In this document: piece after piece, positions 1-64,000 of the stretch
Layout of the letters: every line of letters begins with the position of its first letter
How positions within the stretch are numbered: position 1 is the stretch's first letter
Assembly (NCBI GenBank): GCA_025449905.1
Contig: JANWIN010000012.1
Span: 109,318-173,317 of the forward strand
Reading direction: 5' to 3'
Source of the DNA: Candidatus Saccharimonadales bacterium
GTDB lineage: Bacteria; Patescibacteriota; Saccharimonadia; Saccharimonadales; JANWIN01
Length of the DNA: 64,000 nt
Program-made: the position numbers and the translations under genes
The notes under the pieces: model-generated
Database searches by the model: none
Told to the model about the DNA's origin: nothing
Seen by the model: only the letters and a program-made list of their open reading frames with translations

Positions 1-2
1 TA

Positions 3-503
3 ATGCACGAGCTTGATTTTGAAATTCAGAGAGAATCAATTCAAGAAACCCCCAAGTTTGAAGCCAGCTGGCTTAAAAGAAGCATAGGTCTTCGTAGGAT
101 AGCGACGCGGCTAGCAGCTGTGGGACTTAGTGCCGGGGCGGCGAGCTGTGTGGGTCCGCCACCTCCAGGCAAATTCCCTGAAGCGGGCAGGGGCTGTACA
201 GCTGCTAAAGAATATATTTCAACCTATGCTTCTAAAAGTGTTGTCGGCATCCCGATTAAATGGCGAGTAGAATGTCCTTACCCGGTACCTGGTGGACACC
301 AAGCAATGACTTGCGCTAATTCGCCAGGTTACTGCGAAGGTTTTTTAATTGCTTTTAGAGATTTAAATGTTTGCCCAGCAGCAATAATGAATGAAGCATC
401 AAACAGTTTTTATAAGCGCAACCCACAGACAGGTGCAATCGTACATGAATATTTAAATGATCCTTTCGGTTATTGTGGTCAACCCGGCAATCCGCGAGGC
501 TAA
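3..503 (+). CDS. hypothetical secreted Cys-rich protein, possible lipoprotein
   Basis: From the ORF track. The N-terminal hydrophobic segment LAAVGLSAGAASC resembles a signal peptide/lipobox and is followed by PPPPG. The ATG lies 2 nt from the window edge, so the true start is uncertain. Confidence 0.45.
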   Translation: MHELDFEIQRESIQETPKFEASWLKRSIGLRRIATRLAAVGLSAGAASCVGPPPPGKFPEAGRGCTAAKEYISTYASKSVVGIPIKWRVECPYPVPGGHQAMTCANSPGYCEGFLIAFRDLNVCPAAIMNEASNSFYKRNPQTGAIVHEYLNDPFGYCGQPGNPRG

Positions 504-532
504 CACTTAACAGAGCTTTTTCAAAGCTTTGG

Positions 533-1609
533 TTATTTATGTACTACAACTTTGGTGCCGATGGGTGCCCAGTAGTAAACCCACTGGGCTTCGGAGTTGA
601 TGATACCTAAGCAGCCGTGTGAGCTGTTAACGCTGCCAAAATAACTCAGTGGTCGCCAGTAATTGCCGTGAATGGCATCACTGCCATTGAAGTAACTAAC
701 CCATTCAACATCCGGCTGAAAATACTTAGTACCGTCTGCATTAAAGCCTTTCATATCCTGAATGCGCACTTTGGAATAAATACTAAAATCACCGGTAGCT
801 GTAGGTGTGGCTGGTGCACCGGCGGTAATTAGAAAAGTTTTAACTAGCTCGCCGTTTTCATATGCATACATCCGCTTGGTGCTAATATTAGCCTCCAGCA
901 ATTTATCGCCAAAACCATTAATAGCAATGCTGCTGAAGGCAATGTGATGGCTGGGAATGGTGAACTTTGTCTTGTCACCAATCAGCAAGAGCTTACTTAG
1001 CTTATTTACTACAGATGCATTAACATCCAGCGAAAAACCACTAACTCCTTGAACCAAAATTGTTTTAGCACCATCTGACGCGACCGAATAAATTTGCTCA
1101 TGCGGCGAGCGGGCATAGGCTTTAGCCAAATCATCTAAATAATGCCCCAAAGCCTTTTTATTTACGCTTATAATTACACCCTTTGCTTTAAACCATCTAC
1201 TTTTTACTTTAGTGCTAGCTAAAATTTTCGTATCGCCAAATTTAAGGGCGACTGACTGTCTTACATAACTTCTTAAACCTTTTGGCTTAACCGATTCTTG
1301 CACTGAGCTGCCAGTCTCTACTTGATTGCTGGTTTTAGACAATTGTTCGGCAGCAACAAAGGTGCCAAGCAGTACTACTAATGAGATGGCAAAATATAGT
1401 AGCTGTTTCTTATTAAAATTAAAGGGCTTAAAGAGCCACTTTTTACCCGCAAATGGGGCGCCGAAAACAACTAGACCAGATGTAGGTGCTGCGCTATTAG
1501 CTCGGAGGAGCTTAAAAGGAAAATCCACCGGTGCCTGAACCTTTGGACCGACGATATCGTTACCAACTAAAGCCAAAGAATGGCTAGACTTTTTGTTGTT
1601 TTTTCCCAT
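533..1609 (-). CDS. L,D-transpeptidase (YkuD-domain) with N-terminal membrane anchor
   Basis: The C-terminal domain carries IHG and SSHGCLGI, matching the YkuD catalytic SHGC(I/L)R-type motif. A TM segment LLYFAISLVVLLGTFVAA lies near the N-terminus. Confidence 0.8.
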   Translation of the reverse strand: MGKNNKKSSHSLALVGNDIVGPKVQAPVDFPFKLLRANSAAPTSGLVVFGAPFAGKKWLFKPFNFNKKQLLYFAISLVVLLGTFVAAEQLSKTSNQVETGSSVQESVKPKGLRSYVRQSVALKFGDTKILASTKVKSRWFKAKGVIISVNKKALGHYLDDLAKAYARSPHEQIYSVASDGAKTILVQGVSGFSLDVNASVVNKLSKLLLIGDKTKFTIPSHHIAFSSIAINGFGDKLLEANISTKRMYAYENGELVKTFLITAGAPATPTATGDFSIYSKVRIQDMKGFNADGTKYFQPDVEWVSYFNGSDAIHGNYWRPLSYFGSVNSSHGCLGIINSEAQWVYYWAPIGTKVVVHK

Positions 1610-1708
1610 CTCATTTTTATTGTGAGGACTCTCTAAGGATCAATATAAGTATAAGCATAAAAGGGATACATATGCAAGACAGAAAAGCCAATAGTCAATG
1701 GCTGATAA

Positions 1709-2251
1709 CTAAATATTAATACAGCTAGCTTCTATCTGGACATCAGCCCTGAACGGGTCGGGCGATCCAGGCGGTATAGCGAGCGTGGCTACCATTTCAC
1801 GACTTTCATTGACGGCGATACGACCAACAACAATACCATTACGCTGTGGCAAGAGATCAATTCTTGAAACTGTTTTCGGTTCATCAATACTTGAATAAAC
1901 CCTGAAGACATCTAGGCTCGGTTGTGAAATATTTAAAGTAACGAGATTGTTTTCCGCTTGGCTGTGCTCGGCCGTGGTCGTCACAATAACTTCACCACCT
2001 TCAACGATTGGTATAATCTCGGTTTGACCTTCGACCTCACAACCAATGACAAGGGGAACTGCGGCTGTGCCTATTGCTGATTTAGCTGCTTCGGTTGGCG
2101 GTTTCTTACCTAAGGTAGGGCGTTCTAATCCACCAAGCCTGCCTGATAAAATGCTGGCTCCCGTCATTGCTATAGCTGAAGCTGTGAATGTACCAATAGC
2201 GATGATAGCCGCCTCTTTGAGACCCAAATTTTGCTTATTCTTTTCGGACAT
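1709..2251 (-). CDS. hypothetical membrane-anchored protein
   Basis: 180-aa ORF with an N-terminal hydrophobic helix AAIIAIGTFTASAIAMTGASIL. No recognisable motif. Confidence 0.5.
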   Translation of the reverse strand: MSEKNKQNLGLKEAAIIAIGTFTASAIAMTGASILSGRLGGLERPTLGKKPPTEAAKSAIGTAAVPLVIGCEVEGQTEIIPIVEGGEVIVTTTAEHSQAENNLVTLNISQPSLDVFRVYSSIDEPKTVSRIDLLPQRNGIVVGRIAVNESREMVATLAIPPGSPDPFRADVQIEASCINI

Positions 2252-2286
2252 ATAAATTCTATGATAACAAAATATTTAAGATAAGA

Positions 2287-3564
2287 ATGTACAATATCGT
2301 CATGCAGCAGGTAAACAATTTTTCTGAGGTTCATGAGGTTTTAGCTGGCTTTGTACCGCCGGCGCGTTCAATGCGGGCCAAATACAGCTTGGAAAGAATG
2401 CTCAAACTTATGGACGAATTGGGCAATCCGCAGGAGAGTTTTAAGACTATCCATGTGGCCGGCACGTCGGGGAAGACTTCAACCTGCTATTACATTGCCG
2501 CGCTTCTAGGAGCAACTGGTAAAAAAATTGGCGTGACCGTCTCGCCGCATATTGATGAAGTTAATGAGCGTCTGCAAATAAACCTGACCCCCCTGTCCGA
2601 ACAAGAATTTTGCCAAGAGCTGAATGAATTTCTAAAAATACTTAACAGGTTAAGCGTTAAGCCAACTTACTTTGAGCTATTAATAGCTTTTGCTTATTGG
2701 CAGTTCGCTAAACAAAAAGTTGACTATGCCGTCATTGAGGTTGGTCTGGGCGGCCTGCTGGATGGCACCAATGTTATTAATCGAGCTGATAAAGTTTGTG
2801 TTATTACTGATATCGGGCTAGATCATACCAGCGTACTGGGGAACACTGTAGAAAAAATAGCCGCTCAAAAAGCCGGCATCATACAATCCAAGAATCAAGT
2901 AATTATGAACGCCCAAGACCCGGAAATAATGACAGTGATAAAACAAAGGCAAGGTGAAAAACAAGCTAGTCTAATAATAGTTGAGACCGACGAAGCAATT
3001 ACGCAAAACGATATGCCGTGGTTTCAGCATAGAAATTGGCAGTTAGCCTATGCGGTTTATAAGTACGTCAGCAATCGCGATGGTTTGGAGGACTTAGATA
3101 CTAACCAAATTAATAAAGCTATGAAGACCTATATTCCGGCGCGGATGGAAATTGTTAATAAAAACGGACAGACCATCATTATGGACGGCGCCCATAACCC
3201 GCAGAAAGTTGGCGCACTAGTGCGCAGTCTGCAAAGTAAGTTTCCTAATCAAAAAATGCAGGTCGTGATGGGTTTGTTGAGCGACAAAGAAGTAAAAGGA
3301 GTTCTTGAACAGCTAAAACCAGTTACTAAATCTTTATATGCAACTTATTTTGATGCCGAACAAGATATGCCGCGCTCGGCAATCCAGCCAGCTGAAATAG
3401 CCGAGGCGGCGAAAGCGCTAGGCATTGAGGCTTTAGAAATTAAAGAGCCGGAAAAAGCATTTAAGGAGTCTCTTAAGACAAACGATTCGGTGTTGGTCGT
3501 TGGTTCATTTTTCTTGCTCAATCACATCAGACCAATACTTAAGCGTGATAACCTATTAGTATGA
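2287..3564 (+). CDS. folC: folylpolyglutamate synthase / dihydrofolate synthase (Mur-ligase family)
   Basis: P-loop HVAGTSGKTST, Mur-ligase central and C-terminal regions (DGAHNP), and a typical length. It overlaps the downstream DHFR gene by 4 nt. Confidence 0.85.
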   Translation: MYNIVMQQVNNFSEVHEVLAGFVPPARSMRAKYSLERMLKLMDELGNPQESFKTIHVAGTSGKTSTCYYIAALLGATGKKIGVTVSPHIDEVNERLQINLTPLSEQEFCQELNEFLKILNRLSVKPTYFELLIAFAYWQFAKQKVDYAVIEVGLGGLLDGTNVINRADKVCVITDIGLDHTSVLGNTVEKIAAQKAGIIQSKNQVIMNAQDPEIMTVIKQRQGEKQASLIIVETDEAITQNDMPWFQHRNWQLAYAVYKYVSNRDGLEDLDTNQINKAMKTYIPARMEIVNKNGQTIIMDGAHNPQKVGALVRSLQSKFPNQKMQVVMGLLSDKEVKGVLEQLKPVTKSLYATYFDAEQDMPRSAIQPAEIAEAAKALGIEALEIKEPEKAFKESLKTNDSVLVVGSFFLLNHIRPILKRDNLLV

Positions 3565-4043
3565 TTAGAGCCATTGTTGCAGCTGATGAAAAACGCGGTA
3601 TTGCCGATGACCATGGTATTCCCTGGCAGGGCAAAATACCATCGGATGTTAAGTATTACCGAGACAAAATAACCAGCGGCACGCTATTGATGGGCTATGG
3701 ACTCTATAAAGAACTCAGCCATCCGTACCCGGGCGGCGTTAACTATGTAGCGACAGACAAAAAAGAAGAGAAATTTCCAGATGGCTTTGAACCCGTTTAT
3801 GATGCCCGCGAATTTTTAAAAAAAGTTAAAGGTGACGCCTGGAATCTGGGTGGTGCAGGTATTATTGCCAGCACTTTTGATTTAATTGACGAACTTTACA
3901 TTACCCAACTGGAAGGTGATTTTCACTGCACCAAGTTCATACCTGAATACGAACAAGAATTTCAAAAAATCTCTGAATCTGAACCATTAACTGAAAACGC
4001 CATAACCTTTCGTTTTACGGTCTGGAAACGTAAAACTCGCTAG
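3561..4043 (+). CDS. folA: dihydrofolate reductase
   Basis: The N-terminus MIRAIVAADEKRGIADDHGIPW is DHFR-like, the length is 160 aa, and the ATGA overlap suggests translational coupling to folC. Confidence 0.75.
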   Translation: MIRAIVAADEKRGIADDHGIPWQGKIPSDVKYYRDKITSGTLLMGYGLYKELSHPYPGGVNYVATDKKEEKFPDGFEPVYDAREFLKKVKGDAWNLGGAGIIASTFDLIDELYITQLEGDFHCTKFIPEYEQEFQKISESEPLTENAITFRFTVWKRKTR

Positions 4044-4063
4044 ATTAGGTATACTAGATAAAC

Positions 4064-4798
4064 ATGCTAAATTTATTCGGTTCAGGAATTAAGTATAAAA
4101 TCTCCAGTTTTACAATCGGGCTAGCTACATTAGTTTTTACAGCTGGTGTAGCCATGGCTCAAGGTCAATATGTTAGGGGATCTACGGGCGTTGACGTTAG
4201 TTATCCTAACTGCAGCCAAAAAATTCCAAAAGTTGTTTTTGGAATAGTTGGCGTCAATGGTGGGCTAAATTTTTCCAAGAACCCGTGTTTGGCCAGCCAA
4301 TCTGCAAATTTTAAAAATCTAAGCTTGTATGTCAATACGGGCTACCCAGGTCAAAGCTACGGCTTGAAATATCAAAATTCTCCCAAAATCTGTTCAGGCT
4401 CAGACTTAAATTGCTTGGCTTACAATTACGGTTATAACGCTGGTCTTTATTCGGTCAATTATGCCAATAGCCTAAATGTACGAAGTTCGACTTGGTGGTT
4501 AGATGTTGAGAATGTTAACAGTTGGACCAATGATCCTCAGCAAAACCGTAATAGCCTGCAAGGCCAATACGAAGCAATAATTGCTTCGGGGGCCAGCACT
4601 GTTGGAGCCTACAGCACTACTGCCCAGTGGAATAGCATTACCGGGACCTGGCGCAATAATTGGCCGTCTTGGGGTGCCACTACTTGGACTACCGCCAAAC
4701 AAGCTTCAAAATATTGTACGGGACATGAATTTACTGGCGGTCCTTCTTATCTAATGCAATACAAGCCACGCGGCATCGACCAGGACTACGCCTGTTAA
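4064..4798 (+). CDS. secreted protein, possible GH25/DUF1906-like glycoside hydrolase fold
   Basis: It has a signal-like N-terminus. GVDVSYPNC and WWLDVE resemble the GIDVS...LDxE pattern of GH25-type TIM barrels. The assignment is tentative. Confidence 0.45.
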   Translation: MLNLFGSGIKYKISSFTIGLATLVFTAGVAMAQGQYVRGSTGVDVSYPNCSQKIPKVVFGIVGVNGGLNFSKNPCLASQSANFKNLSLYVNTGYPGQSYGLKYQNSPKICSGSDLNCLAYNYGYNAGLYSVNYANSLNVRSSTWWLDVENVNSWTNDPQQNRNSLQGQYEAIIASGASTVGAYSTTAQWNSITGTWRNNWPSWGATTWTTAKQASKYCTGHEFTGGPSYLMQYKPRGIDQDYAC

Positions 4799-4883
4799 TT
4801 TATTCTCAACCTTGGCGTAAGAAATCTTACTGAACGCTTATTATTTAGTCGTTAAACTAGAGATTATTAACAAGGAGGCTGAT

Positions 4884-5033
4884 ATGTTAATAACAATAGC
4901 TATAGTTTTAGGGCTTTTATGGTTGGTGGGGTTGTTGGGTCACGTTGGCGGCAATCTAGTACATCTTGTGCTGTTTGTCGCGATTGTGATACTTATTTAT
5001 GATTTCGTAACCGGTCGTCGCCACGAAGTTTAA
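4884..5033 (+). CDS. small membrane protein, lmo0937-family-like (49 aa)
   Basis: Hand-translated as MLITIAIVLGLLWLVGLLGHVGGNLVHLVLFVAIVILIYDFVTGRRHEV. An AAGGAGG Shine-Dalgarno lies at 4872-4878, 5 nt upstream of the ATG. The ORF falls below the track size cutoff. Confidence 0.6.
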   Translation: MLITIAIVLGLLWLVGLLGHVGGNLVHLVLFVAIVILIYDFVTGRRHEV

Positions 5034-5080
5034 AGTTGTAAAAACAGGGGTAATTTGCTAAAGTCCTCAGGAGTTTGACT

Positions 5081-5253
5081 GCCAGACAGTTTGGCTTTAG
5101 GCTAATGCTAGGAAAGCCTTTATTTGAGAGGTTGGGTGTATTTATATACATCTAGCCGACAAAATAAAGAAGCTTGACACAGCAGTAGCCAAAGAGCACA
5201 AACAGAATTTCTAAGTCTGTTAGAGAGCAGGTTTGTGTGGCCAAACTGTCTGG
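5081..5253 (+). other. 173-bp unit bounded by a perfect 14-bp inverted repeat; candidate structured ncRNA or MITE-like insert abutting tRNA-Lys
   Basis: CCAGACAGTTTGGC (5081-5094) is the exact reverse complement of GCCAAACTGTCTGG (5240-5253). Nested internal hairpins are present, for example cacaaacaga...tctgtt...gtttgtgtg. There is no ORF. Confidence 0.3.
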
Positions 5254-5330
5254 GGGCCCATAGCTCAGCTGGTTAGAGCACCTGCCTCTTAAGCAGGGTG
5301 TCGAGGGTTCGAGTCCCTCTGGGCCCTCCA
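5254..5330 (+). tRNA. tRNA-Lys (anticodon CTT), CCA encoded
   Basis: Cloverleaf read by hand: acceptor GGGCCCA/TGGGCCC, D-arm GCTC-AGCTGGTTA-GAGC, anticodon arm CCTGC-CTCTTAA-GCAGG, T-arm GAGGG-TTCGAGT-CCCTC. Confidence 0.95.
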
Positions 5331-5340
5331 AATTAGCAGT

Positions 5341-5868
5341 ATGATTAATTATTCAGAAAAATATTCATTGTGGATGCCTCCTGCCGGGGAGTCAGGCGAG
5401 AGACTAGAAGTATTGGTTGATAAAATTGCAGGTGAAAACCAAGCCCCTGCTTTCGTTCCTCATTTAACCTTAGTTGGGAATGTAATTACTGAGGCCATCA
5501 ACGCAAGCGAAGCTAAGAAAAGGGTGGAAGAACTAGCAGGAAAGGTAGACAGATTTACTTTAACACTAGAGGGCTACGGCTATAAAGATGAGGAAAGGCG
5601 TTCATTGTATCTATTAGCTAATGCAGTGCAACTGGAGTTTGTTTTCGAAGAGGCAGCTAAACTATTCCCACAGGTTAACTCAGAACATTTTAGAACTGTA
5701 CCTCACTTAAGCATTTTATATGGTAATTATCCTGAAGCTTTGAAGCAGCAAATCATAAATGAAGATCCTATGTTTCGAGCAGAATGCTCGATAGAATCCT
5801 TTGATCTTTACAATACCGCCGGTCCAATTTCAGAATGGCGCCCGGAACAGACTTTCTTATTACAATAG
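5341..5868 (+). CDS. 2H phosphoesterase superfamily protein (LigT / cyclic phosphodiesterase-like)
   Basis: Two H-x-T/S-x motifs (PHLTLV and PHLSIL) lie about 80 aa apart, which is the hallmark of the 2H fold. Confidence 0.65.
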   Translation: MINYSEKYSLWMPPAGESGERLEVLVDKIAGENQAPAFVPHLTLVGNVITEAINASEAKKRVEELAGKVDRFTLTLEGYGYKDEERRSLYLLANAVQLEFVFEEAAKLFPQVNSEHFRTVPHLSILYGNYPEALKQQIINEDPMFRAECSIESFDLYNTAGPISEWRPEQTFLLQ

Positions 5869-5949
5869 CGCTCGTGTCGCATTTATTTCGCTTATGCTTT
5901 CCCAGCCTGTTTGCTATAGTGGTTAGAGAAGTGGGGACAACTAATATTT

Positions 5950-7296
5950 ATGGGCAAAAGCAGCTCGCACTTATCAAAAAATAAAAACGGATTATTTTCT
6001 ACAACCTCCAAGGCTATATCTATTTTCTTATTTGGCCTACTCATAGCAGCTTTAGTTGTGATGTACGTAAATTCCAACTACCGAAAAAGTTTAATTGAGA
6101 AAGCCAACACCATCTCTGCAGTAATTGATTCTGAAAAGGTCGCCAGTCTCAAAAATCCTAGCTCACCAACACTTAATGAGGATTATGATTACCTAAAAGC
6201 CAAACTAGCAGCCGCTAAAGCAGCCAATCATGGTACGCGCTTTACATATTTAATGGATAAAACGCAAGAAAAGGGTGTTTATTTCTTGGCTGATTCTGAA
6301 CCAAAAGATAGTGAAGATTATTCACCGTTAGGACAGGAGTATCCGGAGGCCACTCAAGCACTGCAGGATATTTTTAGCAACAAACGAGCTTTTATTGAAG
6401 GGCCGGTGCATGATCGCTGGGGCACCTGGCTTTCAGTTTTAACGCCGGTTTATAGTAATGACGGTCAATTAGTAGCTATTGCTGGGATGGATATTCCGGC
6501 CAAGGAGTACATAGTTTTGCTGGTAGTTTCGGCCGTGGTGCCGTTGAGCCTAGCTATTGCTATTGCGGCGCTTCTGATAATTGGCGACCGTATTCGTAAA
6601 CGTCAACTAGACGGCATGCTGTTTCGTTCGGAACTTATTTCTATCGCCTCACATGAGCTTTATACGCCATTGACTGGTATTCGCTGGGGAGCCGAAAGTG
6701 TACTGCGCTATCCGCTGGGTGACAATCAGCGTTACCGTGTGGAGTCGATTTATAGCAGCGTCGTTAGACTGCAAGAAAGTATTGAAGAGATTTTGCAGTT
6801 GGCCCGACTGCAAAATGTTAGAGGCCGCGAACTAGAAATACTACCCGCAGACTTAACTGCGATGATAAGTAATGTTTTATCGGTCCAAAAATTGCCGGCC
6901 GCTCAACGCAATGTCAAACTACAATTTACCCAAGATTGGCCCAAATCATTGTCTATAAATTGTGATGAATCACAGCTAAGGCGCGTATTTAATAATATTA
7001 TTTCAAACGCCATTAAATATACCCGCGAAAATACTATTGTTAGTGTTGGCTACCAGCAAACCCCCAAAGCGCACATTATAACTATTACAGATCAGGGCAT
7101 CGGTATACCAAAAGCAGAGCAGAAAAAAGTTTTCGGCGGATTTTACCGAGCCAGCAATGCTATTAGTGAACACACCAGCGGCAGCGGCATGGGCCTATAT
7201 TTATCAAGAAGTGTCGTCGAGCAGCATGGTGGCAAACTATGGTTCCAGTCCGAACAGGGCAAAGGCACAACCGTTTTCATACAACTGCCTCTGTAA
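5950..7296 (+). CDS. sensor histidine kinase with extracytoplasmic sensor domain
   Basis: H-box SIASHELYTPLTGI, N-box NAIKYT and G-box GSGMGLYLS, with two TM segments flanking a ~150-aa sensor domain. Confidence 0.85.
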   Translation: MGKSSSHLSKNKNGLFSTTSKAISIFLFGLLIAALVVMYVNSNYRKSLIEKANTISAVIDSEKVASLKNPSSPTLNEDYDYLKAKLAAAKAANHGTRFTYLMDKTQEKGVYFLADSEPKDSEDYSPLGQEYPEATQALQDIFSNKRAFIEGPVHDRWGTWLSVLTPVYSNDGQLVAIAGMDIPAKEYIVLLVVSAVVPLSLAIAIAALLIIGDRIRKRQLDGMLFRSELISIASHELYTPLTGIRWGAESVLRYPLGDNQRYRVESIYSSVVRLQESIEEILQLARLQNVRGRELEILPADLTAMISNVLSVQKLPAAQRNVKLQFTQDWPKSLSINCDESQLRRVFNNIISNAIKYTRENTIVSVGYQQTPKAHIITITDQGIGIPKAEQKKVFGGFYRASNAISEHTSGSGMGLYLSRSVVEQHGGKLWFQSEQGKGTTVFIQLPL

Positions 7297-7327
7297 TTCA
7301 TATTTAACTAATGTAGAATAAGCAGGT

Positions 7328-8125
7328 ATGAAAATACTGAACGGCAGTGAACTAGCAGGTTATATAAAAGAGCGGCAGGCTCGCGAAGTCCGCAGCTTGA
7401 TTCAAGCAAAGGGTATCAAACCTAAGCTAGCTATTGTTCAGGTTAAAGATGATCCAGTTATAAATACCTATGTTCGGCTAAAAAAAGCTTATGGGGCCGA
7501 TATTCAGATTGACGTTGATATTCATTTTATTTCTCAGGTTGAAATTGCAAAGAATTTGCAAAAACTAAATGAAGATAAATCTGTTCATGGCATCATTGTT
7601 CAACTGCCACTGATGGATACTAGCCAGACTGAAGAAATAGTTAATATGGTAGCACCCGAAAAAGATGTTGACGCGTTGGGCGCGCAAGCAAAGTTTGAAC
7701 CAGCTACGCCGATGGCTATAATGTGGCTGCTATCCGGTTATAACGTTGAGCTAAACGGCAAACAAATTTTATTAGTCGGCCGAGGAAAGTTAGTAGGGGC
7801 GCCATTAGAGAAAATACTAAAAGCTTCCGGCCACAAGGTTGAAGTTATTGACCGAGGCGCCAAAGATCTAGGCGACCATACTAAAAAAGCAGATATTGTT
7901 ATCACCGCGACTGGAAGTCCGGCCATTTTATATTCCGATATGATTAAAGAAAACGCCGTAGTAGTTGATGCTGGCGTAGCCAGTGAGTCTGGCAAAACCG
8001 TTGGCGATTTATCAGTAGATGTTTACGAGCGCGAGGATTTAACTATTACACCAAAGAAAGGTGGAGTAGGACCTCTGACGGTATGCGCACTGTTTGAGAA
8101 TACTATTAGAGCGGCTAGGAATTAA
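7328..8125 (+). CDS. folD: bifunctional methylenetetrahydrofolate dehydrogenase / methenyl-THF cyclohydrolase
   Basis: The N-terminus MKILNGSELAGYIKERQ, YVRLKKK-like region, GIIVQLPL and GRGKLVGAPL (NAD(P) site) are typical of FolD. Confidence 0.9.
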   Translation: MKILNGSELAGYIKERQAREVRSLIQAKGIKPKLAIVQVKDDPVINTYVRLKKAYGADIQIDVDIHFISQVEIAKNLQKLNEDKSVHGIIVQLPLMDTSQTEEIVNMVAPEKDVDALGAQAKFEPATPMAIMWLLSGYNVELNGKQILLVGRGKLVGAPLEKILKASGHKVEVIDRGAKDLGDHTKKADIVITATGSPAILYSDMIKENAVVVDAGVASESGKTVGDLSVDVYEREDLTITPKKGGVGPLTVCALFENTIRAARN

Positions 8126-9404
8126 AAACTGATTCAACAATTTTGAAAATTTCTTCTGGTATACTATTCGGCCCGAGTTTTTTATAGTCATAATCTTCTG
8201 GTAAATCAAAAACGTACTTATTAAGTTCTGGATACTTAGCTTGCGCTAGCTTCATTGCAGCGCGGCTTTCTTTAACCTCGCCGACGCAATCAAGCGGCTT
8301 ATGACCTTCAATGCCTAATAACTGGCGATAGGTTGACTCAAGTTCATTAGTAAGTAGCAGGTTTTTACCCCCAAATAAAGTCTCTAGCTCTTGTTGCTCG
8401 ACAAAAGGCGTCAAAATAAGAAAGGTGAAAGCGCACTTAGGGCATTCGCCACACCAAAAAATTTTGTCACTGCTGTGAATAAAAGCCCGGTTGCAAGAAC
8501 TAAATACCCTTTTGTATTTATTAAAACCAATTTTAGAAAATAATTCGGCAATTCTAACTTCGCTTAATGGTCTAAGCAGGGAATAGTAGCGTAAGTTATC
8601 ACCAAAGCAATGGCTTAAATATTGTTGGTAGTCCTTTTCGAATTCTAAAGATTTAGAGTACTGATGATTAATAGCCACTCCCTGATAGTGTAGATTCGGC
8701 TCACTGGCTGAACTTTCGTTGGAAACTACATTATCTTGGTAGCCACTTAATAATGCTACAATTGTGCCGACACAGGCAAAAATAGCCGAAATAGGGATAT
8801 GGCCGTTTAGAGCACCTTGCTTATTAAGCTCTAAAAGTTGCCTATCCCACTGACGTTCAACCCAAAAATGCTTGGTACCAATGGTTTGAACCAAAGGTTC
8901 AAGCTGCGAACGATGTGACAAACTCCAAGTAGCAACTTTGGGCTGATTCTTCAGCAGTTCGATGCTAACTAATGAATCTTTGCCACCGCCAATCCCGCTA
9001 AGCTGTCCTTCCCCTTCATTACTTAACATGTTAAGTGTCGAGTCACTATTAGTCGGAAAAACTATTACCGTATTCGGACTTAGCTTGTTTACGTATAAAA
9101 ACTCCCCTAGCCCCTTTTGATAAGTTTTGCTAAAAAAATCTGCGCTTGCTTGATCCAGATAACCTTTTTTTATTTCAATACCTGAGGGCATATAGGTTTT
9201 GTAGTATGAAACTCCGGCCATAAAAAATAAGGACTGAAAAGCTCGATCTAAAGCTTCTGTATTCATAGTTTTATAAAAATCAAAGTTGAACTGATAAGTT
9301 TCAGTAAAATTAAGCTGACTATCAAGACTATATTTTAGGGTTAAAGTTTTAGTAGCTTCCTCTAAACTATAATCCTCAAAAATAAAGTTTTGAAACTTAC
9401 TCAT
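8115..9404 (-). CDS. PP-loop ATPase-like protein coupled to murD; candidate MurL (UDP-MurNAc-L-Ala-L-Glu epimerase)
   Basis: SGIGGGKDS is a PP-loop-like motif (SGGxDS), and a C-terminal Cys cluster SSCNRAF...WCGECPKCAF is present. The start overlaps the murD stop by 4 nt (9401-9404). Confidence 0.5.
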   Translation of the reverse strand: MSKFQNFIFEDYSLEEATKTLTLKYSLDSQLNFTETYQFNFDFYKTMNTEALDRAFQSLFFMAGVSYYKTYMPSGIEIKKGYLDQASADFFSKTYQKGLGEFLYVNKLSPNTVIVFPTNSDSTLNMLSNEGEGQLSGIGGGKDSLVSIELLKNQPKVATWSLSHRSQLEPLVQTIGTKHFWVERQWDRQLLELNKQGALNGHIPISAIFACVGTIVALLSGYQDNVVSNESSASEPNLHYQGVAINHQYSKSLEFEKDYQQYLSHCFGDNLRYYSLLRPLSEVRIAELFSKIGFNKYKRVFSSCNRAFIHSSDKIFWCGECPKCAFTFLILTPFVEQQELETLFGGKNLLLTNELESTYRQLLGIEGHKPLDCVGEVKESRAAMKLAQAKYPELNKYVFDLPEDYDYKKLGPNSIPEEIFKIVESVFNS

Positions 9405-10702
9405 AACTTATTTACCGCTTCTCTAAATTGGTTACCACGCTCCTCAAAGTTTTTAAACATGTCAAGACTGGCAAAACCTGGCGATAAAACCACGGCGCCA
9501 CCTGTTATTGCTAAGTCACGGGCTTCTTTAACAATTTCGGACATAGTCCTACTAGTTGAAAGCTGATAGGCGGTAAAACCAGACTTGACTAGACTTTCCG
9601 ATACCCGCTTGGCTGAAGCCCCAATTAATAAAACTTTATGTACGGAACTACTATTTTTAATTTGTTCTGCAAGATTTTGTAGATTCAAGCCTCGCTCGAA
9701 GCCACCAATTATGATGACTTTTTGTTTTGGTATGGCATCAATAGCAGCAATCGTAGCCTCTGGACCAGAAGAGAAGGAGTCATTGTAATAGTCTACATCT
9801 TCAAAAGTCCGCACCAACTCTAGGCGGTTTGGCAGACCGCTAAATTCTGTGATGGCTTTTCTAAGAGCGTCGGGGTTGGGGCTGAGCTGCCACACTGCAG
9901 TCACCGCGGCACAAACATTTTGCCAGTTGTGCTTGCCGAGCAGTTTTATCTCGCTGATGTCGCAAATGGTGTGGCCTTCAATGACGACTTTATTTTCAAT
10001 AACGTCAGCGCCGGGCGTGTGCATATATGGGATCTTATGACCCTTGCTGACGCTGGCAATATGAGTTGAGTATTGATTTTGAGCGAAGTATATAGCAAAG
10101 TCGTCAACATTTTGATGAATGAAGAGCTGCTGCTTGGCGGTTATGTATTCGTTGACGTCAGCATGCCAATCCAAGTGCTCTTCAACAACCATTAGACAAA
10201 CGGCAACCGACGGCGAGTAGCGAAGATCAATAAGCTGAAAGTTGGCTAGTTCCAAGATAACCCAGTCGTCGGTTTGAATACTGGCTTTTAACATATCAAG
10301 TGGCGGTTTACCGATGTTGCCTCCTAGATGAACTTTTTTGCCTTCGGCTTCTAACATTTTGACAATCAGGGTTGAAGTTGTTCCTTTGCCTTTAGTACCA
10401 GTTACGCCAATGATATTTTTACTGGGACTAACCCGAAAAAATTCGTTAGTGACGCTGGTAACTTTTTTATAAATTTCCGCTGAATTAGCGGCAACAATAT
10501 CCGCCGGATGAACGATTGGTGAGCGAACAATAAGGTCAAACTGGTCAAGATTTTTTAAATGTTCTGGACCCAGCTGTTTTTGCACATCAGATGGTAGGTC
10601 TAGATTTTCATCTTGGTCACAAATAGTAACCTCGTTGCCATTTTTCCAATATTCATAGGCCGAGCGACCCTGCTTGCCAAAGCCCAGTATGGCGACTTTC
10701 AT
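9401..10702 (-). CDS. murD: UDP-N-acetylmuramoyl-L-alanine--glutamate ligase (MurD or MurD2)
   Basis: Rossmann-like N-terminus MKVAILGFGKQG and Mur-ligase P-loop GVTGTKGKGTTSTL, with a typical 433-aa length. Confidence 0.85.
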   Translation of the reverse strand: MKVAILGFGKQGRSAYEYWKNGNEVTICDQDENLDLPSDVQKQLGPEHLKNLDQFDLIVRSPIVHPADIVAANSAEIYKKVTSVTNEFFRVSPSKNIIGVTGTKGKGTTSTLIVKMLEAEGKKVHLGGNIGKPPLDMLKASIQTDDWVILELANFQLIDLRYSPSVAVCLMVVEEHLDWHADVNEYITAKQQLFIHQNVDDFAIYFAQNQYSTHIASVSKGHKIPYMHTPGADVIENKVVIEGHTICDISEIKLLGKHNWQNVCAAVTAVWQLSPNPDALRKAITEFSGLPNRLELVRTFEDVDYYNDSFSSGPEATIAAIDAIPKQKVIIIGGFERGLNLQNLAEQIKNSSSVHKVLLIGASAKRVSESLVKSGFTAYQLSTSRTMSEIVKEARDLAITGGAVVLSPGFASLDMFKNFEERGNQFREAVNKL

Positions 10703-10714
10703 CCCGTCAGAAAT

Positions 10715-10737
10715 CCAATCTTCTGCCAGAAGATTGG
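10715..10737 (-). terminator. perfect 11-bp-arm palindrome between the receiver gene and murD (terminator or attenuator candidate)
   Basis: CCAATCTTCTG-C-CAGAAGATTGG. It lies between the stop of the upstream minus-strand gene (10795) and the murD start (10702). Only a weak T-tract follows. Confidence 0.4.
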
Positions 10738-10794
10738 CAGATTTGATTCCTGATCAAATGCTTATTTCCTACGGGATTCATAACTGTTATTCTA

Positions 10795-11226
10795 TCAAGT
10801 TTGTGGAGGATTAGTTGGCGCTGGGTTGGGCGGAGCTGGCGGCGCGGTGTTTTGGCTTAATTGCTTCTTGACCAGTTCAGCCACTTGGCGGGGGGTCATA
10901 TCAGCTTTTAGAATAAAGGCGCTAACCCCTAGCTGTTTAATATTTTCTGGAACTTCCTGTTCGCCCATGTTGGTTAATATTACCACCTTGATGTTTTTGC
11001 CCCACGGCAGTTTGCGCAGTTCCCCCAACATAACGTCGCCGTTCATTTCCGGCATCATCAAATCAAGCAAAATAATATCGGGCCGCATTTTTTCAGCTAG
11101 GGCCAATCCTAACTTGCCATTTTCGGCAGTTTCAACTTCATAGCCATTAGCCTCGAACTTAATTCGATACATCTGGCTGATAGCCTGGTCATCCTCAATT
11201 ATTGCGATCTTTGGCACTGCGCTCAT
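10795..11226 (-). CDS. stand-alone response regulator receiver protein with Pro-rich tail
   Basis: CheY-like receiver: IAIIEDD, phospho-acceptor context DIILLDLMMPEMNG, and KVVILT. It has no output domain and ends in a PAPPNPAPTNPPQT tail. Confidence 0.85.
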   Translation of the reverse strand: MSAVPKIAIIEDDQAISQMYRIKFEANGYEVETAENGKLGLALAEKMRPDIILLDLMMPEMNGDVMLGELRKLPWGKNIKVVILTNMGEQEVPENIKQLGVSAFILKADMTPRQVAELVKKQLSQNTAPPAPPNPAPTNPPQT

Positions 11227-11315
11227 ATTACACCGCCGTAAAACGCTCGTCTAGGATAGCGGTTGTGTTTAATCTGGATTTTGCTATCATAAACTTGACT
11301 AGTTAAAATAAAGAT

Positions 11316-11789
11316 ATGGTTATACACATTGCAGCCGGTACAGGAACAGGGCCTACGAAAATGGCGGCCTTTGATGCGGCCCTACTTAAAGCCGGCATAG
11401 CCAACCATAACTTGATACGGCTTAGTTCAATAGTTCCGCCGGCAAGCGAAATCGCTGTGCATGATGGGCCGATAACAGAAAAACTTGGAGAATGGGGAGA
11501 CAGGCTATATATAGTAATGGCCGATATGCGGGTGGCCTCGCCAAACGTAGAAGCCTGGGCTGGCATAGGCTGGACGCAGGATAAAGAAACCGGCAAAGGA
11601 TTATTTGTCGAACACGAAGGCGCTAACGAAGAAACTGTTAAGCGAGATATTCAGCAAAGTCTTGAGGCCTTAATGAGAAATCGCAAAGTAGATTTTGGGC
11701 CTATAAGTATGAAGGTTGTGGGGAAGACTTGTCTGCATGAACCAGTTTGCGCATTGGTAATTGCGGCTTTTAAAGCCGAAGACTGGTAA
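11316..11789 (+). CDS. pdaD: pyruvoyl-dependent arginine decarboxylase
   Basis: AAGTGTGPTKMAAFDAALLKAGIANHNLIRLSSIVP matches the PvlArgDC family, including the Ser-Ser self-cleavage site. The length is 157 aa. Confidence 0.85.
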   Translation: MVIHIAAGTGTGPTKMAAFDAALLKAGIANHNLIRLSSIVPPASEIAVHDGPITEKLGEWGDRLYIVMADMRVASPNVEAWAGIGWTQDKETGKGLFVEHEGANEETVKRDIQQSLEALMRNRKVDFGPISMKVVGKTCLHEPVCALVIAAFKAEDW

Positions 11790-11857
11790 TAAACACTGAC
11801 CATTGTGAATAGATAAGTGTTGCTATTGGCTGACTAAAACCGTACTTTATAAGGTAA

Positions 11858-12757
11858 ATGGATTGGTTTTTACTAGCCCTACTTGCCCCGCTTTTTTTTG
11901 CCGTAGTAAATTTAATAGACGATAACCTAATTCATCATGTCTATCGGGGGCCTTATTTTGCGGTGATTATTTCGGGTTTGTTTGGTGCCATACCTTTAAT
12001 TAGCCTGCTTTTTAAAGAATTAGAACCGCTTTCTGCTAGCTTAGCAGTCGCGGGTATGACAGCCGGTTTTCTAACCGCCGTTTATTACTATTTTTATTTC
12101 AAGGCTTTAGAGGTTGAGTATCCATCGGTGGTTATTGCCATGTTTAGTCTAACACCGGCGACGGTGCCGATACTGGCTTACTTTTTCTTGGATGAACGAC
12201 TATCTTACATGCAGCTTCTCGGCTTCATGATAGTTTTACTAGCTTCCCTGGGACTTGCTTTAACAGAAGTTAAAAAGATGAAATTTACAAAAGCCTTAGT
12301 ACCAGTCCTGATTGCAGCCTCGATATTTGATGTTGTTGCCATACTCTCAAAATATACTTATGACCACACCACTTTTTATAACGGCTACATGCTTTTTAGC
12401 CTGGGCATGGGACTGGGCGCTCTGTTTTTCATGTTCATACTTAGGTATCTAAAGACTGAAAATGTTCTCAAGGACTTGAAGCGAAACTCATTTAAGATAA
12501 TAACTTTAATGGTTATTGCCGAGGCTATCGCTATTGCCGCTGAATTTACCCAAAACCTAGCTATTAGCCGCGGCCCGGTATCTCTAGTAAAAGTCATTGA
12601 AGGCATCCAGCCAATCTACGTACTACTCATAGCGCTAATTTTCTATCCGGTTGTTCCAAAATATTTCCGCGAAGCCAAAGAAGGCAACTTGGTAAAGAAA
12701 TTTTCACTTATGGCCATGATTGTTTTTGGTTTGTACCTGATCAGTACCACGGTCTAG
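11858..12757 (+). CDS. EamA/DMT-family transporter
   Basis: About 10 predicted TM helices in two similar halves, and a 299-aa length typical of DMT permeases. Confidence 0.7.
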   Translation: MDWFLLALLAPLFFAVVNLIDDNLIHHVYRGPYFAVIISGLFGAIPLISLLFKELEPLSASLAVAGMTAGFLTAVYYYFYFKALEVEYPSVVIAMFSLTPATVPILAYFFLDERLSYMQLLGFMIVLLASLGLALTEVKKMKFTKALVPVLIAASIFDVVAILSKYTYDHTTFYNGYMLFSLGMGLGALFFMFILRYLKTENVLKDLKRNSFKIITLMVIAEAIAIAAEFTQNLAISRGPVSLVKVIEGIQPIYVLLIALIFYPVVPKYFREAKEGNLVKKFSLMAMIVFGLYLISTTV

Positions 12758-13647
12758 ACCTTACTGGTCACAGTATATTTTTTTAAGAAAAACTCTGGGC
12801 GATAGGCTAATTTGGATTTCTTCAGTCGCTCAATGCCCAAATCTTGTTCCCAATTTAGATATTTGCACTCGTAATCTAGAAGTTTCTCGGCGGCTTTATA
12901 AGCCAGAAAAGTAGGAGTGTAAGCTGGCACGTGGCTGGCTTTTTCCAAGTGAGCAATAGCATAGTCGCTTGATAAAATCTCTTGAATAGAACAACCAATA
13001 ATTTTATCTTCTAAGCCGATAGTAATAAAAAGTAGATCAAGGCTAGCAGCATGAGAAAGTAGTCGTTTTAGCATGATACTTTCAGTGGCAGAATCGGCTG
13101 GTGATTGGTGGGCGATTTGAGCCCACTCTTCGAACAAGACTAGAATTTGTTCGGCCTGATGATGGGTCGGCACTTTAAAATGGTTTATTTGCAGATTGGT
13201 GGTTTGTTGCCGCTGGAAGGCATTTAGCTTATGTCTTATTTTTTTATATCTATCGCCTTCTAGTTTCATAAAATCGGCCAAATTATATATGTAGTCGTGA
13301 TTATTAAAATCTTCTTCGACCTTAAATCGAGTAGGATCTTTAATTGCTTGAACTGTAGTTTCAGGAACCATCTCTAACTTGTCGCTGTCAGCAAGCAGCT
13401 TGGCTAGCGAATTATCAATTTTGTTTTCACCAAGTAACGATGTCATCAGTTTGCCGCTAGCGTAGTGAGGTAGTTTAATTACCAGGTTGTCATTTAAAAG
13501 CGAAACTTTGGTTAAATCATCTGCATCCCACGTAAACAAACTAGTGAAGTTAAAATCTGAGTATGGGGGGAAATTTTTACTAAATTCGTCAATTTCTGCC
13601 TTATGGCTGATTTTAAGCTTAGAAAAAGCCGGATATTTTTTAATCAT
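12754..13647 (-). CDS. DUF2156-domain protein (MprF C-terminal-like, aminoacyl-tRNA-dependent transferase fold)
   Basis: Matches to the DUF2156 pattern: NFTSLFTWD, DYIYNLADFMKLEGDRYKKIRHKLNAF, and NWEQDLGIERLKKSKLAYRP. Confidence 0.65.
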   Translation of the reverse strand: MIKKYPAFSKLKISHKAEIDEFSKNFPPYSDFNFTSLFTWDADDLTKVSLLNDNLVIKLPHYASGKLMTSLLGENKIDNSLAKLLADSDKLEMVPETTVQAIKDPTRFKVEEDFNNHDYIYNLADFMKLEGDRYKKIRHKLNAFQRQQTTNLQINHFKVPTHHQAEQILVLFEEWAQIAHQSPADSATESIMLKRLLSHAASLDLLFITIGLEDKIIGCSIQEILSSDYAIAHLEKASHVPAYTPTFLAYKAAEKLLDYECKYLNWEQDLGIERLKKSKLAYRPEFFLKKYTVTSKV

Positions 13648-13747
13648 GTCTTTATTTTAATTATAGTGATTTTTTTAAACAAAGCGCACCCTAAAGTTTA
13701 ATCGGTTTATTGCTCAGTCCCTTTCTGTTAAAATTAACAAAAGAAGT

Positions 13748-14626
13748 TTGGGAATGAAAAGAAATAAATTATTGGTTATCACCGCGTCGCTAATCTTTGC
13801 GGTTTTTTTTGGCTTTTGGATAGTACTGGGCGCTAAAGGCTGGCGAGGTGAAAGTGATCAAGCTGAACTATTTAGTGCACTTTACGGTCTCATGGCCCTG
13901 TTTGGCGGCGTCGCGGGTTTATTTATCAGCAAGAAATGGGGTGGCCATAAAAGTTATATTGGACGGGCGGTTCTACTTGTTTCGTTGGGGTTGTTGGCCC
14001 AAGAATTTGGTCAAATCACCTATTCTGCTTATACCTATCTGTTTCACCAGGAAATTCCTTATCCCTCACTTGGTGACCTTGGCTATTTTGGCAGTGTTAT
14101 TTTCTACATTTTTGCAGTCATTAACATTATTAAAGCCACGTCACTCAAAATTAGTTTAGGTTCACTTAAGAAAAAAACTGTAGTAGTACTGATTCCACTC
14201 GCCTTATTGGCCGGTTCTTATTTTATGTTTTTAAGGGGTTACGAATTTGATTTTAGTCAGCCGCTGACGGTCTTTCTAGATTTAGGCTACCCCTTAGGAC
14301 AAGCCTTCTACATTGCGCTGGCTATTTTAGCGTTTTTACTATCGCGAAAATATTTAGGCGGATTAATGCGACCGGTCATATTGTTTTTACTTTTCGCTTT
14401 AGTCTGGCAGTACGCAGCTGACTTCACATTTTTATATCAAGTAAGTCGAGAAACATGGGAAACTGGTGGCAGCAATGAACTTATATATTTAATAGCTTAT
14501 TTTGTCATGACCCTAGCCCTGGTTCGCTTCAACGTAGTTATAAGTAAGCTCTCGGGTAAAAAAGATGATATTGATGAACTTGAAGCTACCAAAAGCCAAA
14601 AACAACCCTTACAGGAGGCAGTATGA
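13748..14626 (+). CDS. polytopic membrane protein, unknown function
   Basis: 292-aa ORF with about 8 hydrophobic helices. The start is TTG in the track, with an in-frame ATG at 13754. Confidence 0.6.
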   Translation: MGMKRNKLLVITASLIFAVFFGFWIVLGAKGWRGESDQAELFSALYGLMALFGGVAGLFISKKWGGHKSYIGRAVLLVSLGLLAQEFGQITYSAYTYLFHQEIPYPSLGDLGYFGSVIFYIFAVINIIKATSLKISLGSLKKKTVVVLIPLALLAGSYFMFLRGYEFDFSQPLTVFLDLGYPLGQAFYIALAILAFLLSRKYLGGLMRPVILFLLFALVWQYAADFTFLYQVSRETWETGGSNELIYLIAYFVMTLALVRFNVVISKLSGKKDDIDELEATKSQKQPLQEAV

Positions 14627-14970
14627 TGGCCGGCCCAACAGTCCCTCCAAAGCTAAATCCCGCACAAGACGCTACTGGCACCAATAACTCTACAGCTATT
14701 TTTGATCAAATCGCAACGAGAATTATTAAACAACAAGAGGCCATTATTGGTCCGGTGGCAATTGAACAGGCTAAAAAAGTTCAAGGTATCAACGTAGATT
14801 GGGTGCAACATGAAGTCGATATTAAAGGCAATCCGCAAAGTGCTATTGATGGCCTGGTCAAACAGTATAAAGAGTTATTTGGCCAAATTGCCGTAGAAAC
14901 CTGTAAGCAAGCTGCGGCCGGTATGCTAGCAAAACTTGGCCAAGACCAGGTTCCGGCTTCGCTGAAGTAG
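14623..14970 (+). CDS. hypothetical soluble protein
   Basis: 115-aa ORF whose start overlaps the upstream stop (ATGA), placing it in an operon with the membrane protein and kinase genes. Confidence 0.5.
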   Translation: MMAGPTVPPKLNPAQDATGTNNSTAIFDQIATRIIKQQEAIIGPVAIEQAKKVQGINVDWVQHEVDIKGNPQSAIDGLVKQYKELFGQIAVETCKQAAAGMLAKLGQDQVPASLK

Positions 14971-15012
14971 TAAAAACGCTTATACTAGTTATGGTAATGA
15001 GGCCTTATCTAG

Positions 15013-16488
15013 GTGGCTGACATAATTAATCCAAAACCAAACATTATTGGGCGGCGCAAACAGCTGGAGGCTGATCTTGAGCATGTTACTCAGGAGATGT
15101 ACCGCCGCAACAAAGAGTTGGTTGATATCAACCGTACTCTGTCGCTACTGCGCACCATTGATAATTTGGTGCTCGGTTCGCGCCAGTCACTTCATATTTT
15201 ATGTGAGCAAATTGCCTCATCAATTGCCGCCACCGCCGAATATCCGTTTGTGGCCATTTTGGCCCGACCGGCCATAGATAATCTAGCCAAAGAACTTCAG
15301 GTATATGGCTGGGGCTTAGGCGGTGAACTTCAGAACGAAGATTTGAGCGACCTATCTAAAATTAGAGTTAGTCCAGATAACCCCTGGTTAAAAGCCAACA
15401 CTAAATCAGCACTGGTGAATTTAAGCCAAATTCCAAAGGAACAAATAGCCAGCTATTTAGGCTGCTCGGTAGAAGTAGTAACTAATCTGCAGGCGGCCTT
15501 ACCCTTGAATTCGGCATATGTGACTAAGCTAATGGCCCGCGAAGGTTTGGTAGGGCTAATGGTGGTTTGCTTTGGCGAAACCATTACTGTCCTAGACCAA
15601 TCAACTAATTTGCTTTTGGAGCGTTTAAGCGAAGCCGTCGGTATCGCCATAGATAACAAACTACTATTTGAAGAAAACCAATATGTATTAAAGCAACTTC
15701 AGCAAAACAACCAAAAACTGCGGGAATTGGACGAAACCAAAGATGAATTCATCAGCATGGCCTCGCATCAGCTTCGGACGCCGCTGACCTCTGTTAAGGG
15801 CTATGTTAGCATGGTTTTAGAAGGCGACGCTGGCCAGATAACCAAACAACAAAGCCAGTTATTAAATCAGGCTTTTGTTAGTGCTCAACGGATGGTTTAC
15901 TTGATTGCCGATCTGTTAAATGTCTCACGTCTAAAAACCGGCAAATTTGTTATTCAGTGGCAGCAAACCCAGCTAGCCGATGTTATAGAGGGCGAAATAG
16001 CCCAATTAACCGCCACCGCCAAAGGCCGAAAGCTGGAGATGGTTTATCATAAACCAACTAATTTCCCGATAATCTGGTTGGACGAAACCAAGATTCGCCA
16101 AGTGATTATGAACTTTGCCGATAACGCCATCTATTACACGCCAGCTGGCGGCCATATTGATATCAATCTAGTGGATAAAGGTGAAACGATAGAATTTACA
16201 GTGGTAGATAACGGCATTGGTGTGCCTAAAAGCGAGCAAAAAAGCATGTTTACCAAGTTTTATAGAGCAGCCAATGCTCAAAAAGCCCGCCCCGATGGCA
16301 CCGGACTGGGACTATTTATGGCCCAAAAAGTCATTGTCGCTCAAGGTGGAGCCGTGATATTTCACTCCGAAGAGGGCAAAGGCAGTACTTTTGGCTTTAG
16401 TTTTGCCAAAGCCAAGCTGGAAGAATTAGCCAAAACACCCCAAACAAAACCGGCTGCACCACCCCCGCAACCGCCCAAAACAGCTTAA
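15013..16488 (+). CDS. cytoplasmic sensor histidine kinase (GAF-like N-terminal region)
   Basis: H-box SMASHQLRTPLTSVKGY, N-box NAIYYT and G-box GTGLGLFMA. GTG start. Pro-rich C-terminal tail. Confidence 0.85.
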   Translation: MADIINPKPNIIGRRKQLEADLEHVTQEMYRRNKELVDINRTLSLLRTIDNLVLGSRQSLHILCEQIASSIAATAEYPFVAILARPAIDNLAKELQVYGWGLGGELQNEDLSDLSKIRVSPDNPWLKANTKSALVNLSQIPKEQIASYLGCSVEVVTNLQAALPLNSAYVTKLMAREGLVGLMVVCFGETITVLDQSTNLLLERLSEAVGIAIDNKLLFEENQYVLKQLQQNNQKLRELDETKDEFISMASHQLRTPLTSVKGYVSMVLEGDAGQITKQQSQLLNQAFVSAQRMVYLIADLLNVSRLKTGKFVIQWQQTQLADVIEGEIAQLTATAKGRKLEMVYHKPTNFPIIWLDETKIRQVIMNFADNAIYYTPAGGHIDINLVDKGETIEFTVVDNGIGVPKSEQKSMFTKFYRAANAQKARPDGTGLGLFMAQKVIVAQGGAVIFHSEEGKGSTFGFSFAKAKLEELAKTPQTKPAAPPPQPPKTA

Positions 16489-16524
16489 AATGCTTGTGTT
16501 TTTACGAAAATATTATAAAAAGTA

Positions 16525-16553
16525 TTGACAATAATAAACGCTTGTGGTAGAGT
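16525..16553 (+). promoter_or_regulatory. sigma70-like promoter TTGACA-N17-TAGAGT
   Basis: TTGACA at 16525-16530, a 17-nt spacer, and TAGAGT at 16548-16553. It lies upstream of the surface-protein gene pair. Confidence 0.5.
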
Positions 16554-16565
16554 AGTTATGTTAAT

Positions 16566-16636
16566 GGTGGGCTACCTCTATACAACAGAGGTGGGAATTA
16601 TTTAACAGAGGTGGAACTTCGGTTCCAATAAGGGAG
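16566..16636 (+). promoter_or_regulatory. structured 5' leader with duplicated AACAGAGGTGG motif and a UUCG-capped hairpin
   Basis: CTACCTCT (16572-16579) can pair with AGAGGTGG of repeat 1 (16587-16594) or with the same sequence in repeat 2 (16607-16614). GGAAC-TTCG-GTTCC lies at 16613-16626 and the SD AGGGAG at 16631-16636. Confidence 0.35.
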
Positions 16637-16646
16637 AAATAATTAT

Positions 16647-17696
16647 ATGACACATGCAAGTCCAGAAGTAGCAATCCAACCACACGTTGGCGAAACGCAA
16701 CTTCCTTTACCTGATCAAGCGCAATTAAATGCTTTTGACCGTGCTCGAGAATGGGCGCGTGGCAAATTACTGCCAATTGCCTTATCTGCAGGTCTAGCAA
16801 TAGGCGCAGTTGCTTGCGGCGAAAGCGGTGCTGATACAACCAAAGCTCATGAAAAAGACCCCATTGGTTTAGCTCCGACTGAAGCATGTCCCACAAGCTG
16901 GGAAATACACGATCTTAACAATGCTGGCAACAGGTTATTTGCAGATGGTATTCCTAAAATTTGGACTGCCGAGACTGACGATCAAGCACGAGAAGCTATG
17001 GATGATGTTATGTCAGCAGCACAAGCCGACCCTGAAATTTTTGCTGGATTTATAAAAGCAACTATAGGCGAAGATATTGATCCTACTACCTTAGCTGATG
17101 CAGAGCGCAAGTGTGCTACTCCATTGGCTCAGCAAAAAACAACCCAAGTAGTTACATATCTTGCTCAGAGTAGAATGTCACCGGATCAAGCTCCGGCTAA
17201 CGGCTTAAACAGTGGCGCAAACGCTGCAACTGGTGAAGTAACCCAAGCTTATCAGCCTGGAATTAGCGGTGATCGCAAAGCAATTAGGATTGTGGGTCCA
17301 GACGGTAAAGAGTTTTGGGTAATGGCCCGGTGCGGAAACATAGTTGTTCTTACGCCAATATTTCCTCCTGGCCCAACCGAAGAACAAGAAACCCCTCCTA
17401 CAACTACAACCATTCCTAACACTCCAACAACAACTGTCCCTGGCCCTAAACCACCTACAGACTTTGAATATCAGCAGAACCAGACACCTGCTCGACAAAA
17501 CCCTCAAAATAATACTACTTCCGGTGTGCCGGTTGGCCCTACCCCAGGTGCTCCTAGTGTAGCCCCTCCTCCTGCAGGTCGCCCAGAAGGTGACCCTAAT
17601 GGTGGTAGCGGAGATGGCGGCGCAACACCTGAAGGCCCTGTGGATCACACACATGGCGGCGATGAAACTAGTGGAACGGTTCCAACACCAGCTTAA
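16647..17696 (+). CDS. secreted Pro/Thr-rich protein, possible lipoprotein
   Basis: The hydrophobic segment LLPIALSAGLAIGAVAC ends in Cys (lipobox-like). The C-terminal third is low-complexity P/T/G-rich. Confidence 0.6.
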   Translation: MTHASPEVAIQPHVGETQLPLPDQAQLNAFDRAREWARGKLLPIALSAGLAIGAVACGESGADTTKAHEKDPIGLAPTEACPTSWEIHDLNNAGNRLFADGIPKIWTAETDDQAREAMDDVMSAAQADPEIFAGFIKATIGEDIDPTTLADAERKCATPLAQQKTTQVVTYLAQSRMSPDQAPANGLNSGANAATGEVTQAYQPGISGDRKAIRIVGPDGKEFWVMARCGNIVVLTPIFPPGPTEEQETPPTTTTIPNTPTTTVPGPKPPTDFEYQQNQTPARQNPQNNTTSGVPVGPTPGAPSVAPPPAGRPEGDPNGGSGDGGATPEGPVDHTHGGDETSGTVPTPA

Positions 17697-17720
17697 GGCA
17701 AAGTAAAGGAGAATAATTAG

Positions 17721-19136
17721 ATGAAGAATTTATGGAAAAAAGTAGCAAGCAAATACAAAAAACTATTGCTAGTATTTGGTTTAGTTGCTGCTGCAGTTGT
17801 CATACCATTTCACGCAGTTGCCGCTGATCAAGTGCTAATTGAGAGTTCATTAGGTGTTGCCAATGTAACCAAGGGTGATACTCTTTACAAGCATTCTGTT
17901 GACGCATCTTACGACCAAGTAGTAAAGTTCCAAGTTTTCTACCACAACCGTGAACAACCTGATTCAGGAAAAGTTGCTAAAAATGTTCGAGTAAAAGTTG
18001 ACCTACCTGAAAATGTAGGTGCAACCCAAGTAGTTAAATCTACTGTTAAGGGTGATAACACCAATACCGTTGAAAGTACTGCAACCGTAAATCTTGACCG
18101 TTCTGATGCTAAACTGGACTTCATGCCAGGAAGTGTTGTTTGGAAACACAACATTGGTACTAACTCAAATGTAAATTACGTCGAGCAAAAGCTTAGCGAT
18201 AACACGATCCTTCAAGGGTTACCGATAGAAAACGAAAAACCTTGTCACAACTTTGAGGCTACAGTCACTTTCCTAATGCGAGTACATGTTCCTTCAGTAA
18301 GCATTGTTAAGCAAGTACGTGAAAAGGGTACGACTACTCGCGTCACCAACCTAACGGTTAAACCGGGCGCAACTGTTGAATACCTAATAAGCTTTAAAAA
18401 CCTTGGTAACACTGATCTTACTCACCTAACTGTTAACGACAAACTGCCGGAGCACATAACTTTTGTTCCTGGCACTGTAAAACTTTACAATGGTCCAAAC
18501 CCAGGTGGTGCTGTCATAAATAACGATTTCCTATTCAGGGGCGGAGTAGATGGGGGTACCTTCAAGCCTGGAAGCAATGGCTTCGTTGGTTTCGATGCTA
18601 AGGTTGACGAAGAAAAAGATCTTGAGTGTGGCACAAACGTTCTTAAAAACATTGCCGTTGTTGACACAGATCAAACCGGCAACTACCACAACTCAGCTAC
18701 TGTAAACGTAGAGAAAAAATGTGCAAACGTACCTTCATTTAGCTGTGATCTTCTTAGTGCTGATAAAATTAGTAACCGAACTTTCAAATTCACAGTTAAT
18801 ACAAGTGCTGCGAACGGAGCAACTATAAGTAGATACTTCTACAACTTTGGTGACGGAACTGATGAACTTACAACTGACCAAGCAAGTGTGACTCACACAT
18901 ACTCACATAACGGTACCTTTGCAGTAAGCGCAAAAGTAGAGTTCAAAGTTAACGGGGAAACTAAAGTAGTTGATGGTGAAGCTTGTAAAACAGTCATCAA
19001 GACTAACAAGCCACCAGTAACTCCTCCTAAAGAACTGCCAAACACTGGTGCAGGTGATGTAGCTGGAATCTTCAGCGCGGTAACTATTGCCGGCGCAACT
19101 TTCCACCGCTTCTTCCTACGACGCAACCTAGTCTAA
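17721..19136 (+). CDS. LPXTG-anchored cell-surface protein (DUF11-like repeats plus PKD-like domain)
   Basis: It has an N-terminal signal peptide. The C-terminal sorting signal is LPNTG, then a hydrophobic stretch AGDVAGIFSAVTIAGATF, then RRNLV. YFYNFGDGT resembles a PKD domain. Confidence 0.8.
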   Translation: MKNLWKKVASKYKKLLLVFGLVAAAVVIPFHAVAADQVLIESSLGVANVTKGDTLYKHSVDASYDQVVKFQVFYHNREQPDSGKVAKNVRVKVDLPENVGATQVVKSTVKGDNTNTVESTATVNLDRSDAKLDFMPGSVVWKHNIGTNSNVNYVEQKLSDNTILQGLPIENEKPCHNFEATVTFLMRVHVPSVSIVKQVREKGTTTRVTNLTVKPGATVEYLISFKNLGNTDLTHLTVNDKLPEHITFVPGTVKLYNGPNPGGAVINNDFLFRGGVDGGTFKPGSNGFVGFDAKVDEEKDLECGTNVLKNIAVVDTDQTGNYHNSATVNVEKKCANVPSFSCDLLSADKISNRTFKFTVNTSAANGATISRYFYNFGDGTDELTTDQASVTHTYSHNGTFAVSAKVEFKVNGETKVVDGEACKTVIKTNKPPVTPPKELPNTGAGDVAGIFSAVTIAGATFHRFFLRRNLV

Positions 19137-19142
19137 GAAACT

Positions 19143-19151
19143 TGTGGATAA
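19143..19151 (-). promoter_or_regulatory. perfect DnaA-box 9-mer (TTATCCACA on the minus strand)
   Basis: The + strand reads TGTGGATAA, 7 nt after the LPXTG gene stop. Confidence 0.3.
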
Positions 19152-19241
19152 GCACTGGCGTTAATAAGCAAAAGATGCTAAAGTCAGTATTGTTGAAAGA
19201 GCAAGACTGACCGCTCGAAAAACAAACCACCTCTCGAATAT

Positions 19242-19271
19242 CCCCGCCCAAAGAGCGGGGATTCTCTTTTT
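19242..19271 (+). terminator. rho-independent terminator
   Basis: CCCCGC-ccaaaga-GCGGGG followed by attctcttttt. Confidence 0.7.
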
Positions 19272-19426
19272 ACCCCTGTTCGTGCTACAATTTCGAAGTC
19301 TTATATCCTGTACCAAAAACGCAAACCAAGCGAAGCTGTATGCGTTTTTGAGAGGAGGAAGCGACTAGAAGGTGAAGCAGGAGAAATTAGATTTCTTATG
19401 TGAAAGCTGACCGTCGATTCCGACGA

Positions 19427-19501
19427 GGCCTCATCGTCTAACGGTTAGGACACCAGGTTTTCATCCTGGCAATAGGGGTTCGATTCCCCTTGAGGTCACC
19501 A
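19427..19501 (+). tRNA. tRNA-Glu (anticodon TTC), CCA encoded
   Basis: Acceptor GGCCTCA/TGAGGTC (one G-U pair), D-arm GTCT-AACGGTTA-GGAC, anticodon arm CCAGG-TTTTCAT-CCTGG, T-arm AGGGG-TTCGATT-CCCCT. Confidence 0.95.
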
Positions 19502-19552
19502 TTTTTGATTTCTTACTTTCAACCTTGTTCTACGTAACCATAAGCAAGTAGA

Positions 19553-20995
19553 ATGTGGGGGATGGATGTTACCAGTCGTATTCCTAATGTTCCGCTATCT
19601 GGTTTTAAGCGTACTAAGATTATTGCTACGCTTGGCCCAGCAACTAATAGTTATGAAGCCGTCTTTGGTTTGATTGAAGCTGGCGCCAATGGCCTGCGGC
19701 TTAACTTTTCTCATGGCTCGCACGCAGAGCATGAACAGCAAATAAAATGGATACGCAAAGCCAGCAGGCTTTACGGCAAGCCGGTGGCTATAATTCAAGA
19801 CTTGCAAGGACCCAAAATTCGTCTTGGTGATTTCGAGGGTATTATAAACGTTCAAAAAGGTCACAGCCTAAGGCTTGGGCTTAATGCTGATTATGCTCAA
19901 AGCGGCATTATTCCGACTCAATATGACCTAAGTAAAAAGGTGAAACGCGGGGAAAAGCTATACCTTTACGACGGTACGATTCACACCACCATCACCAGCG
20001 TAGCCGACAAGATAGTTCACTTGAAAGCTGAAAATGACGGTATTTTAGTGATGCGAAAAGGCATTAATTTGCCGGATACCGATTTTGGTGGTGATGTAAT
20101 CACTGCCAAAGATCGTCAGGATATTATTTTTGGCTCGGCTCATGATATTGACTATATTGCCCAGAGTTTTGTCCAAAAAGCTGAAGATGTTAGCAAGCTT
20201 CGTTCAATAATTCAAAGTATCGGCAGCCAAGCCAGAATAATAGCCAAAGTTGAAACAGCCGCCGCTATTGAAAATCTGGAAGCCATTATTCAAGAAGCCG
20301 ATGCAGTGATGGTCGCTCGCGGTGATCTTGCCCAGGAAACACTGCCAGAGGCGGTGCCGATTGCTCAACGCCAAATTATTGGCTTGGGCTTGCATTATGC
20401 CAAGCCGACAATTGTCGCCACGCAGCTGCTAGCCAGTATGGTTGATAACCCTCAACCCACACGCGCCGAAGTTTCTGACATCGCCAGTGCGGTGGTTTTA
20501 GGCACCGACTGCGTAATGCTAAGCGACGAAACGGCTGTCGGCCGCCACCCAACTGAAGCGGTGAAAGTTATGAAGCGCATCATTATTTACATTGAAAAAA
20601 ATAATCCGGTGGAAGTTGACTTTCCCGATATTGATAAGCCCAGCCACAGCCAAAATGCCATACCCAAAGCTATTATTAATTTGGCACGAAATGTTAACGC
20701 TCTGGCAATTGTCGCCGAAACTAAATCCGGAGCGACAGCTCTAAATATTGCCTCGCGCCGGCCAACTATTCCAATTATTGCTGTGACTTCTGATGCCCGC
20801 GTGGCCCAGCAACTAGCCTTAGTTTACGGTACTAAAAGTTATGTCCGGCCGGTTGATAAATTTGCCGCCACCAAACTAACTAACTGGTTGCTTAAGAATA
20901 AAGTTTTAAAAACCGGCGATATGATTATTACAGCCTCAGGCCAATACCCGGGCGTAATTGGCACGACCGACACAATTAAAGTACGAATGCTGTAA
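19553..20995 (+). CDS. pyk: pyruvate kinase
   Basis: KIIATLGPAT, NFSHGS, and MVARGDL (the catalytic MVARGDLG-type motif). 480 aa. An alternative ATG at 19562 is possible. Confidence 0.9.
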   Translation: MWGMDVTSRIPNVPLSGFKRTKIIATLGPATNSYEAVFGLIEAGANGLRLNFSHGSHAEHEQQIKWIRKASRLYGKPVAIIQDLQGPKIRLGDFEGIINVQKGHSLRLGLNADYAQSGIIPTQYDLSKKVKRGEKLYLYDGTIHTTITSVADKIVHLKAENDGILVMRKGINLPDTDFGGDVITAKDRQDIIFGSAHDIDYIAQSFVQKAEDVSKLRSIIQSIGSQARIIAKVETAAAIENLEAIIQEADAVMVARGDLAQETLPEAVPIAQRQIIGLGLHYAKPTIVATQLLASMVDNPQPTRAEVSDIASAVVLGTDCVMLSDETAVGRHPTEAVKVMKRIIIYIEKNNPVEVDFPDIDKPSHSQNAIPKAIINLARNVNALAIVAETKSGATALNIASRRPTIPIIAVTSDARVAQQLALVYGTKSYVRPVDKFAATKLTNWLLKNKVLKTGDMIITASGQYPGVIGTTDTIKVRML

Positions 20996-21000
20996 AATAA

Positions 21001-22287
21001 ATGAACTTCAACAAGAAAACCATTCGCGATATTGAACTGAAGAATAAAAAAGTACTATTGCGCGCCGATTATAACGTGCCGATTAAAAATGGCATCATTA
21101 CTGATGATTACCGACTGCGCCGATCTTTGCCAACCATTCAGTATTTATTAAAAGAGGGTGCTGCAGTAGTAATACTATCGCATATGGGACGACCCAAGGG
21201 CCCAAACGATCACGACTTAAGTCTTAAACCGGTGGCTCATCGTTTAGGTGAGCTGTTAAAAAAACTAGTTGGTTTTGCTCATGACTGCGTTGGACAGGAG
21301 GCTGAACAAGCCATTAAAGCCCTTAAGCCGGGACAAATCTTAATGCTAGAGAATTTACGCTTCCATCCGGAGGAGGAAACCAATGACCGGGAGTTTGCGC
21401 ACGACCTTGCCAGCAATGTCCAAATCTTTGTCCAAGATGGTTTTGGCGTGGTTCATCGGGCGCATGCCTCAACTGATGCCATCACCAAATATTTACCGAG
21501 TGTTGGCGGCCTACTGCTGCAGAAGGAAGTCGAAACTATTGAGCAAGTTATGAAAAAGCCCGAGCGGCCATTAGTGGCCATAATTGGCGGCGCCAAGATT
21601 GCCGATAAAATAGAAGTTTTAAAGACCTTCGTGACCAAAGCTGATGTGGTGGCCGTTGGCGGTGCCATGGCCAACACCTTTTTACTAGCTAAGGGTGTGA
21701 AAATAGGCAAAAGCGTAGCCGATAAATCCGAAGTGCCACTAGCCAAAGACATTCTGCATTTGGTTAAAGCCGAGTCTGCCAAGCGGCCTTTTGTCTTTTA
21801 CTTGCCGCAAGATGGTGTGGTAGCCCACAGCCTGAACAAAACTACCCATACGCGAATTGTCGACTGGAGCGCCAATATTATTGCCGAAATCGAGAGTTAT
21901 CCGAAGCGACCGCCGCATGCTAGCAGTCAGGTTAAAGACGACGAGTTAATTTTAGATATTGGCCCATTTTCTGGTGCTTTTATTGCTGGGACAATTCAAC
22001 TGGCCAATACCGTTATTTGGAATGGCACGATGGGTGTGACTGAAACACCGGCACTTCATGGATCGATTGGTCCTTTCTCACAAGGGACAGAACTAATTGT
22101 TGAAGCAATGCTTGGCCAATTTGGGCATCGACCATTTAGCCTTGTTGGCGGCGGTGATACAGCCGGCTACGTTGAACAACGCAAACTAACCGAGGCTTTT
22201 GATCATGTTTCAACCGGCGGGGGCGCCAGCCTAGAGTTAATGATTGGCAAAAAGCTGCCCGGTTTAGAGGCTCTACAAGATAAGTAA
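21001..22287 (+). CDS. pgk: phosphoglycerate kinase
   Basis: LLRADYNVP, SHMGRPKG, and STGGGASLE near the C-terminus. Confidence 0.95.
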   Translation: MNFNKKTIRDIELKNKKVLLRADYNVPIKNGIITDDYRLRRSLPTIQYLLKEGAAVVILSHMGRPKGPNDHDLSLKPVAHRLGELLKKLVGFAHDCVGQEAEQAIKALKPGQILMLENLRFHPEEETNDREFAHDLASNVQIFVQDGFGVVHRAHASTDAITKYLPSVGGLLLQKEVETIEQVMKKPERPLVAIIGGAKIADKIEVLKTFVTKADVVAVGGAMANTFLLAKGVKIGKSVADKSEVPLAKDILHLVKAESAKRPFVFYLPQDGVVAHSLNKTTHTRIVDWSANIIAEIESYPKRPPHASSQVKDDELILDIGPFSGAFIAGTIQLANTVIWNGTMGVTETPALHGSIGPFSQGTELIVEAMLGQFGHRPFSLVGGGDTAGYVEQRKLTEAFDHVSTGGGASLELMIGKKLPGLEALQDK

Positions 22288-22312
22288 TTATGATAAACTG
22301 AGCGTAAGCGTT

Positions 22313-23122
22313 ATGAGCGATAGAACTCTTATAGTGGGCAACTGGAAGATGAATCTTAATACTTCCGAGGCTAGCGTGCTACTGCATCGGCTGGAGGAGA
22401 GGATTAAGGCCCATCAAGATATAGAAGTGGTTTTAGCGCCTAGCACGTTAGTTATTCAACCGTTGTCGCTACAAATTGACCGCCACAAATTCCGGCTGGC
22501 GGCTCAAAACGCTTTTTTCAAAGACGAAGGGCCTTTTACTGGCGAAGTGTCATTTACTCAACTGCGCGACCTTGTCCACTACGTCATTATCGGTCACAGC
22601 GAGCGGCGCCTGCATTTTGAGGAAAGCCTAGGTATTGTGCGTGATAAAGTTGCCGCCAGTTTTAGGAACGATATTATTCCTATTTTATGTGTCGGCGAGA
22701 CTCAAAGTGAACGCCGAGCCGGTGAGACGAGGCAGGTACTACACGATCAAGTCACTAGCGCCCTTAGTAACTTAACGGCGAATGAAGTCGAGGATATGGT
22801 TATTGCCTACGAGCCAGTCTGGGCCATAAGTACTTTTGGCGGTATTTTAGCTAAGCCTGATGAAGTAAAAAAAGAGATGGATTTTATTAGGCATCAGGTA
22901 AGGGAGCTATATGGTGCCAAAGCTGCCAAAAGAGTAAGAGTGCTTTATGGCGGCAGCGTTGATGATCAAATCGTCGGCGGTTATTTAGAAATTGATGGCT
23001 GCGACGGTGTTTTAGTGGGCGCAGCCAGCCTTAATTATCATAAATTTGCTGGTATTGTCGACCGCGCCTATCATATCAACCGTCAACCAAAAGAAAAACC
23101 TAATGAACCCGACGAAAAATAA
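22313..23122 (+). CDS. tpiA: triosephosphate isomerase
   Basis: VGNWKMN, IIGHSERR, and AYEPVWAI (catalytic Glu context). It has a Lys/Pro-rich C-terminal extension. Confidence 0.9.
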   Translation: MSDRTLIVGNWKMNLNTSEASVLLHRLEERIKAHQDIEVVLAPSTLVIQPLSLQIDRHKFRLAAQNAFFKDEGPFTGEVSFTQLRDLVHYVIIGHSERRLHFEESLGIVRDKVAASFRNDIIPILCVGETQSERRAGETRQVLHDQVTSALSNLTANEVEDMVIAYEPVWAISTFGGILAKPDEVKKEMDFIRHQVRELYGAKAAKRVRVLYGGSVDDQIVGGYLEIDGCDGVLVGAASLNYHKFAGIVDRAYHINRQPKEKPNEPDEK

Positions 23123-23636
23123 CCCTGAGCCCACTGAACCTCAAAAAGTAGTTGTTGAAAAGCGGGGCATGCTGCCGCAAAAATCGGTTAAGAGTGGTGA
23201 TAAAGAAAAACCGATTGCCGGCGGCGACCTACAAGATGGTGAAGAAAAACAGCCCTTGGCCGATCATAAGCTCAAGCTTACACCCAATAAAAATGCTCCG
23301 ACTGTAAAAGCTGCTCCGGCTGTGGCTAAAGTTAAGCCCGAACTTGAAACTGACGAAGCAACCTCTCCAGACTCAAGTAAAAAAGCCTCCACTAAAGCAG
23401 CACCGCCAAAACCCGATCCCGAAGAAGCGGCTAAAAAGGAAGCTATCCAAAAACTGATTGAAGATAAAAAATATGCTGTGCCGATTACCCACAATAAAAG
23501 CCATCGCTCAACTCGTCAGTTTGCGATAACTTTTGTATTAGTTTTAGTCGTCGGGCTACTTGCTATAGACTTATTAATAGACGCGGGAATAATAAAAAGC
23601 GGCATAAAACCACCAATTAATTTAATAAATAACTAA
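23103..23636 (+). CDS. hypothetical Lys/Pro/Ala-rich protein with C-terminal TM anchor
   Basis: The track ORF starts at 23046, but the ATG at 23103 (MNPTKNN...) is the more plausible start and overlaps the tpiA end by 20 nt. The C-terminal helix is FAITFVLVLVVGLLAIDLLI. Confidence 0.5.
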   Translation: MNPTKNNPEPTEPQKVVVEKRGMLPQKSVKSGDKEKPIAGGDLQDGEEKQPLADHKLKLTPNKNAPTVKAAPAVAKVKPELETDEATSPDSSKKASTKAAPPKPDPEEAAKKEAIQKLIEDKKYAVPITHNKSHRSTRQFAITFVLVLVVGLLAIDLLIDAGIIKSGIKPPINLINN

Positions 23637-23644
23637 GGAATAAA

Positions 23645-24388
23645 ATGAAAAAACTAAACCAGCAAGGTATAGCCCATCTAACAATCATCGGACTAATTTT
23701 AATAATTAGCATTATAGGTTTTGTTGGCTGGCGAGTTTGGGATGTTAGAAAAGACGCAGATCAAAAATTTAATGATGGCAAAACTAGTCAAACTAGCCCC
23801 CAAAATCTTATTTATAATGAAAACGGTTCGTCAACTGTAAAAGGCGAACTTATAATTTACAAGAACAGCAACAGGGGGTTTAAGTTTAGTTATCCGAAAG
23901 TGTACGGAAATCTTAAAGTTGTAGACCAAGAAGATAGCAGCATCTTACTTTTCCCCAGTCTTTCAACTGGTAGTCCTAAAGTTCCAATATATGAAGGCAT
24001 TGAAGGTTCAATCGCTGTAAGCACGGGCGATAAAAACAAAGCAACTTACACTAGAAAATATGGTCCTTCCGTGAAGTTAACTAACGGCAAATGGATTATT
24101 ATGGAAACTAACGAGGGTGATCCAGTAAAAGAAAAAGTTGGCGATACATATAAAGACTATAAATCTCAGAAGAACGGAAATTTAACTATTTATACTTTTG
24201 AATCAGGTGACGAAGGCGCTATTTGGTACAACCTAACGTTTATTGCCAATGGCTATATGAGCAATATTGGTCTACCATATTTTGATACAGGCAATGGTTT
24301 AGGAGATGGTCCGCTGAAGTTGAATGATCCGAAACCGTATAACGAATTATATAAACAAGTAATAAATAGCATCGTAACTTACCCTTAA
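23645..24388 (+). CDS. hypothetical membrane-anchored extracytoplasmic protein
   Basis: N-terminal TM IAHLTIIGLILIISIIGFVGW followed by a ~200-aa domain with no recognisable motif. Confidence 0.5.
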   Translation: MKKLNQQGIAHLTIIGLILIISIIGFVGWRVWDVRKDADQKFNDGKTSQTSPQNLIYNENGSSTVKGELIIYKNSNRGFKFSYPKVYGNLKVVDQEDSSILLFPSLSTGSPKVPIYEGIEGSIAVSTGDKNKATYTRKYGPSVKLTNGKWIIMETNEGDPVKEKVGDTYKDYKSQKNGNLTIYTFESGDEGAIWYNLTFIANGYMSNIGLPYFDTGNGLGDGPLKLNDPKPYNELYKQVINSIVTYP

Positions 24389-24424
24389 GAAGATCTACCC
24401 CATCTATTTTGCTAAAATGATTAG

Positions 24425-26563
24425 GTGTTAGACAAGGTTTTAGTTGACTTAAACCCAGAGCAAAAACGGGCGGTTGAAACTACCAACGGCCCATTATTAA
24501 TTTTGGCTGGCGCTGGCAGCGGCAAAACCAAAACACTAACCCACCGCATTGCTTTCATACTTATTAAAAAATTAGCTCGCCCGGAAGAGATTTTATCAGT
24601 AACCTTTACTAACAAAGCAGCCCAAGAAATGCGGGCTCGTATTGCCAAGTTATTGGGTCAAAATTCCAACAATCGGGCTTTTATGCCGTTCATGGGCACC
24701 TTCCACAGCATTTGTGTACGACTTTTACGCCAAGATGGTGAGCACATTGGCGTACCTCGCAACTTTGTTATTTTTGATGAGCAAGACAGACTAAGCGCCA
24801 TCAAACAAGCCAGCAAAGAGTTGCAAATTGATGAAAAGAGTTTTCCGCCCAGGGTTATTGCTTCAATTATTAGTAGCGCTAAAAATGAACTATTAACTGC
24901 AGTTGAAACGAACGAAATGGCCAGTGGCCCCGCTAATAAAATTGCTGCGCAGATTCATCCAGTTTATGAGCGCATTTTAAAACAGGCTCACGGCTTGGAC
25001 TTTGATGATTTGATTGGCCGCACCGTCAGCTTGCTGCAAACCACCCCAGCCATAAAGGACAAATGGCGCAGTCAATTTAAATTCGTAATGATTGACGAGT
25101 ATCAAGACACCAACGCCGCCCAGTATCAACTAATAAAACTCCTAACTGCTAAACACAAAAACTTAGCAGTAGTCGGTGATGATTGGCAAAGTATTTACTC
25201 TTGGCGTGGCGCTGATTTTAGAAACATTTTAAATTTTGAAAAAGATTATCCAAAGTGCGCTGTAATTAAGTTAGAGCAAAACTACCGCAGCACTAAACAT
25301 ATTTTAGAGGCCGCCCATGGCGTGATTACCAAAAACACCAAGCGCTCTAATAAAAATTTGTGGACTGAAAGTAAGGGCGGCCTGCCGGTTCAGCTTCTTA
25401 ATGTTATGAGCGAGCGCAGCGAAGGCGAAGCGATTGTTCGGCGGATCCAATCCGGCTTGGACAGCGGCCGGCATTACCGCGAATTTGCAGTCTTGTATCG
25501 TACCAATGCCCAAAGCCGCAGCTTAGAGGAGACTCTGCTAAAACGCGGCATCCCATACCGCATTGTAGGTGGTGTCCGTTTTTATGACCGCGCTGAAATC
25601 AAAGATATACTGGCCTACCTGCGTTTGCTGTATCAACCAGAAGACACCATAAGTTTTGAACGAATTGTTAATGTACCAACGCGCGGCATCGGCAATACTT
25701 CACTAAACAAATTTCAGCAGTGGCGTTCTTCAAATAAATTAGGACTTGAAGCTGGTCTGGCCCAAGTGCCAAGTTGTGATAGCCTAACAACAAAAGCCAA
25801 AAACGGCTTGTTTGAACTTGGCGAGCTGCTTAGTTCGATGCGCAAGGTTGCCAAAGACGCCAGCGTGCCTGGTCTGCTGGATTCGCTAATACGTCGATTG
25901 GATTATTACAAGTATCTAGACGATGGCACGCCAAAAGGTGAATCTCGCCAAGAAAATGTTAAGGAACTTATAAGCGTGGCCAAAGAGTATAACGAACTTG
26001 GGCTGAACGGCTTCTTAGAAGAAGTGGCGCTAATTAGCGATATAGAAAATAACCGCAATGATCTAAACGATTTAGTAACACTTATGACTTTGCACGCCGC
26101 TAAGGGCTTGGAATTTCCAGTAATTTTTATGGTGGGCATGGAAGAAACAATCTTTCCGCACTCACGGGCACTCTATGACCAGGGCGAGATGGAAGAGGAG
26201 CGGCGTCTATGCTACGTGGGCATGACTAGGGCAAAGCAGGAACTTTACCTGATTGCCGCCAGCAGCCGGATGCTTTACGGCGGATTGCAGCACAATCCAC
26301 CGTCGCGCTTTTTATCAGATATCGAAAACCTCAAGGTCGAATCTGAAGATTTTTATGCTGCGCCTCAAGCTGGCCTTGACTTAGATATAGACCAGTCCGA
26401 AGTTCACTACCTTCCCGAACTAAACGCTGGCGATCGAGTTAAACATAAATTGTTTGGCGAGGGGATAGTCAGTGAAATCAGTGGCGATGAGGCGGTTATA
26501 AATTTTAAGAAGAAGGGCTTCAAAAAATTAAATGTAGCCTTCGCGCCCTTAGAGCGAATCTGA
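24425..26563 (+). CDS. pcrA: ATP-dependent DNA helicase PcrA/UvrD (SF1)
   Basis: Walker A AGAGSGKT, DEYQDTN, YRSTKHIL and TLHAAKGLEF helicase motifs. GTG start. Confidence 0.9.
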   Translation: MLDKVLVDLNPEQKRAVETTNGPLLILAGAGSGKTKTLTHRIAFILIKKLARPEEILSVTFTNKAAQEMRARIAKLLGQNSNNRAFMPFMGTFHSICVRLLRQDGEHIGVPRNFVIFDEQDRLSAIKQASKELQIDEKSFPPRVIASIISSAKNELLTAVETNEMASGPANKIAAQIHPVYERILKQAHGLDFDDLIGRTVSLLQTTPAIKDKWRSQFKFVMIDEYQDTNAAQYQLIKLLTAKHKNLAVVGDDWQSIYSWRGADFRNILNFEKDYPKCAVIKLEQNYRSTKHILEAAHGVITKNTKRSNKNLWTESKGGLPVQLLNVMSERSEGEAIVRRIQSGLDSGRHYREFAVLYRTNAQSRSLEETLLKRGIPYRIVGGVRFYDRAEIKDILAYLRLLYQPEDTISFERIVNVPTRGIGNTSLNKFQQWRSSNKLGLEAGLAQVPSCDSLTTKAKNGLFELGELLSSMRKVAKDASVPGLLDSLIRRLDYYKYLDDGTPKGESRQENVKELISVAKEYNELGLNGFLEEVALISDIENNRNDLNDLVTLMTLHAAKGLEFPVIFMVGMEETIFPHSRALYDQGEMEEERRLCYVGMTRAKQELYLIAASSRMLYGGLQHNPPSRFLSDIENLKVESEDFYAAPQAGLDLDIDQSEVHYLPELNAGDRVKHKLFGEGIVSEISGDEAVINFKKKGFKKLNVAFAPLERI

Positions 26564-26581
26564 TAAACTGGGGTGGACTAG

Positions 26582-27823
26582 ATGAAATTCAAAAAACAAG
26601 CCCGACAGTATAAAAAAGAAGCTAAAGATTACGCTCGGATGCAAAAACGCCGAGCTCGCAATATTCAGGGCCACCCGTTTGTTGTCCCGGTACTAACTTT
26701 TTTGTTTTTGTTTTTCGTATCAATGATAGCTTTTATTGGCCTTAACGCTCAAACCATCGGTGCTGGTGATGCCCATGTTGTTCAGTTTTCCATCGACGGC
26801 GAAAAACAAGTTCTACCGACCCGGGCCAGCACGGTTGGCAAATTGCTAAATCGTCTTGAAATAAAAGTTGGCAAGCATGATGTTATCGAGCCGCCGCTGG
26901 ACACGCCGATTTTAGAAGATAATTTCAAAATCAATCTTTACCGCGCCAAGCCGGTGATTGTAGTCGAGGGCAAAAAAGAAGTTTCAATGCTAACAGCCAT
27001 AACTAGTCCCAAAAATGTTGTGACTAAAGCCGGTTTTAAATTATTTCCTGAAGATAGAGTGGTCTTAGCCAGTGCTGATGACGTTTTAAACGAAGGCGTT
27101 ATTGGGCACAAAATTATTATTGAGCATGCCACGCCTGTAAAACTAAATCTTTTTGGGCGCATGCTTAGTCTTAGAACCCATTCTAAAACTGCTCGAGAAC
27201 TTTTAAAAGAACGCGGCGTAGACGTCTCGGGAGTTAATGTCTTTCCTTCTATCAGTGCAAATCTAAAAAAAAATTCGGTGGTGTTTGTGACCAAACCGGG
27301 AATTGTTGTTAAATTCCAAGAAGTTAGTCTGCCGTTTGGCCAAAGTTTTGTTGATGATTATAGTCTGCCCTACGGCGTCACCAAAGTACGCAGCGCCGGT
27401 GAAAATGGTAAAAAGGTAATTGTATTTTCGGCACCAAAAAAGCATCCTGAACAAAAACACAAGCTTCAAGAAGTTTTGGTTAGTAGGCCGGTAAACGCGG
27501 TTATCGCCCGCGGGCGCCGCATCAATACTTCAAGTGTTTCTGGCGATCGGGCCGCTTTAATGGCCGCCGCCGGCATTTCATCTGGCGATTATTACGCCGT
27601 TGACTTTATTATTAGTCACGAATCCGGCTGGCGTCCTGGCGCTCTTAGCGGTAGTGGCTGCGCAGGGCTGGGCCAGGCTTGCCCGGGCTCAAAAGTTATA
27701 AGTGCTTGCCCTAACTGGTCTAACAATGCTGTTTGCCAGCTGCGCTTCTTTAGCGGTTATGCCCAGAGGTATGGGGGATGGCAGCAGGCGTATTTTGTGT
27801 GGCAAAATCAGGGCTGGTGGTGA
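26582..27823 (+). CDS. DUF348/G5-domain cell-wall protein with C-terminal transglycosylase-like domain
   Basis: An N-terminal TM is followed by DUF348-like repeats and a G5-like region (VRSAGENGKKV). The C-terminal ISHESGWRPGA...GLGQ...GWW resembles the Apf/SLT-like muralytic domain. Confidence 0.7.
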   Translation: MKFKKQARQYKKEAKDYARMQKRRARNIQGHPFVVPVLTFLFLFFVSMIAFIGLNAQTIGAGDAHVVQFSIDGEKQVLPTRASTVGKLLNRLEIKVGKHDVIEPPLDTPILEDNFKINLYRAKPVIVVEGKKEVSMLTAITSPKNVVTKAGFKLFPEDRVVLASADDVLNEGVIGHKIIIEHATPVKLNLFGRMLSLRTHSKTARELLKERGVDVSGVNVFPSISANLKKNSVVFVTKPGIVVKFQEVSLPFGQSFVDDYSLPYGVTKVRSAGENGKKVIVFSAPKKHPEQKHKLQEVLVSRPVNAVIARGRRINTSSVSGDRAALMAAAGISSGDYYAVDFIISHESGWRPGALSGSGCAGLGQACPGSKVISACPNWSNNAVCQLRFFSGYAQRYGGWQQAYFVWQNQGWW

Positions 27824-27838
27824 TCTGAGCAATGTGAC

Positions 27839-27881
27839 GTGCTGACCTGTTTTCGGGCAGAGCCCGAAACTCTGTCAGCAC
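27839..27881 (+). terminator. two-tier hairpin after the G5 gene (terminator candidate without U-tract)
   Basis: GTGCTGAC-ctgt-TTTCGGGC-aga-GCCCGAAA-ctct-GTCAGCAC. Confidence 0.45.
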
Positions 27882-27982
27882 TCTTGACGAATCGCTGTGT
27901 CAGTAACGCTCTGTCGCTCAGTCATCGTATTGGAATACGATTCCTTCGTTCCTCGCTACTTCCTAGCGCTTCATCCAAGCAC
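27881..27982 (+). repeat. copy A of the ~103-nt intergenic element family
   Basis: Alignable by eye with 42917-43019 and 53208-53310. Shared blocks are TCTTG(G/A)C, GC.G.GT, the hairpin ATCGTATT-gg-AATACGAT, TTCG..CTCG, CCTAGCGC, and C(A/C)(C/-)TC(C/A)AAG. Confidence 0.6.
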
Positions 27983-28019
27983 ATCGCTCAGGCGCCCCAT
28001 AGGGTACAATTAGCTCACA

Positions 28020-28832
28020 ATGGAAGATTTAGTAGCTAAGAAGTCGTTGGGGCAGCACTGGTTAACAGATAGCAACACCTTAGAGGCTATGTGTGATGCT
28101 GCCGCTGTTGTGACAGGGGACAATATTCTGGAAATAGGGCCGGGAAGGGGGTCTTTGACTGCTTCCCTATTAAGTCGCGGGGCAAAAGTGGTGGCGGTTG
28201 AATTAGATGAGCGTTTAGCGACTGATTTAAAGCGTAAATTTAAAGATCAACCCTTCACACTTAACATGTTAAGTATTATAGATTATGATTTATCCTCAAT
28301 GCCAGCTGATTATAAAATTGTTGCCAATATCCCTTATTATTTGACCAATCACCTGCTCCGCCTGCTGGTTGACACTTCCGCCCAGCCGCTTCAAGCCGCG
28401 CTTTTAGTTCAAAAAGAAGTCGCCGAGCGCGTCGTGGCAAAGCCAGGGGAGATGTCAATTGTCGCTGTGGCTGTTCAGCTTTTTTATAAACCAAGTCTTG
28501 GGCGCATTGTGCCGGCCCAACTGTTTGAGCCGCCGCCAAAAGTCGATTCACAAATTCTAATGCTCAAAAGGCGAAAACAACCACTGTTTGACGACACAGA
28601 AACCGATAAATTTATGAGAATAGTTAAAGCCGGCTTTAGCGCCAAACGCAAAAAACTACGCAGCAGCTTGGCTGGTGGCTTAAGAATCACAAAGCCCGAA
28701 GCTGAAAAATTATTACAAAAGGCAAAGATTGATCCCAACCAGCGTGCCCAGGAACTGACGCTGAATAACTGGCACGACCTCTACAAAATTGTACAACTTA
28801 GTGACGATCGTCAATATCTTGTACAATTTTAA
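28020..28832 (+). CDS. rsmA: 16S rRNA (adenine1518/1519-N6)-dimethyltransferase
   Basis: KSLGQHWL, the SAM motif LEIGPGRGSLT, and NIPYY. There is no SD. A TACAAT box at 28005-28010 lies 9 nt upstream of the ATG. Confidence 0.9.
   Translation: MEDLVAKKSLGQHWLTDSNTLEAMCDAAAVVTGDNILEIGPGRGSLTASLLSRGAKVVAVELDERLATDLKRKFKDQPFTLNMLSIIDYDLSSMPADYKIVANIPYYLTNHLLRLLVDTSAQPLQAALLVQKEVAERVVAKPGEMSIVAVAVQLFYKPSLGRIVPAQLFEPPPKVDSQILMLKRRKQPLFDDTETDKFMRIVKAGFSAKRKKLRSSLAGGLRITKPEAEKLLQKAKIDPNQRAQELTLNNWHDLYKIVQLSDDRQYLVQF
28787..28828 (+). repeat. 42-nt nested palindromic element, copy 1 (inside the rsmA 3' end)
   Basis: AATTGTACAA-ctta-GTGACGATCGTCA-atatc-TTGTACAATT. It is 37/42 identical to 47135-47176. 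Confidence 0.7.
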
Positions 28833-28848
28833 GCCCGTCTCCCCCGCT

Positions 28849-28882
28849 GATACTTGACATGTTAAGTATCACAAGCTAAAAT
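28849..28882 (+). promoter_or_regulatory. promoter TTGACA-N17-TAAAAT with an overlapping palindrome (candidate MarR operator)
   Basis: The palindrome GATACTTgACATGTtAAGTATC (28849-28870) covers the -35 TTGACA (28854-28859). The -10 TAAAAT is at 28877-28882. Confidence 0.5.
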
Positions 28883-28895
28883 AGCATTAGCATTT

Positions 28896-29354
28896 TTGTT
28901 TATGAGCGCCATAGATAATATCGGTTATGTACTTCATCACCTCTCTTTTGTTCTAGACCGTCAATCTGACCAAGTTTTACAGGAACAGCTTGGTATTGGT
29001 TTCTCGCAGTTTAAGATATTAATGGTGCTGAAGTGGAACCCTTCGGTTCAGCAAAAGACCATTGCTGATAACTTGGGCCAAACCGAAGCCAGTGTTAGTC
29101 GGCAGATTAAACTGCTTAAAAATAAGAACTTAATCACGCCTAAAGTTAATCCTAGGAACAAGCGTCAGCACATAACTACGCTAACTACTAAAGGCGAAAG
29201 ATTGACTGAAGCAGCTTTGGAAATTTTGAACAAATACCACTCGCCAATTTTTGCTCGCCTTAGCGAAAAACAGAGAGCAGAGATACTTAATTCGCTAAAT
29301 ATTATGCATTCTGCGGCTTGCGGCGAGCACGAAACAAATGTGCTAAACTATTAA
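28896..29354 (+). CDS. MarR-family transcriptional regulator
   Basis: Winged-HTH pattern FSQFKILMVL...QKTIADNLGQTEASVSRQIKLLKNKNLI...DKRQ-like NKRQHITTLTTKG. The probable ATG start is at 28902. Confidence 0.8.
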   Translation: MFMSAIDNIGYVLHHLSFVLDRQSDQVLQEQLGIGFSQFKILMVLKWNPSVQQKTIADNLGQTEASVSRQIKLLKNKNLITPKVNPRNKRQHITTLTTKGERLTEAALEILNKYHSPIFARLSEKQRAEILNSLNIMHSAACGEHETNVLNY

Positions 29355-29359
29355 GCTGA

Positions 29360-30658
29360 ATGGCAAAAAACCTCAACGATAGACTGGAAGGCAGGGCTCT
29401 GCCTATAGTTCTATCGATTATCTTTTTAGACGTACTGGGCATTGGTATATTGTTTCCAGTCTTGCCCCAGCTTATTTTCCAGATTTTTATCCCGGCTGGG
29501 CATAGTTACTCCGGTTCACTGATAATGCTGGGCTGGCTGGTTGGTATTTATCCCTTGATGCAATTCGTGGCTACACCAATTTTAGGCCAGCTAAGCGACC
29601 GCTTTGGCCGAAAACCAGTTCTGGGTATAAGCGTGGCCGGTACGGCTTTGGGGTATGTCTTATTTGCCATTGGTATAATCACCAAAAATATCCCGTTGTT
29701 GTTTTTTGCTAGAGCCTTTGACGGGATTACGGGAGGAAATCTTAGTGTCGCCCGGGCGGTGATTGCTGATGTCAGCTCTCCAGAGCACCGCACCCGCAAC
29801 TTTGGTTTTATCGGGGCGGCGTTTGGTATGGGCTTTGTTATGGGGCCCTATCTGGGTGCCCGCTTAGCTACGCCAGGTGCCAATTTTTTTGGACTGTTTA
29901 ATACCCCGCATTGGTTTAATGCCGCTACACCGTTTTGGTTCACGGCTATTTTGAGCCTTATGAATGTGCTTCTGATAATGTTTATTTTGCCGGAAACACA
30001 TAAGCACATACAAAAACACGTCAAGATTATTTGGTCCAAGTCGCTAAGCAATATTAAAAAGGCCGCTACCAGCCCGACGCTTCGGGTTATCTTTGGTTCG
30101 GAGTTTTTGTTTTGGAGCGGCTTCACCTTCTTTACGACCTTCTTCCAGGTCCTGTTAATTCAAAAGCTGCATTTTACTCCGGCCAATGTCGGTGACTTTT
30201 TTGCCTACATTGGTATTTGGCTGGCTGTGTCACAGGCTACCTTAACGGTTGCTCTAGCCAAACGCTATAAAAACTGGACAGTCCTAAAATTTGGCTTTAT
30301 AGCGGCCGGGCTAACCCTCTATGCCATGCTGTGGCCGGTCAATACAACTCAGCTGTTAATTGTGACGCCTTTCTTCGCGATGTTTGCCGGGCTGGTTATT
30401 GCCAACGCTACGGCTTTAGTAAGCCTGTCGGCAGATAAGACCATTCAAGGCGAAGTATTAGGTATAGATTTTAGCGTTCAGGCCCTAGCTCAAGCTATAC
30501 CGGCCATCATTGCCGGCTATATAGCTACTATGGGAATTAACGTGCCGGTGATAGTTGGCGGTTCGGTAGTTATACTTGGCGGTATTTTCTTCAATATCTT
30601 TTATCGTCCTCCGAAGCATTTGCTACATCAAGATGCTGATCAAGCCACTCTTGGGTAG
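29360..30658 (+). CDS. MFS transporter (drug:H+ antiporter-like)
   Basis: 12 TM helices and MFS motif A GQLSDRFGRKPVL. It lies directly downstream of marR. Confidence 0.85.
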   Translation: MAKNLNDRLEGRALPIVLSIIFLDVLGIGILFPVLPQLIFQIFIPAGHSYSGSLIMLGWLVGIYPLMQFVATPILGQLSDRFGRKPVLGISVAGTALGYVLFAIGIITKNIPLLFFARAFDGITGGNLSVARAVIADVSSPEHRTRNFGFIGAAFGMGFVMGPYLGARLATPGANFFGLFNTPHWFNAATPFWFTAILSLMNVLLIMFILPETHKHIQKHVKIIWSKSLSNIKKAATSPTLRVIFGSEFLFWSGFTFFTTFFQVLLIQKLHFTPANVGDFFAYIGIWLAVSQATLTVALAKRYKNWTVLKFGFIAAGLTLYAMLWPVNTTQLLIVTPFFAMFAGLVIANATALVSLSADKTIQGEVLGIDFSVQALAQAIPAIIAGYIATMGINVPVIVGGSVVILGGIFFNIFYRPPKHLLHQDADQATLG

Positions 30659-30665
30659 GTATTGA

Positions 30666-30724
30666 CCCCGCCAGTTAGATTGATAGACGTTGTCTTGCGC
30701 AGCAAATCAATCTAACAGGCGGGG
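30666..30724 (+). terminator. long imperfect hairpin after the MFS gene (terminator candidate, no U-tract)
   Basis: CCCCGCC-aGTTAGATTGAT...ATCAATCTAACa-GGCGGGG, that is 7 + 11 bp with one mismatch. Confidence 0.45.
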
Positions 30725-30753
30725 TTGACAAAAATGTGCTTATGGTTTATTAT
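30725..30753 (+). promoter_or_regulatory. near-consensus sigma70 promoter of ssrA (TTGACA-N17-TATTAT)
   Basis: TTGACA at 30725-30730 and TATTAT at 30748-30753. The mature tmRNA 5' end lies 10 nt downstream. Confidence 0.7.
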
Positions 30754-30763
30754 TATTTGTTAC

Positions 30764-31178
30764 GGGGCTGAATTAAGCTTGACGTTAGTACTTTATCGGT
30801 TAGATCAGCAGGTCGCTTGTCAGCGTTATAGGCAAAACCCAAGTAATTGCAAAATTTCTTGACCGCGTAGCTACTGCTTTCGAGAACGCACGTGCAAACG
30901 TTGCTTCTCTCTTTAGCAATCTAGCTTACGCACCAATTGCAGCTTAATATTATCTGCAATCGCGCCTAACATGACATCAGATAACGCTAGTGCGTGTCAT
31001 ATCATCTGGTTGCGCAGACTTTACGGTCCGTAAATCTGCTAAGACTTTAGGACACACAGAGAATGACTTTTTGGCTGTTTATCGGTCATTCTTTGTTCAA
31101 AGCTAAATAGCCTAAACCTGTAGGAAGACTAACTAATAAACTAAACGGACGCCGGAGCATTACCGGCCAGCTCCACCA
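30764..31178 (+). ncRNA. ssrA: tmRNA (transfer-messenger RNA)
   Basis: The 5' GGGGCTG pairs with the 3' CAGCTCC-A-CCA, including the G3:U70 alanine identity pair. The 3' end GGACGCCGGAGCATTACCGGCCAGCTCCACCA aligns with E. coli GGACGCGGGTTCAACTCCCGCCAGCTCCACCA. An internal tag frame ends ...LAYAPIAA-TAA (stop 30945-30947). Confidence 0.9.
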
Positions 31179-31183
31179 TAAAC

Positions 31184-31208
31184 GCTCGAGTTAGGCTCGA
31201 GCTTTTTT
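31184..31208 (+). terminator. rho-independent terminator of ssrA
   Basis: GCTCGAG-ttagg-CTCGAGC followed by TTTTTT. Confidence 0.8.
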
Positions 31209-31222
31209 GTTACTATGTAGAG

Positions 31223-31636
31223 GTGCATGAAGAGAGAATTATGAAGGAGTTAAAAGCTGCTGGTGTTACCAGGTATGGCATGAAAAAGTTTGCAGTTAAA
31301 TATTTGCCAAAAATTATCCATGAAAAAGAGCACGTACACGGCGTAATATATGGACGGTACGCTGACAATGAAGGTAGTTTGACGCTAAATGAAGGTGTCT
31401 TGGTTGCCACCGATAAAAAGATAATATTTGTTGATCATAAGCCCGGCTTCACCAACACTGATGAAATAACTTACGATGTGGTTTCAGGAATAAAAAAAAC
31501 GACAGCACTATTTTCGGCAGTGAGTCTTCACACAAGACTTGGCGATTATTCTTTTAGATTTATAAATCCAAAATGCGCAAACACATTTGTTGCTTATGTT
31601 GAAAAAAAACGCCTGGAAGCCAGCAATAATAAATAA
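31223..31636 (+). CDS. hypothetical protein, bacterial PH-domain-like (YokE-like)
   Basis: 137-aa ORF. The pattern LPKIIHEKEHVHGVIYGRY...GVLVATDKKIIFVD resembles bacterial PH-like domains. The gene is AT-rich with AGA/AGG Arg codons. Confidence 0.45.
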   Translation: MHEERIMKELKAAGVTRYGMKKFAVKYLPKIIHEKEHVHGVIYGRYADNEGSLTLNEGVLVATDKKIIFVDHKPGFTNTDEITYDVVSGIKKTTALFSAVSLHTRLGDYSFRFINPKCANTFVAYVEKKRLEASNNK

Positions 31637-31645
31637 AATCTATCA

Positions 31646-32416
31646 ATGATTCTTAATTACACAGTAAAAGGTGATGGGCCGCCCATTTTATTAATTCATG
31701 GTATGGCGGCAAGCTTGCGTTATTGGGAAGCCTATATGGAAGAGCTGGCTAAAAATCATAAAGTCATAGCTATTGACTTACTGGGTTTTGGACATTCGCC
31801 AACACCAAAAATTGGCTATACACCCGAAGACCATGTAAAAGCCATTCAAGAAACCCTGCAATCATTAAAAATTGCTGGCTCCATGACTGTAGTTGCTCAC
31901 TCTATGGGCGCGCTAATAGCCCTAAGATATGCCACAATTTATCCCACCCTGGTTTCTAAACTCATTTTAATTGGCATGCCAATTTATAAAAGTCCTGGTG
32001 AGGCCAAAGCCGACATTACACGCTCCAAAAGTAGCTTGCGATTTACCTACTACGGGCGCACTTCACAAATTCTATGCACCACCTGGTGCCGCTTGCTTCG
32101 GCCGGTTACTAAACACTTGGCGCCGCTTTATCTGCCAAAACTGCCAAAACATGTTGCCCAAGACAGCTTGCTGCATACTTGGAATGCTTATTCCCAAAGC
32201 TTGCACGAGGTTATTGAAAACCAGCACGTTGAAAAAGATCTAAATCAACTGAGCATGCCTATTAATTTGATTTATGGCGACAGCGAATCTAAACTGGCGC
32301 AGGCCAATTTAGCCGACATCAAGCTGGGCCCAAATATGAAAAAAATAGTTTTACCCGGGACACACAGCCTGCCATTGGAGCGAGTTGAAGAACTCTCGAA
32401 GATAATTTTGGCTTAG
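31646..32416 (+). CDS. alpha/beta-fold hydrolase
   Basis: Oxyanion region ILLIHGMAAS and nucleophile elbow AHSMGA (G-x-S-x-G type), with a C-terminal GTHSLPLE histidine region. Confidence 0.75.
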   Translation: MILNYTVKGDGPPILLIHGMAASLRYWEAYMEELAKNHKVIAIDLLGFGHSPTPKIGYTPEDHVKAIQETLQSLKIAGSMTVVAHSMGALIALRYATIYPTLVSKLILIGMPIYKSPGEAKADITRSKSSLRFTYYGRTSQILCTTWCRLLRPVTKHLAPLYLPKLPKHVAQDSLLHTWNAYSQSLHEVIENQHVEKDLNQLSMPINLIYGDSESKLAQANLADIKLGPNMKKIVLPGTHSLPLERVEELSKIILA

Positions 32417-32625
32417 GATTTTTTACGGAGCATCAGCTTCAAGTTCGAAATATAATGTTTAGGATTTAGAGTCGGGTGCGCTTTTAAATAAGCCAAGTGC
32501 GTTTCAACAAATGTAATTCGATTAGTAGGCCAAAGTATAGTATTAGCTCGGTAAGCTGATTCGGTTACAAAAGTCGGGTCTTTTTCCATAGAACGTAGTT
32601 CTGACAATATCTCAGTTTCTTCCAT
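32413..32625 (-). CDS. hypothetical small protein (70 aa)
   Basis: From the ORF track only. It is convergent with the hydrolase gene and overlaps it by 4 nt. Confidence 0.4.
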   Translation of the reverse strand: MEETEILSELRSMEKDPTFVTESAYRANTILWPTNRITFVETHLAYLKAHPTLNPKHYISNLKLMLRKKS

Positions 32626-32666
32626 CTTTAACTATATTATGCGCTCATCGGGAGTAAAAACCTAAT

Positions 32667-33566
32667 CTAGACCACTTGTTTTATGTCTTTGACAACCCGA
32701 CCGTCTCGCATATGAATAACGCGTTTACAGGCTTTTGCTACTTCGGGATTGTGGGTAACGATGATAAAAGTCTGCCCATTAGCATTCAGTTTTTTAATGA
32801 GTTTCATTATTTGGGCGGTCATTTTAGAGTCTAGCTCGCCGGTCAACTCATCGCCTAAAATAATAGACGGCTTGTTAACAATTGAACGTGCAATAGCTAC
32901 GCGCTGCTGCTGACCGCCAGAAAGTTCACTAGGGGTGTGTTTAATTCGTTCTTCGAGCCCAACTTGTTGCAATGCTTCTGCAGCAGTTTTTCGTCTTTTT
33001 CTAATGTGCATTCCACTGTAGCGCAACGGCAGCATCACATTTTCAAGTGCGGTTAGTGTCGGCACTAGGTTGAAAGACTGAAAAACAAAGCCTAGCTCAC
33101 GAGAGCGAATTTCGGGCAGTTCATTATGGCTAATTGAGGCAACACTTTTACCGTTCAAGAACATCTGTCCTGATGATGGATCATCTAATAGGCCGAGCAT
33201 ATTGAGCAGAGTTGATTTACCACTACCAGAAGGGCCAATTACGGCTACCAGATCACCCTTATTAATTCTTAGGTCGACGCTGTTTAGAGCGTGAATCACC
33301 GAACCGCGGTCGCGCGGCCGTTTACGCAGCGACTTTCCCGTGACGGTTTTGTAGCTGGCCTCGTACTGCTCGTTAGCAAATAATGTTTGAGCTTTTTGCA
33401 AAACTCTAGCCACTTTCTTTGCTTCTAATTCATTATTTTTGGCAATAAATTTTTCATATTTCTTTTGCAACGCGGAAATAGCTTTTTGGGCACGCTTAGC
33501 ATTTTTACGTCTGCCGACAATGTAGGTTTTGGTCAAGTTGTTAAGTTTTAAAATTGGCTCAGTCAT
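32667..33566 (-). CDS. ABC transporter ATP-binding protein (MacB/LolD-type) with an N-terminal ~70-aa insertion
   Basis: Walker A GPSGSGKST, signature LSGGQQQR, Walker B IILGDELTG and H-loop THN. A basic helical insert separates LNNLTKTY from VIHALNSVDL. Confidence 0.85.
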   Translation of the reverse strand: MTEPILKLNNLTKTYIVGRRKNAKRAQKAISALQKKYEKFIAKNNELEAKKVARVLQKAQTLFANEQYEASYKTVTGKSLRKRPRDRGSVIHALNSVDLRINKGDLVAVIGPSGSGKSTLLNMLGLLDDPSSGQMFLNGKSVASISHNELPEIRSRELGFVFQSFNLVPTLTALENVMLPLRYSGMHIRKRRKTAAEALQQVGLEERIKHTPSELSGGQQQRVAIARSIVNKPSIILGDELTGELDSKMTAQIMKLIKKLNANGQTFIIVTHNPEVAKACKRVIHMRDGRVVKDIKQVV

Positions 33567-33568
33567 AG

Positions 33569-34732
33569 CTATTCGTTCCTCAGAGCTTTAACAATATTGA
33601 TTTTGGCCGCATGAAAAGCCGGATAAAAACCGGCAATAATTCCAAGTACAACCGCAAAGGCAATGGCAAAAATTGAAATTCGTGCACTTAGTAAAAATAT
33701 TACATTACCGCTATCTTCCAGTGCGCCGTTTACGAGGGTTATAACCAGTGCACCTAATCCCCAACCAATTAAACCGCCCAATAGTCCAATCAATCCGGCC
33801 TCGGTTAGGTACTCGGCCAAGATATTTTTGGTTTTAGCACCCATAGCTTTTTTAATACCAATTTCACGAGTTCGCTCCGAGATAGACATAGTCATAGTGT
33901 TGATGACGCTCAGACCGCCGACAATCAGTGATATTATGGCAACGCCAAATAAGATGGCATTAAAAATACCGGTGGCTTTACCTATTTGTTCTTCAAAATC
34001 TTTCGGCCCAAAAGCATGGGCTTCTTTGACCTGTTCGTTTATTGACTTAGCTACTTCGTTTGGATCATTACCCTCTTTAATATAAACCGTGAAACCATTG
34101 ACAATGTCAGATGGCTTAGTTTGGGCGCGTATAACTTCTGGCTGTTCGTCGTAATAAATTTGCTGAGCATCGTGAAGCGTCATGAAAACTTCATTATCGG
34201 GCGTAGTCAGGGTTTTATTCATGATACCAACCACTTCATAATTTTTACCGCGAATTTCAACGCTTCCGCCGACTTTAGCGTCCAACTTCTTGACTAAGTC
34301 CGTACCAACTGTAACTTTGCCGTTGTCGCCCTCTTTTAGAGCCCGACCGTTGTAAGTAATCTTAAAAGTTTCGTAAGGAATGCTATTAAATTCGGTAGCT
34401 ACAATTGCCGCTGGCGGCCCAAGACTAACCTCATCAAACTTTTCTTCTAGACTCGTAAAGACAGTTCCTGAAACCTGAGAAACGCCTTCGACTCGGGCAA
34501 TTTCTTTAGCCTTGGAAGTACTCATGGGCGGCTGGACTATGAATGAATCAGTCTGGCTAACCGTAACCTTGTCTTTATAATAATCAGTCCCGCCGCTAAC
34601 TAGCAGGCTAATCTTTTCGGCCATCGAGCCCATAACGGTGAAAGCAAAAATGCCAATTGTAATACCAAAAACCGTCAGCATCGTCCTGGTTTTACGGCGC
34701 ATCATATTTTTTAAGGCTTCGCGCATAGCCAT
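33569..34732 (-). CDS. ABC transporter permease (FtsX/MacB family)
   Basis: An N-terminal TM, a large periplasmic-type domain, and a C-terminal FtsX-like 3-TM bundle (RTREIGIKKAMGA). Confidence 0.8.
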   Translation of the reverse strand: MAMREALKNMMRRKTRTMLTVFGITIGIFAFTVMGSMAEKISLLVSGGTDYYKDKVTVSQTDSFIVQPPMSTSKAKEIARVEGVSQVSGTVFTSLEEKFDEVSLGPPAAIVATEFNSIPYETFKITYNGRALKEGDNGKVTVGTDLVKKLDAKVGGSVEIRGKNYEVVGIMNKTLTTPDNEVFMTLHDAQQIYYDEQPEVIRAQTKPSDIVNGFTVYIKEGNDPNEVAKSINEQVKEAHAFGPKDFEEQIGKATGIFNAILFGVAIISLIVGGLSVINTMTMSISERTREIGIKKAMGAKTKNILAEYLTEAGLIGLLGGLIGWGLGALVITLVNGALEDSGNVIFLLSARISIFAIAFAVVLGIIAGFYPAFHAAKINIVKALRNE

Positions 34733-34775
34733 AGTATAAACTATCGGCTTTTTTAGTTTGCTATCATAAGAACAA

Positions 34776-35402
34776 ATGAATAAAGAGCAAAAAATTCAGG
34801 TTTTTGCTTGGTCGCTCAGCGCTACAGTGGCCATATTAGCCATTATCGCTTGGGGCGGTGACATTAATTGGAAAATTTTTGACGTTTCTACCTACCAGCT
34901 GTTTCCAGTATTTGGCTTGCTAGCTTTTAGCCTTATGTGGGCACATTACATGGCCAGTGCCGCGCGGCAACACCTGAATGTTGATAGAGAAGTCTTAAAA
35001 CAGTGCTTTGAAGTAACCAGTTGGCTGGTTTTAGTACTCATTTTTCTACATCCCGGGCTTTTGACCTACCAGTTGTGGCGCGATGGGCTAGGTCTGCCAC
35101 CGGGCAGTGTTACAAAAAATTATGTGGCACCTGGACTGGGTTGGGTAGTAGTCTTAGCAGAAGTTAGCCTTTTAATATTTCTGGCGTATGAGCTTAGGCG
35201 CTGGTTCGATAAAAAATCTTGGTGGAAATACGTACAATACTCCAGCGATGCAGCAATGTTGGCTATTTTTTATCACGGGCTGCGACTGGGTGGTCAACTG
35301 CAGGGCGGCTGGTTTCGCTACTTGTGGTTCTTCTACGGCATCACCCTATTTATTGTTTTGATTTATAAATATTTCCGGAAATTATCTTCTAATAAGTCTT
35401 GA
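34776..35402 (+). CDS. polytopic membrane protein, unknown function (His-containing helices)
   Basis: 208 aa with about 6 TM helices and conserved-looking His residues (WAHYM, FLHPG, FYHGL). A ferric-reductase-like TM domain is possible but unproven. Confidence 0.5.
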   Translation: MNKEQKIQVFAWSLSATVAILAIIAWGGDINWKIFDVSTYQLFPVFGLLAFSLMWAHYMASAARQHLNVDREVLKQCFEVTSWLVLVLIFLHPGLLTYQLWRDGLGLPPGSVTKNYVAPGLGWVVVLAEVSLLIFLAYELRRWFDKKSWWKYVQYSSDAAMLAIFYHGLRLGGQLQGGWFRYLWFFYGITLFIVLIYKYFRKLSSNKS

Positions 35403-35436
35403 CCCTGAATGGTTAGAAGCTTAGGCTGAAAAGATA

Positions 35437-36693
35437 ATGCTAAAACGCACACTTTCTAAAGCTAAAAGATTTGTTTTACGCGATAAGCCGGGCCTCTACG
35501 TTGAAGACGTGCAAGAGGCGCGGGAATATATCAATGGCTATTGGTCGCGCCTGAAACGCTTTCACCCAAAGGACGATGAAACGCTGCTGGGTTTGCCGTA
35601 TCCCTATTTAGTTCCAGCTTATGAACAAGACCACGAGTTCGATTTTAAAGAGATGTACTATTGGGATAGTTACTTTACGATTCAGGGGATGCTGGATGAG
35701 AAGCATAAAGAACTGGTCATGGGAATTTTAGAGAATCTGCTGCACATGCAGAAAAAATTCCACGCCATTCCTAATGCTTCGCGTACCTATTTAACCGGTC
35801 GTTCACAACCACCGCTGTTAACCAGCTTCATCTTTGATGTGTACGATGCCTATAACCCCGGCAAGCGCTGGCTAAAAAAAGCTATGGATAGGGCCAAGGA
35901 TGAATATCATTCAGTCTGGATGGGCACCGAAAAGCCCAACGCCCGGCTGGTTTATGAAGGCTTGAGCCGTTACTACGACATTAATTACCTGCACGACCTG
36001 GCCGAGGCCGAAAGCGGCTGGGATATGACGCCTCGCTTTGGGCGTAAGGCTATGAATTATGTGCCGGTTGATTTAAACGCTCTGCTTTATAAATATGAAG
36101 TGGATTTTGCTCGAACGGCTCAAATTTTAGGTGACGAGCAAGAAGCCAGCAAATGGCAGGCGGCTTCGCGCCGGCGCCAAAAAAATATGGATAGTTTAAT
36201 GTGGAGCCAAACCCGCAACCTCTATTACGATTATAATTTTGTCAAAACCCGCAAGTCAGCCGTAGCATCGTTAGCTAGCTACTACCCAATGTGGGCCGGT
36301 ATGGTTGATAAAAAAAGAGCTGCTGAATTAGTCAGGAGTCTTAAAAAGTTTGAGCAAAAAGGCGGTCTTAGTGCGACTGACGCGACCCAACTTGGCCAAC
36401 TTGTACCAGGCAGTGTGCCTACTCAATGGGCCTATCCAAATGGCTGGGCGCCGCTGCACTTTATCGTTATACAGGGACTTCGCCGTTATGGTTATGATGA
36501 CGTGGCTCGGCGCATAGCCCTTAAATGGCTTAAGACCAATAACAACTGGTTCAAAAAAGACCACGTCTTTCTGGAAAAGTACAATGTTGTCCAACCTGAC
36601 AAACCACCAGTCAAAGGACTTTATCCGTCACAAACCGGTTTTGGTTGGACTAATGCTATCTTTGAACGTTTCTGCCGCGATTTTCTGGACTAA
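35437..36693 (+). CDS. alpha,alpha-trehalase (GH37)
   Basis: YYWDSYF, RSQPPLL and QWAYPNGWAPLH correspond to the two GH37 trehalase signature regions. Confidence 0.8.
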   Translation: MLKRTLSKAKRFVLRDKPGLYVEDVQEAREYINGYWSRLKRFHPKDDETLLGLPYPYLVPAYEQDHEFDFKEMYYWDSYFTIQGMLDEKHKELVMGILENLLHMQKKFHAIPNASRTYLTGRSQPPLLTSFIFDVYDAYNPGKRWLKKAMDRAKDEYHSVWMGTEKPNARLVYEGLSRYYDINYLHDLAEAESGWDMTPRFGRKAMNYVPVDLNALLYKYEVDFARTAQILGDEQEASKWQAASRRRQKNMDSLMWSQTRNLYYDYNFVKTRKSAVASLASYYPMWAGMVDKKRAAELVRSLKKFEQKGGLSATDATQLGQLVPGSVPTQWAYPNGWAPLHFIVIQGLRRYGYDDVARRIALKWLKTNNNWFKKDHVFLEKYNVVQPDKPPVKGLYPSQTGFGWTNAIFERFCRDFLD

Positions 36694-36746
36694 TTTTGTA
36701 GTATACTTGGCTTATATAAATAGCGGGTGGAGAAAAGCGAGGGTAA

Positions 36747-37520
36747 ATGGCCATAAAGTCATTAGAAGAAATTAATGCTCCACAAGATAGAATCATAGGT
36801 GCTTTTGATCAGGACTCATGGGCAGAAGCCAGAGCTGGAATGGCTGAATATGGAAGTTATATTGGCTTAGGAAAAACAAACTCACTTTGTGATGAATTAG
36901 GTGTACCCGCTACTGTTAAAGAGCTGGCTAAATTCAACTTGCTTTCAATGATAGATCTGAAGGTTTACGATATTGACGACACAAATAGAAGGCGAACAAG
37001 AGTCGCTACATCAGCTGGGGCCTCAATGGTTACTTTGCATGCATCCAACTCAACTAAGGCCCTAAAGGATGCTGTTAAGGGAGTTGAGGAAGCAATGGCA
37101 TTGGACTCAACCTTGGCTAAACCTTGGCTATTGGGCGTAACTGTTTTAACCTCAATAAGAGATGATGGTGAAGAAACTTGCGAAAGTATATTTGGAGGCG
37201 ACAGAATGACAAAAGTCAGACAATTTGCTCACAAGGCTGCTGATGCTGGATTTGATGGAGTTGTTTGCTCTCCACAAGAAGCAGAAATGGTCAGAGACGA
37301 TAAGTATACAGAACATATGAAACTAGTTTTACCGGCGATCAGGCCGGTCTATGCCGTGAAGCCTGATGAGCAAGCAACTGCTACAACACCAAAAATTGCA
37401 ATAGAAGCCGGTGGTGACTTTTTGGTGGTCGGACGTCCATTAATTAAATCATATGATTATCATTTAACAGGTATTGAGGCAGCTCAAATAATCGCTCAAG
37501 AAATTGCGGAGGCAGCATAA
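36747..37520 (+). CDS. pyrF: orotidine-5'-phosphate decarboxylase
   Basis: IDLKVYDIDDT (the DxKxxDI motif), TLHAS, and a C-terminal VVGRPL phosphate-binding loop. Confidence 0.7.
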   Translation: MAIKSLEEINAPQDRIIGAFDQDSWAEARAGMAEYGSYIGLGKTNSLCDELGVPATVKELAKFNLLSMIDLKVYDIDDTNRRRTRVATSAGASMVTLHASNSTKALKDAVKGVEEAMALDSTLAKPWLLGVTVLTSIRDDGEETCESIFGGDRMTKVRQFAHKAADAGFDGVVCSPQEAEMVRDDKYTEHMKLVLPAIRPVYAVKPDEQATATTPKIAIEAGGDFLVVGRPLIKSYDYHLTGIEAAQIIAQEIAEAA

Positions 37521-38200
37521 TGGCAGAATACGAACATCTAGAAGAGCTAACCATCGGCTTATTTGATCGTGGTGAGCTAGGCTATGCTCAGACAGAGGAT
37601 GAATTCATACAATTGAAGTCCGGAAGATGGTCGCCAAACTTTTTTAATGGCAGAGGCATCATGTCTTTTTCGCCTAAATTAGAAATGCCCATTACGGCTC
37701 AAAAAAGATTGGCTAGACTTACGGTTGAGGGCTATGCTCATGGGCTTGACCAAGCAAAAAATCCCCTCGACCACATGATAAATTTGCCTCAGGCGGTTAA
37801 TCCGATTGTGGGTGCAGTCGCATTATTAAGCGGTAGGTCTTTGTTATATCTCAGGACACCTGAAGGTGAAAAAGGATATGGAAAACATTCCCCGATCGAG
37901 GGAGAGTACTCGGATGGAGACTCAGTTGCTGGCATTGATAATGTAATTAGCGACGGTGCAACTAAAAAAGAAGTTACGGAGCCCATTGAAGGAGCTGGAT
38001 TAGAACTTCCTGAATTTATTGTGCTTCTTAATAGGGAAGAGGGTGGGGAAGCGGCCCTAAAAAAACGCGGTTATGACTTAACATCTGTGGTTGGTATGGG
38101 TTTAGCAACCCAAATATTGTTCGATGCTGGCAGGATTCAACATCAACAGGCAGAGTGGTCATTTACTTATATTGATAGATACGACGTGCCTGTAGAATAG
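37520..38200 (+). CDS. pyrE: orotate phosphoribosyltransferase-like protein
   Basis: FIQLKSGRWSPNFFN resembles F.LKSGR.SP.YFN of OPRTase, and the PRPP loop is GIDNVISDGATK. The start overlaps the pyrF stop. Confidence 0.55.
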   Translation: MAEYEHLEELTIGLFDRGELGYAQTEDEFIQLKSGRWSPNFFNGRGIMSFSPKLEMPITAQKRLARLTVEGYAHGLDQAKNPLDHMINLPQAVNPIVGAVALLSGRSLLYLRTPEGEKGYGKHSPIEGEYSDGDSVAGIDNVISDGATKKEVTEPIEGAGLELPEFIVLLNREEGGEAALKKRGYDLTSVVGMGLATQILFDAGRIQHQQAEWSFTYIDRYDVPVE

Positions 38201-38204
38201 AGCA

Positions 38205-38732
38205 GTGGCTAAACAAAGTGCGGGAATTTTGGTTTATCGAAAGAAAAATGACGGGGTTGAAGTATTTTTAGTTCACGCCGGTGGGCCATTTTGGGCCAAG
38301 AAAGACGATTATGCTTGGTCCATGCCAAAAGGTGAGTATCAAGATGACGAAAATCCTTTTGAGGTCGCTAAACGTGAATTTGAAGAAGAAATTGGTCAGC
38401 CTGCCCCTGACGGCAAGTATGATGAGCTTGGCGAGGTTAAGCTTAAGAGCAGCAAAGTTGTGACTTGTTGGACGGTAGAAAAAGATCTGGGTGAAGTAGA
38501 AGTCAAAAGCAATACTTTCACCCTGGAGTGGCCGCCAAAATCTGGGAAAATCCAGAAATTTCCCGAAGTTGACCGCGGCCAATGGTATAATCTTTCAACC
38601 GCTAGCCGAAAAATTCACCCAGGCCTGGGTGAATTTCTAAAACGCTTGGCCAAAAAACTTAATACTTCCTATAAAGATCAAAGCGATTATGGAGAGCGCA
38701 AGCTGAGCGACAAGCAAATCTCCCTGTTATAA
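38205..38732 (+). CDS. NUDIX hydrolase
   Basis: The Nudix box GEYQDDENPFEVAKREFEEEIG fits GX5EX7REUXEEXGU. GTG start. Confidence 0.75.
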   Translation: MAKQSAGILVYRKKNDGVEVFLVHAGGPFWAKKDDYAWSMPKGEYQDDENPFEVAKREFEEEIGQPAPDGKYDELGEVKLKSSKVVTCWTVEKDLGEVEVKSNTFTLEWPPKSGKIQKFPEVDRGQWYNLSTASRKIHPGLGEFLKRLAKKLNTSYKDQSDYGERKLSDKQISLL

Positions 38733-38739
38733 TACTCGA

Positions 38740-40197
38740 GTGAATTACTTTATTACGACTTCAATACCCTATGTTAATGGCGACCCGCACATTGGCCATG
38801 CCCTTGAGTTTGTAATGAGTGATGTTTTAGCACGCGCTGCCCGCCAGCGCGGCACGCCAACCATTTTCAGCACCGGCACTGATGAACACGGCAGCAAGGT
38901 TGCCGAAAAGGCTGCCGAGCTCAAGGTAGAACCCAAAGCCTTTACCGATCAAGTTAGCGCTAAATTTAAAGAAGTACTGAGCTTACTCAACATAAGTAAC
39001 GACCGCTTTATTCGAACTACCGATCCGGCCCACGAACAACGGGCCCAAATTATTTGGAAAAACCTAAGTGCTGATATCTATAAAGGTAAATACTCCGGCC
39101 TGTATTGCACCGGCTGCGAGGCTTTTGTAACCGAGGCCGTGGCGAAGGAAAACAAGGGTGTTTGCCCGCATCATAATCAACCCTATCAAAAGATAGAGGA
39201 AGAAAACTACTTTTTTAAACTGTCCAAATATGCACCTCAGATTCAACAAGCCATTGAGACCGATAGTTTTAAGATTTATCCCGATACCCGAAAACACGAA
39301 ATTTTGCAGGTTATAAAGAAGGGACTGGAAGATATCAGCATTTCGCGCCCCAAGCAATCAATAAGCTGGGGCATACCGGTGCCTGGCGATGAAACACAGG
39401 TTATGTATGTTTGGTTTGAGGCCCTAATGAACTACTTGACAGTGCTGGGCTATCCAGAGAATAAAGACTTTAAAGACTATTGGCCAGCGAATGTACAGGT
39501 GATTGGCAAGGATATCCTGCGCTTTCATGCAGCTATCTGGCCGGGTATGCTGTTGGCGCTCAAATTGCCCCTGCCTGAGCTGCTGTTTGTCCATGGCTTT
39601 GTAAATGTTGAAGGCAAAAAGATGAGTAAAAGTCTAGGCAATGTGATTGCACCGGCCGAAGTAGCTAAACGTTATGGCACAGATGCCTTTCGTTATTACT
39701 TCCTACGGCATATTCCCTCCTATAACGATGGTGATTTTAGCTGGAAAAAACTCGACGCCGCTTATAACAATGAACTAGCTGATGAATTAGGTAACACTGT
39801 TCAGCGCACCGCAGCAATGGTTACTCAATATCAAAACGGCATTATCGGTGAAATCCCGCCGCCAGAGCACGACGTGTCCTCATATCAAGAGGCTCTAGCG
39901 GTTTGTCACTTTGACAAGGCTTTAGATGAAGTCTGGCAACAAATCCGGGGCCTTAACCAGTATATTGACGAGCAAAAACCTTGGCTGGTGGCTAAAAGTC
40001 ATGATGAAGAACATCTTAAAGAAGTTCTAGCTTACCAAGTCAGCAGTCTGCTAGAAATTGGTGAGCTCCTTGAGCCGTTTTTACCCGATACGGCTAGCAA
40101 AATTAAGGCCATTTTCTCTACCGGTGTTATCCGTCCGACTAAAGGCACTCTATTTCCCAAGGCTCAAACCCAAAAAGCTTCTAGACCTTCTGCTTAG
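38740..40197 (+). CDS. metG: methionine--tRNA ligase (short form)
   Basis: The HIGH motif PHIGHALE, KMSKS as KKMSKSLGN, and a CxxC...CPHH knuckle. GTG start. Confidence 0.9.
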   Translation: MNYFITTSIPYVNGDPHIGHALEFVMSDVLARAARQRGTPTIFSTGTDEHGSKVAEKAAELKVEPKAFTDQVSAKFKEVLSLLNISNDRFIRTTDPAHEQRAQIIWKNLSADIYKGKYSGLYCTGCEAFVTEAVAKENKGVCPHHNQPYQKIEEENYFFKLSKYAPQIQQAIETDSFKIYPDTRKHEILQVIKKGLEDISISRPKQSISWGIPVPGDETQVMYVWFEALMNYLTVLGYPENKDFKDYWPANVQVIGKDILRFHAAIWPGMLLALKLPLPELLFVHGFVNVEGKKMSKSLGNVIAPAEVAKRYGTDAFRYYFLRHIPSYNDGDFSWKKLDAAYNNELADELGNTVQRTAAMVTQYQNGIIGEIPPPEHDVSSYQEALAVCHFDKALDEVWQQIRGLNQYIDEQKPWLVAKSHDEEHLKEVLAYQVSSLLEIGELLEPFLPDTASKIKAIFSTGVIRPTKGTLFPKAQTQKASRPSA

Positions 40198-40303
40198 GCT
40201 TCTCTCCGTAAACTACATAGCCGCCAATTTCTTTAAACGGCTTATAGCTATAGATCTTAGCTTTACCCTTAAATTTAGTTTTTTTTCGTAGGATTGCATT
40301 CAT
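40181..40303 (-). CDS. candidate small basic protein (40 aa), second gene of the small-ORF cassette
   Basis: Hand-translated as MNAILRKKTKFKGKAKIYSYKPFKEIGGYVVYGEKPKQKV. The ATG lies 1 nt after the upstream ORF stop (TAAAATG). It overlaps the metG 3' end by 17 nt on the opposite strand. Confidence 0.3.
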   Translation of the reverse strand: MNAILRKKTKFKGKAKIYSYKPFKEIGGYVVYGEKPKQKV

Positions 40304-40304
40304 T

Positions 40305-40484
40305 TTAAATGTGTGTCGACTCCTTGTGAGGAAAAGTTAGCATTGCTGGCACCGCTCGCCGCCTGGTAATCTCTTTATAACGCACAGTTTTGTCCGCATC
40401 GTATAAAGATTTGATGAAAGTGTTTGTTTGTTCAAAACTTTTAAGCTGGAGCTTTTTCCGCCTTATTGTTCCTACACTATTCAT
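40305..40484 (-). CDS. candidate small basic protein (59 aa), possible DNA-binding protein
   Basis: Hand-translated as MNSVGTIRRKKLQLKSFEQTNTFIKSLYDADKTVRYKEITRRRAVPAMLTFPHKESTHI. A strong SD GAGGGGG lies 5 nt upstream of the ATG. The ORF is 1 aa below the track cutoff. Confidence 0.45.
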   Translation of the reverse strand: MNSVGTIRRKKLQLKSFEQTNTFIKSLYDADKTVRYKEITRRRAVPAMLTFPHKESTHI

Positions 40485-40521
40485 TTTTACCCCCTCACTT
40501 ATTGTTAACCTTACACTAAGT

Positions 40522-40558
40522 ACTATAAACGGTCTGTTCGTGTGAAGTCAACACGAAC
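40522..40558 (-). promoter_or_regulatory. minus-strand promoter TTGACT-N18-TATAGT with a palindrome over the -35
   Basis: The -35 is the reverse complement of 40546-40551 and the -10 the reverse complement of 40522-40527. The palindrome GTTCGTGT-gaagtca-ACACGAAC spans 40536-40558. Confidence 0.45.
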
Positions 40559-40570
40559 TACTAAAATTGC

Positions 40571-40579
40571 TGTGGATAA
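40571..40579 (-). promoter_or_regulatory. perfect DnaA-box 9-mer (TTATCCACA on the minus strand)
   Basis: The + strand reads TGTGGATAA. It lies between the NrtR-like gene stop and the small-ORF cassette promoter. Confidence 0.3.
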
Positions 40580-40606
40580 CCTTGATTCAAATCTGTAAAA
40601 TAGGGT

Positions 40607-41299
40607 CTACAAGGCTTCGTCAAAACTACGCGACAAATATTCTATGCCATGCTTGTTAAAGCGGTATAACTTAGCTGGACGGTGAGCGCCGTTCATATGA
40701 TACTCGTTGGTAGGCTTAATTAAGTCTAAGCTTAAATACTTCTTTCGAAAGTTGCGCTTATCTAATTTTCTACCCAGTATTGCCTCGTATGCTTCTTGTA
40801 AACGGCTTAGTGTAAAAAGACGAGGTAAGAGGGCAAAGGTAATGTTTGAATACAATATTTTAGAAGCCAGTCTATCTTTGGCGTGCTCAATAATTAGGTT
40901 GTGATCAAAAGCCAGCTGGGGTATGTCATTAACGGGAAAAAATTGCGGATTCCAAGTTGACTTACTGGCCTTAGGTACGAGGTTACGCGATAAACCTAAG
41001 TAAGCAAGTGTGACTGCCGGTCCTCTGGGGTCTCTGTCTGTATTATCAAAGGTATAAAGCTGCTCTATAAGCTCAAGTCTTTCGGTTTTTATGCCGGCTT
41101 TTTCAAAAAGTGAACGGCTTATGGCCTGACTGGCGGTTTCACCAACAGGATTATGGCCTCCGGGAAGAGCCCATTTGCCCTCATACGGATCTCGGGCCCG
41201 TTTTACTAACAAAACCGACAGCTCGTTATCAATTAATTGAAATATAACAACGTCAACAAACACGTTAGGAGATACAAGCTCGTCATCTAGCTTTTGCAT
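40607..41299 (-). CDS. NrtR-like protein (NUDIX domain fused to C-terminal winged-helix domain)
   Basis: The Nudix-like region is ALPGGHNPVGETASQAISRSLFEKAGI. The C-terminal FTLSRLQEAYEAILGRKLDKRNFRKK...PAKLYRFN matches the NrtR wHTH pattern. Confidence 0.7.
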   Translation of the reverse strand: MQKLDDELVSPNVFVDVVIFQLIDNELSVLLVKRARDPYEGKWALPGGHNPVGETASQAISRSLFEKAGIKTERLELIEQLYTFDNTDRDPRGPAVTLAYLGLSRNLVPKASKSTWNPQFFPVNDIPQLAFDHNLIIEHAKDRLASKILYSNITFALLPRLFTLSRLQEAYEAILGRKLDKRNFRKKYLSLDLIKPTNEYHMNGAHRPAKLYRFNKHGIEYLSRSFDEAL

Positions 41300-41384
41300 T
41301 ATTGTATACTCTACATTAACTGTATTGCTTTTAAAAGTACTTAAGCTTACATAGAAAGTACAGGCATGTGTAGAATGTATAAGT

Positions 41385-42188
41385 ATGGAATTAATTGATA
41401 CTCACTGTCACATACATTTTCCCGATTACGAATTGGACCCGGATGAAGTTATAAAGTCTGCAGTCAAAGAGGGTGTTAAAGAATTGCTGTGTGTTGGTTG
41501 CACAGTTCATGACAGCCAGCGAGCAATCGAATTCGCGGCAAAACATCCTAATATCTGGGCTAGTGTTGGCATGCACCCCCACGAAGGTGCGGTTTATGTT
41601 AATGACACGGCTGCGCTGCAATTATTCCGTGAGCTAGCCACTAAGCCGAAAGTTGTGGCAATTGGCGAAACTGGGCTGGACTACCACTACATGCACTCAC
41701 CGAAGGAAGATCAAAAAAAACTGTTTCGCTTTCAACTTGATCTAGCAATAGAGCACAGTTTACCGCTTATTTTTCACGTACGCGACCCACAGCCCATGCA
41801 CTCAAAGGCTGGACTATCGGCTTTTGACGATTTTTTTGACATTCTGGACCAATACAAAGGCATCAAGGGCGTGGTCCATAGTTTTACGGCCGATAAAGCC
41901 GCTCTTGATAAAATTCTGGCCCGCGAGCTTTATGTAGGCATTAACGGCATCGTCACCTTCGCTAAAGACGCTGAACTCCTCGAAACGGTCAAGATAATAC
42001 CCTTGAATCGCTTATTACTAGAAACTGACGCCCCCTTCTTGACGCCTGCGCCCTTTCGTGGTAAAGTGTGTGAGCCTAAATATGTGAGAGTAGTAGCGGA
42101 GTTTATGGCAAAACTTCGGGGGGAATCCATCGAAACTCTTGCCGGGGCCACGAGCAATAACGCTCGGGCTCTTTTTAATCTAAGGTGA
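41385..42188 (+). CDS. tatD: TatD-family metal-dependent hydrolase/DNase
   Basis: LIDTHCHI, GETGLDY, and HSF...ETDAPFL are characteristic TatD motifs. Confidence 0.85.
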   Translation: MELIDTHCHIHFPDYELDPDEVIKSAVKEGVKELLCVGCTVHDSQRAIEFAAKHPNIWASVGMHPHEGAVYVNDTAALQLFRELATKPKVVAIGETGLDYHYMHSPKEDQKKLFRFQLDLAIEHSLPLIFHVRDPQPMHSKAGLSAFDDFFDILDQYKGIKGVVHSFTADKAALDKILARELYVGINGIVTFAKDAELLETVKIIPLNRLLLETDAPFLTPAPFRGKVCEPKYVRVVAEFMAKLRGESIETLAGATSNNARALFNLR

Positions 42189-42195
42189 AATAATA

Positions 42196-42510
42196 ATGAA
42201 CCAACAACTACCAGCAATGAACGATGTCCAGAAGAGAATGGTGACATTATCTATCGGTGTAGACCGAAAAACTACCATTAAAGCTTCGGTTTTATACATT
42301 GGTGACAGCGTTGTGGCTAGCAATAAACATAGCGAAGTCACGAGCGCAAAAGAAGTATCAGAGCAAGCTCCAGCAGTTGAGGCTAAAAAACTGACTTCAG
42401 AGCCTGAATTGATCGAGGCGGAGGAAGTCAGCATCCAAGAGAAACAGGCGCGGAGCGCAGTTTTTGAATCATTTAACGTAGGGAATCAAAATGTTCAAGA
42501 AGCCGTTTGA
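42196..42510 (+). CDS. hypothetical protein
   Basis: From the ORF track only (104 aa). It overlaps the next ORF by 20 nt. Confidence 0.4.
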   Translation: MNQQLPAMNDVQKRMVTLSIGVDRKTTIKASVLYIGDSVVASNKHSEVTSAKEVSEQAPAVEAKKLTSEPELIEAEEVSIQEKQARSAVFESFNVGNQNVQEAV

Positions 42511-42859
42511 TAAAATTATTTCGCAAAATCTAGAGAGAAAACGAACAAAGCTCTACCAAGCATATCTGAAGACCGAAGCTAAAGCTGGCGGCTATTTATT
42601 TGGCCAAGTACCACGAGGGATTCAACGAGAATTTTACTGCTTAGATGAGCAGAATTGGGTATGGCGCGAGCGCTGGTTGGACATGGACGGCCAAGTTCAG
42701 GTACACACCACCGAGTATCTTATTAAACAGGACGGCATCTTTAAATCTGAAAATAAAGCAGACTACCAGCGCGTAAGTAAAGATGAAGCCGAAAGTCTTT
42801 ACGATGCGGCTAAAGCGTACGAACAGACAATTGGCCAAGAAATCTACAACTTCGTCTAG
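42491..42859 (+). CDS. hypothetical protein
   Basis: From the ORF track only (122 aa, Trp/Tyr-rich). Confidence 0.45.
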   Translation: MFKKPFDKIISQNLERKRTKLYQAYLKTEAKAGGYLFGQVPRGIQREFYCLDEQNWVWRERWLDMDGQVQVHTTEYLIKQDGIFKSENKADYQRVSKDEAESLYDAAKAYEQTIGQEIYNFV

Positions 42860-42916
42860 AGAATTGTCGTCGCACGTAAACCTGCCAAATAGTAAAGCTA
42901 TTTGCACTGTTTCCTG

Positions 42917-43019
42917 CTCTTGGCGGACTGCGGTGTTGCAGGCTCCACTACTCGTTCATCGTATTTTATATACGACTCGCTCCGTTGCTCACCTGCGCCT
43001 TGCATTCCACTCAAGCGCC
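42917..43019 (+). repeat. copy B of the ~103-nt intergenic element family
   Basis: Alignable with copies A and C. The hairpin is TCGTAT-tttat-ATACGA. A TAAAAT box at 43039-43044 lies 10 nt upstream of the ATG at 43055. Confidence 0.6.
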
Positions 43020-43054
43020 AATCCTATAGATAGATTGCTAAAATAGGAAAGATA

Positions 43055-44200
43055 ATGGGAAAAATAATATATCTTGATCACGCTGCAGCTACTCCGGTTG
43101 ATCCGCGGGTTATGGCAGTAATGCAGCCGTATTTTTCTGAGGATTTTTATAATCCCTCAGCTATTTACTTAGCGGCTAAAAAAGTAAAAAAAGATATAGA
43201 AGCCTCCCGAGCTAAAGTTGCTGCTTGGATGGGTGCTCGCCCCAGTGAAATAACTTTTACGGCTGGCGGTACTGAGGCTAACAACCTGGCAATTAAAGGC
43301 GTCATGAGCCAGTTTCTGGCTGCAAACATTGTTATTAGCGAAATTGAGCATGAATCTGTCTTAAAACCGGCTCAGCAGCATAAATATAAAGTTGTTGGCG
43401 TAAAGCAGGATGGCTTAATTGATTTAGATAAGCTCGAGGCGTCAATAGACAGCAAAACGGTCCTAGTTAGTGTCATGCTGGCCAACAATGAAATTGGCAC
43501 GATTCAGCCCATCCGCAAAATCGGCCAACTGCTGGAAAAGCTAAGACAAGAACGTCTAACTAAAGGCAATAAAACCCCACTCTATTTTCACACCGATGCC
43601 TGCCAAGCCGCTAATTATATTGACTTGCACGCTAATCGCTTGGGGGTGGATTTGATGACAATTAACGGGGGTAAAATCTATGGCCCAAAACAGAGCGGCG
43701 CACTATTTATCAGAACCGGTACTAATTTAAAGCCGCAGATCTTGGGTGGCGGGCAAGAATCAGGTGTTAGATCTGGCACCGAAAATGTTGCCGGAATAAT
43801 TGGTTTGTCAAAAGCTCTGGATTTAGTACAGAAAAACCACCACGTCGAAACAGTTCGTTTGCAAAAATTGCAGCAACTCTTTTTTGAGCTTATTAATAAA
43901 CAAATGCCTCCTGCCCAAATTGTCGGCTCAGTCAAAAATCGGTTACCCAACAATGTCCATATCACTATTGCTGGCCAAGATAACGAACGACTAATTATGG
44001 AGCTCGATGAGCGTGGCGTTTTGTGTGCCGCCGGTTCAGCCTGCAGTGCCAGCAACGAAGATCCTTCACATGTACTTAAAGCCATCGGCTTATCAGATGA
44101 AGAGGCCCAAAGCTCACTGCGCTTTACTATGGGCCAAAGTACCACTGAATCTGATGTTAAACAGACCGTAAAAACTCTGGCTGGACTCGTTAATGGCTAA
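43055..44200 (+). CDS. cysteine desulfurase (NifS/IscS class V aminotransferase)
   Basis: YLDHAATTP, TSGGTE-like FTAGGTEANN, a PLP-Lys region, and the active-site loop GSACSA. Confidence 0.85.
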   Translation: MGKIIYLDHAAATPVDPRVMAVMQPYFSEDFYNPSAIYLAAKKVKKDIEASRAKVAAWMGARPSEITFTAGGTEANNLAIKGVMSQFLAANIVISEIEHESVLKPAQQHKYKVVGVKQDGLIDLDKLEASIDSKTVLVSVMLANNEIGTIQPIRKIGQLLEKLRQERLTKGNKTPLYFHTDACQAANYIDLHANRLGVDLMTINGGKIYGPKQSGALFIRTGTNLKPQILGGGQESGVRSGTENVAGIIGLSKALDLVQKNHHVETVRLQKLQQLFFELINKQMPPAQIVGSVKNRLPNNVHITIAGQDNERLIMELDERGVLCAAGSACSASNEDPSHVLKAIGLSDEEAQSSLRFTMGQSTTESDVKQTVKTLAGLVNG

Positions 44201-45236
44201 AGTATACGTCGGTTTAAGCGGCGGTGTTGATTCCTCGGTCACAGCTGCGCTGTTGAAACAGCAGGGCTACGATGTAACGGGGGTTTATATGAAGAACTGG
44301 ACTAAGGACATGCCAGGTTTTCCGTGCCCCTGGAAGGAAGATTATCAGGACGCCAAGCGGGTGGCGGTCCAGCTGGGTATTCCATTCAAAGTTTATGACT
44401 TCCAGACCAAGTATAAGCAGCTAGTTGTTGATTACATGATTGATGAGTATAAATCTGGCCAAACACCCAACCCTGATATTATTTGCAACCAAGAAGTTAA
44501 ATTTAAGCTGTTTTTGAATGCGGCCTTAAAAGATGGGGCCGATATGATTGCCACTGGCCACTATGCGCGGGTAAAAAACGGCCAGCTTTTGACGGCTAAA
44601 AATAAAGATAAGGACCAAACTTACTTTTTGTACATAGTTAGCGAAGACGCGCTTAAGAAAACGCTGTTTCCAATTGGTGAATTTACAGACAAAAAGCAGG
44701 TTAGAGAAATGGCTAAAAAGTTTGGCTTGGTTACGGCCGCCAAAAAGGATAGTCAGGGCATTTGTTTTGTGGGCCAGGTTGGGATTAAAGAATTTTTAAG
44801 CCAATACGTAAAAACTAAACCCGGCAAAATCATAGATGAAAACAACAAAATAATCGGCGAGCATGAAGGGGCAATTTTCTATACCATTGGCCAACGTCAT
44901 GGCCTAGATGTGGGAGGCGGATTGCCGTATTACGTAACCGGCAAAGATATGAAGAAGAATGAAGTTTATGTGACAACCAACTTAGACGATAAGCAGATTT
45001 GGGGCAGAGAAATTAAACTGACAGATGTTCACTGGATAAATGATGAGCCAAATGCTAAGAAAACTTATCAAGTACGAACTCGCCACAGAGCACCGCTTAT
45101 AAAAGGGACACTTAACAAGTTAAGTAATAAAACTTGGCAGATAAAATTAACAGATGAAGTCCGAGCTTTAACGGCTGGCCAATCAGCTGTAATTTATAAT
45201 GGCCAACACATTCTCGGTGGTGGCGTAATCGTCTGA
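44193..45236 (+). CDS. mnmA: tRNA 2-thiouridine(34) synthase
   Basis: PP-loop VGLSGGVDSSV and the KDQTYFL motif. It overlaps the desulfurase gene by 8 nt. Confidence 0.9.
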   Translation: MAKVYVGLSGGVDSSVTAALLKQQGYDVTGVYMKNWTKDMPGFPCPWKEDYQDAKRVAVQLGIPFKVYDFQTKYKQLVVDYMIDEYKSGQTPNPDIICNQEVKFKLFLNAALKDGADMIATGHYARVKNGQLLTAKNKDKDQTYFLYIVSEDALKKTLFPIGEFTDKKQVREMAKKFGLVTAAKKDSQGICFVGQVGIKEFLSQYVKTKPGKIIDENNKIIGEHEGAIFYTIGQRHGLDVGGGLPYYVTGKDMKKNEVYVTTNLDDKQIWGREIKLTDVHWINDEPNAKKTYQVRTRHRAPLIKGTLNKLSNKTWQIKLTDEVRALTAGQSAVIYNGQHILGGGVIV

Positions 45237-45251
45237 TACAATTAACAGATA

Positions 45252-47129
45252 ATGACAACGGCGGAAATTCGTACAGCTTATTTAGATTTTTTTGTAAAAA
45301 ATGGGCACAAAGTTATCCCGCGGGCGCGGATTGTGCCGGATAATGATCCAACCACGCTTTTTACTGGTTCAGGCATGCAGCCGCTGATGCCATACTTGCT
45401 TGGCGAAAAACACCCGGCAGGCACTCGAGTTACAGATACGCAAACTGTCTTTAGAGCAGATGATATTGATGAAATTGGGGACAACCGCCACACGACGTTT
45501 TTTGAAATGCTGGGCAACTGGAGCTTCGGTGATTACTTTAAAAAGGAACAAATACCTTGGTTTTGGGAATTTTTAACCGAAATTGTAAAACTCGACCCCA
45601 AAAAACTTTATGTAACTTGTTATAGCGGCGATGAAAAACTAGAGATTCCTAAAGATACTGAATCAGCAGAAATCTGGAAAAAGCTTTTTGAAGCAAAGGG
45701 CATTGAAGTTCAAGAAGCTGACATGAAAACCGAAGTCGAAGGTTATAAGATTGGCATGAAAGATGGCCAGCGGATTTTTTATTATCGTGACAAAAACTGG
45801 TGGAGTAGAGTCGGTGAACCGGATAATATGCCAGCAGGTGAACCGGGTGGCCCAGACACAGAAGTCTTTTTTGATACAGGCGCTGAGCACAATAAAAATT
45901 ATGGTGAACATTGCCACCCCAACTGTGACTGTGGTCGTTGGATAGAAGTCGGCAACTCAGTTTTTATGCAGTACATCAAAAATGACAAGGGCGGCTTTGA
46001 CGAGTTACCAAATAAAAATGTTGACTTCGGTGGCGGTCTGGAGCGAATAGCATCGGCAAGTATTGGCGGCCATGATATGTTCAAAATTGATCTGCTTTGG
46101 CCGATTATTGAAAAGCTACAGGAAATGTCAGGCAAGAAGTATGAAGATCACGTTGAAGCTAAGCGTATTATTGCTGATCATCTTAGGGCCGCTGTTTTCA
46201 TGGCCGGGGATGGAGTAACACCAAGTAACAAAACCCAAGGTTATATTTTGCGCCGATTGCTTCGCCGGGCTATACGCCAGGGCCACGAACTTGGAATTGA
46301 AGACGGTCTTTTCCGAGTGGTTGCACCAATGGTTATGGACATGTACCGTGAACCATTTCCTGAAGTTGCTAAAGATGAAAAAATTGTCATTTCAGTACTA
46401 GAGAAAGAAGAAAAACTCTTTCGTCAGACACTTCGCAAAGGCCTGCGCGAGTTTGAGAAAATTATTAAGAAAGGTTTGGACGGTAAAACCATTTTTACGC
46501 TGTTTGATACCTACGGTTTTCCGCCCGAGCTATCTGTTGAAGAGGCCAAAAAACGCAGTATTGGCGTACCTGAAAATTGGCAAAAAGACTATGAAGCCGA
46601 ACTGGAAAAACAACGTGAGCGTTCGCGCACGGCCGCCGCTGGTATGTTCAAGGGCGGTTTGGCTGAACACTCCAAACAAACCATCAAGTACCACACTGCC
46701 ACCCATCTAATGTATAAAGCTTTGCGGCTAGTTCTGGGCGACCATGTTGAACAGCGCGGCAGTAACATTACTAGCGAGCGTCTACGTTTTGATTTTAACC
46801 ACCCGCAAAAAATGACTGATGAGGAAATCAAAAAAGTTGAAAACATTGTTAATGAGCAAATTGATAAAGATTTGACGGTAACCTGGAAAGAAATGCCGAC
46901 CAAAGAGGGCTTGGCAACAGGGGCGCGCGGCCACTTTGGCGAAAAATACGGCGACACCGTGAAGGTTTACATAATGGGTCCAGAAGACAATCCCTACACA
47001 ATGGAACTGTGCGGTGGTCCGCACGTTGAGCACACCGGAATACTAGGCGAAGATGGCAAGCATTTCAAAATCATCAAAGAAGAATCTAGCGCCGCTGGCA
47101 TCCGCCGCATCAAAGCCGTTTTAGGGTAA
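45252..47129 (+). CDS. alaS: alanine--tRNA ligase, short form lacking the C-Ala domain
   Basis: The class II AlaRS N-terminus is IRTAYLDFFVKNGHKVIP...FTGSGMQP. Editing-domain motifs HTATHL and CGGPHV are present. The protein ends at 625 aa, right after the editing domain. Confidence 0.85.
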   Translation: MTTAEIRTAYLDFFVKNGHKVIPRARIVPDNDPTTLFTGSGMQPLMPYLLGEKHPAGTRVTDTQTVFRADDIDEIGDNRHTTFFEMLGNWSFGDYFKKEQIPWFWEFLTEIVKLDPKKLYVTCYSGDEKLEIPKDTESAEIWKKLFEAKGIEVQEADMKTEVEGYKIGMKDGQRIFYYRDKNWWSRVGEPDNMPAGEPGGPDTEVFFDTGAEHNKNYGEHCHPNCDCGRWIEVGNSVFMQYIKNDKGGFDELPNKNVDFGGGLERIASASIGGHDMFKIDLLWPIIEKLQEMSGKKYEDHVEAKRIIADHLRAAVFMAGDGVTPSNKTQGYILRRLLRRAIRQGHELGIEDGLFRVVAPMVMDMYREPFPEVAKDEKIVISVLEKEEKLFRQTLRKGLREFEKIIKKGLDGKTIFTLFDTYGFPPELSVEEAKKRSIGVPENWQKDYEAELEKQRERSRTAAAGMFKGGLAEHSKQTIKYHTATHLMYKALRLVLGDHVEQRGSNITSERLRFDFNHPQKMTDEEIKKVENIVNEQIDKDLTVTWKEMPTKEGLATGARGHFGEKYGDTVKVYIMGPEDNPYTMELCGGPHVEHTGILGEDGKHFKIIKEESSAAGIRRIKAVLG

Positions 47130-47134
47130 TCTGA

Positions 47135-47176
47135 AATTGTACAACTTTGTGACGATCGTCACGATTATGTACAATT
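47135..47176 (+). repeat. 42-nt nested palindromic element, copy 2 (5 nt after the alaS stop)
   Basis: AATTGTACA-acttt-GTGACGATCGTCAC-gatta-TGTACAATT. It is 37/42 identical to 28787-28828. Confidence 0.7.
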
Positions 47177-47216
47177 TGGCTGGTGCGAAAACAGTAAAAG
47201 CGTTATTATTTAGATC

Positions 47217-47516
47217 ATGATTAGCGTTTATGGGCAAGCAAAACCCAATCAAATAGGCGGAGCGCTGTTTGACACCACAAAAATATTTTTTGAAGATCAC
47301 GAGCTGGCTCGGCGACAGGCTTTTGAAGAACACTTACCCAGAGCAGACTTGAATTATAAGAGAAGGCTATTCCCGGAGGAGCTGGTTTTATGGGGGATTG
47401 TGGAAAGAGAAGACATTTTAGCGGTTATCCAGGGTGAAAGAAATAAAACAGTGGGCCGCCGCGTTCCAGCAAGCAGAGCTTCTGAGAAAGTTGGAGTGTC
47501 AGAAGACTACCTCTAA
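47217..47516 (+). CDS. hypothetical protein
   Basis: From the ORF track only (99 aa). Confidence 0.4.
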   Translation: MISVYGQAKPNQIGGALFDTTKIFFEDHELARRQAFEEHLPRADLNYKRRLFPEELVLWGIVEREDILAVIQGERNKTVGRRVPASRASEKVGVSEDYL

Positions 47517-47551
47517 AAACTTGCTACCCCTGAAATGATATAATCAAAAGC

Positions 47552-48829
47552 GTGTTAAATAAGATAAAGAATCTTAAGGGACTTAAGCCCAAAAAAAACA
47601 GCAAACAGTATTTAGTGGCACTGGACATTGGAACTGAAAATGTTAAGGCCTTAGTGGCCGAAGCCAAAGATAATACAATTGAGATTATCGGTGTTGGTCG
47701 AGCTCATCAAGGATTATCGGACATGCAGGCTGGCGCCATTTCGGACATTGCCGGGGTAGTCAAAAACTGTGACGATGCCTTGAATCAAGCCGAACAGCAA
47801 GCTGGTGCCAGTGCCCGCCCGGCAGTTATTGGCATCGCTGGTGAGTTAGTAAAAGGTACAACTACCACTGTGCGGGTGCGTCGCAAGGATCCAGCTAAAG
47901 AACTGGATTTTGACGAAGTTGAGCGAATTATCACTTTGGTCCAAAAACGTGCCCAAGAGCGAGCCAAACAACAATTAGTCTGGGAGTTGGGTGGCAAAGA
48001 AGTTGAAACCCGACTGGTTAATAGCGCGCTAGTAAATATTGAAATTGATGATTATGCAGTTACCAATCCGGTCGGTTTTAAGGGCAAGGACGTGGTTGTC
48101 CAGTTGTATACGGCCTTTGCGCCGATGATACATATTGGCGCGTTGGAGCGCACCGCTAAAGAACTAGATTTAGATTTGTTAGCCGTAGCCGCCGAACCTT
48201 TTGCCGTGGCTCGCTCGGTAGTTGGCAATGACCCAAATAAAGCGATGAGTGCTGTTTTGATGGACGTCGGCGGCGGAACAACCGACATAGCAGTTATTAA
48301 TGAAGGCGGCGTGCAAGGTACAAAAATGTTTGGCATTGGCGGCCGGGCTTTTACACGCGCGGTTGAGCGCGACCTTGGGGTTAATTTTGATTCAGCCGAA
48401 CAGATGAAAATAGGCCTATCCACCAACCAAGCACCCCGAGCACAAATTCCATCAATTGAAGCGGCGCTTCGCAAAACCTTGGAAGTTTGGGCCAGCGGTG
48501 TATCTTTAGCCCTCGGCGAGTTTACCCAACTCGATAATCTACCCAATAAATTACTGCTCTGCGGTGGCGGCTCCTCACTGGAAATGTTGATGCACAAGCT
48601 AAACGAGGCCAGCTGGTCACATGAATTACCTTTTACCCAAAAACCATCGGTCCAGCATATTAAGCCCGAAGAAGTCTTGGGCATTGTTGATAAAACCGGC
48701 CACGTTGCCGACCATACCTTTATCACCGCTATGGGCCTGTTACGTGTTGGACTAGACACCCTGCAACAGGATGAAGAGGTTGAAGGAGATTCAATTCGTG
48801 AGAAAATAGATAGATTGCTAAGAGTATAA
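47552..48829 (+). CDS. ftsA: actin-like ATPase, FtsA-like cell-division protein
   Basis: Phosphate-1 VALDIGTENVKA, phosphate-2 DVGGGTTDIAVI, and adenosine motif LCGGGS. GTG start. Confidence 0.7.
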   Translation: MLNKIKNLKGLKPKKNSKQYLVALDIGTENVKALVAEAKDNTIEIIGVGRAHQGLSDMQAGAISDIAGVVKNCDDALNQAEQQAGASARPAVIGIAGELVKGTTTTVRVRRKDPAKELDFDEVERIITLVQKRAQERAKQQLVWELGGKEVETRLVNSALVNIEIDDYAVTNPVGFKGKDVVVQLYTAFAPMIHIGALERTAKELDLDLLAVAAEPFAVARSVVGNDPNKAMSAVLMDVGGGTTDIAVINEGGVQGTKMFGIGGRAFTRAVERDLGVNFDSAEQMKIGLSTNQAPRAQIPSIEAALRKTLEVWASGVSLALGEFTQLDNLPNKLLLCGGGSSLEMLMHKLNEASWSHELPFTQKPSVQHIKPEEVLGIVDKTGHVADHTFITAMGLLRVGLDTLQQDEEVEGDSIREKIDRLLRV

Positions 48830-48830
48830 A

Positions 48831-50495
48831 ATGGCAGATTCCAAAGATACAATTTATATAGATATTGATGATGAAATCACCTCCATCATTGACAAGATGC
48901 GCTCCAGCGACAAGAAGATTGTGGCGTTAGTGCTGCCTAAGCGGGCAACGGTGCTGCAGAGCATCGTTAATATGAAACTGCTTAAAAAGACGGCGGAAAA
49001 GGCTGATAAAAATGTCGTGCTGATAACTTCCGAAGAAGGACTATTACCGCTGGCCGGCGCCGTGGGTGTGCATGTAGCTTCAACGCTGCAGAGTAAACCA
49101 GAAATACCACCCCCTCCTGACACCCTACCAGTTGGCGAAAAGCCAATACATGAAGAAGTCCCCGAAGACCCGAATCATAAAGTTGGAAAAGCTGAAGCGG
49201 CTGCGGCGGTGGCTGGCGCGGCGGCATTAAAGGCTCAAGCTAAGGATCACCCCAAGGAAGAAACCGTTGAGCTGGATGATAGTGAGAAATCCGCCGGTAA
49301 AAAACCAGCCAGCAAATCTAAAGATAAGAAAACCAAAGTACCCAACTTTGACAAGTTTAGAAAGCGACTGGTTATTGGTGCCCTAGCGGCTGTTGCCTTT
49401 ATTGTGCTATGGATTCTTGCTTTTGGCACACTCCAAAAAGCCACAATTATTATTAAAACAGACACAACTAATCAAGATATAAATCCGGATATTACGGTTG
49501 ATACTGATGCCAAATCGGTTAGCGTAGGCAGCGGCATTGTTCCAGGACATGTTAAGGAAATTAAGCATTCCGATTCACAAAGCGCACCGGCGACCGGCGA
49601 GAAAAATAAAGGCAGTAAAGCCACCGGTCAATTAACTGCTACCAACTGTAATTCACTCAGCCACCCCACGGTACTGGCCGGCTCAAAGTTCACTTCTGAC
49701 GGCGGCAAAGTCTTTACCAACAACTCTTCATTTACGCCAAGTACAGCACTTGTAAATGGTTCTATATGTTATACAGCTACATTTGGCGTAACAGCGGTCG
49801 AAGGCGGCGCCAGCTACAATTTACCTTCCTCTACTTCTTATACTAGTTCTTCACTAAAAGACTATGACATCAGTGGTAAAACTAGCGGTGGCACTGACCA
49901 AATTGTAAAAGTGGTTAGCCAAGCCGATATCGACAGCGCTAAACAAAAGACAACCAGTGATAAAGATGAAGCCAAAGCTGATCTTAAAAAGGCACTGGAA
50001 GAAGACGGCCTGTATGCAATTACCGACAGTTTTAATGGCGGGAAAGCTACTGTAAGCAGCTCGCCGCAAGTTGGGCAAGAGGCCGATAGTGTTAATGTAA
50101 CTTCAACAATTACTTACACCATGCTGGGGGTAAAAGAAGAAAGTCTTGAAAAAATAATTGATAACAGCGTAAAAGGCGAAATTGACACTAAAACTCAGTC
50201 GGTCCAAGACTATGGGCTAGATAACGCCAACTTTACTGTTAATGATAAAAACGGCAATCAAACCAGAATGTCGATGCAAACCACCATTGCCATTGGCCCC
50301 AAACTTAATGTTGATGAAGTCAAGCAACAGGTAGCTGGCAAAGAAAAAGGCACTATTCAGGATGAAATAGGCAACGTTGAAGGGGTTAAAGAAGTAATAG
50401 TCGACTTCAGTCCGTTTTGGGTACATAAGGCGCCTAAAAACCCTGCCAAGATAAATGTCGTAATTGAAAGTGCTAATGAGTCAGGAACCCCCTAA
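48831..50495 (+). CDS. bitopic membrane protein coupled to ftsA, unknown function
   Basis: The start lies 1 nt after the ftsA stop. A ~90-aa cytoplasmic domain is followed by a Pro/Lys-rich linker, a TM LVIGALAAVAFIVLWILAFG, and a ~350-aa Ser/Thr-rich exodomain. Confidence 0.6.
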   Translation: MADSKDTIYIDIDDEITSIIDKMRSSDKKIVALVLPKRATVLQSIVNMKLLKKTAEKADKNVVLITSEEGLLPLAGAVGVHVASTLQSKPEIPPPPDTLPVGEKPIHEEVPEDPNHKVGKAEAAAAVAGAAALKAQAKDHPKEETVELDDSEKSAGKKPASKSKDKKTKVPNFDKFRKRLVIGALAAVAFIVLWILAFGTLQKATIIIKTDTTNQDINPDITVDTDAKSVSVGSGIVPGHVKEIKHSDSQSAPATGEKNKGSKATGQLTATNCNSLSHPTVLAGSKFTSDGGKVFTNNSSFTPSTALVNGSICYTATFGVTAVEGGASYNLPSSTSYTSSSLKDYDISGKTSGGTDQIVKVVSQADIDSAKQKTTSDKDEAKADLKKALEEDGLYAITDSFNGGKATVSSSPQVGQEADSVNVTSTITYTMLGVKEESLEKIIDNSVKGEIDTKTQSVQDYGLDNANFTVNDKNGNQTRMSMQTTIAIGPKLNVDEVKQQVAGKEKGTIQDEIGNVEGVKEVIVDFSPFWVHKAPKNPAKINVVIESANESGTP

Positions 50496-50904
50496 AACGG
50501 TGTTAGCTTTAGACTATGGTGAAAAACGCATAGGAGTGGCTATTGCCAACACTTTGAGCCGTTTACCAAGTCCGCTAACTACTGTTAATAACACCGAAAA
50601 TGCCCTTCAGACGCTTGTAGAGCTCGCTAGAACGCATAATGCTTATGCGGTGGTAGTTGGGCTGCCTAAGGGCTTAAAAGGGCAGGAAACACCACAAACT
50701 AGCCTTATACGCCAATTTATTAAATCATTATCTAAATCTTTATCTGTTCCAGTTTATACCCAAGATGAAACCTTAAGTTCAGTCCGTGCCGAAGAAGAGC
50801 TTAAACAGCGCAATGTCGGGTATAATAAAAGCTCTGTGGATGAACTGGCGGCAACTTATATTCTGGAAGACTTTTTAACGGAGCATAGCCAAATCAGCGT
50901 ATGA
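50464..50904 (+). CDS. ruvX: Holliday-junction resolvase-like RuvX/YqgF
   Basis: VLALDYGEKRIGVAIAN is the canonical YqgF N-terminal motif. The real start may be the ATG at 50476. Confidence 0.8.
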   Translation: MKVLMSQEPPKTVLALDYGEKRIGVAIANTLSRLPSPLTTVNNTENALQTLVELARTHNAYAVVVGLPKGLKGQETPQTSLIRQFIKSLSKSLSVPVYTQDETLSSVRAEEELKQRNVGYNKSSVDELAATYILEDFLTEHSQISV

Positions 50905-51947
50905 AGACGAAACCTAAAGCCCGACGCGGCATTTGGCTAAAAAGAGCCGTAACAGCCTTAATAGTAGCGGCTTTGATATTTGTAATTGGCGGGGTAGTAG
51001 CCCACTATGTTTACAATCAAAACTTAAAACCAGTCAGCTCAACTCAAAAAATTATGATCGTCAAAATACCGCTGGGCTCATCACTCGATGAAATTGGCAA
51101 AATCTTTAAAGATGCTGGCGTAATTAAAAGTGAGTGGGCTTTTAAGCAATATGTTCGCAATCAGGGTGCTGACAACGACATCAAAGCCGGCACTTATGAG
51201 CTTAGTCCGGGTTACAGCGTGCAAGAAATAGTCTCAATTATTACCGAAGGCAAGATTAAAACTAACCTAGTAACTATCCTGCCAGGTCAAACCGTAAAGC
51301 AAATAAAGGAAACGTTTATTAATCATGGTTTTTCTAAATCAGAGGTAGACAGTGCCTTTCAGGCCGACAATTATAAAAACCACCCAGCTCTAGTGGACAA
51401 GCCCGTAAGTGCCGACTTAGAGGGCTATCTCTACCCAGAATCCTATCAAAAAGATGATAACACTAGCGCCAAGGATATAATTACCTTAGCTCTAGATGAA
51501 ATGCAGCAACGTTTAACTCCAGACGTGCGAACAGCCTTAGCCAAGCAAGATCTGTCTGTTTACGAGGGGATAGTTTTAGCCTCAATTATTACCAAGGAAG
51601 TCGATAAGCCTTCGGATCAGGCTCAAGCCGCCCAAGTATTTCTAAAGCGGCTACGCAGTGATATGCTGCTCGGCTCGGATGTTACAGCTTACTATGGTGC
51701 TCAAAAAGCCGGCCATCCGCGTTCCCTGAGCTACGATTCACCGTACAATACCCACTTGCATAAAGGCTTGCCAAAGGGTCCAATCAGTAATATTACAGAT
51801 ACAGCTTTAAATGCCGTAGTTCATCCGGCGAAGACTGACTGGTTATTTTTTGTCGCCGGCGATAACGGCACGACCTACTTTTCTAGAACGCTTGAGGAGC
51901 ATAAAAAGCTAGTTGAGCAATACTGTAAGAAATTATGCGCAAATTAA
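50901..51947 (+). CDS. mltG: endolytic murein transglycosylase MltG (YceG-like)
   Basis: An N-terminal TM, a LysM-like fold region, and YLYPESY, ASIITKE and YNTHL...GLPKGPISN motifs of the YceG family. Confidence 0.85.
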   Translation: MKTKPKARRGIWLKRAVTALIVAALIFVIGGVVAHYVYNQNLKPVSSTQKIMIVKIPLGSSLDEIGKIFKDAGVIKSEWAFKQYVRNQGADNDIKAGTYELSPGYSVQEIVSIITEGKIKTNLVTILPGQTVKQIKETFINHGFSKSEVDSAFQADNYKNHPALVDKPVSADLEGYLYPESYQKDDNTSAKDIITLALDEMQQRLTPDVRTALAKQDLSVYEGIVLASIITKEVDKPSDQAQAAQVFLKRLRSDMLLGSDVTAYYGAQKAGHPRSLSYDSPYNTHLHKGLPKGPISNITDTALNAVVHPAKTDWLFFVAGDNGTTYFSRTLEEHKKLVEQYCKKLCAN

Positions 51948-51992
51948 GAGAAATAACAGAGGTAGAACAGGGGTCACAGGGCTTGAAATTAA

Positions 51993-53153
51993 GTGTTGTC
52001 TTTGTTACTATTTATCGGACTCACCACCAGTGGTGAGCAGGAGAAGTATATTCGTACCTCATCAAGAACTATCAATCAGTTAGCTCAAGATAAGTTACAA
52101 GCTCAATCCGATCAGTACAAACGCTTAAGTAAGCGTATTTTTAAACAGTACAAAAAAAGAATTGTTCGCTATAGCGTTCTAGCGGCCAACGCCGCCTTGT
52201 TAGTATTAGTTTTAGTAGTGGTCCATTCGCCAGATACAGGCCAGTCAATTGCTAAATCGGCAGTTTCAGCTAGCAGCTCAGATACAGTCAATGCCGTAGA
52301 TCAATTGTCTTCAGCCGATATTGCCGTAAACGTTGCCAAGATGACCAATCTGGCAGAATCAACTTCGGTAGCTAATAATGCCGACAGTGTTAATATACGT
52401 CTGGCTTTAGCAAATTCTAGCGAAACTGTTATTGGCAAGCCGCAGGTTATTAGCACCGATATTAAGTCGCGTAGTGATATCCAGACCTACGTTGTTCAAA
52501 GCGGCGACACGATTAGCTCATTGGCCTCTAAGTTTAACGTTACCTCCGACACACTGCGCTGGTCTAACGCCATTTCCGGCGACAGCTTAGAGCCCGGTAG
52601 TGTGCTAAGGGTTTTGCCCGGTGTAAATGGCATTATTTATCTGGTTCGCGGCGGTGATACGCCAGAATCTTTGGCCAGCCGTTTCCAGGTTAGCAAAGAC
52701 ATCATCATTGCTTATAACGATGCCGAAGTCGGCGGCCTGCCGGTAGGCGGCTATATTATTATTCCTGGCGGCACGCCGGCCATAGTCGGCACACCGGCAA
52801 GCAGTAATACGGTAGCTGGCTTTACGCCGAGCTATGGTTATAACGGCTATGATTACGGTTGGTGTACTTGGTACGTAGCTTCTAAGATTTCAGTACCAAC
52901 TAACTGGGGCAATGCCAATACTTGGAGCGTTTATGCGCCATCTAGCGGCTGGTCTGTCAGCCAGGCCCCTCGAGCAGGCGGTATTGGCCAGACAACTGGC
53001 GGTTGGGCTGGTCACGTTGCTTATATCGAAGCCGTGTCTCCAGATGGCAGTATGGTTAAATTCTCTGATATGAACGGTTTAGCTGGCTGGGGTCGAGTTG
53101 GTAGAAGCGACTGGGTGCCGGCTTCACACTTCGACAACTACATCTACCGCTAG
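51993..53153 (+). CDS. peptidoglycan hydrolase with two LysM domains and a C-terminal CHAP domain
   Basis: LysM repeats YVVQSGDTISSLASKFNV and YLVRGGDTPESLASRFQV. CHAP Cys context WCTWYV and His context GHVAYIE. GTG start in the track. Confidence 0.8.
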   Translation: MLSLLLFIGLTTSGEQEKYIRTSSRTINQLAQDKLQAQSDQYKRLSKRIFKQYKKRIVRYSVLAANAALLVLVLVVVHSPDTGQSIAKSAVSASSSDTVNAVDQLSSADIAVNVAKMTNLAESTSVANNADSVNIRLALANSSETVIGKPQVISTDIKSRSDIQTYVVQSGDTISSLASKFNVTSDTLRWSNAISGDSLEPGSVLRVLPGVNGIIYLVRGGDTPESLASRFQVSKDIIIAYNDAEVGGLPVGGYIIIPGGTPAIVGTPASSNTVAGFTPSYGYNGYDYGWCTWYVASKISVPTNWGNANTWSVYAPSSGWSVSQAPRAGGIGQTTGGWAGHVAYIEAVSPDGSMVKFSDMNGLAGWGRVGRSDWVPASHFDNYIYR

Positions 53154-53166
53154 AAGCTATGTAACA

Positions 53167-53207
53167 TTCTAGCCTGCTCCTGAGCAGAACTCAGGATTCT
53201 GCTAGAA
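53167..53207 (+). terminator. two-tier hairpin after the LysM-CHAP gene (terminator candidate without U-tract)
   Basis: TTCTAGC...CCTGAG-cagaa-CTCAGG...GCTAGAA. Confidence 0.45.
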
Positions 53208-53310
53208 TTCTTGGCACGCTGCGTTGTTAACTTCCTGTGCGACTCAATCACCGTATTTCATATACGGCTCTTTCGCTACTCGTTGTTTCCTAGCAGCGCA
53301 CTCAAGTACA
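53208..53310 (+). repeat. copy C of the ~103-nt intergenic element family
   Basis: Alignable with copies A and B. The hairpin CCGTAT-ttcat-ATACGG carries compensatory T>C and A>G changes. A TATAAT box at 53330-53335 lies 11 nt upstream of the ATG at 53347. Confidence 0.6.
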
Positions 53311-53346
53311 TAACTTCTAGTATTTCGCATATAATTATAACTAGAG

Positions 53347-54609
53347 ATGTTTGTAGACACTGTAAAAATAAAGCTTGAGGCTGGCAAAGGTGGTGATGGC
53401 GCAGTTAGTTTTCGGCATGAAAAATATGTTGACCGCGGCGGACCGGATGGTGGTGATGGCGGTAGGGGTGGCGATATTATCCTAGAGGCCAGCCGTAATC
53501 AAAACACGCTGGCAGCTTTTCGGCATAAGAAATTATTAAAAGCTCAAGATGGCCAAACTGGCAGTAAGGTAAAGCGTCATGGCAAAAGCGGCCAGAATTT
53601 AATCGTACCCGTGCCGATTGGAACGGTGGCAATTGATAAAACCGGCAAGGTTTTAGCTGATCTAACAAACGATAACCAACAAACGGTAATTGCTAACGGC
53701 GGACAGGGTGGTTTTGGCAATGCTCACTTTGTGTCATCGCGCCGTCAAGCTCCACGCATAGCTGAAAATGGTGAGAAGGGTGACAAGCTGGAAGTTAGCT
53801 TGGAGCTTAAATTAATAGCTGATGTGGGCATTGTTGGCCTGCCAAATGCCGGTAAAAGCACCCTGCTGTCAGTAATTAGTCATGCTCGGCCGGAAATCGC
53901 CGATTATCCATTTACAACTCTAGCGCCTAACTTGGGGATGGTTGATATTGATAAAAAAACCAGCCTGTTATTTGCAGATATCCCCGGATTGATTGCCGGC
54001 GCTAGCCACGGCAAGGGTTTGGGCGATGAATTTTTACGGCACGTTGAGCGCACTAGTGTACTGGTGCACTTAATCGATGTTTATGAGAACGTCACCAGGG
54101 CTTACAAAATAATTCAAAAAGAATTGAAGGATTACAAAATCGACTTGTCCAAGCGGCCGCAAATTATCGCGCTTACCAAAACCGAGGGCCTAAATAAAAA
54201 GGAGATTAGTGCCGTGACTCGTGAGCTAAAGCCGTTTTTACCCAAGAAGACTCCACTACTGGCTATTTCTGCCCAGAGCCACGAAAATCTGGACAAACTG
54301 CTTTATAAAGCCAAAGAACTGGTAGCCAAACACAAAGTCGCCAAACCCAAACAAGGCAAGAAGAAATTGCCGGTGTTGCGTCTACCTCGCAGCCTAGATT
54401 CTTGGAAGGTTGTGAGGCGGGGCGATAAATATATAATTTCTGGTCGCAAGATTGAGCGCTTTGCAGAGCGGACGGATTTTGATAATCCCGAAGCCGTTGC
54501 CAGGTTGAGGAATATTATAAAAAAAATGGGTATTGCTCACGAACTAATCAGGCAAGGCATCAAATCTAACGAAACGATTGTAATTGGTAAGAGCAGCCTC
54601 AAATGGTAG
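53347..54609 (+). CDS. obgE: GTPase ObgE/CgtA
   Basis: Obg fold MFVDTVKIKLEAGKGGDG with Gly-rich repeats, G1 GLPNAGKST, G3 DIPGL, and a C-terminal OCT-like domain. Confidence 0.9.
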   Translation: MFVDTVKIKLEAGKGGDGAVSFRHEKYVDRGGPDGGDGGRGGDIILEASRNQNTLAAFRHKKLLKAQDGQTGSKVKRHGKSGQNLIVPVPIGTVAIDKTGKVLADLTNDNQQTVIANGGQGGFGNAHFVSSRRQAPRIAENGEKGDKLEVSLELKLIADVGIVGLPNAGKSTLLSVISHARPEIADYPFTTLAPNLGMVDIDKKTSLLFADIPGLIAGASHGKGLGDEFLRHVERTSVLVHLIDVYENVTRAYKIIQKELKDYKIDLSKRPQIIALTKTEGLNKKEISAVTRELKPFLPKKTPLLAISAQSHENLDKLLYKAKELVAKHKVAKPKQGKKKLPVLRLPRSLDSWKVVRRGDKYIISGRKIERFAERTDFDNPEAVARLRNIIKKMGIAHELIRQGIKSNETIVIGKSSLKW

Positions 54610-54611
54610 GG

Positions 54612-55148
54612 TTATAGACAGTGGGTGTAGTTTAAGCTTGTAACCGGCAGCTTATCGACAAGGATCTTGTCTTTGCCGCTGCTAAGAAGCAGCTTAATAC
54701 TGACAGATTCTGTAGCCTTAACACTATCTAAATCAATACCATTCGCAAGCTCGCCCCACCAGCCAGTTGACCAGCCCTGTTTTGGTTTGTTTTTAATGTG
54801 TTTACTGCCTTGGTAAACCGATACTTTTACGCCTTCGACCTTAACAGGCCTGGAACGCGACGGTTTGGCGCGGAATGTAGTTACATGAAGTGCGTACTTG
54901 CTTGAATATATATTTTTGGGGTCTGACTGCCCCTTAAAGACAACATAATAATATGACTCAGCATCCTTGTAGTTATCCGGAAAGACTGTCCAGCTGCAAG
55001 CTTCTGATTTTGGTTTGGACTTTATTTGGTTATAAATAGCATATCCGATTACAGTTACGACAAACAGAACGATTAAAACTAAGAAAACCTTTATGTAGTT
55101 ATTTTTTGACATAGTTTTTGCCATAGTTTGTTTCTTTGCTCTTTTCAT
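54612..55148 (-). CDS. membrane-anchored exported protein, tandem paralog 3 of 3
   Basis: A Lys-rich N-terminus is followed by a single TM, one Cys shortly after the TM (SEAC), a GWSTGWWGE block, and a Cys two residues from the C-terminus (THCL). Confidence 0.55.
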   Translation of the reverse strand: MKRAKKQTMAKTMSKNNYIKVFLVLIVLFVVTVIGYAIYNQIKSKPKSEACSWTVFPDNYKDAESYYYVVFKGQSDPKNIYSSKYALHVTTFRAKPSRSRPVKVEGVKVSVYQGSKHIKNKPKQGWSTGWWGELANGIDLDSVKATESVSIKLLLSSGKDKILVDKLPVTSLNYTHCL

Positions 55149-55154
55149 AATTTT

Positions 55155-55622
55155 TTAACAATTTCTAATTGAGTTTAGTGGCCAAGGATCTCCGGAAGTA
55201 ATATTCGTAAAGAACCTAACAGTGTTTACAGGATTCACTGGATAGTATTCAACATATGCTTGGGTAGCATAAAGACCATACCAATTACTACTGCTCTTTG
55301 CTTTTGAGCCCCTTTCGCTTGTACTAAGATAGATTGTCTTATATGCCGTGGAGTATCGAGTGGTAAAGTTTTTTACTAGGTATTTATTTGGCGCGCGAAA
55401 TGATTTGCAGGCTTGGATTTTTAGACCATAGTACCCGGGATTAATTGTAGTTAGTCCACCAGCTTGGGCTTTATAGATTTTGTCATACGCTACAAGCCCT
55501 GTTGAGGCTAGTACTAAAACTAAAGCCAGGGACAGAAATATTTTTTTGGGCTTTGAGTCGGTCTTGAACCAACCGGCGTACAGTTTACCTTGAGTATTTT
55601 TCTTTGTTACTTTTTGAGCCAT
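55155..55622 (-). CDS. membrane-anchored exported protein, tandem paralog 2 of 3
   Basis: Same architecture: Lys-rich N-terminus, TM, Cys (IQAC), an SSNWYG block, and a terminal Cys (IRNC). Confidence 0.55.
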   Translation of the reverse strand: MAQKVTKKNTQGKLYAGWFKTDSKPKKIFLSLALVLVLASTGLVAYDKIYKAQAGGLTTINPGYYGLKIQACKSFRAPNKYLVKNFTTRYSTAYKTIYLSTSERGSKAKSSSNWYGLYATQAYVEYYPVNPVNTVRFFTNITSGDPWPLNSIRNC

Positions 55623-55647
55623 TTGCGTTTTCGACTGCTACTAAACA

Positions 55648-56208
55648 TTAACAGTCTTTTATCTCACTTGAAGAGAAATATTTACTTGATATTATTTTAC
55701 TCGCTTTAACTTCTTTCAAAGTTTTCGAATCAATTAGCACTTCAAATCTTACGCTCTTGCCTGACGCGATGCTTCTTTGACTGCTATTTGCTACTCCAAA
55801 CCACCAACTAGTTGACCATTCATCGAGCAAAACTTCATTACTATTGTGACTTGGAATGATACGAATGCCATAAACATTAGGCGAGTATCTAATGGTCCAA
55901 GACCTTATGCTATAAAGTCCAGAAGTGCCGCCGTATTTACAAACAGCAACTGTAGCAGGCACATTTTCATTGAATTTGACTACTGTATAGTTGTTATTAA
56001 ATGCCCGAGTATTAATTTGGCGTTCTTTAACTTTGCTATAAGCAGTAAAACCAGCTGTAGCTAAAATTAAAACTAAAACAGCAGCTAAAAACCCCTTCAG
56101 CCATTTGGGTTGTTTTTTTATTGAACCACCAACTTTGGCCAAGCTATTTGTTTTTTTATTCGTTTTCATGTTTTTATTTTTTGTGAGCTTATAAGTAAAC
56201 ATTAGCAC
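55648..56208 (-). CDS. membrane-anchored exported protein, tandem paralog 1 of 3
   Basis: Same architecture: Lys-rich N-terminus, TM, Cys (VAVC), an EWSTSWWFG block, and a terminal Cys (IKDC). The likely start is the internal MKTNKK. Confidence 0.55.
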   Translation of the reverse strand: MLMFTYKLTKNKNMKTNKKTNSLAKVGGSIKKQPKWLKGFLAAVLVLILATAGFTAYSKVKERQINTRAFNNNYTVVKFNENVPATVAVCKYGGTSGLYSIRSWTIRYSPNVYGIRIIPSHNSNEVLLDEWSTSWWFGVANSSQRSIASGKSVRFEVLIDSKTLKEVKASKIISSKYFSSSEIKDC

Positions 56209-56244
56209 GTTTTACAGATTAAACAAGAAGGGAAAATTGTCCGC

Positions 56245-56253
56245 TGTGGATAA
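56245..56253 (-). promoter_or_regulatory. perfect DnaA-box 9-mer (TTATCCACA on the minus strand)
   Basis: The + strand reads TGTGGATAA, in the divergent promoter region between the paralog operon and lepB. Confidence 0.3.
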
Positions 56254-56287
56254 GTTAAACAGCTAATGCTCTACTATATAAGCAGTA

Positions 56288-57832
56288 ATGTTAGGAAGAA
56301 CAAAAAAACTGGCCATCCTTTTTGGGTTGATCGAGCTTTTTGCAACCTTTGGCTTCTTATTAAAACCCGCGGCAGCATTGCCTCTATCTACTAGTTGCGG
56401 CTCTAACCTCATTAACTATACAGCTCTGTATCCGCTGGAAGCTGATACTTACGATGTCTATGTTCGTTTGGGCAAACGCGACCAAACCGCTAAAGCAGCA
56501 CTTTATTTACAGCCATTAGATTCAGAAAGCTGCCAAAAACTGGTTGACTCTAAGGTAAACGGCAAAAAGTGGACCCGTGCTGGCACTATAGAAAATACCC
56601 AGCCAACCCAAGCCACCTTGACTCTCGCTTCCAGCGAGTTTGAAGACTTACCGAGCGCCAATAGTCCCACGGTTATGCTGGTACCTCGTTCTGCTCCAGT
56701 CTGCCAGCCAACCACCGAATGTTTTGTAAATATTAACGGTAAGCGGGGAGTTGTACATGCCACCGGCACAAAACTTGGCCAGGATTCGCTGCATGTGGTG
56801 GTGCCTAAAAACCCCGCCAACGATAAACTTCTATCTGTCGACTATTACATTGACAACAAGCTTGCCTATTCTTTGAGCGAAATTAAACCTTTTAATATGC
56901 GCTATGTTGGCGGCGGTGAACACACCTTAGCGACAGTCGCCACCTATGATTCACAGCAACAAATTGTCTTTAGCGAGCAAATTAAACAAAACGCCTATGA
57001 TGACTTGGACAATTTATTATTCAGCGGTTGGCATAAATATAAACCGGTTTTTATTATTGGTATCTCACTGCTGTTCATCTACGCCGTTTTTACCCTGTGC
57101 CTTTACGTGGCCCGCAAAGTCTATCAAAAACGGTTGTGGGAAAAACTTCACGATGTTTCTATTAAGACGCTTGATGCTACGGCGCCTGACCAGTCGCAAA
57201 TAACCACCATAAAACTAAAATTCCTAGCGATTAATCCGGATTTGAGAAAAGTTGCCAAACGCTCCGCAATTTTTATTGCTATTCTGGCCAGCTCTGTGGT
57301 GCTAATTATTGTCGCCAACAACTGGGTTTTACAATTATACGAGGTTGACGGACCGAGTATGAAAAGTACTTTGCAAAATGGCGACGGCATCGTAGTCAAT
57401 AAATTTGGCAAGGCTTGGCAGGGTATACTCGGCAAACCATACATACCCAAGAGAGGCGAGGTAGTGGTCTTTAGCCGTGCACAGGATGTTTTATATGAGC
57501 CGGTTGAAAGCAGCGCTCCGACATATTTAGTTAAACGTGTAGTTGGTCTACCGGGTGAGCGGGTTGTGGTAAAAGAGGGTAAGGTAACAGTTTATAATGA
57601 CGCCAATAAAAATGGTTTTAACCCGGACGATTCTAAAGACTGGACCAAAGATTTGCACTTGAGCCAGTACGATCGCATCGATCTTACAGTTGGCCCTGAC
57701 GAGATTTTTGTTTGCGGCGATAACCGCGAAGAGTCGATTGATTCACGTTCGTTCGGACCGATTAAGATAAATCAGGTGGTAGGAGATGTTGCTTTTAGAC
57801 TTTCGCCGCTAAGTCATATACGTATACTTTAA
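56288..57832 (+). CDS. lepB: signal peptidase I with a ~330-aa N-terminal extension
   Basis: The C-terminal SPase I boxes are GPSMKSTL (Ser), VKRVVGLPGE (Lys) and GDNREESIDSRSFG. They are preceded by an extra exodomain and two TM segments. Confidence 0.8.
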   Translation: MLGRTKKLAILFGLIELFATFGFLLKPAAALPLSTSCGSNLINYTALYPLEADTYDVYVRLGKRDQTAKAALYLQPLDSESCQKLVDSKVNGKKWTRAGTIENTQPTQATLTLASSEFEDLPSANSPTVMLVPRSAPVCQPTTECFVNINGKRGVVHATGTKLGQDSLHVVVPKNPANDKLLSVDYYIDNKLAYSLSEIKPFNMRYVGGGEHTLATVATYDSQQQIVFSEQIKQNAYDDLDNLLFSGWHKYKPVFIIGISLLFIYAVFTLCLYVARKVYQKRLWEKLHDVSIKTLDATAPDQSQITTIKLKFLAINPDLRKVAKRSAIFIAILASSVVLIIVANNWVLQLYEVDGPSMKSTLQNGDGIVVNKFGKAWQGILGKPYIPKRGEVVVFSRAQDVLYEPVESSAPTYLVKRVVGLPGERVVVKEGKVTVYNDANKNGFNPDDSKDWTKDLHLSQYDRIDLTVGPDEIFVCGDNREESIDSRSFGPIKINQVVGDVAFRLSPLSHIRIL

Positions 57833-57835
57833 GTA

Positions 57836-59254
57836 ATGAATTTTTATTTTTATGATTTAGAAACTAGTGGTTTTAAACCTCGCGAAGCGAGAATTATGCA
57901 GTTCGGCGGCCAGCGAACCGATATGAACCTCCAGCCGATTGGCGAACCGGATAATTATTTCATAAAACTCACCGAAGACATTTTGCCAGACCCAGAGGCT
58001 ATTTTGGTAACTGGCATTACCCCTCAGCTAACCCACACCAAAGGCCTGACAGAAGCCGAATTTTTAAAATTTTTTTTTAAAGACATCAACCAGCCTAACA
58101 CCATATTCGTTGGCTATAACAGCATACGTTTTGATGATGAGTTTATGCGTTTTTTGATGTATCGAAACTTTTATGATGCCTATGAATGGCAGTGGAAAGA
58201 CGGCAATAGCCGCTGGGACTTGCTGGATCCGGTGCGTATGACCCGAGCGCTAAGGCCCGAAGGCCTTAAATGGCCGCTTAATAGCGAGGGCATTCAGACC
58301 AATCAACTGGGATTATTGGCGAGCATTAATAAGCTTAATCACACCAATGCGCACGACGCCTTAAGTGATGTTATGGTGACGATTGATTTAGCGCGCTTGT
58401 TAAAATCCAAGCAGCCTAAGCTATTTGAGTATCTACTTAAGATGCGCAGCAAAAGCAATATCGCCAAGCTAGCTAAGTCTGGCGAACCATTTGTATACAC
58501 TTCGGGAAAATATCACAGCCGTTTTGAGAAAACGACTATCGTTAGCGCGGTTGCCAATCATCCACAGCGAGCGGCTACCCTAGTTTATGATTTACGCCAT
58601 GACCCCGCAGAGTTTGCCGATATGTCAGCCGATGAGCTAGCCTCTATTTGGCGCCGGCCGATAGATGAAAACGAAGTCGTGTTGCCGGTCAAAACGCTGC
58701 AATTTAATCGTTGCCCGGCTGTCGCGCCAATCAGCGTTTTGGACAAGGCCGCCATAAAAAGACTACAGCTGGATATGGAACAAGTCGAAGAAAACCAGAC
58801 TCGACTAAAGTCTATGAAAGACTGGCCAGCTAAATTGCAGGCAGCTTTAGATATTTTAAATGACAGCCAACAAACAAAACTTATAGAGGATGAACGAGTT
58901 GATAACAAGCTTTATGATGGATTCTTGAGCGACTATGATCGGGTCATATCTAAAAAAATCCGTGAAGCGATGCCCGATGAACTGCGGGAAATAGCCAAAC
59001 GCTGCAAGGACGAACGATTAACAAATTTGGCTCCGCTTTATAAGGCTAGAAATTTTCCTGATGATTTAAATGACGACGAAAAAAATCTATGGCTTCAGTA
59101 TTGCCGGGGTCAATTAATAGACAATAAACGACTTGATAATTATTTTGACCAGCTTGACGAATTAAAAACTCGAACAGGCTTAACTAAGGCTCAGCAAAAC
59201 TTGCTTCGGGATCTCGAAGATTATGGTCACAACCTCAAGGCCAAGTTAACCTAG
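57836..59254 (+). CDS. sbcB: exodeoxyribonuclease I
   Basis: DEDDh ExoI motifs FYFYDLETSG, YNSIRFDDEF and HDALSDV. The 472-aa length is typical of SbcB. Confidence 0.85.
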   Translation: MNFYFYDLETSGFKPREARIMQFGGQRTDMNLQPIGEPDNYFIKLTEDILPDPEAILVTGITPQLTHTKGLTEAEFLKFFFKDINQPNTIFVGYNSIRFDDEFMRFLMYRNFYDAYEWQWKDGNSRWDLLDPVRMTRALRPEGLKWPLNSEGIQTNQLGLLASINKLNHTNAHDALSDVMVTIDLARLLKSKQPKLFEYLLKMRSKSNIAKLAKSGEPFVYTSGKYHSRFEKTTIVSAVANHPQRAATLVYDLRHDPAEFADMSADELASIWRRPIDENEVVLPVKTLQFNRCPAVAPISVLDKAAIKRLQLDMEQVEENQTRLKSMKDWPAKLQAALDILNDSQQTKLIEDERVDNKLYDGFLSDYDRVISKKIREAMPDELREIAKRCKDERLTNLAPLYKARNFPDDLNDDEKNLWLQYCRGQLIDNKRLDNYFDQLDELKTRTGLTKAQQNLLRDLEDYGHNLKAKLT

Positions 59255-59382
59255 TCTTCTTTATGGAATCGCCTAGAGGCAAAAGCCAATGCTAAAAGTC
59301 CCACTAAAATTAGCCAATAGAAGGTAAATTGCCAGTGGGTACCAGGAATTAGACCAAGTACAATAAACTTTAGCATGACCAT
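59251..59382 (-). CDS. candidate small hydrophobic protein (43 aa)
   Basis: Hand-translated as MVMLKFIVLGLIPGTHWQFTFYWLILVGLLALAFASRRFHKED. It is convergent with sbcB and shares the overlapping CTAG at the stops. The SD is weak. Confidence 0.3.
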   Translation of the reverse strand: MVMLKFIVLGLIPGTHWQFTFYWLILVGLLALAFASRRFHKED

Positions 59383-59527
59383 GCCCCTTAATTAGGGGTT
59401 ATTATACATTTAATTGCGGATACGTCAATAATATATATTCTATGCTTATGGTATTTGCGTGTTGTCAATAAACTGCTAAAATAAATTTAAGTGGTGGGCA
59501 AAACTTAGCTCGGTCAAGAAAATCAAT

Positions 59528-60130
59528 ATGAAACAAACACACAGAAGACCAAGAGACAGCTTAAATTCAAACGGAAATTCGCGAATGGGAAAAAGTATTT
59601 CAAACGGTTTTGGCATAGTACGCAGGTTAACCCCTCCATCTCAACAGGAGCTTTTTGAGCATTTAGACGAAGCTGAAATAAATAATTCTATGGTTCGTCG
59701 CAGGACGCCCAGTCACTTAACAGTTATTCAATTTCTTAAATTATCTAAACACGAACAAAAGGCACTACATGTTGGTTTTAATATTGGTCGTTTAGAACAT
59801 AGATTAGAAAATGGCAACGGCAACGGTGATGGCGTACCTAGAAGAGCATTAACCGTAGAGCTGGGAGCAGTGGCATACTTAGGTAATTTTATTTATGCAG
59901 AAGTAGGTAATTCTGAGATAGATGACGAACAACTAAAACTAGCTGGTCAAATTGCCTTACACGGGATTTCACCCGTCAAGATAAACAGAAAAATTGTACC
60001 GCCCCATATCGGCATAGGCCATGCTCAACAAGGACCAATCGAAGAAATGCGCGAAAAAGTAGAAGATGCACTTAGCGGACAACATGTCGCCCTACAGCGC
60101 TGGCAGGTTTATCCAGATAGATACGCTTAG
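59528..60130 (+). CDS. hypothetical protein (possible degenerate 2H-phosphoesterase-like)
   Basis: 200-aa ORF, AT-rich. SHLTV and PHIGI lie about 87 aa apart and loosely resemble paired HxT/Sx motifs. It has a GNGNGNGDG low-complexity loop. Confidence 0.45.
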   Translation: MKQTHRRPRDSLNSNGNSRMGKSISNGFGIVRRLTPPSQQELFEHLDEAEINNSMVRRRTPSHLTVIQFLKLSKHEQKALHVGFNIGRLEHRLENGNGNGDGVPRRALTVELGAVAYLGNFIYAEVGNSEIDDEQLKLAGQIALHGISPVKINRKIVPPHIGIGHAQQGPIEEMREKVEDALSGQHVALQRWQVYPDRYA

Positions 60131-60174
60131 ACACTAGAATTTCTCTCTGTTTTAGCGTATAATCTTTTGTTCAA

Positions 60175-62985
60175 ATGAGCGACGATATTGTAGTTAAAGG
60201 TGCCCGCGAGCATAACCTCAAGAACGTTGATGTTACCATCCCGCGCGGCAAATTAGTGGTTATTACTGGCCTTTCCGGTTCCGGAAAGTCCAGCCTGGCT
60301 TTTGACACCATTTATGCCGAAGGCCAGCGTCGCTACGTTGAGTCGCTAAGTTCTTATGCCCGCCAGTTTTTAGGGCTGATGGAAAAACCAGATGTCGACC
60401 AAATTGACGGACTTAGCCCGGCTATTTCTATTGATCAAAAATCTACCAGCCGCAACCCGCGCTCCACGGTAGCGACAGTCACCGAAATTTATGATTACCT
60501 GCGTCTGCTGTTCGCCCGCATCGGCACGCCGCACTGCCCAGTTTGCGGCAAACCGGTTACCAGGCAAACATCGGCCGCTATTGTAGAGCAGATTGCCAGC
60601 AATGATAAGAAAGCGCGGTTAATGGTACTTGCGCCGGTAGTTATAGACAAGAAAGGCGCTTTTGAACACATCCCCGAGCAATATATGCGGGCCGGTTTTG
60701 CCCGAGTAAGAGTTGATAACGTGGTTTACTCGCTTGATGAATTTCCTACGTTGGACAAAAAGTACAAACACACTATTGAAGTGGTGGTTGACCGTCTGGT
60801 GAATGACGAAGATAGCCACGGACGCCTAGTCCAGTCGGTTGAGCAGGCTCTCGACATAGCTGACGGTAAAGTCACAGTCGTAGATGCTGAGAACAAGCAC
60901 GAGAAAAGCTATAGCCTGATGTATGCCTGCATTGACCATCCCGAAGTGGCTATCCCGGAGCTCGAGCCGCGAACTTTCAGTTTCAACTCGCCGCATGGTG
61001 CTTGTCCGGTTTGTACCGGATTGGGCTCTAAGCTGGAAGTTGACCCCGAACTGGTTATTCCAAATGGACGATTGACGATTATGGAAGGCGCCATTCGTCC
61101 CTTTAATCGCATTAATACCGATGCTTGGTATACGAAAAAATTGCAGGCGGTGGCTGACGCCCACGGTTTTAGCCTGCACGTGCCAACCGGTGAGCTGAAA
61201 AAAGACGATCTAGATAAAATTCTCTATGGCACCGGCGAGGAAAAATATCGCGTCTCAATTGGTATTGGCCGCTCGTTTTCCACGACTTATGAAGGTGTGA
61301 TTCCCAACCTGGAACGCCGTCATAAAGAAACCGAAAGTGATTTTATGCGCCGTGACATCGAACGCTTTATGCATGAGCTGCCGTGCCACGCCTGCAAGGG
61401 CCTGCGCTTAAAGCCCGAAGTTTTGGCTGTGACGGTGGCAGACAATTCCATAATGGACGTTTGCCAGTTATCAATTGATGACGCTGTTAAATTTTTCGCT
61501 GATATTAAATTGAATGATAAAGAGATGCAAATTGCTCACCAGATATTGAAGGAAATCAAAGCTCGCTTAAAGTTTATGCAAGATGTCGGACTAGAATATT
61601 TAAACTTATTACGGAGCGCCGTGACATTGTCTGGCGGTGAGGCCCAGCGCATTCGTTTGGCCACTCAAATTGGTTCCGGACTAATGGGTGTGCTGTATGT
61701 GCTGGATGAGCCGTCAATTGGCCTGCACCAGCGCGATAACGCTCGCTTGCTTAATACCCTTAGACATCTGCGTGATATCGGTAACAGTGTGATTGTCGTG
61801 GAGCATGATGAAGAGACTATTCGCTCAGCCGATTACTTGTTGGATATTGGGCCGGGCGCTGGTATCCACGGTGGCAAAATTGTGGCCCAAGGCGCGCCCA
61901 CGGCAGTAGCTAAAGCCAAAAACAGTATTACCGGTCAATACCTGCGCGGTGAAAAGAAAATCGCCGTGCCTAAAAAACGACGAGCGGGCAACGGCAAAAA
62001 TCTTACCATCATTGGCGCCCGCGAAAACAACCTAAAAAGTATTAATGTTGAAATTCCACTAGGACAGTTAGTTGTGGTTAGCGGTGTTTCCGGCTCCGGC
62101 AAATCAAGCCTAATTAATGATATCTTAGCTAAAGAATTATCGGCACGTTTGCACCGGGCCAACTCCGTACCTGGTAAACATGACGACATTGAAGGCATTG
62201 AGCACTTAGACAAAGCAATTATCATTGATCAATCGCCAATTGGCCGCACACCGCGCTCTAATCCGGCAACTTATACCGGATTGTTTACGCCAATTCGCGA
62301 ACTATTTGCGGCTACACCAGAAGCCAAACTACGTGGCTACGCACCAGGCCGCTTTAGCTTCAATGTCCGGGGCGGACGCTGCGAAAACTGCAGTGGCGAC
62401 GGCATTATCAAGATTGAAATGCACTTTTTACCGGATGTTTACGTAACCTGTGAGGTTTGCAAAGGCAAGCGCTACAACCGTGAGGCGCTGGAAATTCACT
62501 ATAAAGGCAAGACTATTGCCGATGTGCTGGAAATGACCTGCGAACAAGCTTTGGAGTTTTTCACCAACATTCCTTCAGTGGCCCGCAAACTTCAAACATT
62601 GGTTGACGTCGGCCTTGGCTATATTGGATTGGGTCAGCCGGCTACAACTTTGTCAGGCGGAGAGGCCCAGCGCATAAAGCTGGCTAGCGAGCTGTCTCGC
62701 CGCGCCACTGGCCGTACGCTTTACATTTTGGACGAACCAACCACTGGTTTGCATATGGCTGACGTTGAAAAGCTATTGCAGGTTTTACACGCTCTAGTCG
62801 AAAGCGGCAATAGTATTATTGTCATCGAGCATAACTTGGACGTTATTAAATCAGCTGATCACATTATAGATATGGGGCCAGCTGGCGGCGCCGCCGGCGG
62901 GGAAATTGTGGCCAAAGGGACGCCCGAAGCAGTTAGCAAAAACTCCAAGTCTTTTACCGGCCAATATTTAAGGAAAATGCTTTGA
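60175..62985 (+). CDS. uvrA: excinuclease ABC subunit A
   Basis: Two ABC modules (GLSGSGKSS and GVSGSGKSS), two LSGGE signatures, and zinc-finger CxxC pairs. 936 aa. Confidence 0.95.
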
Positions 62986-62997
62986 GCGCTATTAACA

Positions 62998-63543
62998 TTA
63001 ATCAATTGTGGAGCCAGGGGCAGGGGTATAGAATCCTAATTTCCTCATTCTTGGTCTAAGTTTCGCAGCGACAAAGCCTGCGTATCTAGTCTCGTCATGA
63101 GCTTGAACATTCTCGCCTAAGATCTTGCGAGCTTGGATTATGGATCCCTCTCCGTAGCGCATTTTTCTAAGATAGATTTTTGACTCTAAAGTATAAAATA
63201 CACTATCTGTAACAAGCGTAGATAGCAAATTAATATGCTGGTTACGCACAAAATATATATCAGCTGGTTTAGTTGGCTCCACAAAAGTGGCTCTACACTC
63301 TGATTCCTTTGCTAATTTGGCGATTGGTTCAAATCTTGCCGCAACAGTCGCGTTAGAGTGGGGTGGATATAAGGTTTCAACAGGATTATCATATTTGAAC
63401 TCAGGATGTTGACTCTGAAGTCCCTCTAGTAAAAGAGAGCCCGCACTTTTTACTAGTTGGTCAAAGTCAGCAGGAATTCTTAGGCCTGTTATGGTTTCAC
63501 CAGGCTGCACATTTTCAATTGATAAACTGTCTACACCGACCAT
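62998..63543 (-). CDS. hypothetical protein
   Basis: From the ORF track only (181 aa). No recognisable motif. Confidence 0.45.
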   Translation of the reverse strand: MVGVDSLSIENVQPGETITGLRIPADFDQLVKSAGSLLLEGLQSQHPEFKYDNPVETLYPPHSNATVAARFEPIAKLAKESECRATFVEPTKPADIYFVRNQHINLLSTLVTDSVFYTLESKIYLRKMRYGEGSIIQARKILGENVQAHDETRYAGFVAAKLRPRMRKLGFYTPAPGSTID

Positions 63544-63589
63544 ATAAAACTAACTATAACATCTATAATGTACTTTTACAAACTAATTC

Positions 63590-64000
63590 TTAACTTCTAC
63601 GACTTTTAACCATGTGATAGGCTGCTGGGCCAAAACTGAAGATTACAGCCAAACCTAAAACCGGCAGCAGGTATTTATCAATATTAGGCACCTTGTTGCC
63701 CAGCCAATAGCCTAGCAATGTGACACTAATAGCCCAGCCAATAGCGCCAACTATATTAAATATCGTAAAGCGAGTCTGATTCATTTTGGCTGCCCCGGCC
63801 ACTACCGGGGCAAAAGTTCGCACAAAAGGTGTAAAACGGGCCATTATTATAGTTTTGCCACCGTGCTTTTCATAAAATTTTTCGGCTCTTATTAGGTGTT
63901 CGTGCTTGAACCAGGCATCATCCTTTTTCTTGAATATTCTCGGTCCGGCCTTTTTACCAATCTGGTAGCCAATTTGGTCCCCAACAATAGCTGCCACAAT
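63590..64000 (-). CDS. DedA-family membrane protein (N-terminus beyond the window end)
   Basis: GDQIGYQIGKKAGPRIF, FYEKHGGKTIIMARFTPFVRTFAPVVAG and FNIVGAIGWA match the DedA/SNARE-associated domain. The ORF stays open to the window edge. Confidence 0.75.
   Translation of the reverse strand: MVAAIVGDQIGYQIGKKAGPRIFKKKDDAWFKHEHLIRAEKFYEKHGGKTIIMARFTPFVRTFAPVVAGAAKMNQTRFTIFNIVGAIGWAISVTLLGYWLGNKVPNIDKYLLPVLGLAVIFSFGPAAYHMVKSRRS

Follow-up and report, generated by a model that had tools for sequence, protein, structure and literature searches.

Two overlapping genes in a 64-kb stretch of DNA (the whole stretch analysed, hereafter the window) from a member of the Saccharimonadia (TM7), which belong to the ultra-small CPR bacteria, raise the question of how their host obtains the D-glutamate of its peptidoglycan stem peptide, either through glutamate racemase (MurI) and a canonical MurD ligase or through the alternative MurD2-MurL route. 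The latter was originally reported from Xanthomonas oryzae (Feng et al., 2017; see also the reviews PMC8788868 and PMC5808125), where MurD2 is specific for L-Glu and MurL consumes one ATP, yielding AMP, in a one-way epimerisation. The two genes are interpreted here, with a probability of roughly 0.85, as a translationally coupled MurD2-MurL pair carrying out this alternative early step of peptidoglycan synthesis. The assignment is based on family membership, specificity residues, conserved linkage, a QueC-like fold, and an aligned cluster of four cysteines (Cys4).

Gene arrangement and family membership of MurL

All genes, domains, motifs, and codons described below lie on the minus strand. 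The MurD-type ligase gene (murD2; 9401..10702) encodes 433 aa and is followed by murL (8115..9404; 429 aa), the two open reading frames sharing an ATGA stop/start overlap at 9401..9404. The sequence-only reading had reported this 4-nt overlap, and both the coordinates and the ATGA could be read directly, the junction being AAG TTA TGA / ATG AGT AAG, with 4 nt shared between the murL ATG and the murD TGA. On other Saccharimonadia contigs, including loci L004 and L005, murD is again followed by murL with 4 nt shared between them, and MurD adjoins or is fused to MurL in 83 of the 85 loci examined; because of this recurrence and linkage, the arrangement is not attributable to chance. Upstream of murD2 lies a response-regulator gene (10795..11226; Pfam Response_reg), with a hairpin between the two at 10722-10741. 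The equivalent position is filled likewise in L004 and L005, making the response regulator a conserved neighbour, albeit one that is probably extraneous to the MurD2-MurL pathway.

The 429-aa protein had been proposed as a MurL candidate, and both profile and pairwise comparisons agree with that proposal. It matches the NCBIfam MurL model NF041275 over residues 4-387 (E = 3.1e-99, 332.5 bits) and Micromonospora MurL with 37% identity over 402 residues (E = 5e-83), while a database protein 100% identical to it (P0001) carries the Pfam domains MurL_N and MurL_epimerase_C. All 32 residues that are invariant among 84 MurLs, a set taking in Xanthomonadales and Micromonospora, are kept in the window MurL, and at the family level the protein fits no other characterised PP-loop family. 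The score lies below the NF041275 equivalog cutoff of 700 bits, which is tuned to Xanthomonadales; since every non-Xanthomonadales representative tested also fell under it (303-571 bits), this cutoff marks a taxon and not a function. The C-terminal ~40 residues of the window MurL are outside the match to the Xanthomonadales profile, and the Saccharimonadia MurLs form a separate long branch with 34-42% identity to any other group, the best 120 homologs of the window MurL all being 62-74% identical to it. Some MurL homologs carry the NCBI label 'endonuclease domain-containing protein'.

The PP-loop core and cysteine cluster of MurL

The AlphaFold model of the window MurL reached a pLDDT of 94.8. 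Its N-terminal domain (approximately residues 1-110; 9075..9404), delimited from the secondary structure of the model and from Pfam MurL_N, consists of a beta-sheet and helices and contains the invariant residues G64, Y67, K69, G98, E101, and N106; no structural relative was found for it. The following domain (approximately residues 130-335; 8400..9017; domain model pLDDT 90.3) is a QueC-like PP-loop ATP-pyrophosphatase core. When this core model was compared with the PDB using Foldseek, the best match was Bacillus subtilis QueC (3bl5_A; E = 2.5e-7, probability 1.00, TM 0.62/0.71), followed by the ATP-PPase domains of GMP synthase, LarE, and NAD synthetase, while the full-length model gave no significant match. 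By sequence the likeness to QueC is marginal (hhalign E = 0.033), and the MurL profile matched the PP-loop of TtuA with E = 0.019, GGGKDS being aligned with the SGGKDS of the latter.

The PP-loop motif GGGKDS (residues 139-144; 8973..8990) is located between a strand (134-137) and a helix (142-151), with G140, G141, K142, and D143 invariant in the 84 MurLs and G139 and S144 conserved in at least 95%. It aligns with SGGQDS of Escherichia coli QueC, the first Ser being replaced by Gly across the MurL family. The longer string SGIGGGKDS, from which a PP-loop ATP-pyrophosphatase had been guessed, is indeed present at residues 136-144, but only GGGKDS is conserved, the family consensus being VPVGGGKDS; the guess itself holds, given the QueC-like core and the strand-loop-helix position of the motif.

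The C-terminal WCGECPKC noted previously (residues 317-324) proved to be part of a larger cluster, C304-x13-C318-x2-C321-x2-C324 (8433..8495), which includes C304 and whose residues are invariant or at least 95% conserved. A fifth invariant cysteine, C373, lies further on inside KPxxCVGE, within the C-terminal motif KPLDCVGEVKE (8268..8300; invariant P370, C373, V374, G375, and E379). The Cys4 cluster is co-linear with its counterpart in E. coli QueC (C-x8-C-x2-C-x2-C) in an alignment that is itself weak (hhalign E = 0.033), and is a probable metal-binding site. QueC is a carboxylate-adenylating PP-loop enzyme whose Cys cluster holds zinc; a QueC-like core together with an aligned Cys4 fits the known AMP-forming chemistry of MurL. 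Adenylation would be located at the PP-loop, and the invariant C373, H202, and H247 are candidates for the catalytic base, C373 being also a candidate catalytic thiol.

Specificity determinants of the ligase

The ligase scores above the cutoffs of Pfam Mur_ligase_M and Mur_ligase_C and below that of MurD-like_N, and keeps the Mur ligase catalytic residues K106, N129, E151, H176, K190, and D308. Its identity as a MurD2 and not a D-Glu-specific MurD, as anticipated from the gene arrangement, is supported by three positions and by its placement in a phylogenetic tree. Glu175 (10178..10180) aligns with D182 of E. coli MurD and E197 of X. oryzae MurD2, and Arg337 (9692..9694) with K348 and R358, respectively. 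Glu occupies position 182 (E. coli numbering) in 85 of 101 MurL-linked MurDs and in 0 of 5 canonical ones, whereas 97 of the 98 MurL-linked MurDs have Arg at position 348, where four of the five canonical sequences have Lys. In X. oryzae MurD2, the E197D/R358K double mutant acquires D-Glu specificity (PMC8788868). The third position, equivalent to K319 of E. coli MurD, is Phe310 in the window ligase (9773..9775); Lys is found here in 5/5 canonical MurDs and 0/98 MurL-linked ones (Ile 63, Leu 17, Phe 15, Asn 2, Tyr 1), a signature derived in this analysis from a small canonical sample (n = 5), and E. coli MurD K319T gains acceptance of L-Glu (PMC8788868). Ala411 and Leu413 of the window ligase replace the Pro and Phe found at positions 433 and 435 of X. 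oryzae MurD2 (A414 and L416 in E. coli). Since the substitutions P433A and F435L leave the stereospecificity of X. oryzae MurD2 unchanged (PMC8788868), Pro and Phe are not functionally defining at these positions; Ala occurs at position 414 in 12 of 96 MurL-linked MurDs.

In a neighbour-joining tree, a distance method applied here with 4 full-length canonical MurD sequences, the canonical MurDs were split from the window ligase and all the MurL-linked MurDs in 287/300 bootstraps. The window ligase forms a clade with MurD-MurL (D-L) fusion proteins in 298/300 bootstraps, sharing 54% identity with the ligase half of one of them (P0122), and is approximately equidistant (28-30% identity) from E. 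coli MurD and Xanthomonadales MurD2.

The ligase also passes TIGR01087, the equivalog model for canonical murD, with 329.7 bits against a cutoff of 211.95, which would be expected if an ordinary D-Glu-specific MurD stood beside a PP-loop protein of another kind, for instance one of tRNA modification or one akin to QueC, with a superficial likeness to MurL. The proximity of the MurL core fold to QueC and the endonuclease label of some homologs point the same way. However, the ligase halves of MurD-MurL fusions pass TIGR01087 too, so that this model is blind to the difference between D-Glu and L-Glu ligases; the QueC match is limited to the core, and MurL has additional domains at both ends. The MurL profile, Pfam, and Micromonospora matches, the fusions uniting MurD and MurL in both orders, and a ligase devoid of Lys319 and equipped with MurD2 determinants make this explanation extremely improbable, and on the sequence evidence it is effectively refuted.

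A drift in substrate of a pair truly homologous to MurD2 and MurL, for example towards another amino acid at stem position 2, a different nucleotide-sugar peptide, or a recycling intermediate, is improbable too, though less so. The long branch of the Saccharimonadia MurLs, their divergence from the other groups, the score under the equivalog cutoff, the unmatched C-terminal residues, and a gene order (murD>murL) inverted with respect to nearly all other lineages are all compatible with it, as is the presence in most Saccharimonadia ligases of Phe instead of Ile/Leu at position 319 and of Ala instead of Pro at 414. Against drift, the window proteins keep all 32 invariant MurL residues, the full set of catalytic residues of Mur ligases, and the Glu and Arg shown by experiment to govern L-Glu recognition, and the pair is highly conserved in Saccharimonadia in both sequence and synteny, thus resembling an essential housekeeping step.

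D-glutamate supply, distribution, and relation to known systems

According to the MurD2-MurL reading, L-Glu would be added to the cell-wall precursor and then turned into D-glutamate. MurD2 would perform the first step as a Mur ligase, through an acyl-phosphate intermediate and with release of ADP. MurL would then take up ATP in its QueC-like PP-loop domain and adenylate the alpha-carboxylate of the terminal L-Glu, acidifying the C-alpha proton; after inversion of the stereocentre it would hydrolyse the adenylate, leaving the stem peptide to be extended by MurE. The ATGA overlap in the window, and fusions in other CPR lineages, would hold the two enzymes in step and probably aid the hand-off of the L-Glu intermediate.

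The organisms reviewed as having MurD2 and MurL are without genes for D-Glu formation (PMC8788868). The 64-kb window contains no murI, nor any domain of the Asp/Glu racemase or class-IV aminotransferase families; neither murI nor a D-amino-acid aminotransferase was found in the window plus ~205 kb of related Saccharimonadia flanks, and probing 1.45 Mb of DNA around MurL genes, 269 kb of which is of Saccharimonadia type, with E. coli MurI brought up no homolog. MurD2-MurL may be the only route to D-Glu in the host. A genuine MurD2-MurL pair could also coexist with MurI or a D-amino-acid aminotransferase encoded elsewhere in the genome, in which case it would be redundant, conditional, or a back-up. 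The window covers part of the genome, the identical MurL database protein being on a 185-kb contig, and the title of one publication reports that another Saccharibacterium, Ca. Saccharimonas aalborgensis, has glutamate racemase activity. Such coexistence is nonetheless unlikely in view of the reviewed gene complements and the negative searches of the window and flanking DNA; furthermore, a cell whose ligase has the L-Glu signature would gain little from free D-Glu if it had no additional MurD of the K319 type, and the window shows none.

The MurD2-MurL pathway as such is already described; its spread, especially in CPR bacteria, is far wider than the distribution given in the reviews cited above, which include neither Saccharimonadia nor CPR (PMC8788868). 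Among CPR/Patescibacteria, the pair was found in Saccharimonadia, Peribacteria, Gracilibacteria, Moranbacteria, Uhrbacteria, Falkowbacteria, Woesebacteria, and Parcubacteria. MurD-MurL fusions, in both orders, account for 19 of the best 150 family representatives, and in several phyla the gene order mraY>murL>murD>ftsW>murG puts the pair where canonical murD would stand in the dcw cluster. We tentatively suggest, rating the proposal a little short of an even chance, that in much of the CPR/Patescibacteria stem-peptide D-Glu comes predominantly from MurD2-MurL rather than from MurI, by a route that may be ancient, with MurL being a QueC-derived PP-loop adenylating enzyme in which Cys4 binds metal and a Cys/His elsewhere is catalytic. 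If so, the lack of murI in a CPR genome need not mean an incomplete peptidoglycan pathway, and one-way epimerisation driven by ATP would for the first time have a structural rationale.

MurD2 and MurL are classified as EC 6.3.2.53 and EC 5.1.1.23, respectively. The X. oryzae pair (MurD2, XOO_1320; MurL, XOO_1319) comprises the same two physically linked families as the window, and the two systems have in common the Glu/Arg determinants of the ligase and the invariant MurL core, including GGGKDS and the Cys cluster. They differ in host, Xanthomonas versus Saccharimonadia/CPR, and in the ligase at E. coli positions 414/416 (Ala/Leu in the window for Pro/Phe) and 319 (Phe for Ile). Identity to gammaproteobacterial proteins, including those of Xanthomonadales, is 35-39% for MurL and ~28-29% for MurD2. 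The order also differs, the overlapping murD2>murL of the window contrasting with murL>murD2, preceded by a lysA/aspartokinase fusion gene, in the Xanthomonadales loci examined (Arenimonas, Pseudolysobacter).

The orthologs of Micromonospora/Salinispora were confirmed in vitro (PMC8788868), and Micromonospora MurD resembles the window ligase in having Glu, Arg, and a non-Lys residue at positions 182, 348, and 319, although the murD2 and murL of Micromonospora and Actinoplanes are neighbours on opposite strands, whereas those of the window are co-directional and overlapping. The fusions of uncultured bacteria occur in D-L order (e.g., P0122 and P0126) and, in many CPR loci, in L-D order; the D-L fusions share Phe at position 319 with the window ligase, but are single polypeptides, while the window encodes two, coupled only through the ATGA overlap.

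With regard to QueC, MurL residues ~130-335 superpose on the whole B. subtilis chain (3bl5) at 18% identity, with GGGKDS in place of SGGxDS and with extra domains of ~110 aa at the N-terminus and ~85 aa at the C-terminus. QueC forms a nitrile and MurL epimerises; the likeness is one of fold and mechanism and not of family membership. Finally, canonical MurD and the window ligase share the three-domain Mur ligase architecture, the catalytic residues, and a passing TIGR01087 score; relative to the canonical MurD and MurI route, the window ligase lacks K319, has Glu and Arg in place of Asp and Lys at positions 182 and 348, and is coupled to MurL.

The murD2-murL pair and its surroundings

In the window, a MurD-type ligase gene (9401..10702, minus strand, 433 aa) is followed co-directionally by a gene for a 429-aa protein (8115..9404, minus strand), the two meeting at ...AAG TTA TGA / ATG AGT AAG..., where the murL ATG shares four bases with the murD2 TGA. 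The 4-nt overlap described in the sequence-only reading is seen directly at this junction, and both motifs quoted there, SGIGGGKDS and WCGECPKC, are found in the 429-aa protein.

That this protein is MurL had been proposed at the family level, and both profile and pairwise searches supported it: the NCBIfam MurL model NF041275 matched residues 4-387 (E=3.1e-99, 332.5 bits), and BLASTP aligned the protein with the MurL of Micromonospora gifhornensis at 37% identity over 402 residues (E=5e-83). The score lies below the equivalog cutoff of 700 bits set for NF041275, as do those of all the non-Xanthomonadales family members tested (303-571 bits), so the cutoff delimits a taxon and not a function. 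The precomputed annotation of a 100%-identical database protein, encoded on an NCBI contig of 185 kb, contains PF26299 (MurL_N) and PF26298 (MurL_epimerase_C), two families which evidently postdate our local Pfam-A copy, where the 429-aa protein had no match. The host belongs to Saccharimonadia (TM7, CPR/Patescibacteria): the nearest homologs, sharing 62-74% identity, are labelled Candidatus Saccharimonadales or Saccharibacteria, and several from Saccharimonadia are named 'UDP-N-acetyl-alpha-D-muramoyl-L-alanyl-L-glutamate epimerase' in JGI. When 84 MurLs of the genome survey were aligned, with Xanthomonadales and Micromonospora among them, 32 residues proved invariant, all of them present in the window MurL (including G140, G141, K142, D143, R184, H202, H247, R278, C304, C321, and C373). 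Xanthomonadales were represented, in place of X. oryzae, by Arenimonas and Pseudolysobacter, reached through the database protein P0177; the 150 best family representatives included no Xanthomonadales MurL.

Other Saccharimonadia contigs, one of them 1.1 Mb long, share the layout of the window, with a response regulator gene followed by murD and murL (4-nt overlap) and then a convergent folD. In the window, folD (7328-8125, plus strand) overlaps the 3' end of murL by 11 nt; it is a near neighbour of the pair in locus L004 and is convergent and overlapping in L005. A FolC-like gene (2287-3564) and a DHFR gene (3561-4043), overlapping by 4 nt, lie close by, and both are also near the pair in L004. 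A hairpin with an 8-bp stem (10722-10741, TCTGCCAGAAGATTGGCAGA on the plus strand) sits within the 92 nt that separate the response-regulator gene from murD2, and may act as terminator or attenuator of the former; promoter and terminator scans of 7900-11500 gave no enrichment over shuffled sequence.

A protein with an LPG_synthase_C domain (aminoacyl-phosphatidylglycerol synthase C-terminal; 12754-13647, minus strand) is encoded as a stand-alone unit lacking the membrane flippase part, is also kept near the pair in L004, and might be a tRNA-dependent aminoacyl transferase with a lipid or cell-wall precursor as its substrate. Further envelope genes, at 533-1609 (minus strand), 26582-27823, 47552-48829, 50901-51947, and 51993-53153, encode a YkuD L,D-transpeptidase with a PG-binding domain, a G5/DUF348 protein, an FtsA-like protein, YceG/MltG, and a LysM+CHAP hydrolase, a set that fits a peptidoglycan-containing organism. 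ORFs of 554, 349, 196, and 247 aa without Pfam match lie on the plus strand at 48831-50495, 16647-17696, and 23046-24388, the 554-aa one immediately after the FtsA-like gene. The window also carries a tmRNA gene (30764-31178, plus strand; Rfam RF00023, 63.4 bits) and two plus-strand tRNA genes (5254-5327 and 19427-19498).

Fold of MurL and the adenylation hypothesis

MurL consumes one ATP, forms AMP, operates only in the L to D direction, and is described as a protein that 'lacks known conserved domains'; that it adenylates the alpha-carboxylate is the hypothesis of the reviews (PMC8788868, PMC5808125). The AlphaFold model of the window MurL (pLDDT 94.8, pTM 0.93) begins with an N-terminal domain (~1-110), which is followed by a central alpha/beta domain and a C-terminal part made of helices. 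Searched at full length against the PDB with Foldseek, it returned nothing at E<=1e-3, the partial matches of highest probability, not significant, being GMP synthase and LarE. Modelled separately, residues 120-345 (pLDDT 90.3) had Bacillus subtilis QueC as the top match (E=2.5e-7, probability 1.00, TM 0.62/0.71), with 217 columns aligned to a chain of 195 residues, followed by the ATP-PPase domains of GMP synthase, LarE, and NAD+ synthetase, all of them PP-loop ATP pyrophosphatases; the relationship to QueC was resolved only by this domain-only model.

In the model, GGGKDS is predicted to occupy the canonical PP-loop position, after strand 134-137 and before helix 142-151, and it aligned with SGGKDS of TtuA and SGGQDS of Escherichia coli QueC. 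Residues C304, C318, C321, and C324 aligned with the C-x8-C-x2-C-x2-C cluster of QueC when the MurL profile was compared by hhalign with a single E. coli QueC sequence; the alignment (E=0.033) is weak and below significance by itself, and is co-linear with the structural match. In searches of PDB sequences, the MurL family profile retrieved only a marginal PP-loop match to TtuA (E=0.019), and the single protein returned noise, exemplified by naphthalene dioxygenase (E=0.14). The earlier proposal of a PP-loop fold holds, given QueC as the top structural match and GGGKDS in a strand-loop-helix position. QueC turns a carboxylate into an acyl-adenylate and binds zinc through its Cys cluster. A QueC-like PP-loop core therefore provides a concrete structural basis for the proposed adenylation. 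The invariant residues C373, H202, and H247 are candidates for the catalytic base, as judged from conservation.

Specificity residues and placement of the ligase

The window ligase is a three-domain Mur ligase which scores above the cutoff of the canonical murD model TIGR01087. So do the ligase halves of MurD-MurL fusions, and this model is therefore unable to separate D-Glu from L-Glu ligases. According to the review of Ogasawara and Dairi, X. oryzae MurD2 has E197, R358, P433, and F435 in place of D182, K348, A414, and L416 of E. coli MurD, and its E197D/R358K double mutant switches completely to D-Glu, P433A and F435L being without effect; E. coli MurD K319T accepts L-Glu (PMC8788868). In an alignment of the window ligase with E. 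coli MurD, Glu175 falls at position 182, Arg337 at 348, and Phe310 at 319, with Ala and Leu at 414 and 416. The P-loop of the window ligase reads GTKGKGT (10385-10399, residues ~102-108) against GSNGKST in E. coli, with Gly instead of Ser/Thr immediately after the catalytic Lys.

These positions were compared among five canonical MurDs of solved structure (E. coli, P. aeruginosa, A. baumannii, T. maritima, and S. agalactiae; a small sample), 19 MurD-MurL fusions, and the MurDs adjoining MurL in 85 loci. Position 319 is Lys in all five canonical enzymes and in none of 98 MurL-linked ligases (I63, L17, F15, N2, Y1), and Arg occupies position 348 in 97 of 98. Glu is found at position 182 in 85 of 101 MurL-linked ligases; as a sole diagnostic it was dropped, with Asp in 15 of the 101 and Thr in the Streptococcus MurD. 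Saccharimonadia ligases uniformly show E, F (Y once), and R at positions 182, 319, and 348. On these sequence comparisons, position 319 (Lys versus Ile/Leu/Phe), read jointly with Arg348, may be an easy means of telling L-Glu from D-Glu ligases.

A neighbour-joining tree, a distance method applied here to a small canonical sample, set the canonical MurDs apart from every MurL-linked ligase, the window's included, in 287 of 300 bootstraps. By the same distance method the window ligase joined the MurD>MurL fusions in 298 of 300 bootstraps, and it shares 54% identity with the ligase half of the fusion protein P0122.

Distribution, D-glutamate supply and comparison with known systems

The published distribution covers Xanthomonadales genera, three alphaproteobacterial and four Micromonosporaceae genera, and orthologs of 'low similarity' are also given for a fungus, cyanobacteria, and an amoeba; CPR are absent from it (PMC8788868, PMC5808125). 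The pathway, said to occur in relatively few genera, has been proposed as a narrow-spectrum antibiotic target (PMC8788868). Our literature search found no treatment of MurL or MurD2 in Saccharibacteria/Patescibacteria, and nothing relevant tying MurL/MurD2 to the PP-loop or murI/murD to these lineages.

At least 6,793 MurL homologs were retrieved at E<=1e-5, and the family has 2,414 clusters at 50% identity. A survey of one genome per GTDB species gave at least 591 loci, and lineages were taken from the best 80. These included CPR (Saccharimonadia, Peribacteria/Peregrinibacteria, Gracilibacteria, Moraniibacteriota, Uhrbacteria, Falkowbacteria, Woesebacteria, and Parcubacteria/Patescibacteria-labelled MAGs), Alphaproteobacteria (Emcibacter, Stellaceae, and Acetobacteraceae), Gammaproteobacteria (Lysobacterales, Dokdonella, and Marinicella), Micromonosporaceae (Micromonospora, Actinoplanes, and Rugosimonospora), and one MAG each of Chloroflexia, Weeksellaceae (Bacteroidota), and Solirubrobacteraceae. 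Since ~2,400 clusters span CPR, Alpha- and Gammaproteobacteria, Micromonosporaceae, Chloroflexia, Weeksellaceae, and Solirubrobacteraceae, the 'narrow' premise needs revising.

MurD is fused with or adjoins MurL in 83 of 85 loci: murL>murD on the same strand in 47, murD>murL on the same strand in 13 (all Saccharimonadia-type), L-D fusions in 12 (all CPR; L016, L021, L038, L039, L043, L049-L051, L061, L078, L079, and L083), and opposite strands in 11 (Micromonospora and Actinoplanes). The remaining two have MurL without MurD, one on a contig too short to tell; L067, from a MAG labelled Dichelobacter nodosus, has MurL and no MurD within ~10 kb downstream. In L032 (Gracilibacteria), MurL and MurD are ~1.3 kb apart. 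Gracilibacteria use an alternative genetic code, so table-11 ORF calls in them may be broken.

Fusions account for 19 of the 150 best family representatives, as polypeptides of ~800-910 aa in MurD-MurL (P0122, P0126, P0139, and P0175) or MurL-MurD order (P0145, P0164, P0191, P0262, and 11 others). Such single-chain proteins suggest channelling of the L-Glu intermediate from one enzyme to the other. In a gammaproteobacterial MAG, Rugosimonospora, and a Patescibacteria fusion, the pair sits in the canonical murD slot (mraY>murL>murD>ftsW>murG), and in Weeksellaceae and Woesebacteria it occupies the same dcw-cluster slot with no mraY detected. The pair or fusion takes this slot in loci from several phyla (L036, L040, L070, L072, and L078; also L049, L051, and L079); the MurL-linked ligase there is the MurD of the pathway and not an accessory paralog. 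No dcw genes lie near the pair in Saccharimonadia. L049, labelled uncultured Candidatus Saccharibacteria, has its L-D fusion between murE and murC, and its MurL clusters with Uhrbacteria/Moranbacteria MurLs outside the Saccharimonadia clade, reflecting either a loose taxonomic label or gene transfer.

By the sequence-only reading, the organism would make its stem-peptide D-Glu without the racemase MurI. No Asp/Glu racemase or class-IV aminotransferase turned up when the 57 window ORFs of 150 aa or more were scanned with Pfam, and phmmer, queried with the window MurD, retrieved no other MurD from the window. An E. coli MurI probe had no match in 1.45 Mb of MurL-flanking DNA (269 kb Saccharimonadia-type), a weak negative covering a fraction of each genome. 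According to its title, a 2024 paper by Penalver and colleagues describes D-glutamate racemase activity in Ca. Saccharimonas aalborgensis, and MurI may be present in some Saccharibacteria, with or without MurL.

For the window, the MurD2-MurL reading is backed by the MurL family match, the ligase specificity residues, and the conserved linkage, and that the pair is a real MurD2-MurL operon is well supported. Some database pipelines (Pfam, JGI) already recognise the pair. As it passes TIGR01087, the ligase is likely to be named a D-glutamate ligase by model-based pipelines, and NCBI names for some MurL homologs are 'hypothetical' or 'endonuclease domain-containing protein'; systematic mis-annotation of MurD2-type ligases and MurL homologs is likely (proteins P0130, P0279, P0293, P0307, and P0384 bear on this). 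With such annotation, D-Glu supply would score as missing in metabolic reconstructions of Saccharibacteria and other CPR; recognising the pair closes this gap, with no need for a host-supplied D-amino acid. Three results have a wider bearing: how broadly the pathway occurs, above all in CPR; the residue signature of L-Glu ligases at positions 319 and 348; and the QueC-like PP-loop core of MurL.

In the Xanthomonadales loci L002 and L003 (Arenimonas and Pseudolysobacter), murL-murD2 lies directly 3' of a fused aspartokinase/diaminopimelate-decarboxylase gene, a layout which links D-Glu incorporation to DAP/lysine metabolism. The operon in the window is not a new kind of system; it is a known one, in a lineage outside its published distribution.

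Follow-up and report, generated by a model that had tools for sequence, protein, structure and literature searches.

Four old copies of a probable selfish, protein-coding palindromic repeat in a 64-kb window from the Saccharibacteria/Patescibacteria

Copies of the element in the window

Three spacers in the window (by which we mean the whole 64-kb stretch of DNA analyzed) separate a G5/DUF348 gene from rsmA, a 122-aa open reading frame (ORF) from a cysteine desulfurase gene, and a LysM-CHAP gene from obg. Each spacer holds one copy of a repeated element (copies A, B, and C, respectively), and a fourth copy (D) lies beside a tRNA-Lys gene. The window cysteine desulfurase was 70% identical to a homologue named Candidatus Saccharimonadales. 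A sequence-only reading of this DNA had reported an alignable element of ~103 nt in the three spacers. That observation was correct: in leave-one-out nhmmer searches of the 64-kb window, a profile built from two copies recovered the third at its reported place with E values of 7e-11 to 1.6e-9, and besides copies A to C no match had an E value of <1. The three copies can be aligned across ~105 nt. The unit length and copy number given at that time were incomplete, however. The full unit is ~167 nt (~56 codons) long, with 163 to 173 nt (mode, 167 nt) between the outer pairs of its closing stem, and the stretch first described corresponds to only one of its arms (P2).

Copy A occupies positions 27825 to 27991 on the minus strand (covariance model R1, 145.7 bits, E = 2.9e-41), its ends having been set from the family alignment (columns 7 to 198). 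It adjoins the TGA stop codon (27821 to 27823) of the G5/DUF348 gene, and its other end falls 28 nt short of the rsmA ATG (28020). Its outer stem P1 pairs the 5' strand CTGAGCGATGTG (27980 to 27991, minus strand) with CACATTGCTCAG (27825 to 27836). Arm P2 (27883 to 27979, minus strand), a long hairpin with the apex ATCGTAT-tcc-AATACGAT, approximates the element as first delimited (27881 to 27982), while arm P3 (27839 to 27881, minus strand) is a short hairpin, GTGCTG..GTTTCGGG-ctctg-CCCGAAAAC..CAGCAC, of which helices 6 + 7 covary across the family. The minimum free energy of copy A was -75.8 kcal/mol on the minus strand versus -60.2 kcal/mol on the opposite strand. Short direct repeats on either side of the hairpin had been noted in all three spacer copies, but they are no family feature, and the second CGCTCAG of copy A is an arm of P1.

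Copy B (42858 to 43027, minus strand; 155 bits) begins at the TAG stop codon (42857 to 42859) of the 122-aa ORF and stops 27 nt short of the cysteine desulfurase ATG (43055). Copy C (53152 to 53318, minus strand; 151.2 bits) overlaps by 2 nt the TAG stop codon (53151 to 53153) of the LysM-CHAP gene, and 28 nt separate its other end from the obg ATG (53347). A two-tier hairpin noticed earlier in front of copies A and C is real and consists of P3 plus one strand of P1, but it is not particular to those two copies, since copy B has it too. The full-length copy D (5083 to 5252, plus strand; 75.4 bits, E = 1.3e-20) is more diverged; it was missed by nhmmer, which recovered only the three other window copies, and was seen by the covariance model alone. 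Copy D is inverted relative to copies A to C, its 3' end lies against the first base of the tRNA-Lys gene (5254), and its apex is altered on both arms, from CGTAT/ATACG to TGTAT/ATACA.

The window copies were mutually 44 to 60% identical. Copies from different genomes were on average 54% identical, so that copies A to D are as diverged as copies from different genomes and must be old. Copies A, C, and D carried three to four stop codons each in the family frame (three in copy A). Copy B was the least decayed, with the family frame open over P2 (peptide LSGMQGAGEQRSESYIKYDERVVEPATPQSAKS). All four copies still fold, at -55 to -77 kcal/mol. A peptide-profile search of the window detected no copies inside genes. 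The earlier conclusion that the element does not encode a peptide therefore stands for the decayed copies A and C but fails for copy B, and it fails for copies in genes of other genomes, which encode a conserved peptide.

Fold, covariation, and strand asymmetry

As first aligned, copies A to C fold singly and together into one long imperfect hairpin whose ends (CTTG...CAAG) are paired, and folding was far more favorable for the minus strand (z = -2.9 to -4.2) than for its complement. Sequence conservation runs ~55 nt beyond one side of that segment. From the flanks of 48 family members we read the complete architecture as a three-way junction, in which a 12-bp outer stem (P1) encloses two hairpins, P2 (~100 nt, its conserved apex being GAGCCGTAT-loop-ATACGGTGA) and P3 (~45 nt). 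There is also a shorter form of the element that lacks P3 and consists of a single long hairpin; one MAG contains a tandem array of 4.4 short-form copies.

The proposal that the element is structured, with pairing kept by compensatory change, was borne out in an alignment of 33 long-form copies. RNAalifold predicted 55 pairs, 50 of which showed compensatory changes. Paired cells made up 89.7% of the alignment at these positions, versus 30 to 43% when the partners were slid, and double-change cells numbered 478, versus 153 in shuffles (0 of 500 shuffles as high). In P1, changes on both sides were found at 11 of 11 pairs across the family. The CGTAT/ATACG hairpin and the paired T>C and A>G changes in copy C, on which the structural argument had originally been built, are both genuine; the pair closing the apex varies among the 33 members (CG in 19, UA in 6, and UG in 5), and the apex dyad CGTAT..ATACG is invariant in all 33. 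Conservation is highest in the apex and the internal structure and lowest in the P1 termini, which have a weak family consensus, nnGAGYTTYGCA.

Of 43 copies, 42 folded more stably on the coding-sense strand than on its complement (mean difference, -13.7 kcal/mol; binomial P = 1e-11). The coding-sense strand also has two conserved wobble pairs, U.G and G.U. Since this asymmetry is not expected of a double-stranded palindrome, whatever maintains the fold acts on one strand. The folding strand is opposite to the flanking genes in copies A to C and is the sense strand in copy D and in ~40% of the other copies.

Distribution of the family and copies within genes

One pattern scan of 185,579 species genomes yielded 119 loci. 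By nhmmer and covariance model, ~65 copies were found in 440 kb of Saccharibacteria/Patescibacteria contigs (8-kb loci), several loci carrying two or three, in agreement with the earlier description of the element as portable. The carrier contigs are titled Candidatus Saccharibacteria, Saccharimonadales, or Patescibacteria. A few matches were on contigs labeled Paceibacterota, Gracilibacteria, Peribacteria, or "Gammaproteobacteria." Orientation with respect to the flanking ORFs was mixed, with 22 copies in the same direction as the ORFs on both sides and 17 in the opposite direction.

No known RNA family had been recognized in the element by eye, and Rfam scans agreed: at gathering thresholds the whole window gave only two tRNAs and a tmRNA, and copies A and C gave only chance-level matches at E ≤ 10. 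Viral and phage searches returned chance hairpin matches or nothing, a metagenome scan with an FtsA-like protein found no relatives, and full-text literature searches returned no paper connecting Saccharibacteria or Patescibacteria with protein-coding palindromic elements.

At the DNA level, at least nine copies lie in frame within long ORFs. Pfam placed eight of these nine ORFs (the ninth, L036, was left out of the assignment) as LigA, an ABC-F ATPase, PurL, UvrD/PcrA, CysS, an RluD-type pseudouridine synthase, NYN, and UDG, with the host domains split or stretched by the insert. The gene reads the better-folding strand in 9 of 9 cases. The family frame was open in all nine genic copies versus 7 of 34 intergenic copies (P = 2e-5), the intergenic set having a mean of 1.7 stop codons, which argues that the genic copies are read through and not removed. 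The insert peptide is hydrophilic, rich in Gly, Ala, Gln, and Glu, and conserved: ...(L/M)QGAGEQRTEPYxxYGEGAAxxxTxQSAKSxxGVxSSAxQQAGA....

A word-indexed protein search with this peptide found short spurious ORFs only; the host genes were exposed by an exhaustive peptide-profile search of 1.84 billion representative proteins, which gave 276 clusters at E ≤ 1e-3. Most of these clusters were 50- to 90-aa ORFs miscalled on intergenic copies, and ~25 were long proteins with an internal match. By Pfam, carriers at the protein level included FolD, PrmC (three clusters), an RluD-type enzyme, a DNA methyltransferase, a DinB/ImuB-like protein, malic enzyme, a GTPase, a GATase, MsrA, DHFR, and TsaB/D, so that genic copies cover at least 20 unrelated gene families. 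Six insert peptides searched against NCBIfam matched nothing at E ≤ 10, and no Pfam or NCBIfam domain fell on the insert peptide.

Occupied and empty orthologous sites

The element is present at some sites and absent from the orthologous sites of relatives. Within genes, the UvrD, FolD, and DHFR proteins of the window lack an insert that homologues carry: 52 to 55 extra residues in a UvrD homologue (L048), ~58 in a FolD that is 60% identical (P0147), and ~55 in a DHFR (P0174). The net insert in these three proteins, ~56 codons, equals the whole P1-P2-P3 unit. At the site of copy B, the gene order (TatD, two small ORFs, and desulfurase) is kept in four relatives in which the spacer measures 35 nt (L124), 37 nt (L125), 36 nt (L127), and 2 nt (L126), whereas the window spacer is 195 nt long; a decayed remnant of 105 nt was found in a fifth relative. 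At the site of copy C, another relative (L120) has a LysM-CHAP/obg spacer of 65 nt with no element and with the stop codon at the same residue. With filters off, the covariance model found 0 copies in 61 kb of three or four relatives versus 4 in the 64-kb window. The stop codons beside copies B and C are at their native positions, and the upstream genes were therefore not truncated.

Insertion is polar with respect to gene ends. In 14 intergenic long-form copies, including A, B, and C, the coding-sense 3' end lies -8 to +3 nt from the stop codon of a convergent gene, and two more, copy D and L020, have this end at the first base of a tRNA gene (tRNA-Met in L020). Among 34 intergenic copies, the 3' end was flush with a stop codon or tRNA in 16, compared with at most 2 for the 5' end (P = 2e-4), and both 5' cases are dubious. 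Short-form copies apparently show the same polarity, judging from their distances to flanking ORFs. Part of this polarity can be put down to selection in very tight spacers, but the difference between the 5' and 3' ends cannot. A grid search over possible boundaries for direct repeats of 2 to 4 nt gave no convincing target-site duplication (best, 4 of 33 copies, with 3 nt); flank composition showed no motif, and no tetranucleotide was conserved at either end.

We also considered whether P1 might be host-derived sequence, arising by insertion into an existing hairpin loop or by inverted duplication of the target. The hypervariability of P1 and a small hairpin at the empty site in L125 had prompted this idea, and in L048 and L020 the palindrome extends into conserved UvrD codons and into tRNA-Met, respectively. 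As a general rule it was rejected, because the P1 termini have a family consensus and because the net insert in FolD, UvrD, and DHFR is the whole unit. Where the palindrome occasionally runs on into host sequence, chance or template-switch extension is the better explanation.

Comparison with known repeats

RPE-1 to RPE-10 have been described as repeats of 105 to 146 bp with a long stem-loop and ~12-bp inverted termini, which occur in spacers and are fused in frame into many conserved genes and whose target-site duplication is uncertain (Ogata et al. 2000, 2002; PMC2229807, PMC10969869). To the extent covered by those accounts, the present element resembles them in being a small repeat with a long stem-loop fold and ~12-bp inverted termini; in combining spacer copies with in-frame fusions, encoding a conserved peptide, in many unrelated conserved genes; and in pairing an unclear target-site duplication and no known transposase with a host-dependent bacterium of reduced genome. 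One contrast is that insertion into tmRNA or RNase P RNA, which has been reported for RPEs, was not seen for this element. An extra arm makes its long form a three-way junction, its fold is strongly strand asymmetric, and one of its ends is placed directly against stop codons or tRNA 5' ends, all of which set it apart from RPEs. Its sequence and peptide are unrelated to theirs (no match at E ≤ 10 in the NCBIfam library, which presumably includes the TIGRFAM RPE domain models), and it is hosted by Saccharimonadales/Patescibacteria and not by Rickettsia/Rickettsiales. Because the peptide has no NCBIfam match and the hosts belong to a different phylum, the element is an analogue of the RPEs and not a member of the RPE families.

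Other small repeats that fuse in frame have been described in Wolbachia (Ogata 2005), as QMITE1 in Coxiella (PMC5896051), as intragenic ERIC sequences, and as Correia elements. Like these, the present element is a small structured repeat able to fuse in frame with host ORFs; unlike them, in which in-frame copies are exceptional or the TIR and target-site duplication are clear, it occupies at least 20 gene families with no target-site duplication found. REPs, according to one account (PMC3733652), are 20 to 40 bp long, extragenic, and tagged by GTAG or CGTC. By that description, the present element differs from REP/BIME (RAYT) repeats in its length of ~167 nt, its copies inside genes, and its lack of a conserved terminal tetranucleotide. 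It may work as REP/RAYT repeats and IS200/IS605 PATEs do (HUH transposases), by strand-specific recognition of a folded single strand, with one end joined next to the target and no target duplication; its strand-specific fold and the failure to find a target-site duplication would be consistent with a PATE. IS200/IS605 elements insert 3' of a conserved tetra- or pentanucleotide, whereas no conserved flank was found here, and the ~45 window proteins scanned included no Y1 transposase.

Protein-coding palindromic repeats have so far been regarded as a peculiarity of Rickettsia and of a handful of other intracellular bacteria. A structurally richer family in Saccharibacteria/Patescibacteria, epibionts of ultra-small size and reduced genome, would be a second, independent instance and would show that such repeats arise again under relaxed selection in small genomes. 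We know of no enzyme for any element of this kind; concrete handles on the mechanism of movement are offered by the strand specificity of the fold and by the way one end is joined flush to stop codons and tRNAs. The family sits in core enzymes (FolD, PrmC, DHFR, UvrD, LigA, and CysS), and such insert-bearing enzymes will confuse orthology and domain annotation; intergenic copies give rise to spurious "hypothetical proteins" of 50 to 90 aa. The element is also a ready marker for strain typing.

Nature of the element and alternative explanations

The window most probably contains four old copies of a selfish, non-autonomous, protein-coding palindromic repeat of Saccharibacteria/Patescibacteria that resembles the RPEs. 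The element survives in two settings, either in genes, always in sense orientation and in the peptide frame, or in short spacers, where its 3' end is typically flush with the stop codon of a convergent gene or with a tRNA 5' end. From its distribution alone we infer that it is mobile. A trans-acting enzyme that recognizes the folded single strand (single-stranded DNA or RNA) may copy, or may once have copied, the element to new sites. Single-strand recognition is favored because shape and not sequence is conserved, one strand is preferred, and no duplication is seen; it would in turn explain the conserved pairing and the G.U pairs that make one strand far more stable. The window copies would have no dedicated host function. 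Copies A to C would merely fill the space from a stop codon to the ~27-nt leaderless-type promoter region of the gene that follows, a possible by-product being the strong hairpin placed behind the upstream gene, and all four copies are most likely passive relics.

Some observations count against a selfish repeat. No transposase, reverse transcriptase, or other partner was identified, and there was no transposase among the ~45 window proteins scanned. Neither a consistent target-site duplication nor a flank motif emerged. The copies are also strongly diverged and yet fold stably, which could reflect either recent insertion from diverged masters or maintenance of the structure in place; the latter would hint at a function or at self-correction of the palindrome. 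Insertion polarity, moreover, is not explained by simple selfish spread. It is accordingly conceivable, although we would advance it only tentatively, that the element goes beyond an RPE analogue and represents an undescribed route of DNA movement in the CPR, a structure maintained in place together with a recurrent peptide module, or both. In the first case, a ~167-nt Y-shaped strand (RNA or single-stranded DNA) could be recognized by its shape and joined with fixed polarity at gene boundaries, namely the stop codons of convergent genes and tRNA 5' ends, with no target duplication and by an enzyme not yet linked to transposition. In the second, selection or palindrome self-correction may maintain the structure in place, and the 56-residue peptide could recur in Saccharibacteria enzymes as a surface module that is tolerated or even useful.

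A structured RNA of benefit to the host, possibly exapted, would be either a multicopy small RNA or a cis-acting 3' untranslated region signal for stabilization, termination, or processing. Very strong covariation, a strand-specific fold with conserved G.U pairs, good folding despite divergence to ~50% identity, and one end regularly flush with gene ends or tRNA 5' ends all speak for such an RNA, but we consider it unlikely. The better-folding strand is antisense to the neighboring genes in copies A to C and sense in copy D and many others, the same element appears from its open frame to be translated inside enzymes, and relatives with the same genes in place have an empty or decayed orthologous site. 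There is also no U-tract for intrinsic termination and no matching Rfam family. An independent small-RNA gene, which the sequence-only reading had offered as one option, is thus weakly indicated at best, with in-frame genic copies and empty orthologous sites standing against it.

It is similarly improbable that the element is a classical MITE, in which case it would derive from an insertion sequence by deletion and would move in double-stranded form through a DDE transposase (optionally of the IS630/Tc1 type, with duplication of TA) binding its terminal inverted repeats. P1 does supply inverted termini of ~12 bp with their weak consensus, junctions of the form TA|GAR...YTC|TA occur in copies B and C and in four copies elsewhere (L051, L088, L047, and L009), and a TA target would suit insertion into TAA or TAG stop codons. 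However, TA flanks are absent from copies A and D, from L112, and from the genic copies, and the search for a duplication of 2 to 4 nt at a fixed position did no better than the 4 of 33 given above. The termini are the least conserved part and the interior and apex the most, the opposite of what is seen in a TIR-recognized element; a strand-asymmetric fold is unexpected for a double-stranded substrate; and the window proteins scanned include no transposase. Because TA flanks are not general, duplication of a TA target is treated as no more than a lead. An intervening sequence removed after transcription or translation, such as a small self-splicing intron or an intein-like insert, would fit a compact, highly structured three-way-junction RNA inside essential genes but is hardly credible, because the frame is open in every genic copy and closed in most intergenic ones, so that the insert must be read through, the net insert matches the unit length, no ribozyme or intron family matched at E ≤ 10, and a Hint domain would need a longer peptide than this one, which also carries no Pfam or NCBIfam domain.

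Promoter-like hexamers beside the spacer copies

A -10-like hexamer precedes each of the three genes downstream of copies A to C and lies outside the element: TACAAT (28005 to 28010, plus strand) 9 nt before the rsmA ATG, TAAAAT (43039 to 43044) before the cysteine desulfurase ATG, and TATAAT (53330 to 53335) before the obg ATG. Their spacing of 9 to 11 nt from the ATG had been described correctly. The interpretation then placed on it was of a portable promoter or regulator-binding module, held at a fixed distance from the -10 box and a near-leaderless start, with the dyad as operator. Copies A to C do end 27 to 28 nt before an ATG that has a TAnnnT hexamer in front of it, and the apex dyad is unchanged in every long-form copy, but this interpretation is largely refuted and seems very unlikely to be right. 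Of 57 window genes, 32 have a TANNNT hexamer ending 6 to 13 nt before the start codon, and the majority of these 32 lack the element (a Shine-Dalgarno-like motif was found in 8 of 57); in addition, a similar hexamer is present at the empty orthologous site in L120. A sigma-70-type promoter scan of the copy A spacer was negative, and inspection found no -35 box 17 nt upstream of the three hexamers. The orientation of copies is mixed, with copy D inverted and in front of a tRNA; many copies lie inside ORFs; and in other genomes the distance from the element to the next start codon varies from 5 to >100 nt. The 27- to 28-nt distance in copies A to C is what remains of a typical short spacer, given that the element is flush with the upstream stop codon.

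A -10-like hexamer near the start codon is therefore a general feature of the host genome and not part of the element. A genome-wide architecture of -10-only, near-leaderless starts is, in its own right, a testable statement on gene expression in this lineage.

Possible recent amplification and distribution of the element

The sole sign of recent amplification among the copies that we examined was a tandem array of the short-form element, which lacks hairpin P3, in a Patescibacteria MAG (locus L117, 2670-3239). The array contains 4.4 copies that are 97% identical at a period of 130 nt and occupies a spacer with minus-strand genes on both sides. Good copies of the element (52 to 75 bits) were also recovered on contigs (L022, L038 (CAZKAD01), and L057 (CAZNDY01)) from MAGs titled "uncultured Gammaproteobacteria." These are likely CPR contigs that were mis-binned or mislabelled.

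In three protein families, inserts were found at apparently the same position in different sequences: UDG in two MAGs (L015, 5999-6164; protein P0010), PrmC in three 50%-identity clusters (P0158, P0213, and P0252), and an RluD-type synthase in two sequences (L102 and P0160). Such shared positions could reflect either old, inherited insertions or insertion hot spots. In some copies, the palindrome continues past outer stem P1 into host sequence, reaching the first 9 nt of tRNA-Met in L020 (5440-5625) and the conserved R-S-F codons of UvrD in L048 (4335-4535). In both cases the complementary sequence is present in the opposite flank, and the overrun may be the product of template-switch extension or of chance.

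The ABC-F protein of L085 (4530-6506, minus strand) has a stretched second ABC_tran domain, with 192 residues for 137 profile positions. Because this region lies away from the element copy, which makes up residues 159-196, the protein may carry a second, different insertion.

tmRNA and small ORFs in the window

The tmRNA of Rickettsia is a known insertion target of Rickettsia palindromic elements (RPEs). In the window, a tmRNA was identified at 30764-31178 (plus strand) by an Rfam match of 63 bits, with a length of 415 nt versus 374 positions in the model; ARAGORN called no tmRNA at these positions. The covariance model of the long-form element gave a single weak match near this gene, just 5' of it (30637-30756; E = 0.12).

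Two small ORFs of 104 and 122 aa lie between the TatD and cysteine desulfurase genes (42196-42859), and the 122-aa ORF had no Pfam match. The pair is also present in L122 to L127 from other genomes and is absent from L120 (7112-7118) and L128 to L130, where the spacer is 5 nt.

Gene starts in the window

Of the 57 gene starts in the window, 32 (for example, at 24425, 38740, 45252, 47552, and 60175) are preceded by a TANNNT hexamer that ends 6 to 13 nt 5' of the start codon, and only 8 have a Shine-Dalgarno-like motif. This pattern suggests that genes in this genome are, as a rule, transcribed from -10-only promoters into leaderless or very-short-leader mRNAs. Among the few clear Shine-Dalgarno sites is an AGGAGG preceding a short ORF (4885-5035, plus strand; ~49 codons), which is located directly 5' of element copy D and tRNA-Lys and, as judged by eye, seems to code for a hydrophobic peptide.

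Follow-up and report, generated by a model that had tools for sequence, protein, structure and literature searches.

REP elements and BIMEs of proteobacteria are short (20 to 45 nt) imperfect palindromes located at gene 3' ends and between co-oriented genes. They are conserved in sequence within a genome, occur sometimes as adjacent pairs, reach tens to hundreds of copies per genome, and form RNA stem-loops able to end or stabilize the upstream messages; in Escherichia coli, REP hairpins terminate, insulate, or protect message 3' ends. MITEs carry terminal inverted repeats around an internal region, are accompanied by a target-site duplication, and usually exceed 50 bp. Rickettsia palindromic elements (RPEs), which are 100 to 150 bp long, high-copy, and internal to genes, are tolerated in coding sequence and translated as a lineage-specific segment, the nucleotides and not the peptide being conserved. 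Genomes of the Candidate Phyla Radiation are small and thought to be repeat-poor, and very little is known of their cis-regulatory signals.

A nested palindrome of 44 nt was found in two copies, W1 and W2, in the 64-kb stretch of Patescibacteria (Saccharibacteria) DNA analyzed here (the window; Table 1). It resembles REP elements and BIMEs in size, position, and sequence conservation, and two copies on one metagenomic contig (L012) are neighbors, as REP pairs are. It differs from them in host, in copy number (only two per 64 kb, and almost none in public genomes), in its perfect two-fold symmetry with three self-complementary boxes, and in the missing GTAG/GTGG head beside the palindrome; moreover, W2 and the L012 copy are extragenic, but W1 and its counterpart in a related genome (organism C) overlap the rsmA reading frame. 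Unlike a MITE, the whole element is one palindrome, and the flanks of W1, W2, and the L012 copy share no direct repeat. With RPEs it has in common the translated palindrome whose nucleotides are kept, but it is shorter and low-copy, takes the place of the tail at the very C-terminus, and either supplies the stop codon or comes before it.

Table 1. Positions of the palindromic element and neighboring features in the window
Feature	Position	Strand	Description
rsmA (16S rRNA dimethyltransferase)	28020..28832	+	W1 supplies the last 14-15 codons and the base preceding the TAA stop
W1 (copy 1)	28786..28829	+	AAATTGTACAA-CTTAG-TGACGATCGTCA-ATATC-TTGTACAATTT; within rsmA 3' end
W1 left arm	28789..28796		TTGTACAA, self-complementary
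W1 core palindrome	28802..28813		TGACGATCGTCA, center between GA and TC; identical in W2, L007/L146, and L012
W1 right arm	28819..28826		TTGTACAA; -10-like hexamer TACAAT at 28822-28827
marR-MFS operon promoter-like site	28854..28882	+	TTGACA-17-TAAAAT, 24 nt past W1; overlapped by palindrome CTTGACATGTTAAG
alaS	45252..47129	+	C-terminus ...IKAVLG kept in all orthologues; W2 begins 5 nt past the stop
Lineage-specific insertion of ~400 nt	47131..47529	+	Separates alaS from the conserved ftsA-like promoter (CCCCTGAAATGATATAAT); W2 at its left edge
W2 (copy 2)	47134..47177	+	AAATTGTACAA-CTTT-GTGACGATCGTCAC-GATT-ATGTACAATTT
W2 core	47149..47162		GTGACGATCGTCAC; TGTGA-N6-TCACA matched at 9/10 positions
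ORF99 (orphan)	47217-47516		Inside the ~400-nt insertion

Anatomy of the element in the window

The two copies are identical at 39 of 44 positions, and their likeness stops precisely at the palindrome borders. The original prediction had described a repeat of 42 nt (28787-28828 and 47135-47176) with copies more alike than independent terminators require; the sequences are as quoted, with 5/42 positions differing, and related copies in two other genomes bear out the second point. The arm TTGTACAA occurs three times in 64 kb, always within W1 or W2, the remaining fourth arm being ATGTACAA. The core TGACGATCGTCA is likewise confined to these two sites of the window; as a perfect palindrome it spans 12 nt in W1 and 14 nt (GTGACGATCGTCAC) in W2.

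The pair is real and not a product of chance. A degenerate 42-mer pattern matched two sites in the window versus none in 100 shuffles. Among the local inverted repeats of the window, W1 and W2 (I1 and I2) ranked first and second with symmetry scores of 19/22 and 18/22; only 2 of 20,000 random centers reached 14/22, and the only higher values sampled (18 and 19) equal the scores of W1 and W2 themselves. A profile built from all known copies revealed no third copy in the window. Restriction-site avoidance was not seen there (TGTACA, 9 sites versus 9.2 expected; CGATCG, 6 versus 3.1), and GATC was mildly underrepresented (118 versus 167 expected).

Copy 1 at the rsmA 3' end and its fate among relatives

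W1 is read in frame as ...LYKIVQLSDDRQYLVQF, followed by TAA at 28830-28832, as had been proposed when the element was described as giving the last ~14 rsmA codons. The Pfam RrnaAD match in RsmA stops at residue 259 of 270. Beyond the W-x-LY motif, the tails of RsmA orthologues are variable, 0 to 20 aa long, and unrelated to that of the window, and none of them shares the tail without the palindrome. The tail IVQLSDDRQYLVQF should be annotated with caution, as a by-product of a DNA element rather than a protein feature. Downstream of W1, a domain search identified MarR and MFS as the products. A C-rich segment past W1 was considered as a remnant of the ancestral RsmA tail, a reading weakened by a similar 41-nt segment at 8999-9039.

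In organism C (loci L007, L146, and L147; RsmA ~72% identical), the element lies at the orthologous rsmA 3' site. The rsmA gene is there in another reading frame, with its TGA stop falling within the element core. Compared to W1, the 14-nt core and the right arm with the following TTTTAAG, all non-coding in organism C, are identical, and drift has occurred in the coding left arm. The adjoining non-coding DNA is no longer alignable between the window and organism C outside the element. W1, W2, and the organism C copy, which were found independently, all have the same CGATCG center.

The sister species, organism A, has only a 9-nt stump, AAAATTGTA, in another reading frame. Between conserved flanks the element forms a clean presence/absence block of ~40 to 45 nt, which the window and organism C have and organism A and locus L004 lack; together with the lineage-specific tail, this supports the original suggestion of an insertion into, or capture of, a gene end. 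Relatives other than organisms C and A lack the element at both the rsmA and alaS sites, and organism C has the rsmA copy and not the alaS copy. No copy beyond the orthologous rsmA site was present in ~110 kb of related loci, and no substitute hairpin was found at the same junctions of element-less relatives. With its topology (window,(C,A)), the RsmA tree is compatible with a single gain and a single deletion of the element. Since organism C keeps the core and right arm with a different frame and stop, and the tails are unrelated, these comparisons indicate that selection acts on the nucleotides of the element and show the encoded peptide to be irrelevant.

Copy 2 and the insertion past alaS

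W2 is wholly non-coding, because the AlaS C-terminus is conserved in all orthologues, and no equivalent was present at the alaS ends of five related lineages. The ends of the ~400-nt insertion carry a CTGAAAT repeat (47131-47137 and 47530-47536), and W2 is not directly flanked by it. The product of ORF99 had no Pfam, PHROG, NCBIfam, or PADLOC match and no phage or plasmid match by BLAST, one distant homologue was found among 1.84 billion representatives, and its predicted structure (pLDDT 46) was unusable.

Occurrence outside close relatives

One full copy was located between convergent genes on L012, an unrelated contig from JGI metagenomes. A second, neighboring copy on L012 is 68% identical; its arms went from AA..TT to GC..GC on either side, and it is still palindromic (16/22). 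At all four known loci the element is located at gene ends. When 185,579 species genomes were scanned with an exact, strict pattern of arm plus core, no copy with both arms emerged; of the three single-arm matches, two represent a Gemmatimonadales promoter-like site. Pattern matches in Gemmatimonadales and Chloroflexota were rejected as family members, being unrelated or chance half-matches in which the second arm is missing. Viral contigs gave no match to the core-plus-arm pattern and >120 matches to an arms-only pattern, all of them unrelated hairpins or chance.

BLAST against phage and plasmid collections found no match to the element. Rfam 15 returned nothing at the gathering score and, at E<=10, just one meaningless miRNA hairpin match. 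In a low-power search of the element translations against 5.8 billion proteins, 20 candidates shared words and none scored. Literature queries with the motif strings gave Gateway primers or nothing, and no publication dealing with terminators or palindromic repeats of Saccharibacteria was found.

Because a full metagenomic copy exists but the genome scan gave no further two-armed copy, the element appears to belong to a sporadic, low-copy family rather than to a classical REP or MITE family. The REP/MITE-like family of the original prediction was not supported in its usual, abundant sense: besides the scarcity of copies, there are no target-site duplications and no GTAG head, and no RAYT (IS200/IS605-like) or other transposase domain was detected in the window ORFs scanned.

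A REP-like hairpin as the preferred reading

The reading that we tentatively place first is a REP-like hairpin element bounding transcription units. The element would be a small, low-copy sequence of ~38 to 46 nt with three successive self-complementary boxes (TTGTACAA, N5, TGACGATCGTCA, N5, TTGTACAA) that arrived as a discrete block at transcription-unit ends. Entry of copy 1 at the rsmA 3' end would predate the split of the window species from the two related species; it would have replaced the end of the reading frame, after which two lineages would have retained it and the third deleted it. Copy 2 would be younger, specific to the window lineage, and placed at the edge of the insertion past alaS. 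Transcripts of the gene strand are predicted to form a long two-tier stem-loop at the extreme 3' terminus of both messages, rsmA and alaS, shortly ahead of the following promoter. This stem-loop may terminate transcription weakly and in a non-canonical way, insulate against read-through, or protect the message 3' end as a hairpin. Because the core and arms are strictly conserved in sequence, a sequence-specific factor probably recognizes the element as well, and such a factor could be what spreads or maintains it. The data show the anatomy, the copies, the indel polymorphism, the deep conservation of the nucleotides, and the irrelevance of the encoded peptide; the hairpin role in RNA, the way in which the element spreads, and a binding factor are inferred.

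The predicted folding energies were -16.3 kcal/mol (z -5.4) for W1 and -20.6 kcal/mol (z -4.3) for W2; across W1, W2, and the L012 copy, z ranged from -4.3 to -6.6, and in organism C it was only -2.2. In the alignment, 82.9% of the cells pair, a value equaled by 0/500 shuffles, and the covariation score was reached by 1/500 shuffles; these statistics rest on four to five related sequences, and an origin by inverted duplication would give the palindrome its symmetry without selection. The variable spacers and flanks are complementary with different bases (A-T/T-A; AAAA..TTTT versus TTTTC..GGAAG). The non-Watson-Crick pairs in W1, W2, and organism C are solely G-U, on the gene strand.

An intrinsic, bidirectional terminator is resembled in the stem-loop straight after the stop, in the short A/T runs (AAAA...TTTT in W1 and organism C), and in the closeness of the next promoter. 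Against such a hairpin role, the closing stem is A/U-rich and just 3 to 4 U follow it; a terminator scan for a G+C-rich stem followed by >=5 T in 8 lists neither W1 nor W2 (tails TTTTAAGC and TTTGGCTG). Terminators are, moreover, normally not 89% identical between unrelated genes, nor conserved base for base across distant species. The left arm of organism C decayed without a compensating change in the right arm, and its core, GAUC loop, and right arm match the window copy at every base, a pattern that fits sequence recognition better than pure structure. The copy number, far below that of REP families, also speaks against a REP-like element.

Alternative explanations

Sequence recognition is central to the next most probable reading, which we regard as possible and only slightly less probable than the hairpin: a site for a sequence-specific dimeric DNA-binding protein, either an operator, perhaps with a promoter, or a chromosome-organizing site of the matS/SBS type. 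In its operator form, the core would be a CRP/FNR- or Rex-type box (TGTGA-N6-TCACA), the -10 hexamer of the right arm would read toward marR-MFS, a fabA-like gene in organism C, and ORF99, and the left arm would be a mere mirror image left by the palindromic origin. The core (14/14) and right arm retained in non-coding DNA of organism C beside a drifted coding left arm, and the invariant CGATCG center, speak for such a site. The organism C core, TTGTGA-CGATCG-TCACAA, is perfect to both consensus half-sites (10/10), but W1 and the L012 copy reach just 7/10, and an invariant N6 center and extra flanking palindromes set the element apart from CRP/FNR and Rex operators. A promoter scan lists TTGTGA-17-TACAAT in W2 (47147-47175), and organism C has TTGTGA-18-TACAAT; the -35 spacing, however, varies (it is 15 nt for TTGACG both in L012 and on the minus strand of W1), and marR has its own strong promoter. 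At -10-like positions, TGTACAAT occurs just 5' of tatD in organism C and of rsmA in organism A, with GTACAAT at the equivalent position of the window rsmA, and Gemmatimonadales conserve a half-element-like TTGACGATCGTCAA-N5-TTGTACAAT in an intergenic region between divergent genes. The promoter position is inconsistent: the element center lies 48.5, 69.5, or 82.5 nt from the downstream -10, so there is no helical phasing, and a class-I activator site (center seemingly at -61.5 and -81.5) was dropped on account of the non-phased distance in organism C. The L012 copy, between convergent genes, is upstream of none. A Crp/Fnr-family regulator is encoded on the L012 contig 4 kb from the copy, but no Crp, Rex, or other candidate regulator except MarR and NrtR was found in the window. 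That the second L012 copy changed symmetrically is hard to square with the specificity of one protein, and a regulon site would be expected more often in the 185,579 genomes, exact and strict though the scan pattern was. The chromosome-organizing variant would be a palindromic GTGAC..GTCAC site of low density. The matS site of MatP (GTGACRNYGTCAC) would share with the element its GTGAC/GTCAC half-sites, low density, and positions at gene ends or inside genes, and has a central spacer of 3 nt versus 4 nt in the element; MatP is not known outside enteric gamma-proteobacteria.

A selfish or neutral palindrome that inserted and does nothing for its host, whether a miniature mobile hairpin or left over from fold-back (inverted-duplication) repair, is a rather unlikely reading. 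Such an insertion would land in dispensable gene tails or intergenic DNA and owe its palindromy to its mode of origin or to arm-to-arm conversion. The sporadic presence and absence at orthologous sites, near-identical boxes at non-orthologous sites of different genomes, the lineage-specific insertion bordered by W2, the loss in organism A with no visible replacement, and other long lineage-specific palindromes in similar places are consistent with it. Neutral DNA is not expected to retain the core and right arm perfectly between the window and organism C at this divergence, with RsmA 72% identical and the non-coding flanks unalignable. Nor are there target-site duplications, a transposase, or terminal inverted repeats apart from the palindrome itself, and phage and plasmid collections and viral contigs hold no copies. 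Still a little more doubtful is a site of an undescribed, lineage-restricted DNA-binding or -processing protein of Saccharibacteria or Patescibacteria, either a matS-like factor or a hairpin- or palindrome-specific recombinase that would insert the 44-mer at gene ends, sometimes with cargo such as ORF99; if true, it would be a new kind of miniature mobile or organizing element in reduced genomes of the Candidate Phyla Radiation. W1 and W2, which are both direct and inverted repeats of one another 18.3 kb apart and have, at 44 bp with dyad symmetry, the size of serine-integrase att sites, are most improbable as attL/attR-type junctions or recombination sites of an integrated or invertible 18-kb segment. 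Housekeeping genes (tmRNA, metG, pyrF, tatD, iscS-like, mnmA, and alaS) lie in between, the rsmA-to-alaS neighborhood is conserved in relatives without the element, organism C holds only one of the two copies, and no recombinase or integrase was found in the window; synteny effectively refutes the attL/attR reading. The identities dif and parS were rejected on sequence or synteny, and integron attC was rejected since the arms GTACAAC and TTGTACA misfit RYYYAAC ... GTTRRRY and no integrase was found.

Significance and neighboring hairpins

A conserved palindrome, apparently older than the divergence of three species, determines how a universal rRNA methyltransferase ends, regardless of the peptide, and recurs at the end of a second housekeeping gene. 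Being conserved, indifferent to the peptide, and recurrent at gene ends, the element offers a tangible way to study the bounding of transcription units, or the spread of small DNA insertions, in these uncultured bacteria. If it is merely a weak terminator hairpin duplicated once, it is ordinary.

In a neighboring structured RNA, in contrast to the base-for-base retention in the element, stems covary freely. Among the five strongest local hairpins of the window, the three besides W1 and W2 sit 7 to 16 nt past stop codons. At least two of these three, I3 and I6, directly adjoin the next -35 box, and one of the three, at 30665-30725, is likewise lineage-specific.

Anatomy of the palindromic element

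The sequences of the two nested palindromes, at the 3' end of rsmA (copy W1) and after alaS (copy W2), were quoted exactly in the original prediction, and their similarity extends to 44 nt with 39/44 identical positions. Both follow the layout AAA-TTGTACAA-N5-TGACGATCGTCA-N5-TTGTACAA-TTT, with strict two-fold symmetry about an axis between GA and TC, and all three boxes are individually self-complementary. Within the 64 kb, TTGTACAA and the 12-nt core were restricted to these copies and a degenerate 42-mer pattern matched two sites compared to none in shuffles; the likeness exceeds chance. Searching the window with a profile derived from every known copy added no third one. W1 and W2 ranked as the top local inverted repeats, with symmetry scores of 19/22 and 18/22; a score of 14 (of 22) was reached by only 2 of 20,000 random centers, and scores sampled above it were limited to 18 and 19, which match those of the two elements. 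The RNA folds reached -16.3 (W1) and -20.6 kcal/mol (W2), with z of -5.4 and -4.3, respectively. Coordinates are listed in the table.

Coordinates of the palindromic element and associated features
Feature	Position	Remarks
Element W1	28786-28829	rsmA 3' end
Element W2	47134-47177	after alaS
marR-MFS promoter-like site	24 nt downstream of W1	TTGACA-17-TAAAAT; strong
tmRNA-side stem-loop	30665-30725	61 nt; -34 kcal/mol; between MFS stop and -35 box of tmRNA promoter; no U-tract
Window-specific insertion	47131-47529	~400 nt; between alaS stop and conserved ftsA promoter CCCCTGAAATGATATAAT; from comparison with relatives
ORF99	47217-47516	orphan gene in lineage-specific insertion, between alaS and ftsA-like gene
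Structured RNA element	27831-28000, 53159-53330 (+); L004 9745-9915; L146 6082-6255	~150-170 nt
CTTRAC palindrome	28853-28866, 28260-28273, 45111-45124, 2641-2654, 9022-9035	also L004, L005, L007/L146, L020, L025
-10-like hexamers before tatD	41371-41387; L020 1317-1331	
NrtR-type Nudix regulator	40607-41299 (-)	
Organism B insertion	L025 1106-1656	550 nt
Stretch downstream of alaS stop	L020 6698-6830 (also L021, L022); L023 2559-2650	60-95 nt
Second L012 palindrome	L012 6229-6266	
Crp/Fnr-family regulator	L012 1612-2289	
Gemmatimonadales site	L001 5625-5655; L002 6890-6919; L010 593-622; L013 1788-1817; L015 1185-1214	

Insertion at the end of rsmA

W1 supplies the end of rsmA as predicted, encoding KIVQLSDDRQYLVQF in frame followed by TAA. 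The RsmA Pfam domain terminates 11 residues before the protein end, and the orthologues end 0 to 20 residues past a conserved W-x-LY with mutually unrelated tails, none of them the IVQ... tail, which marks the latter as lineage-specific. The window derives from a Saccharibacteria-like (Patescibacteria) genome, the nearest named RsmA and AlaS matches being from Saccharibacteria MAGs, and the gene order G5 protein, rsmA, marR, MFS was conserved in relatives. In a four-way alignment of the site, the element formed a clean 40- to 45-nt block that the window shares with organism C (L007, L146, and L147, mutually identical). Organism A (L005/L006) and L004 lack the block between conserved flanks, and L018 and L025 lack it too; this clean presence/absence upholds the proposed insertion into a gene end.

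Organism C and W1 agree base for base in the core of 14 nt, GTGACGATCGTCAC, and in the right arm with its flank, TGTACAATTTTAAG; in organism C the left arm drifted to AAAAGTGTCAGA, and RsmA meets a TGA stop within the core, ending in ...LYKKCQIL. Organism A retains only the remnant AAAATTGTA in a different reading frame. Because the RsmA tree has the topology (window,(C,A)), the window protein being 72% identical to either of the other two, the simplest history is a single insertion before the window/A/C split, followed by deletion in A. Since the rest of the rsmA-marR spacer was unalignable, except for the promoter-associated palindrome CTTRAC-N-GTTAAG, the element is a conserved non-coding island, maintained as DNA and not as peptide. 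In organism B (L025), an insertion rich in G+C and in hairpins occupies the place between rsmA and marR where the window has the element.

A second copy downstream of alaS

W2 starts 5 nt past the alaS stop and is non-coding, as the AlaS C-terminus ...IKAVL(G/Q) is kept in every orthologue. The element was absent after alaS from all five related lineages (L018, L019, L020-22 of organism C, L023, and L024 of organism A), and the ftsA-like gene directly follows alaS in L020, L023, and L024. W2 sits at the left edge of the window-specific insertion, the remainder of which is ORF99. Judged by this position and by its absence from relatives, W2 is younger than W1 and confined to the window lineage. 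Among 1.84 billion representatives, ORF99 had a single collinear homologue (P0242, 30% identical), and it matched no known family, defence system, phage, or plasmid; a TATTAT box only 7 nt upstream of its ATG suggests a leaderless transcript.

In organism C (L020-22) and L023, a hairpin-containing stretch separates the alaS stop from a further, remnant copy of the gene's last ~30 nt (...IRRIKAVLQ and stop), which gives the impression that inserted DNA carrying a gene end of its own replaced or interrupted the 3' end of alaS. Insertion or recombination seems to recur at this gene end in the clade. The AlaS proteins of L023 and L019 (P0122 and P0123), two close orthologues, carry low-complexity insertions of 9 to 25 residues, e.g., GIMDSTGSPSSKK, immediately ahead of the conserved C-terminal FKIIKEESSAAGIRRIKAVL.

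Copies in other genomes and metagenomes

An exact arm-plus-core scan of 185,579 species genomes yielded no two-armed copy, the second arm being found in none of three hits. The Chloroflexota hit looks like chance, and the other two are a Gemmatimonadales site. At this site, five ~68% G+C Gemmatimonadales contigs conserve TTGACGATCGTCAA-N5-TTGTACAAT as an A+T-rich island between divergently oriented genes, with a DUF4402 gene alongside. It has the look of a promoter bearing a palindromic operator, and that one half of the element is similar is probably a coincidence.

Scanning JGI metagenomes for the core and the other arm gave ten loci, with the complete element only in L012, an unrelated 13-kb contig (42.6% G+C), as TTGTACAA-ATATC-TGACGATCGTCA-ATTAT-TTGTACAA between convergent genes. 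As the search did not demand the second arm found there, this copy is a true relative. The canonical copy is accompanied, at a distance of 77 nt, by a second palindrome of 68% identity (GTGCACGCATTT-CTTG-CGATCG-TTAA-AAATGCGTACAC); likewise centered on CGATCG, the latter is changed in both arms (AA..TT to GC..GC) and still 16/22 symmetric, a REP-pair-like arrangement. The L012 element is adjoined by a gene for a Fic protein that carries a winged helix at its C-terminus. Viral contigs, phages, and plasmids gave no match. The family is therefore real but rare and low-copy, and the REP/MITE-like repeat originally suggested was not borne out in the sense of an abundant family.

Hairpin element or operator

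Tentatively, we favor a REP-like hairpin element that would act at transcription-unit ends and would probably also be recognized by a sequence-specific factor. The element lies at gene ends in all loci, W1 overlapping the rsmA stop and W2 starting 5 nt past that of alaS. Of the five strongest hairpins in the window, the three apart from W1 and W2 stand 7 to 16 nt past stop codons; at least two of the three (I3 and I6) directly adjoin the next -35 box. One of the three, the stem-loop ahead of the tmRNA promoter, is likewise a lineage-specific insertion, missing from the orthologous junction in L004. Spacers and flanks are complementary despite different bases, every non-Watson-Crick pair in W1, W2, and organism C is a G-U pair read on the gene strand, the second L012 copy changed symmetrically, and pair statistics, drawn from just 4 to 5 related sequences, exceeded shuffled and slid controls. 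Against a hairpin, the terminator consensus failed (A/U-rich stem base, 3 to 4 U after the stem), and in organism C the left arm decayed uncompensated (fold z -2.2) while the core, GAUC loop, and right arm were frozen, a pattern that reads as a signature of sequence recognition, whereas the stems of the structured RNA next door covary freely.

A protein recognition site, as originally suggested, in the form of an operator perhaps combined with a promoter, is a close rival and only slightly less likely. The organism C core contains a perfect TGTGA-N6-TCACA / TTGTGA-N6-TCACAA box of the CRP/FNR or Rex type, matched by W2 at 9/10 and by W1 and L012 at only 7/10. The right arm yields TACAAT 17 to 18 nt past TTGTGA, and TGTACAAT occurs at -10-like positions immediately upstream of tatD in organism C and rsmA in organism A, with GTACAAT at the corresponding position of the window's rsmA; the spacing from the element to downstream promoters is, however, unphased. 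L012 encodes a Crp/Fnr-family regulator, but its copy is not upstream of any gene, and no Crp/Rex-type regulator was found in the window. The sporadic distribution would suit a purely selfish or neutral palindrome; the deep conservation would not. The attL/attR reading was excluded by synteny.

The element resembles several known kinds but cannot be shown to belong to any of them. It shares form, position, and possible role with REP elements, differing from them in its two copies per 64 kb, the lack of a GTAG head, and the absence of a RAYT gene from the window; it shares translation as part of a gene with Rickettsia palindromic elements; only placement with terminators; and only half-site sequence with CRP/Rex or matS sites. 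Tested features of MITEs, attC sites, att sites, and any Rfam family were lacking. Its novelty is modest: the palindromic repeat is new and rare, of a generally familiar type, and comes from a phylum about which little is known.

Other regulatory and RNA features

A structured intergenic element occurs upstream of rsmA and of obg, with orthologues in relatives. Its nested hairpin has the loop CAGAG and internal loops that are conserved (CTGY/CTCT); after it come TCTTGRC and then a second hairpin (CGTAT..ATACG), and a long-range helix closes the element. Compensatory changes affected 20/35 pairs (RNAalifold, only 4 sequences), and no Rfam match was obtained, making it a candidate undescribed Saccharibacteria RNA motif.

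In every relative, the marR promoter has its -35 box overlapped by the palindrome CTTRAC-N2-4-GTTAAG(TAT), as does the promoter of the fabA-like gene in organism C; the palindrome is probably the MarR operator. The same 14-mer is conserved within rsmA (codons L-N-M-L-S) and mnmA. The hexamers TAGAAT and TACAAT, 6 to 8 nt before the tatD start without a Shine-Dalgarno sequence, suggest leaderless mRNAs in these genomes. The NrtR-type Nudix regulator gene is divergent from tatD.
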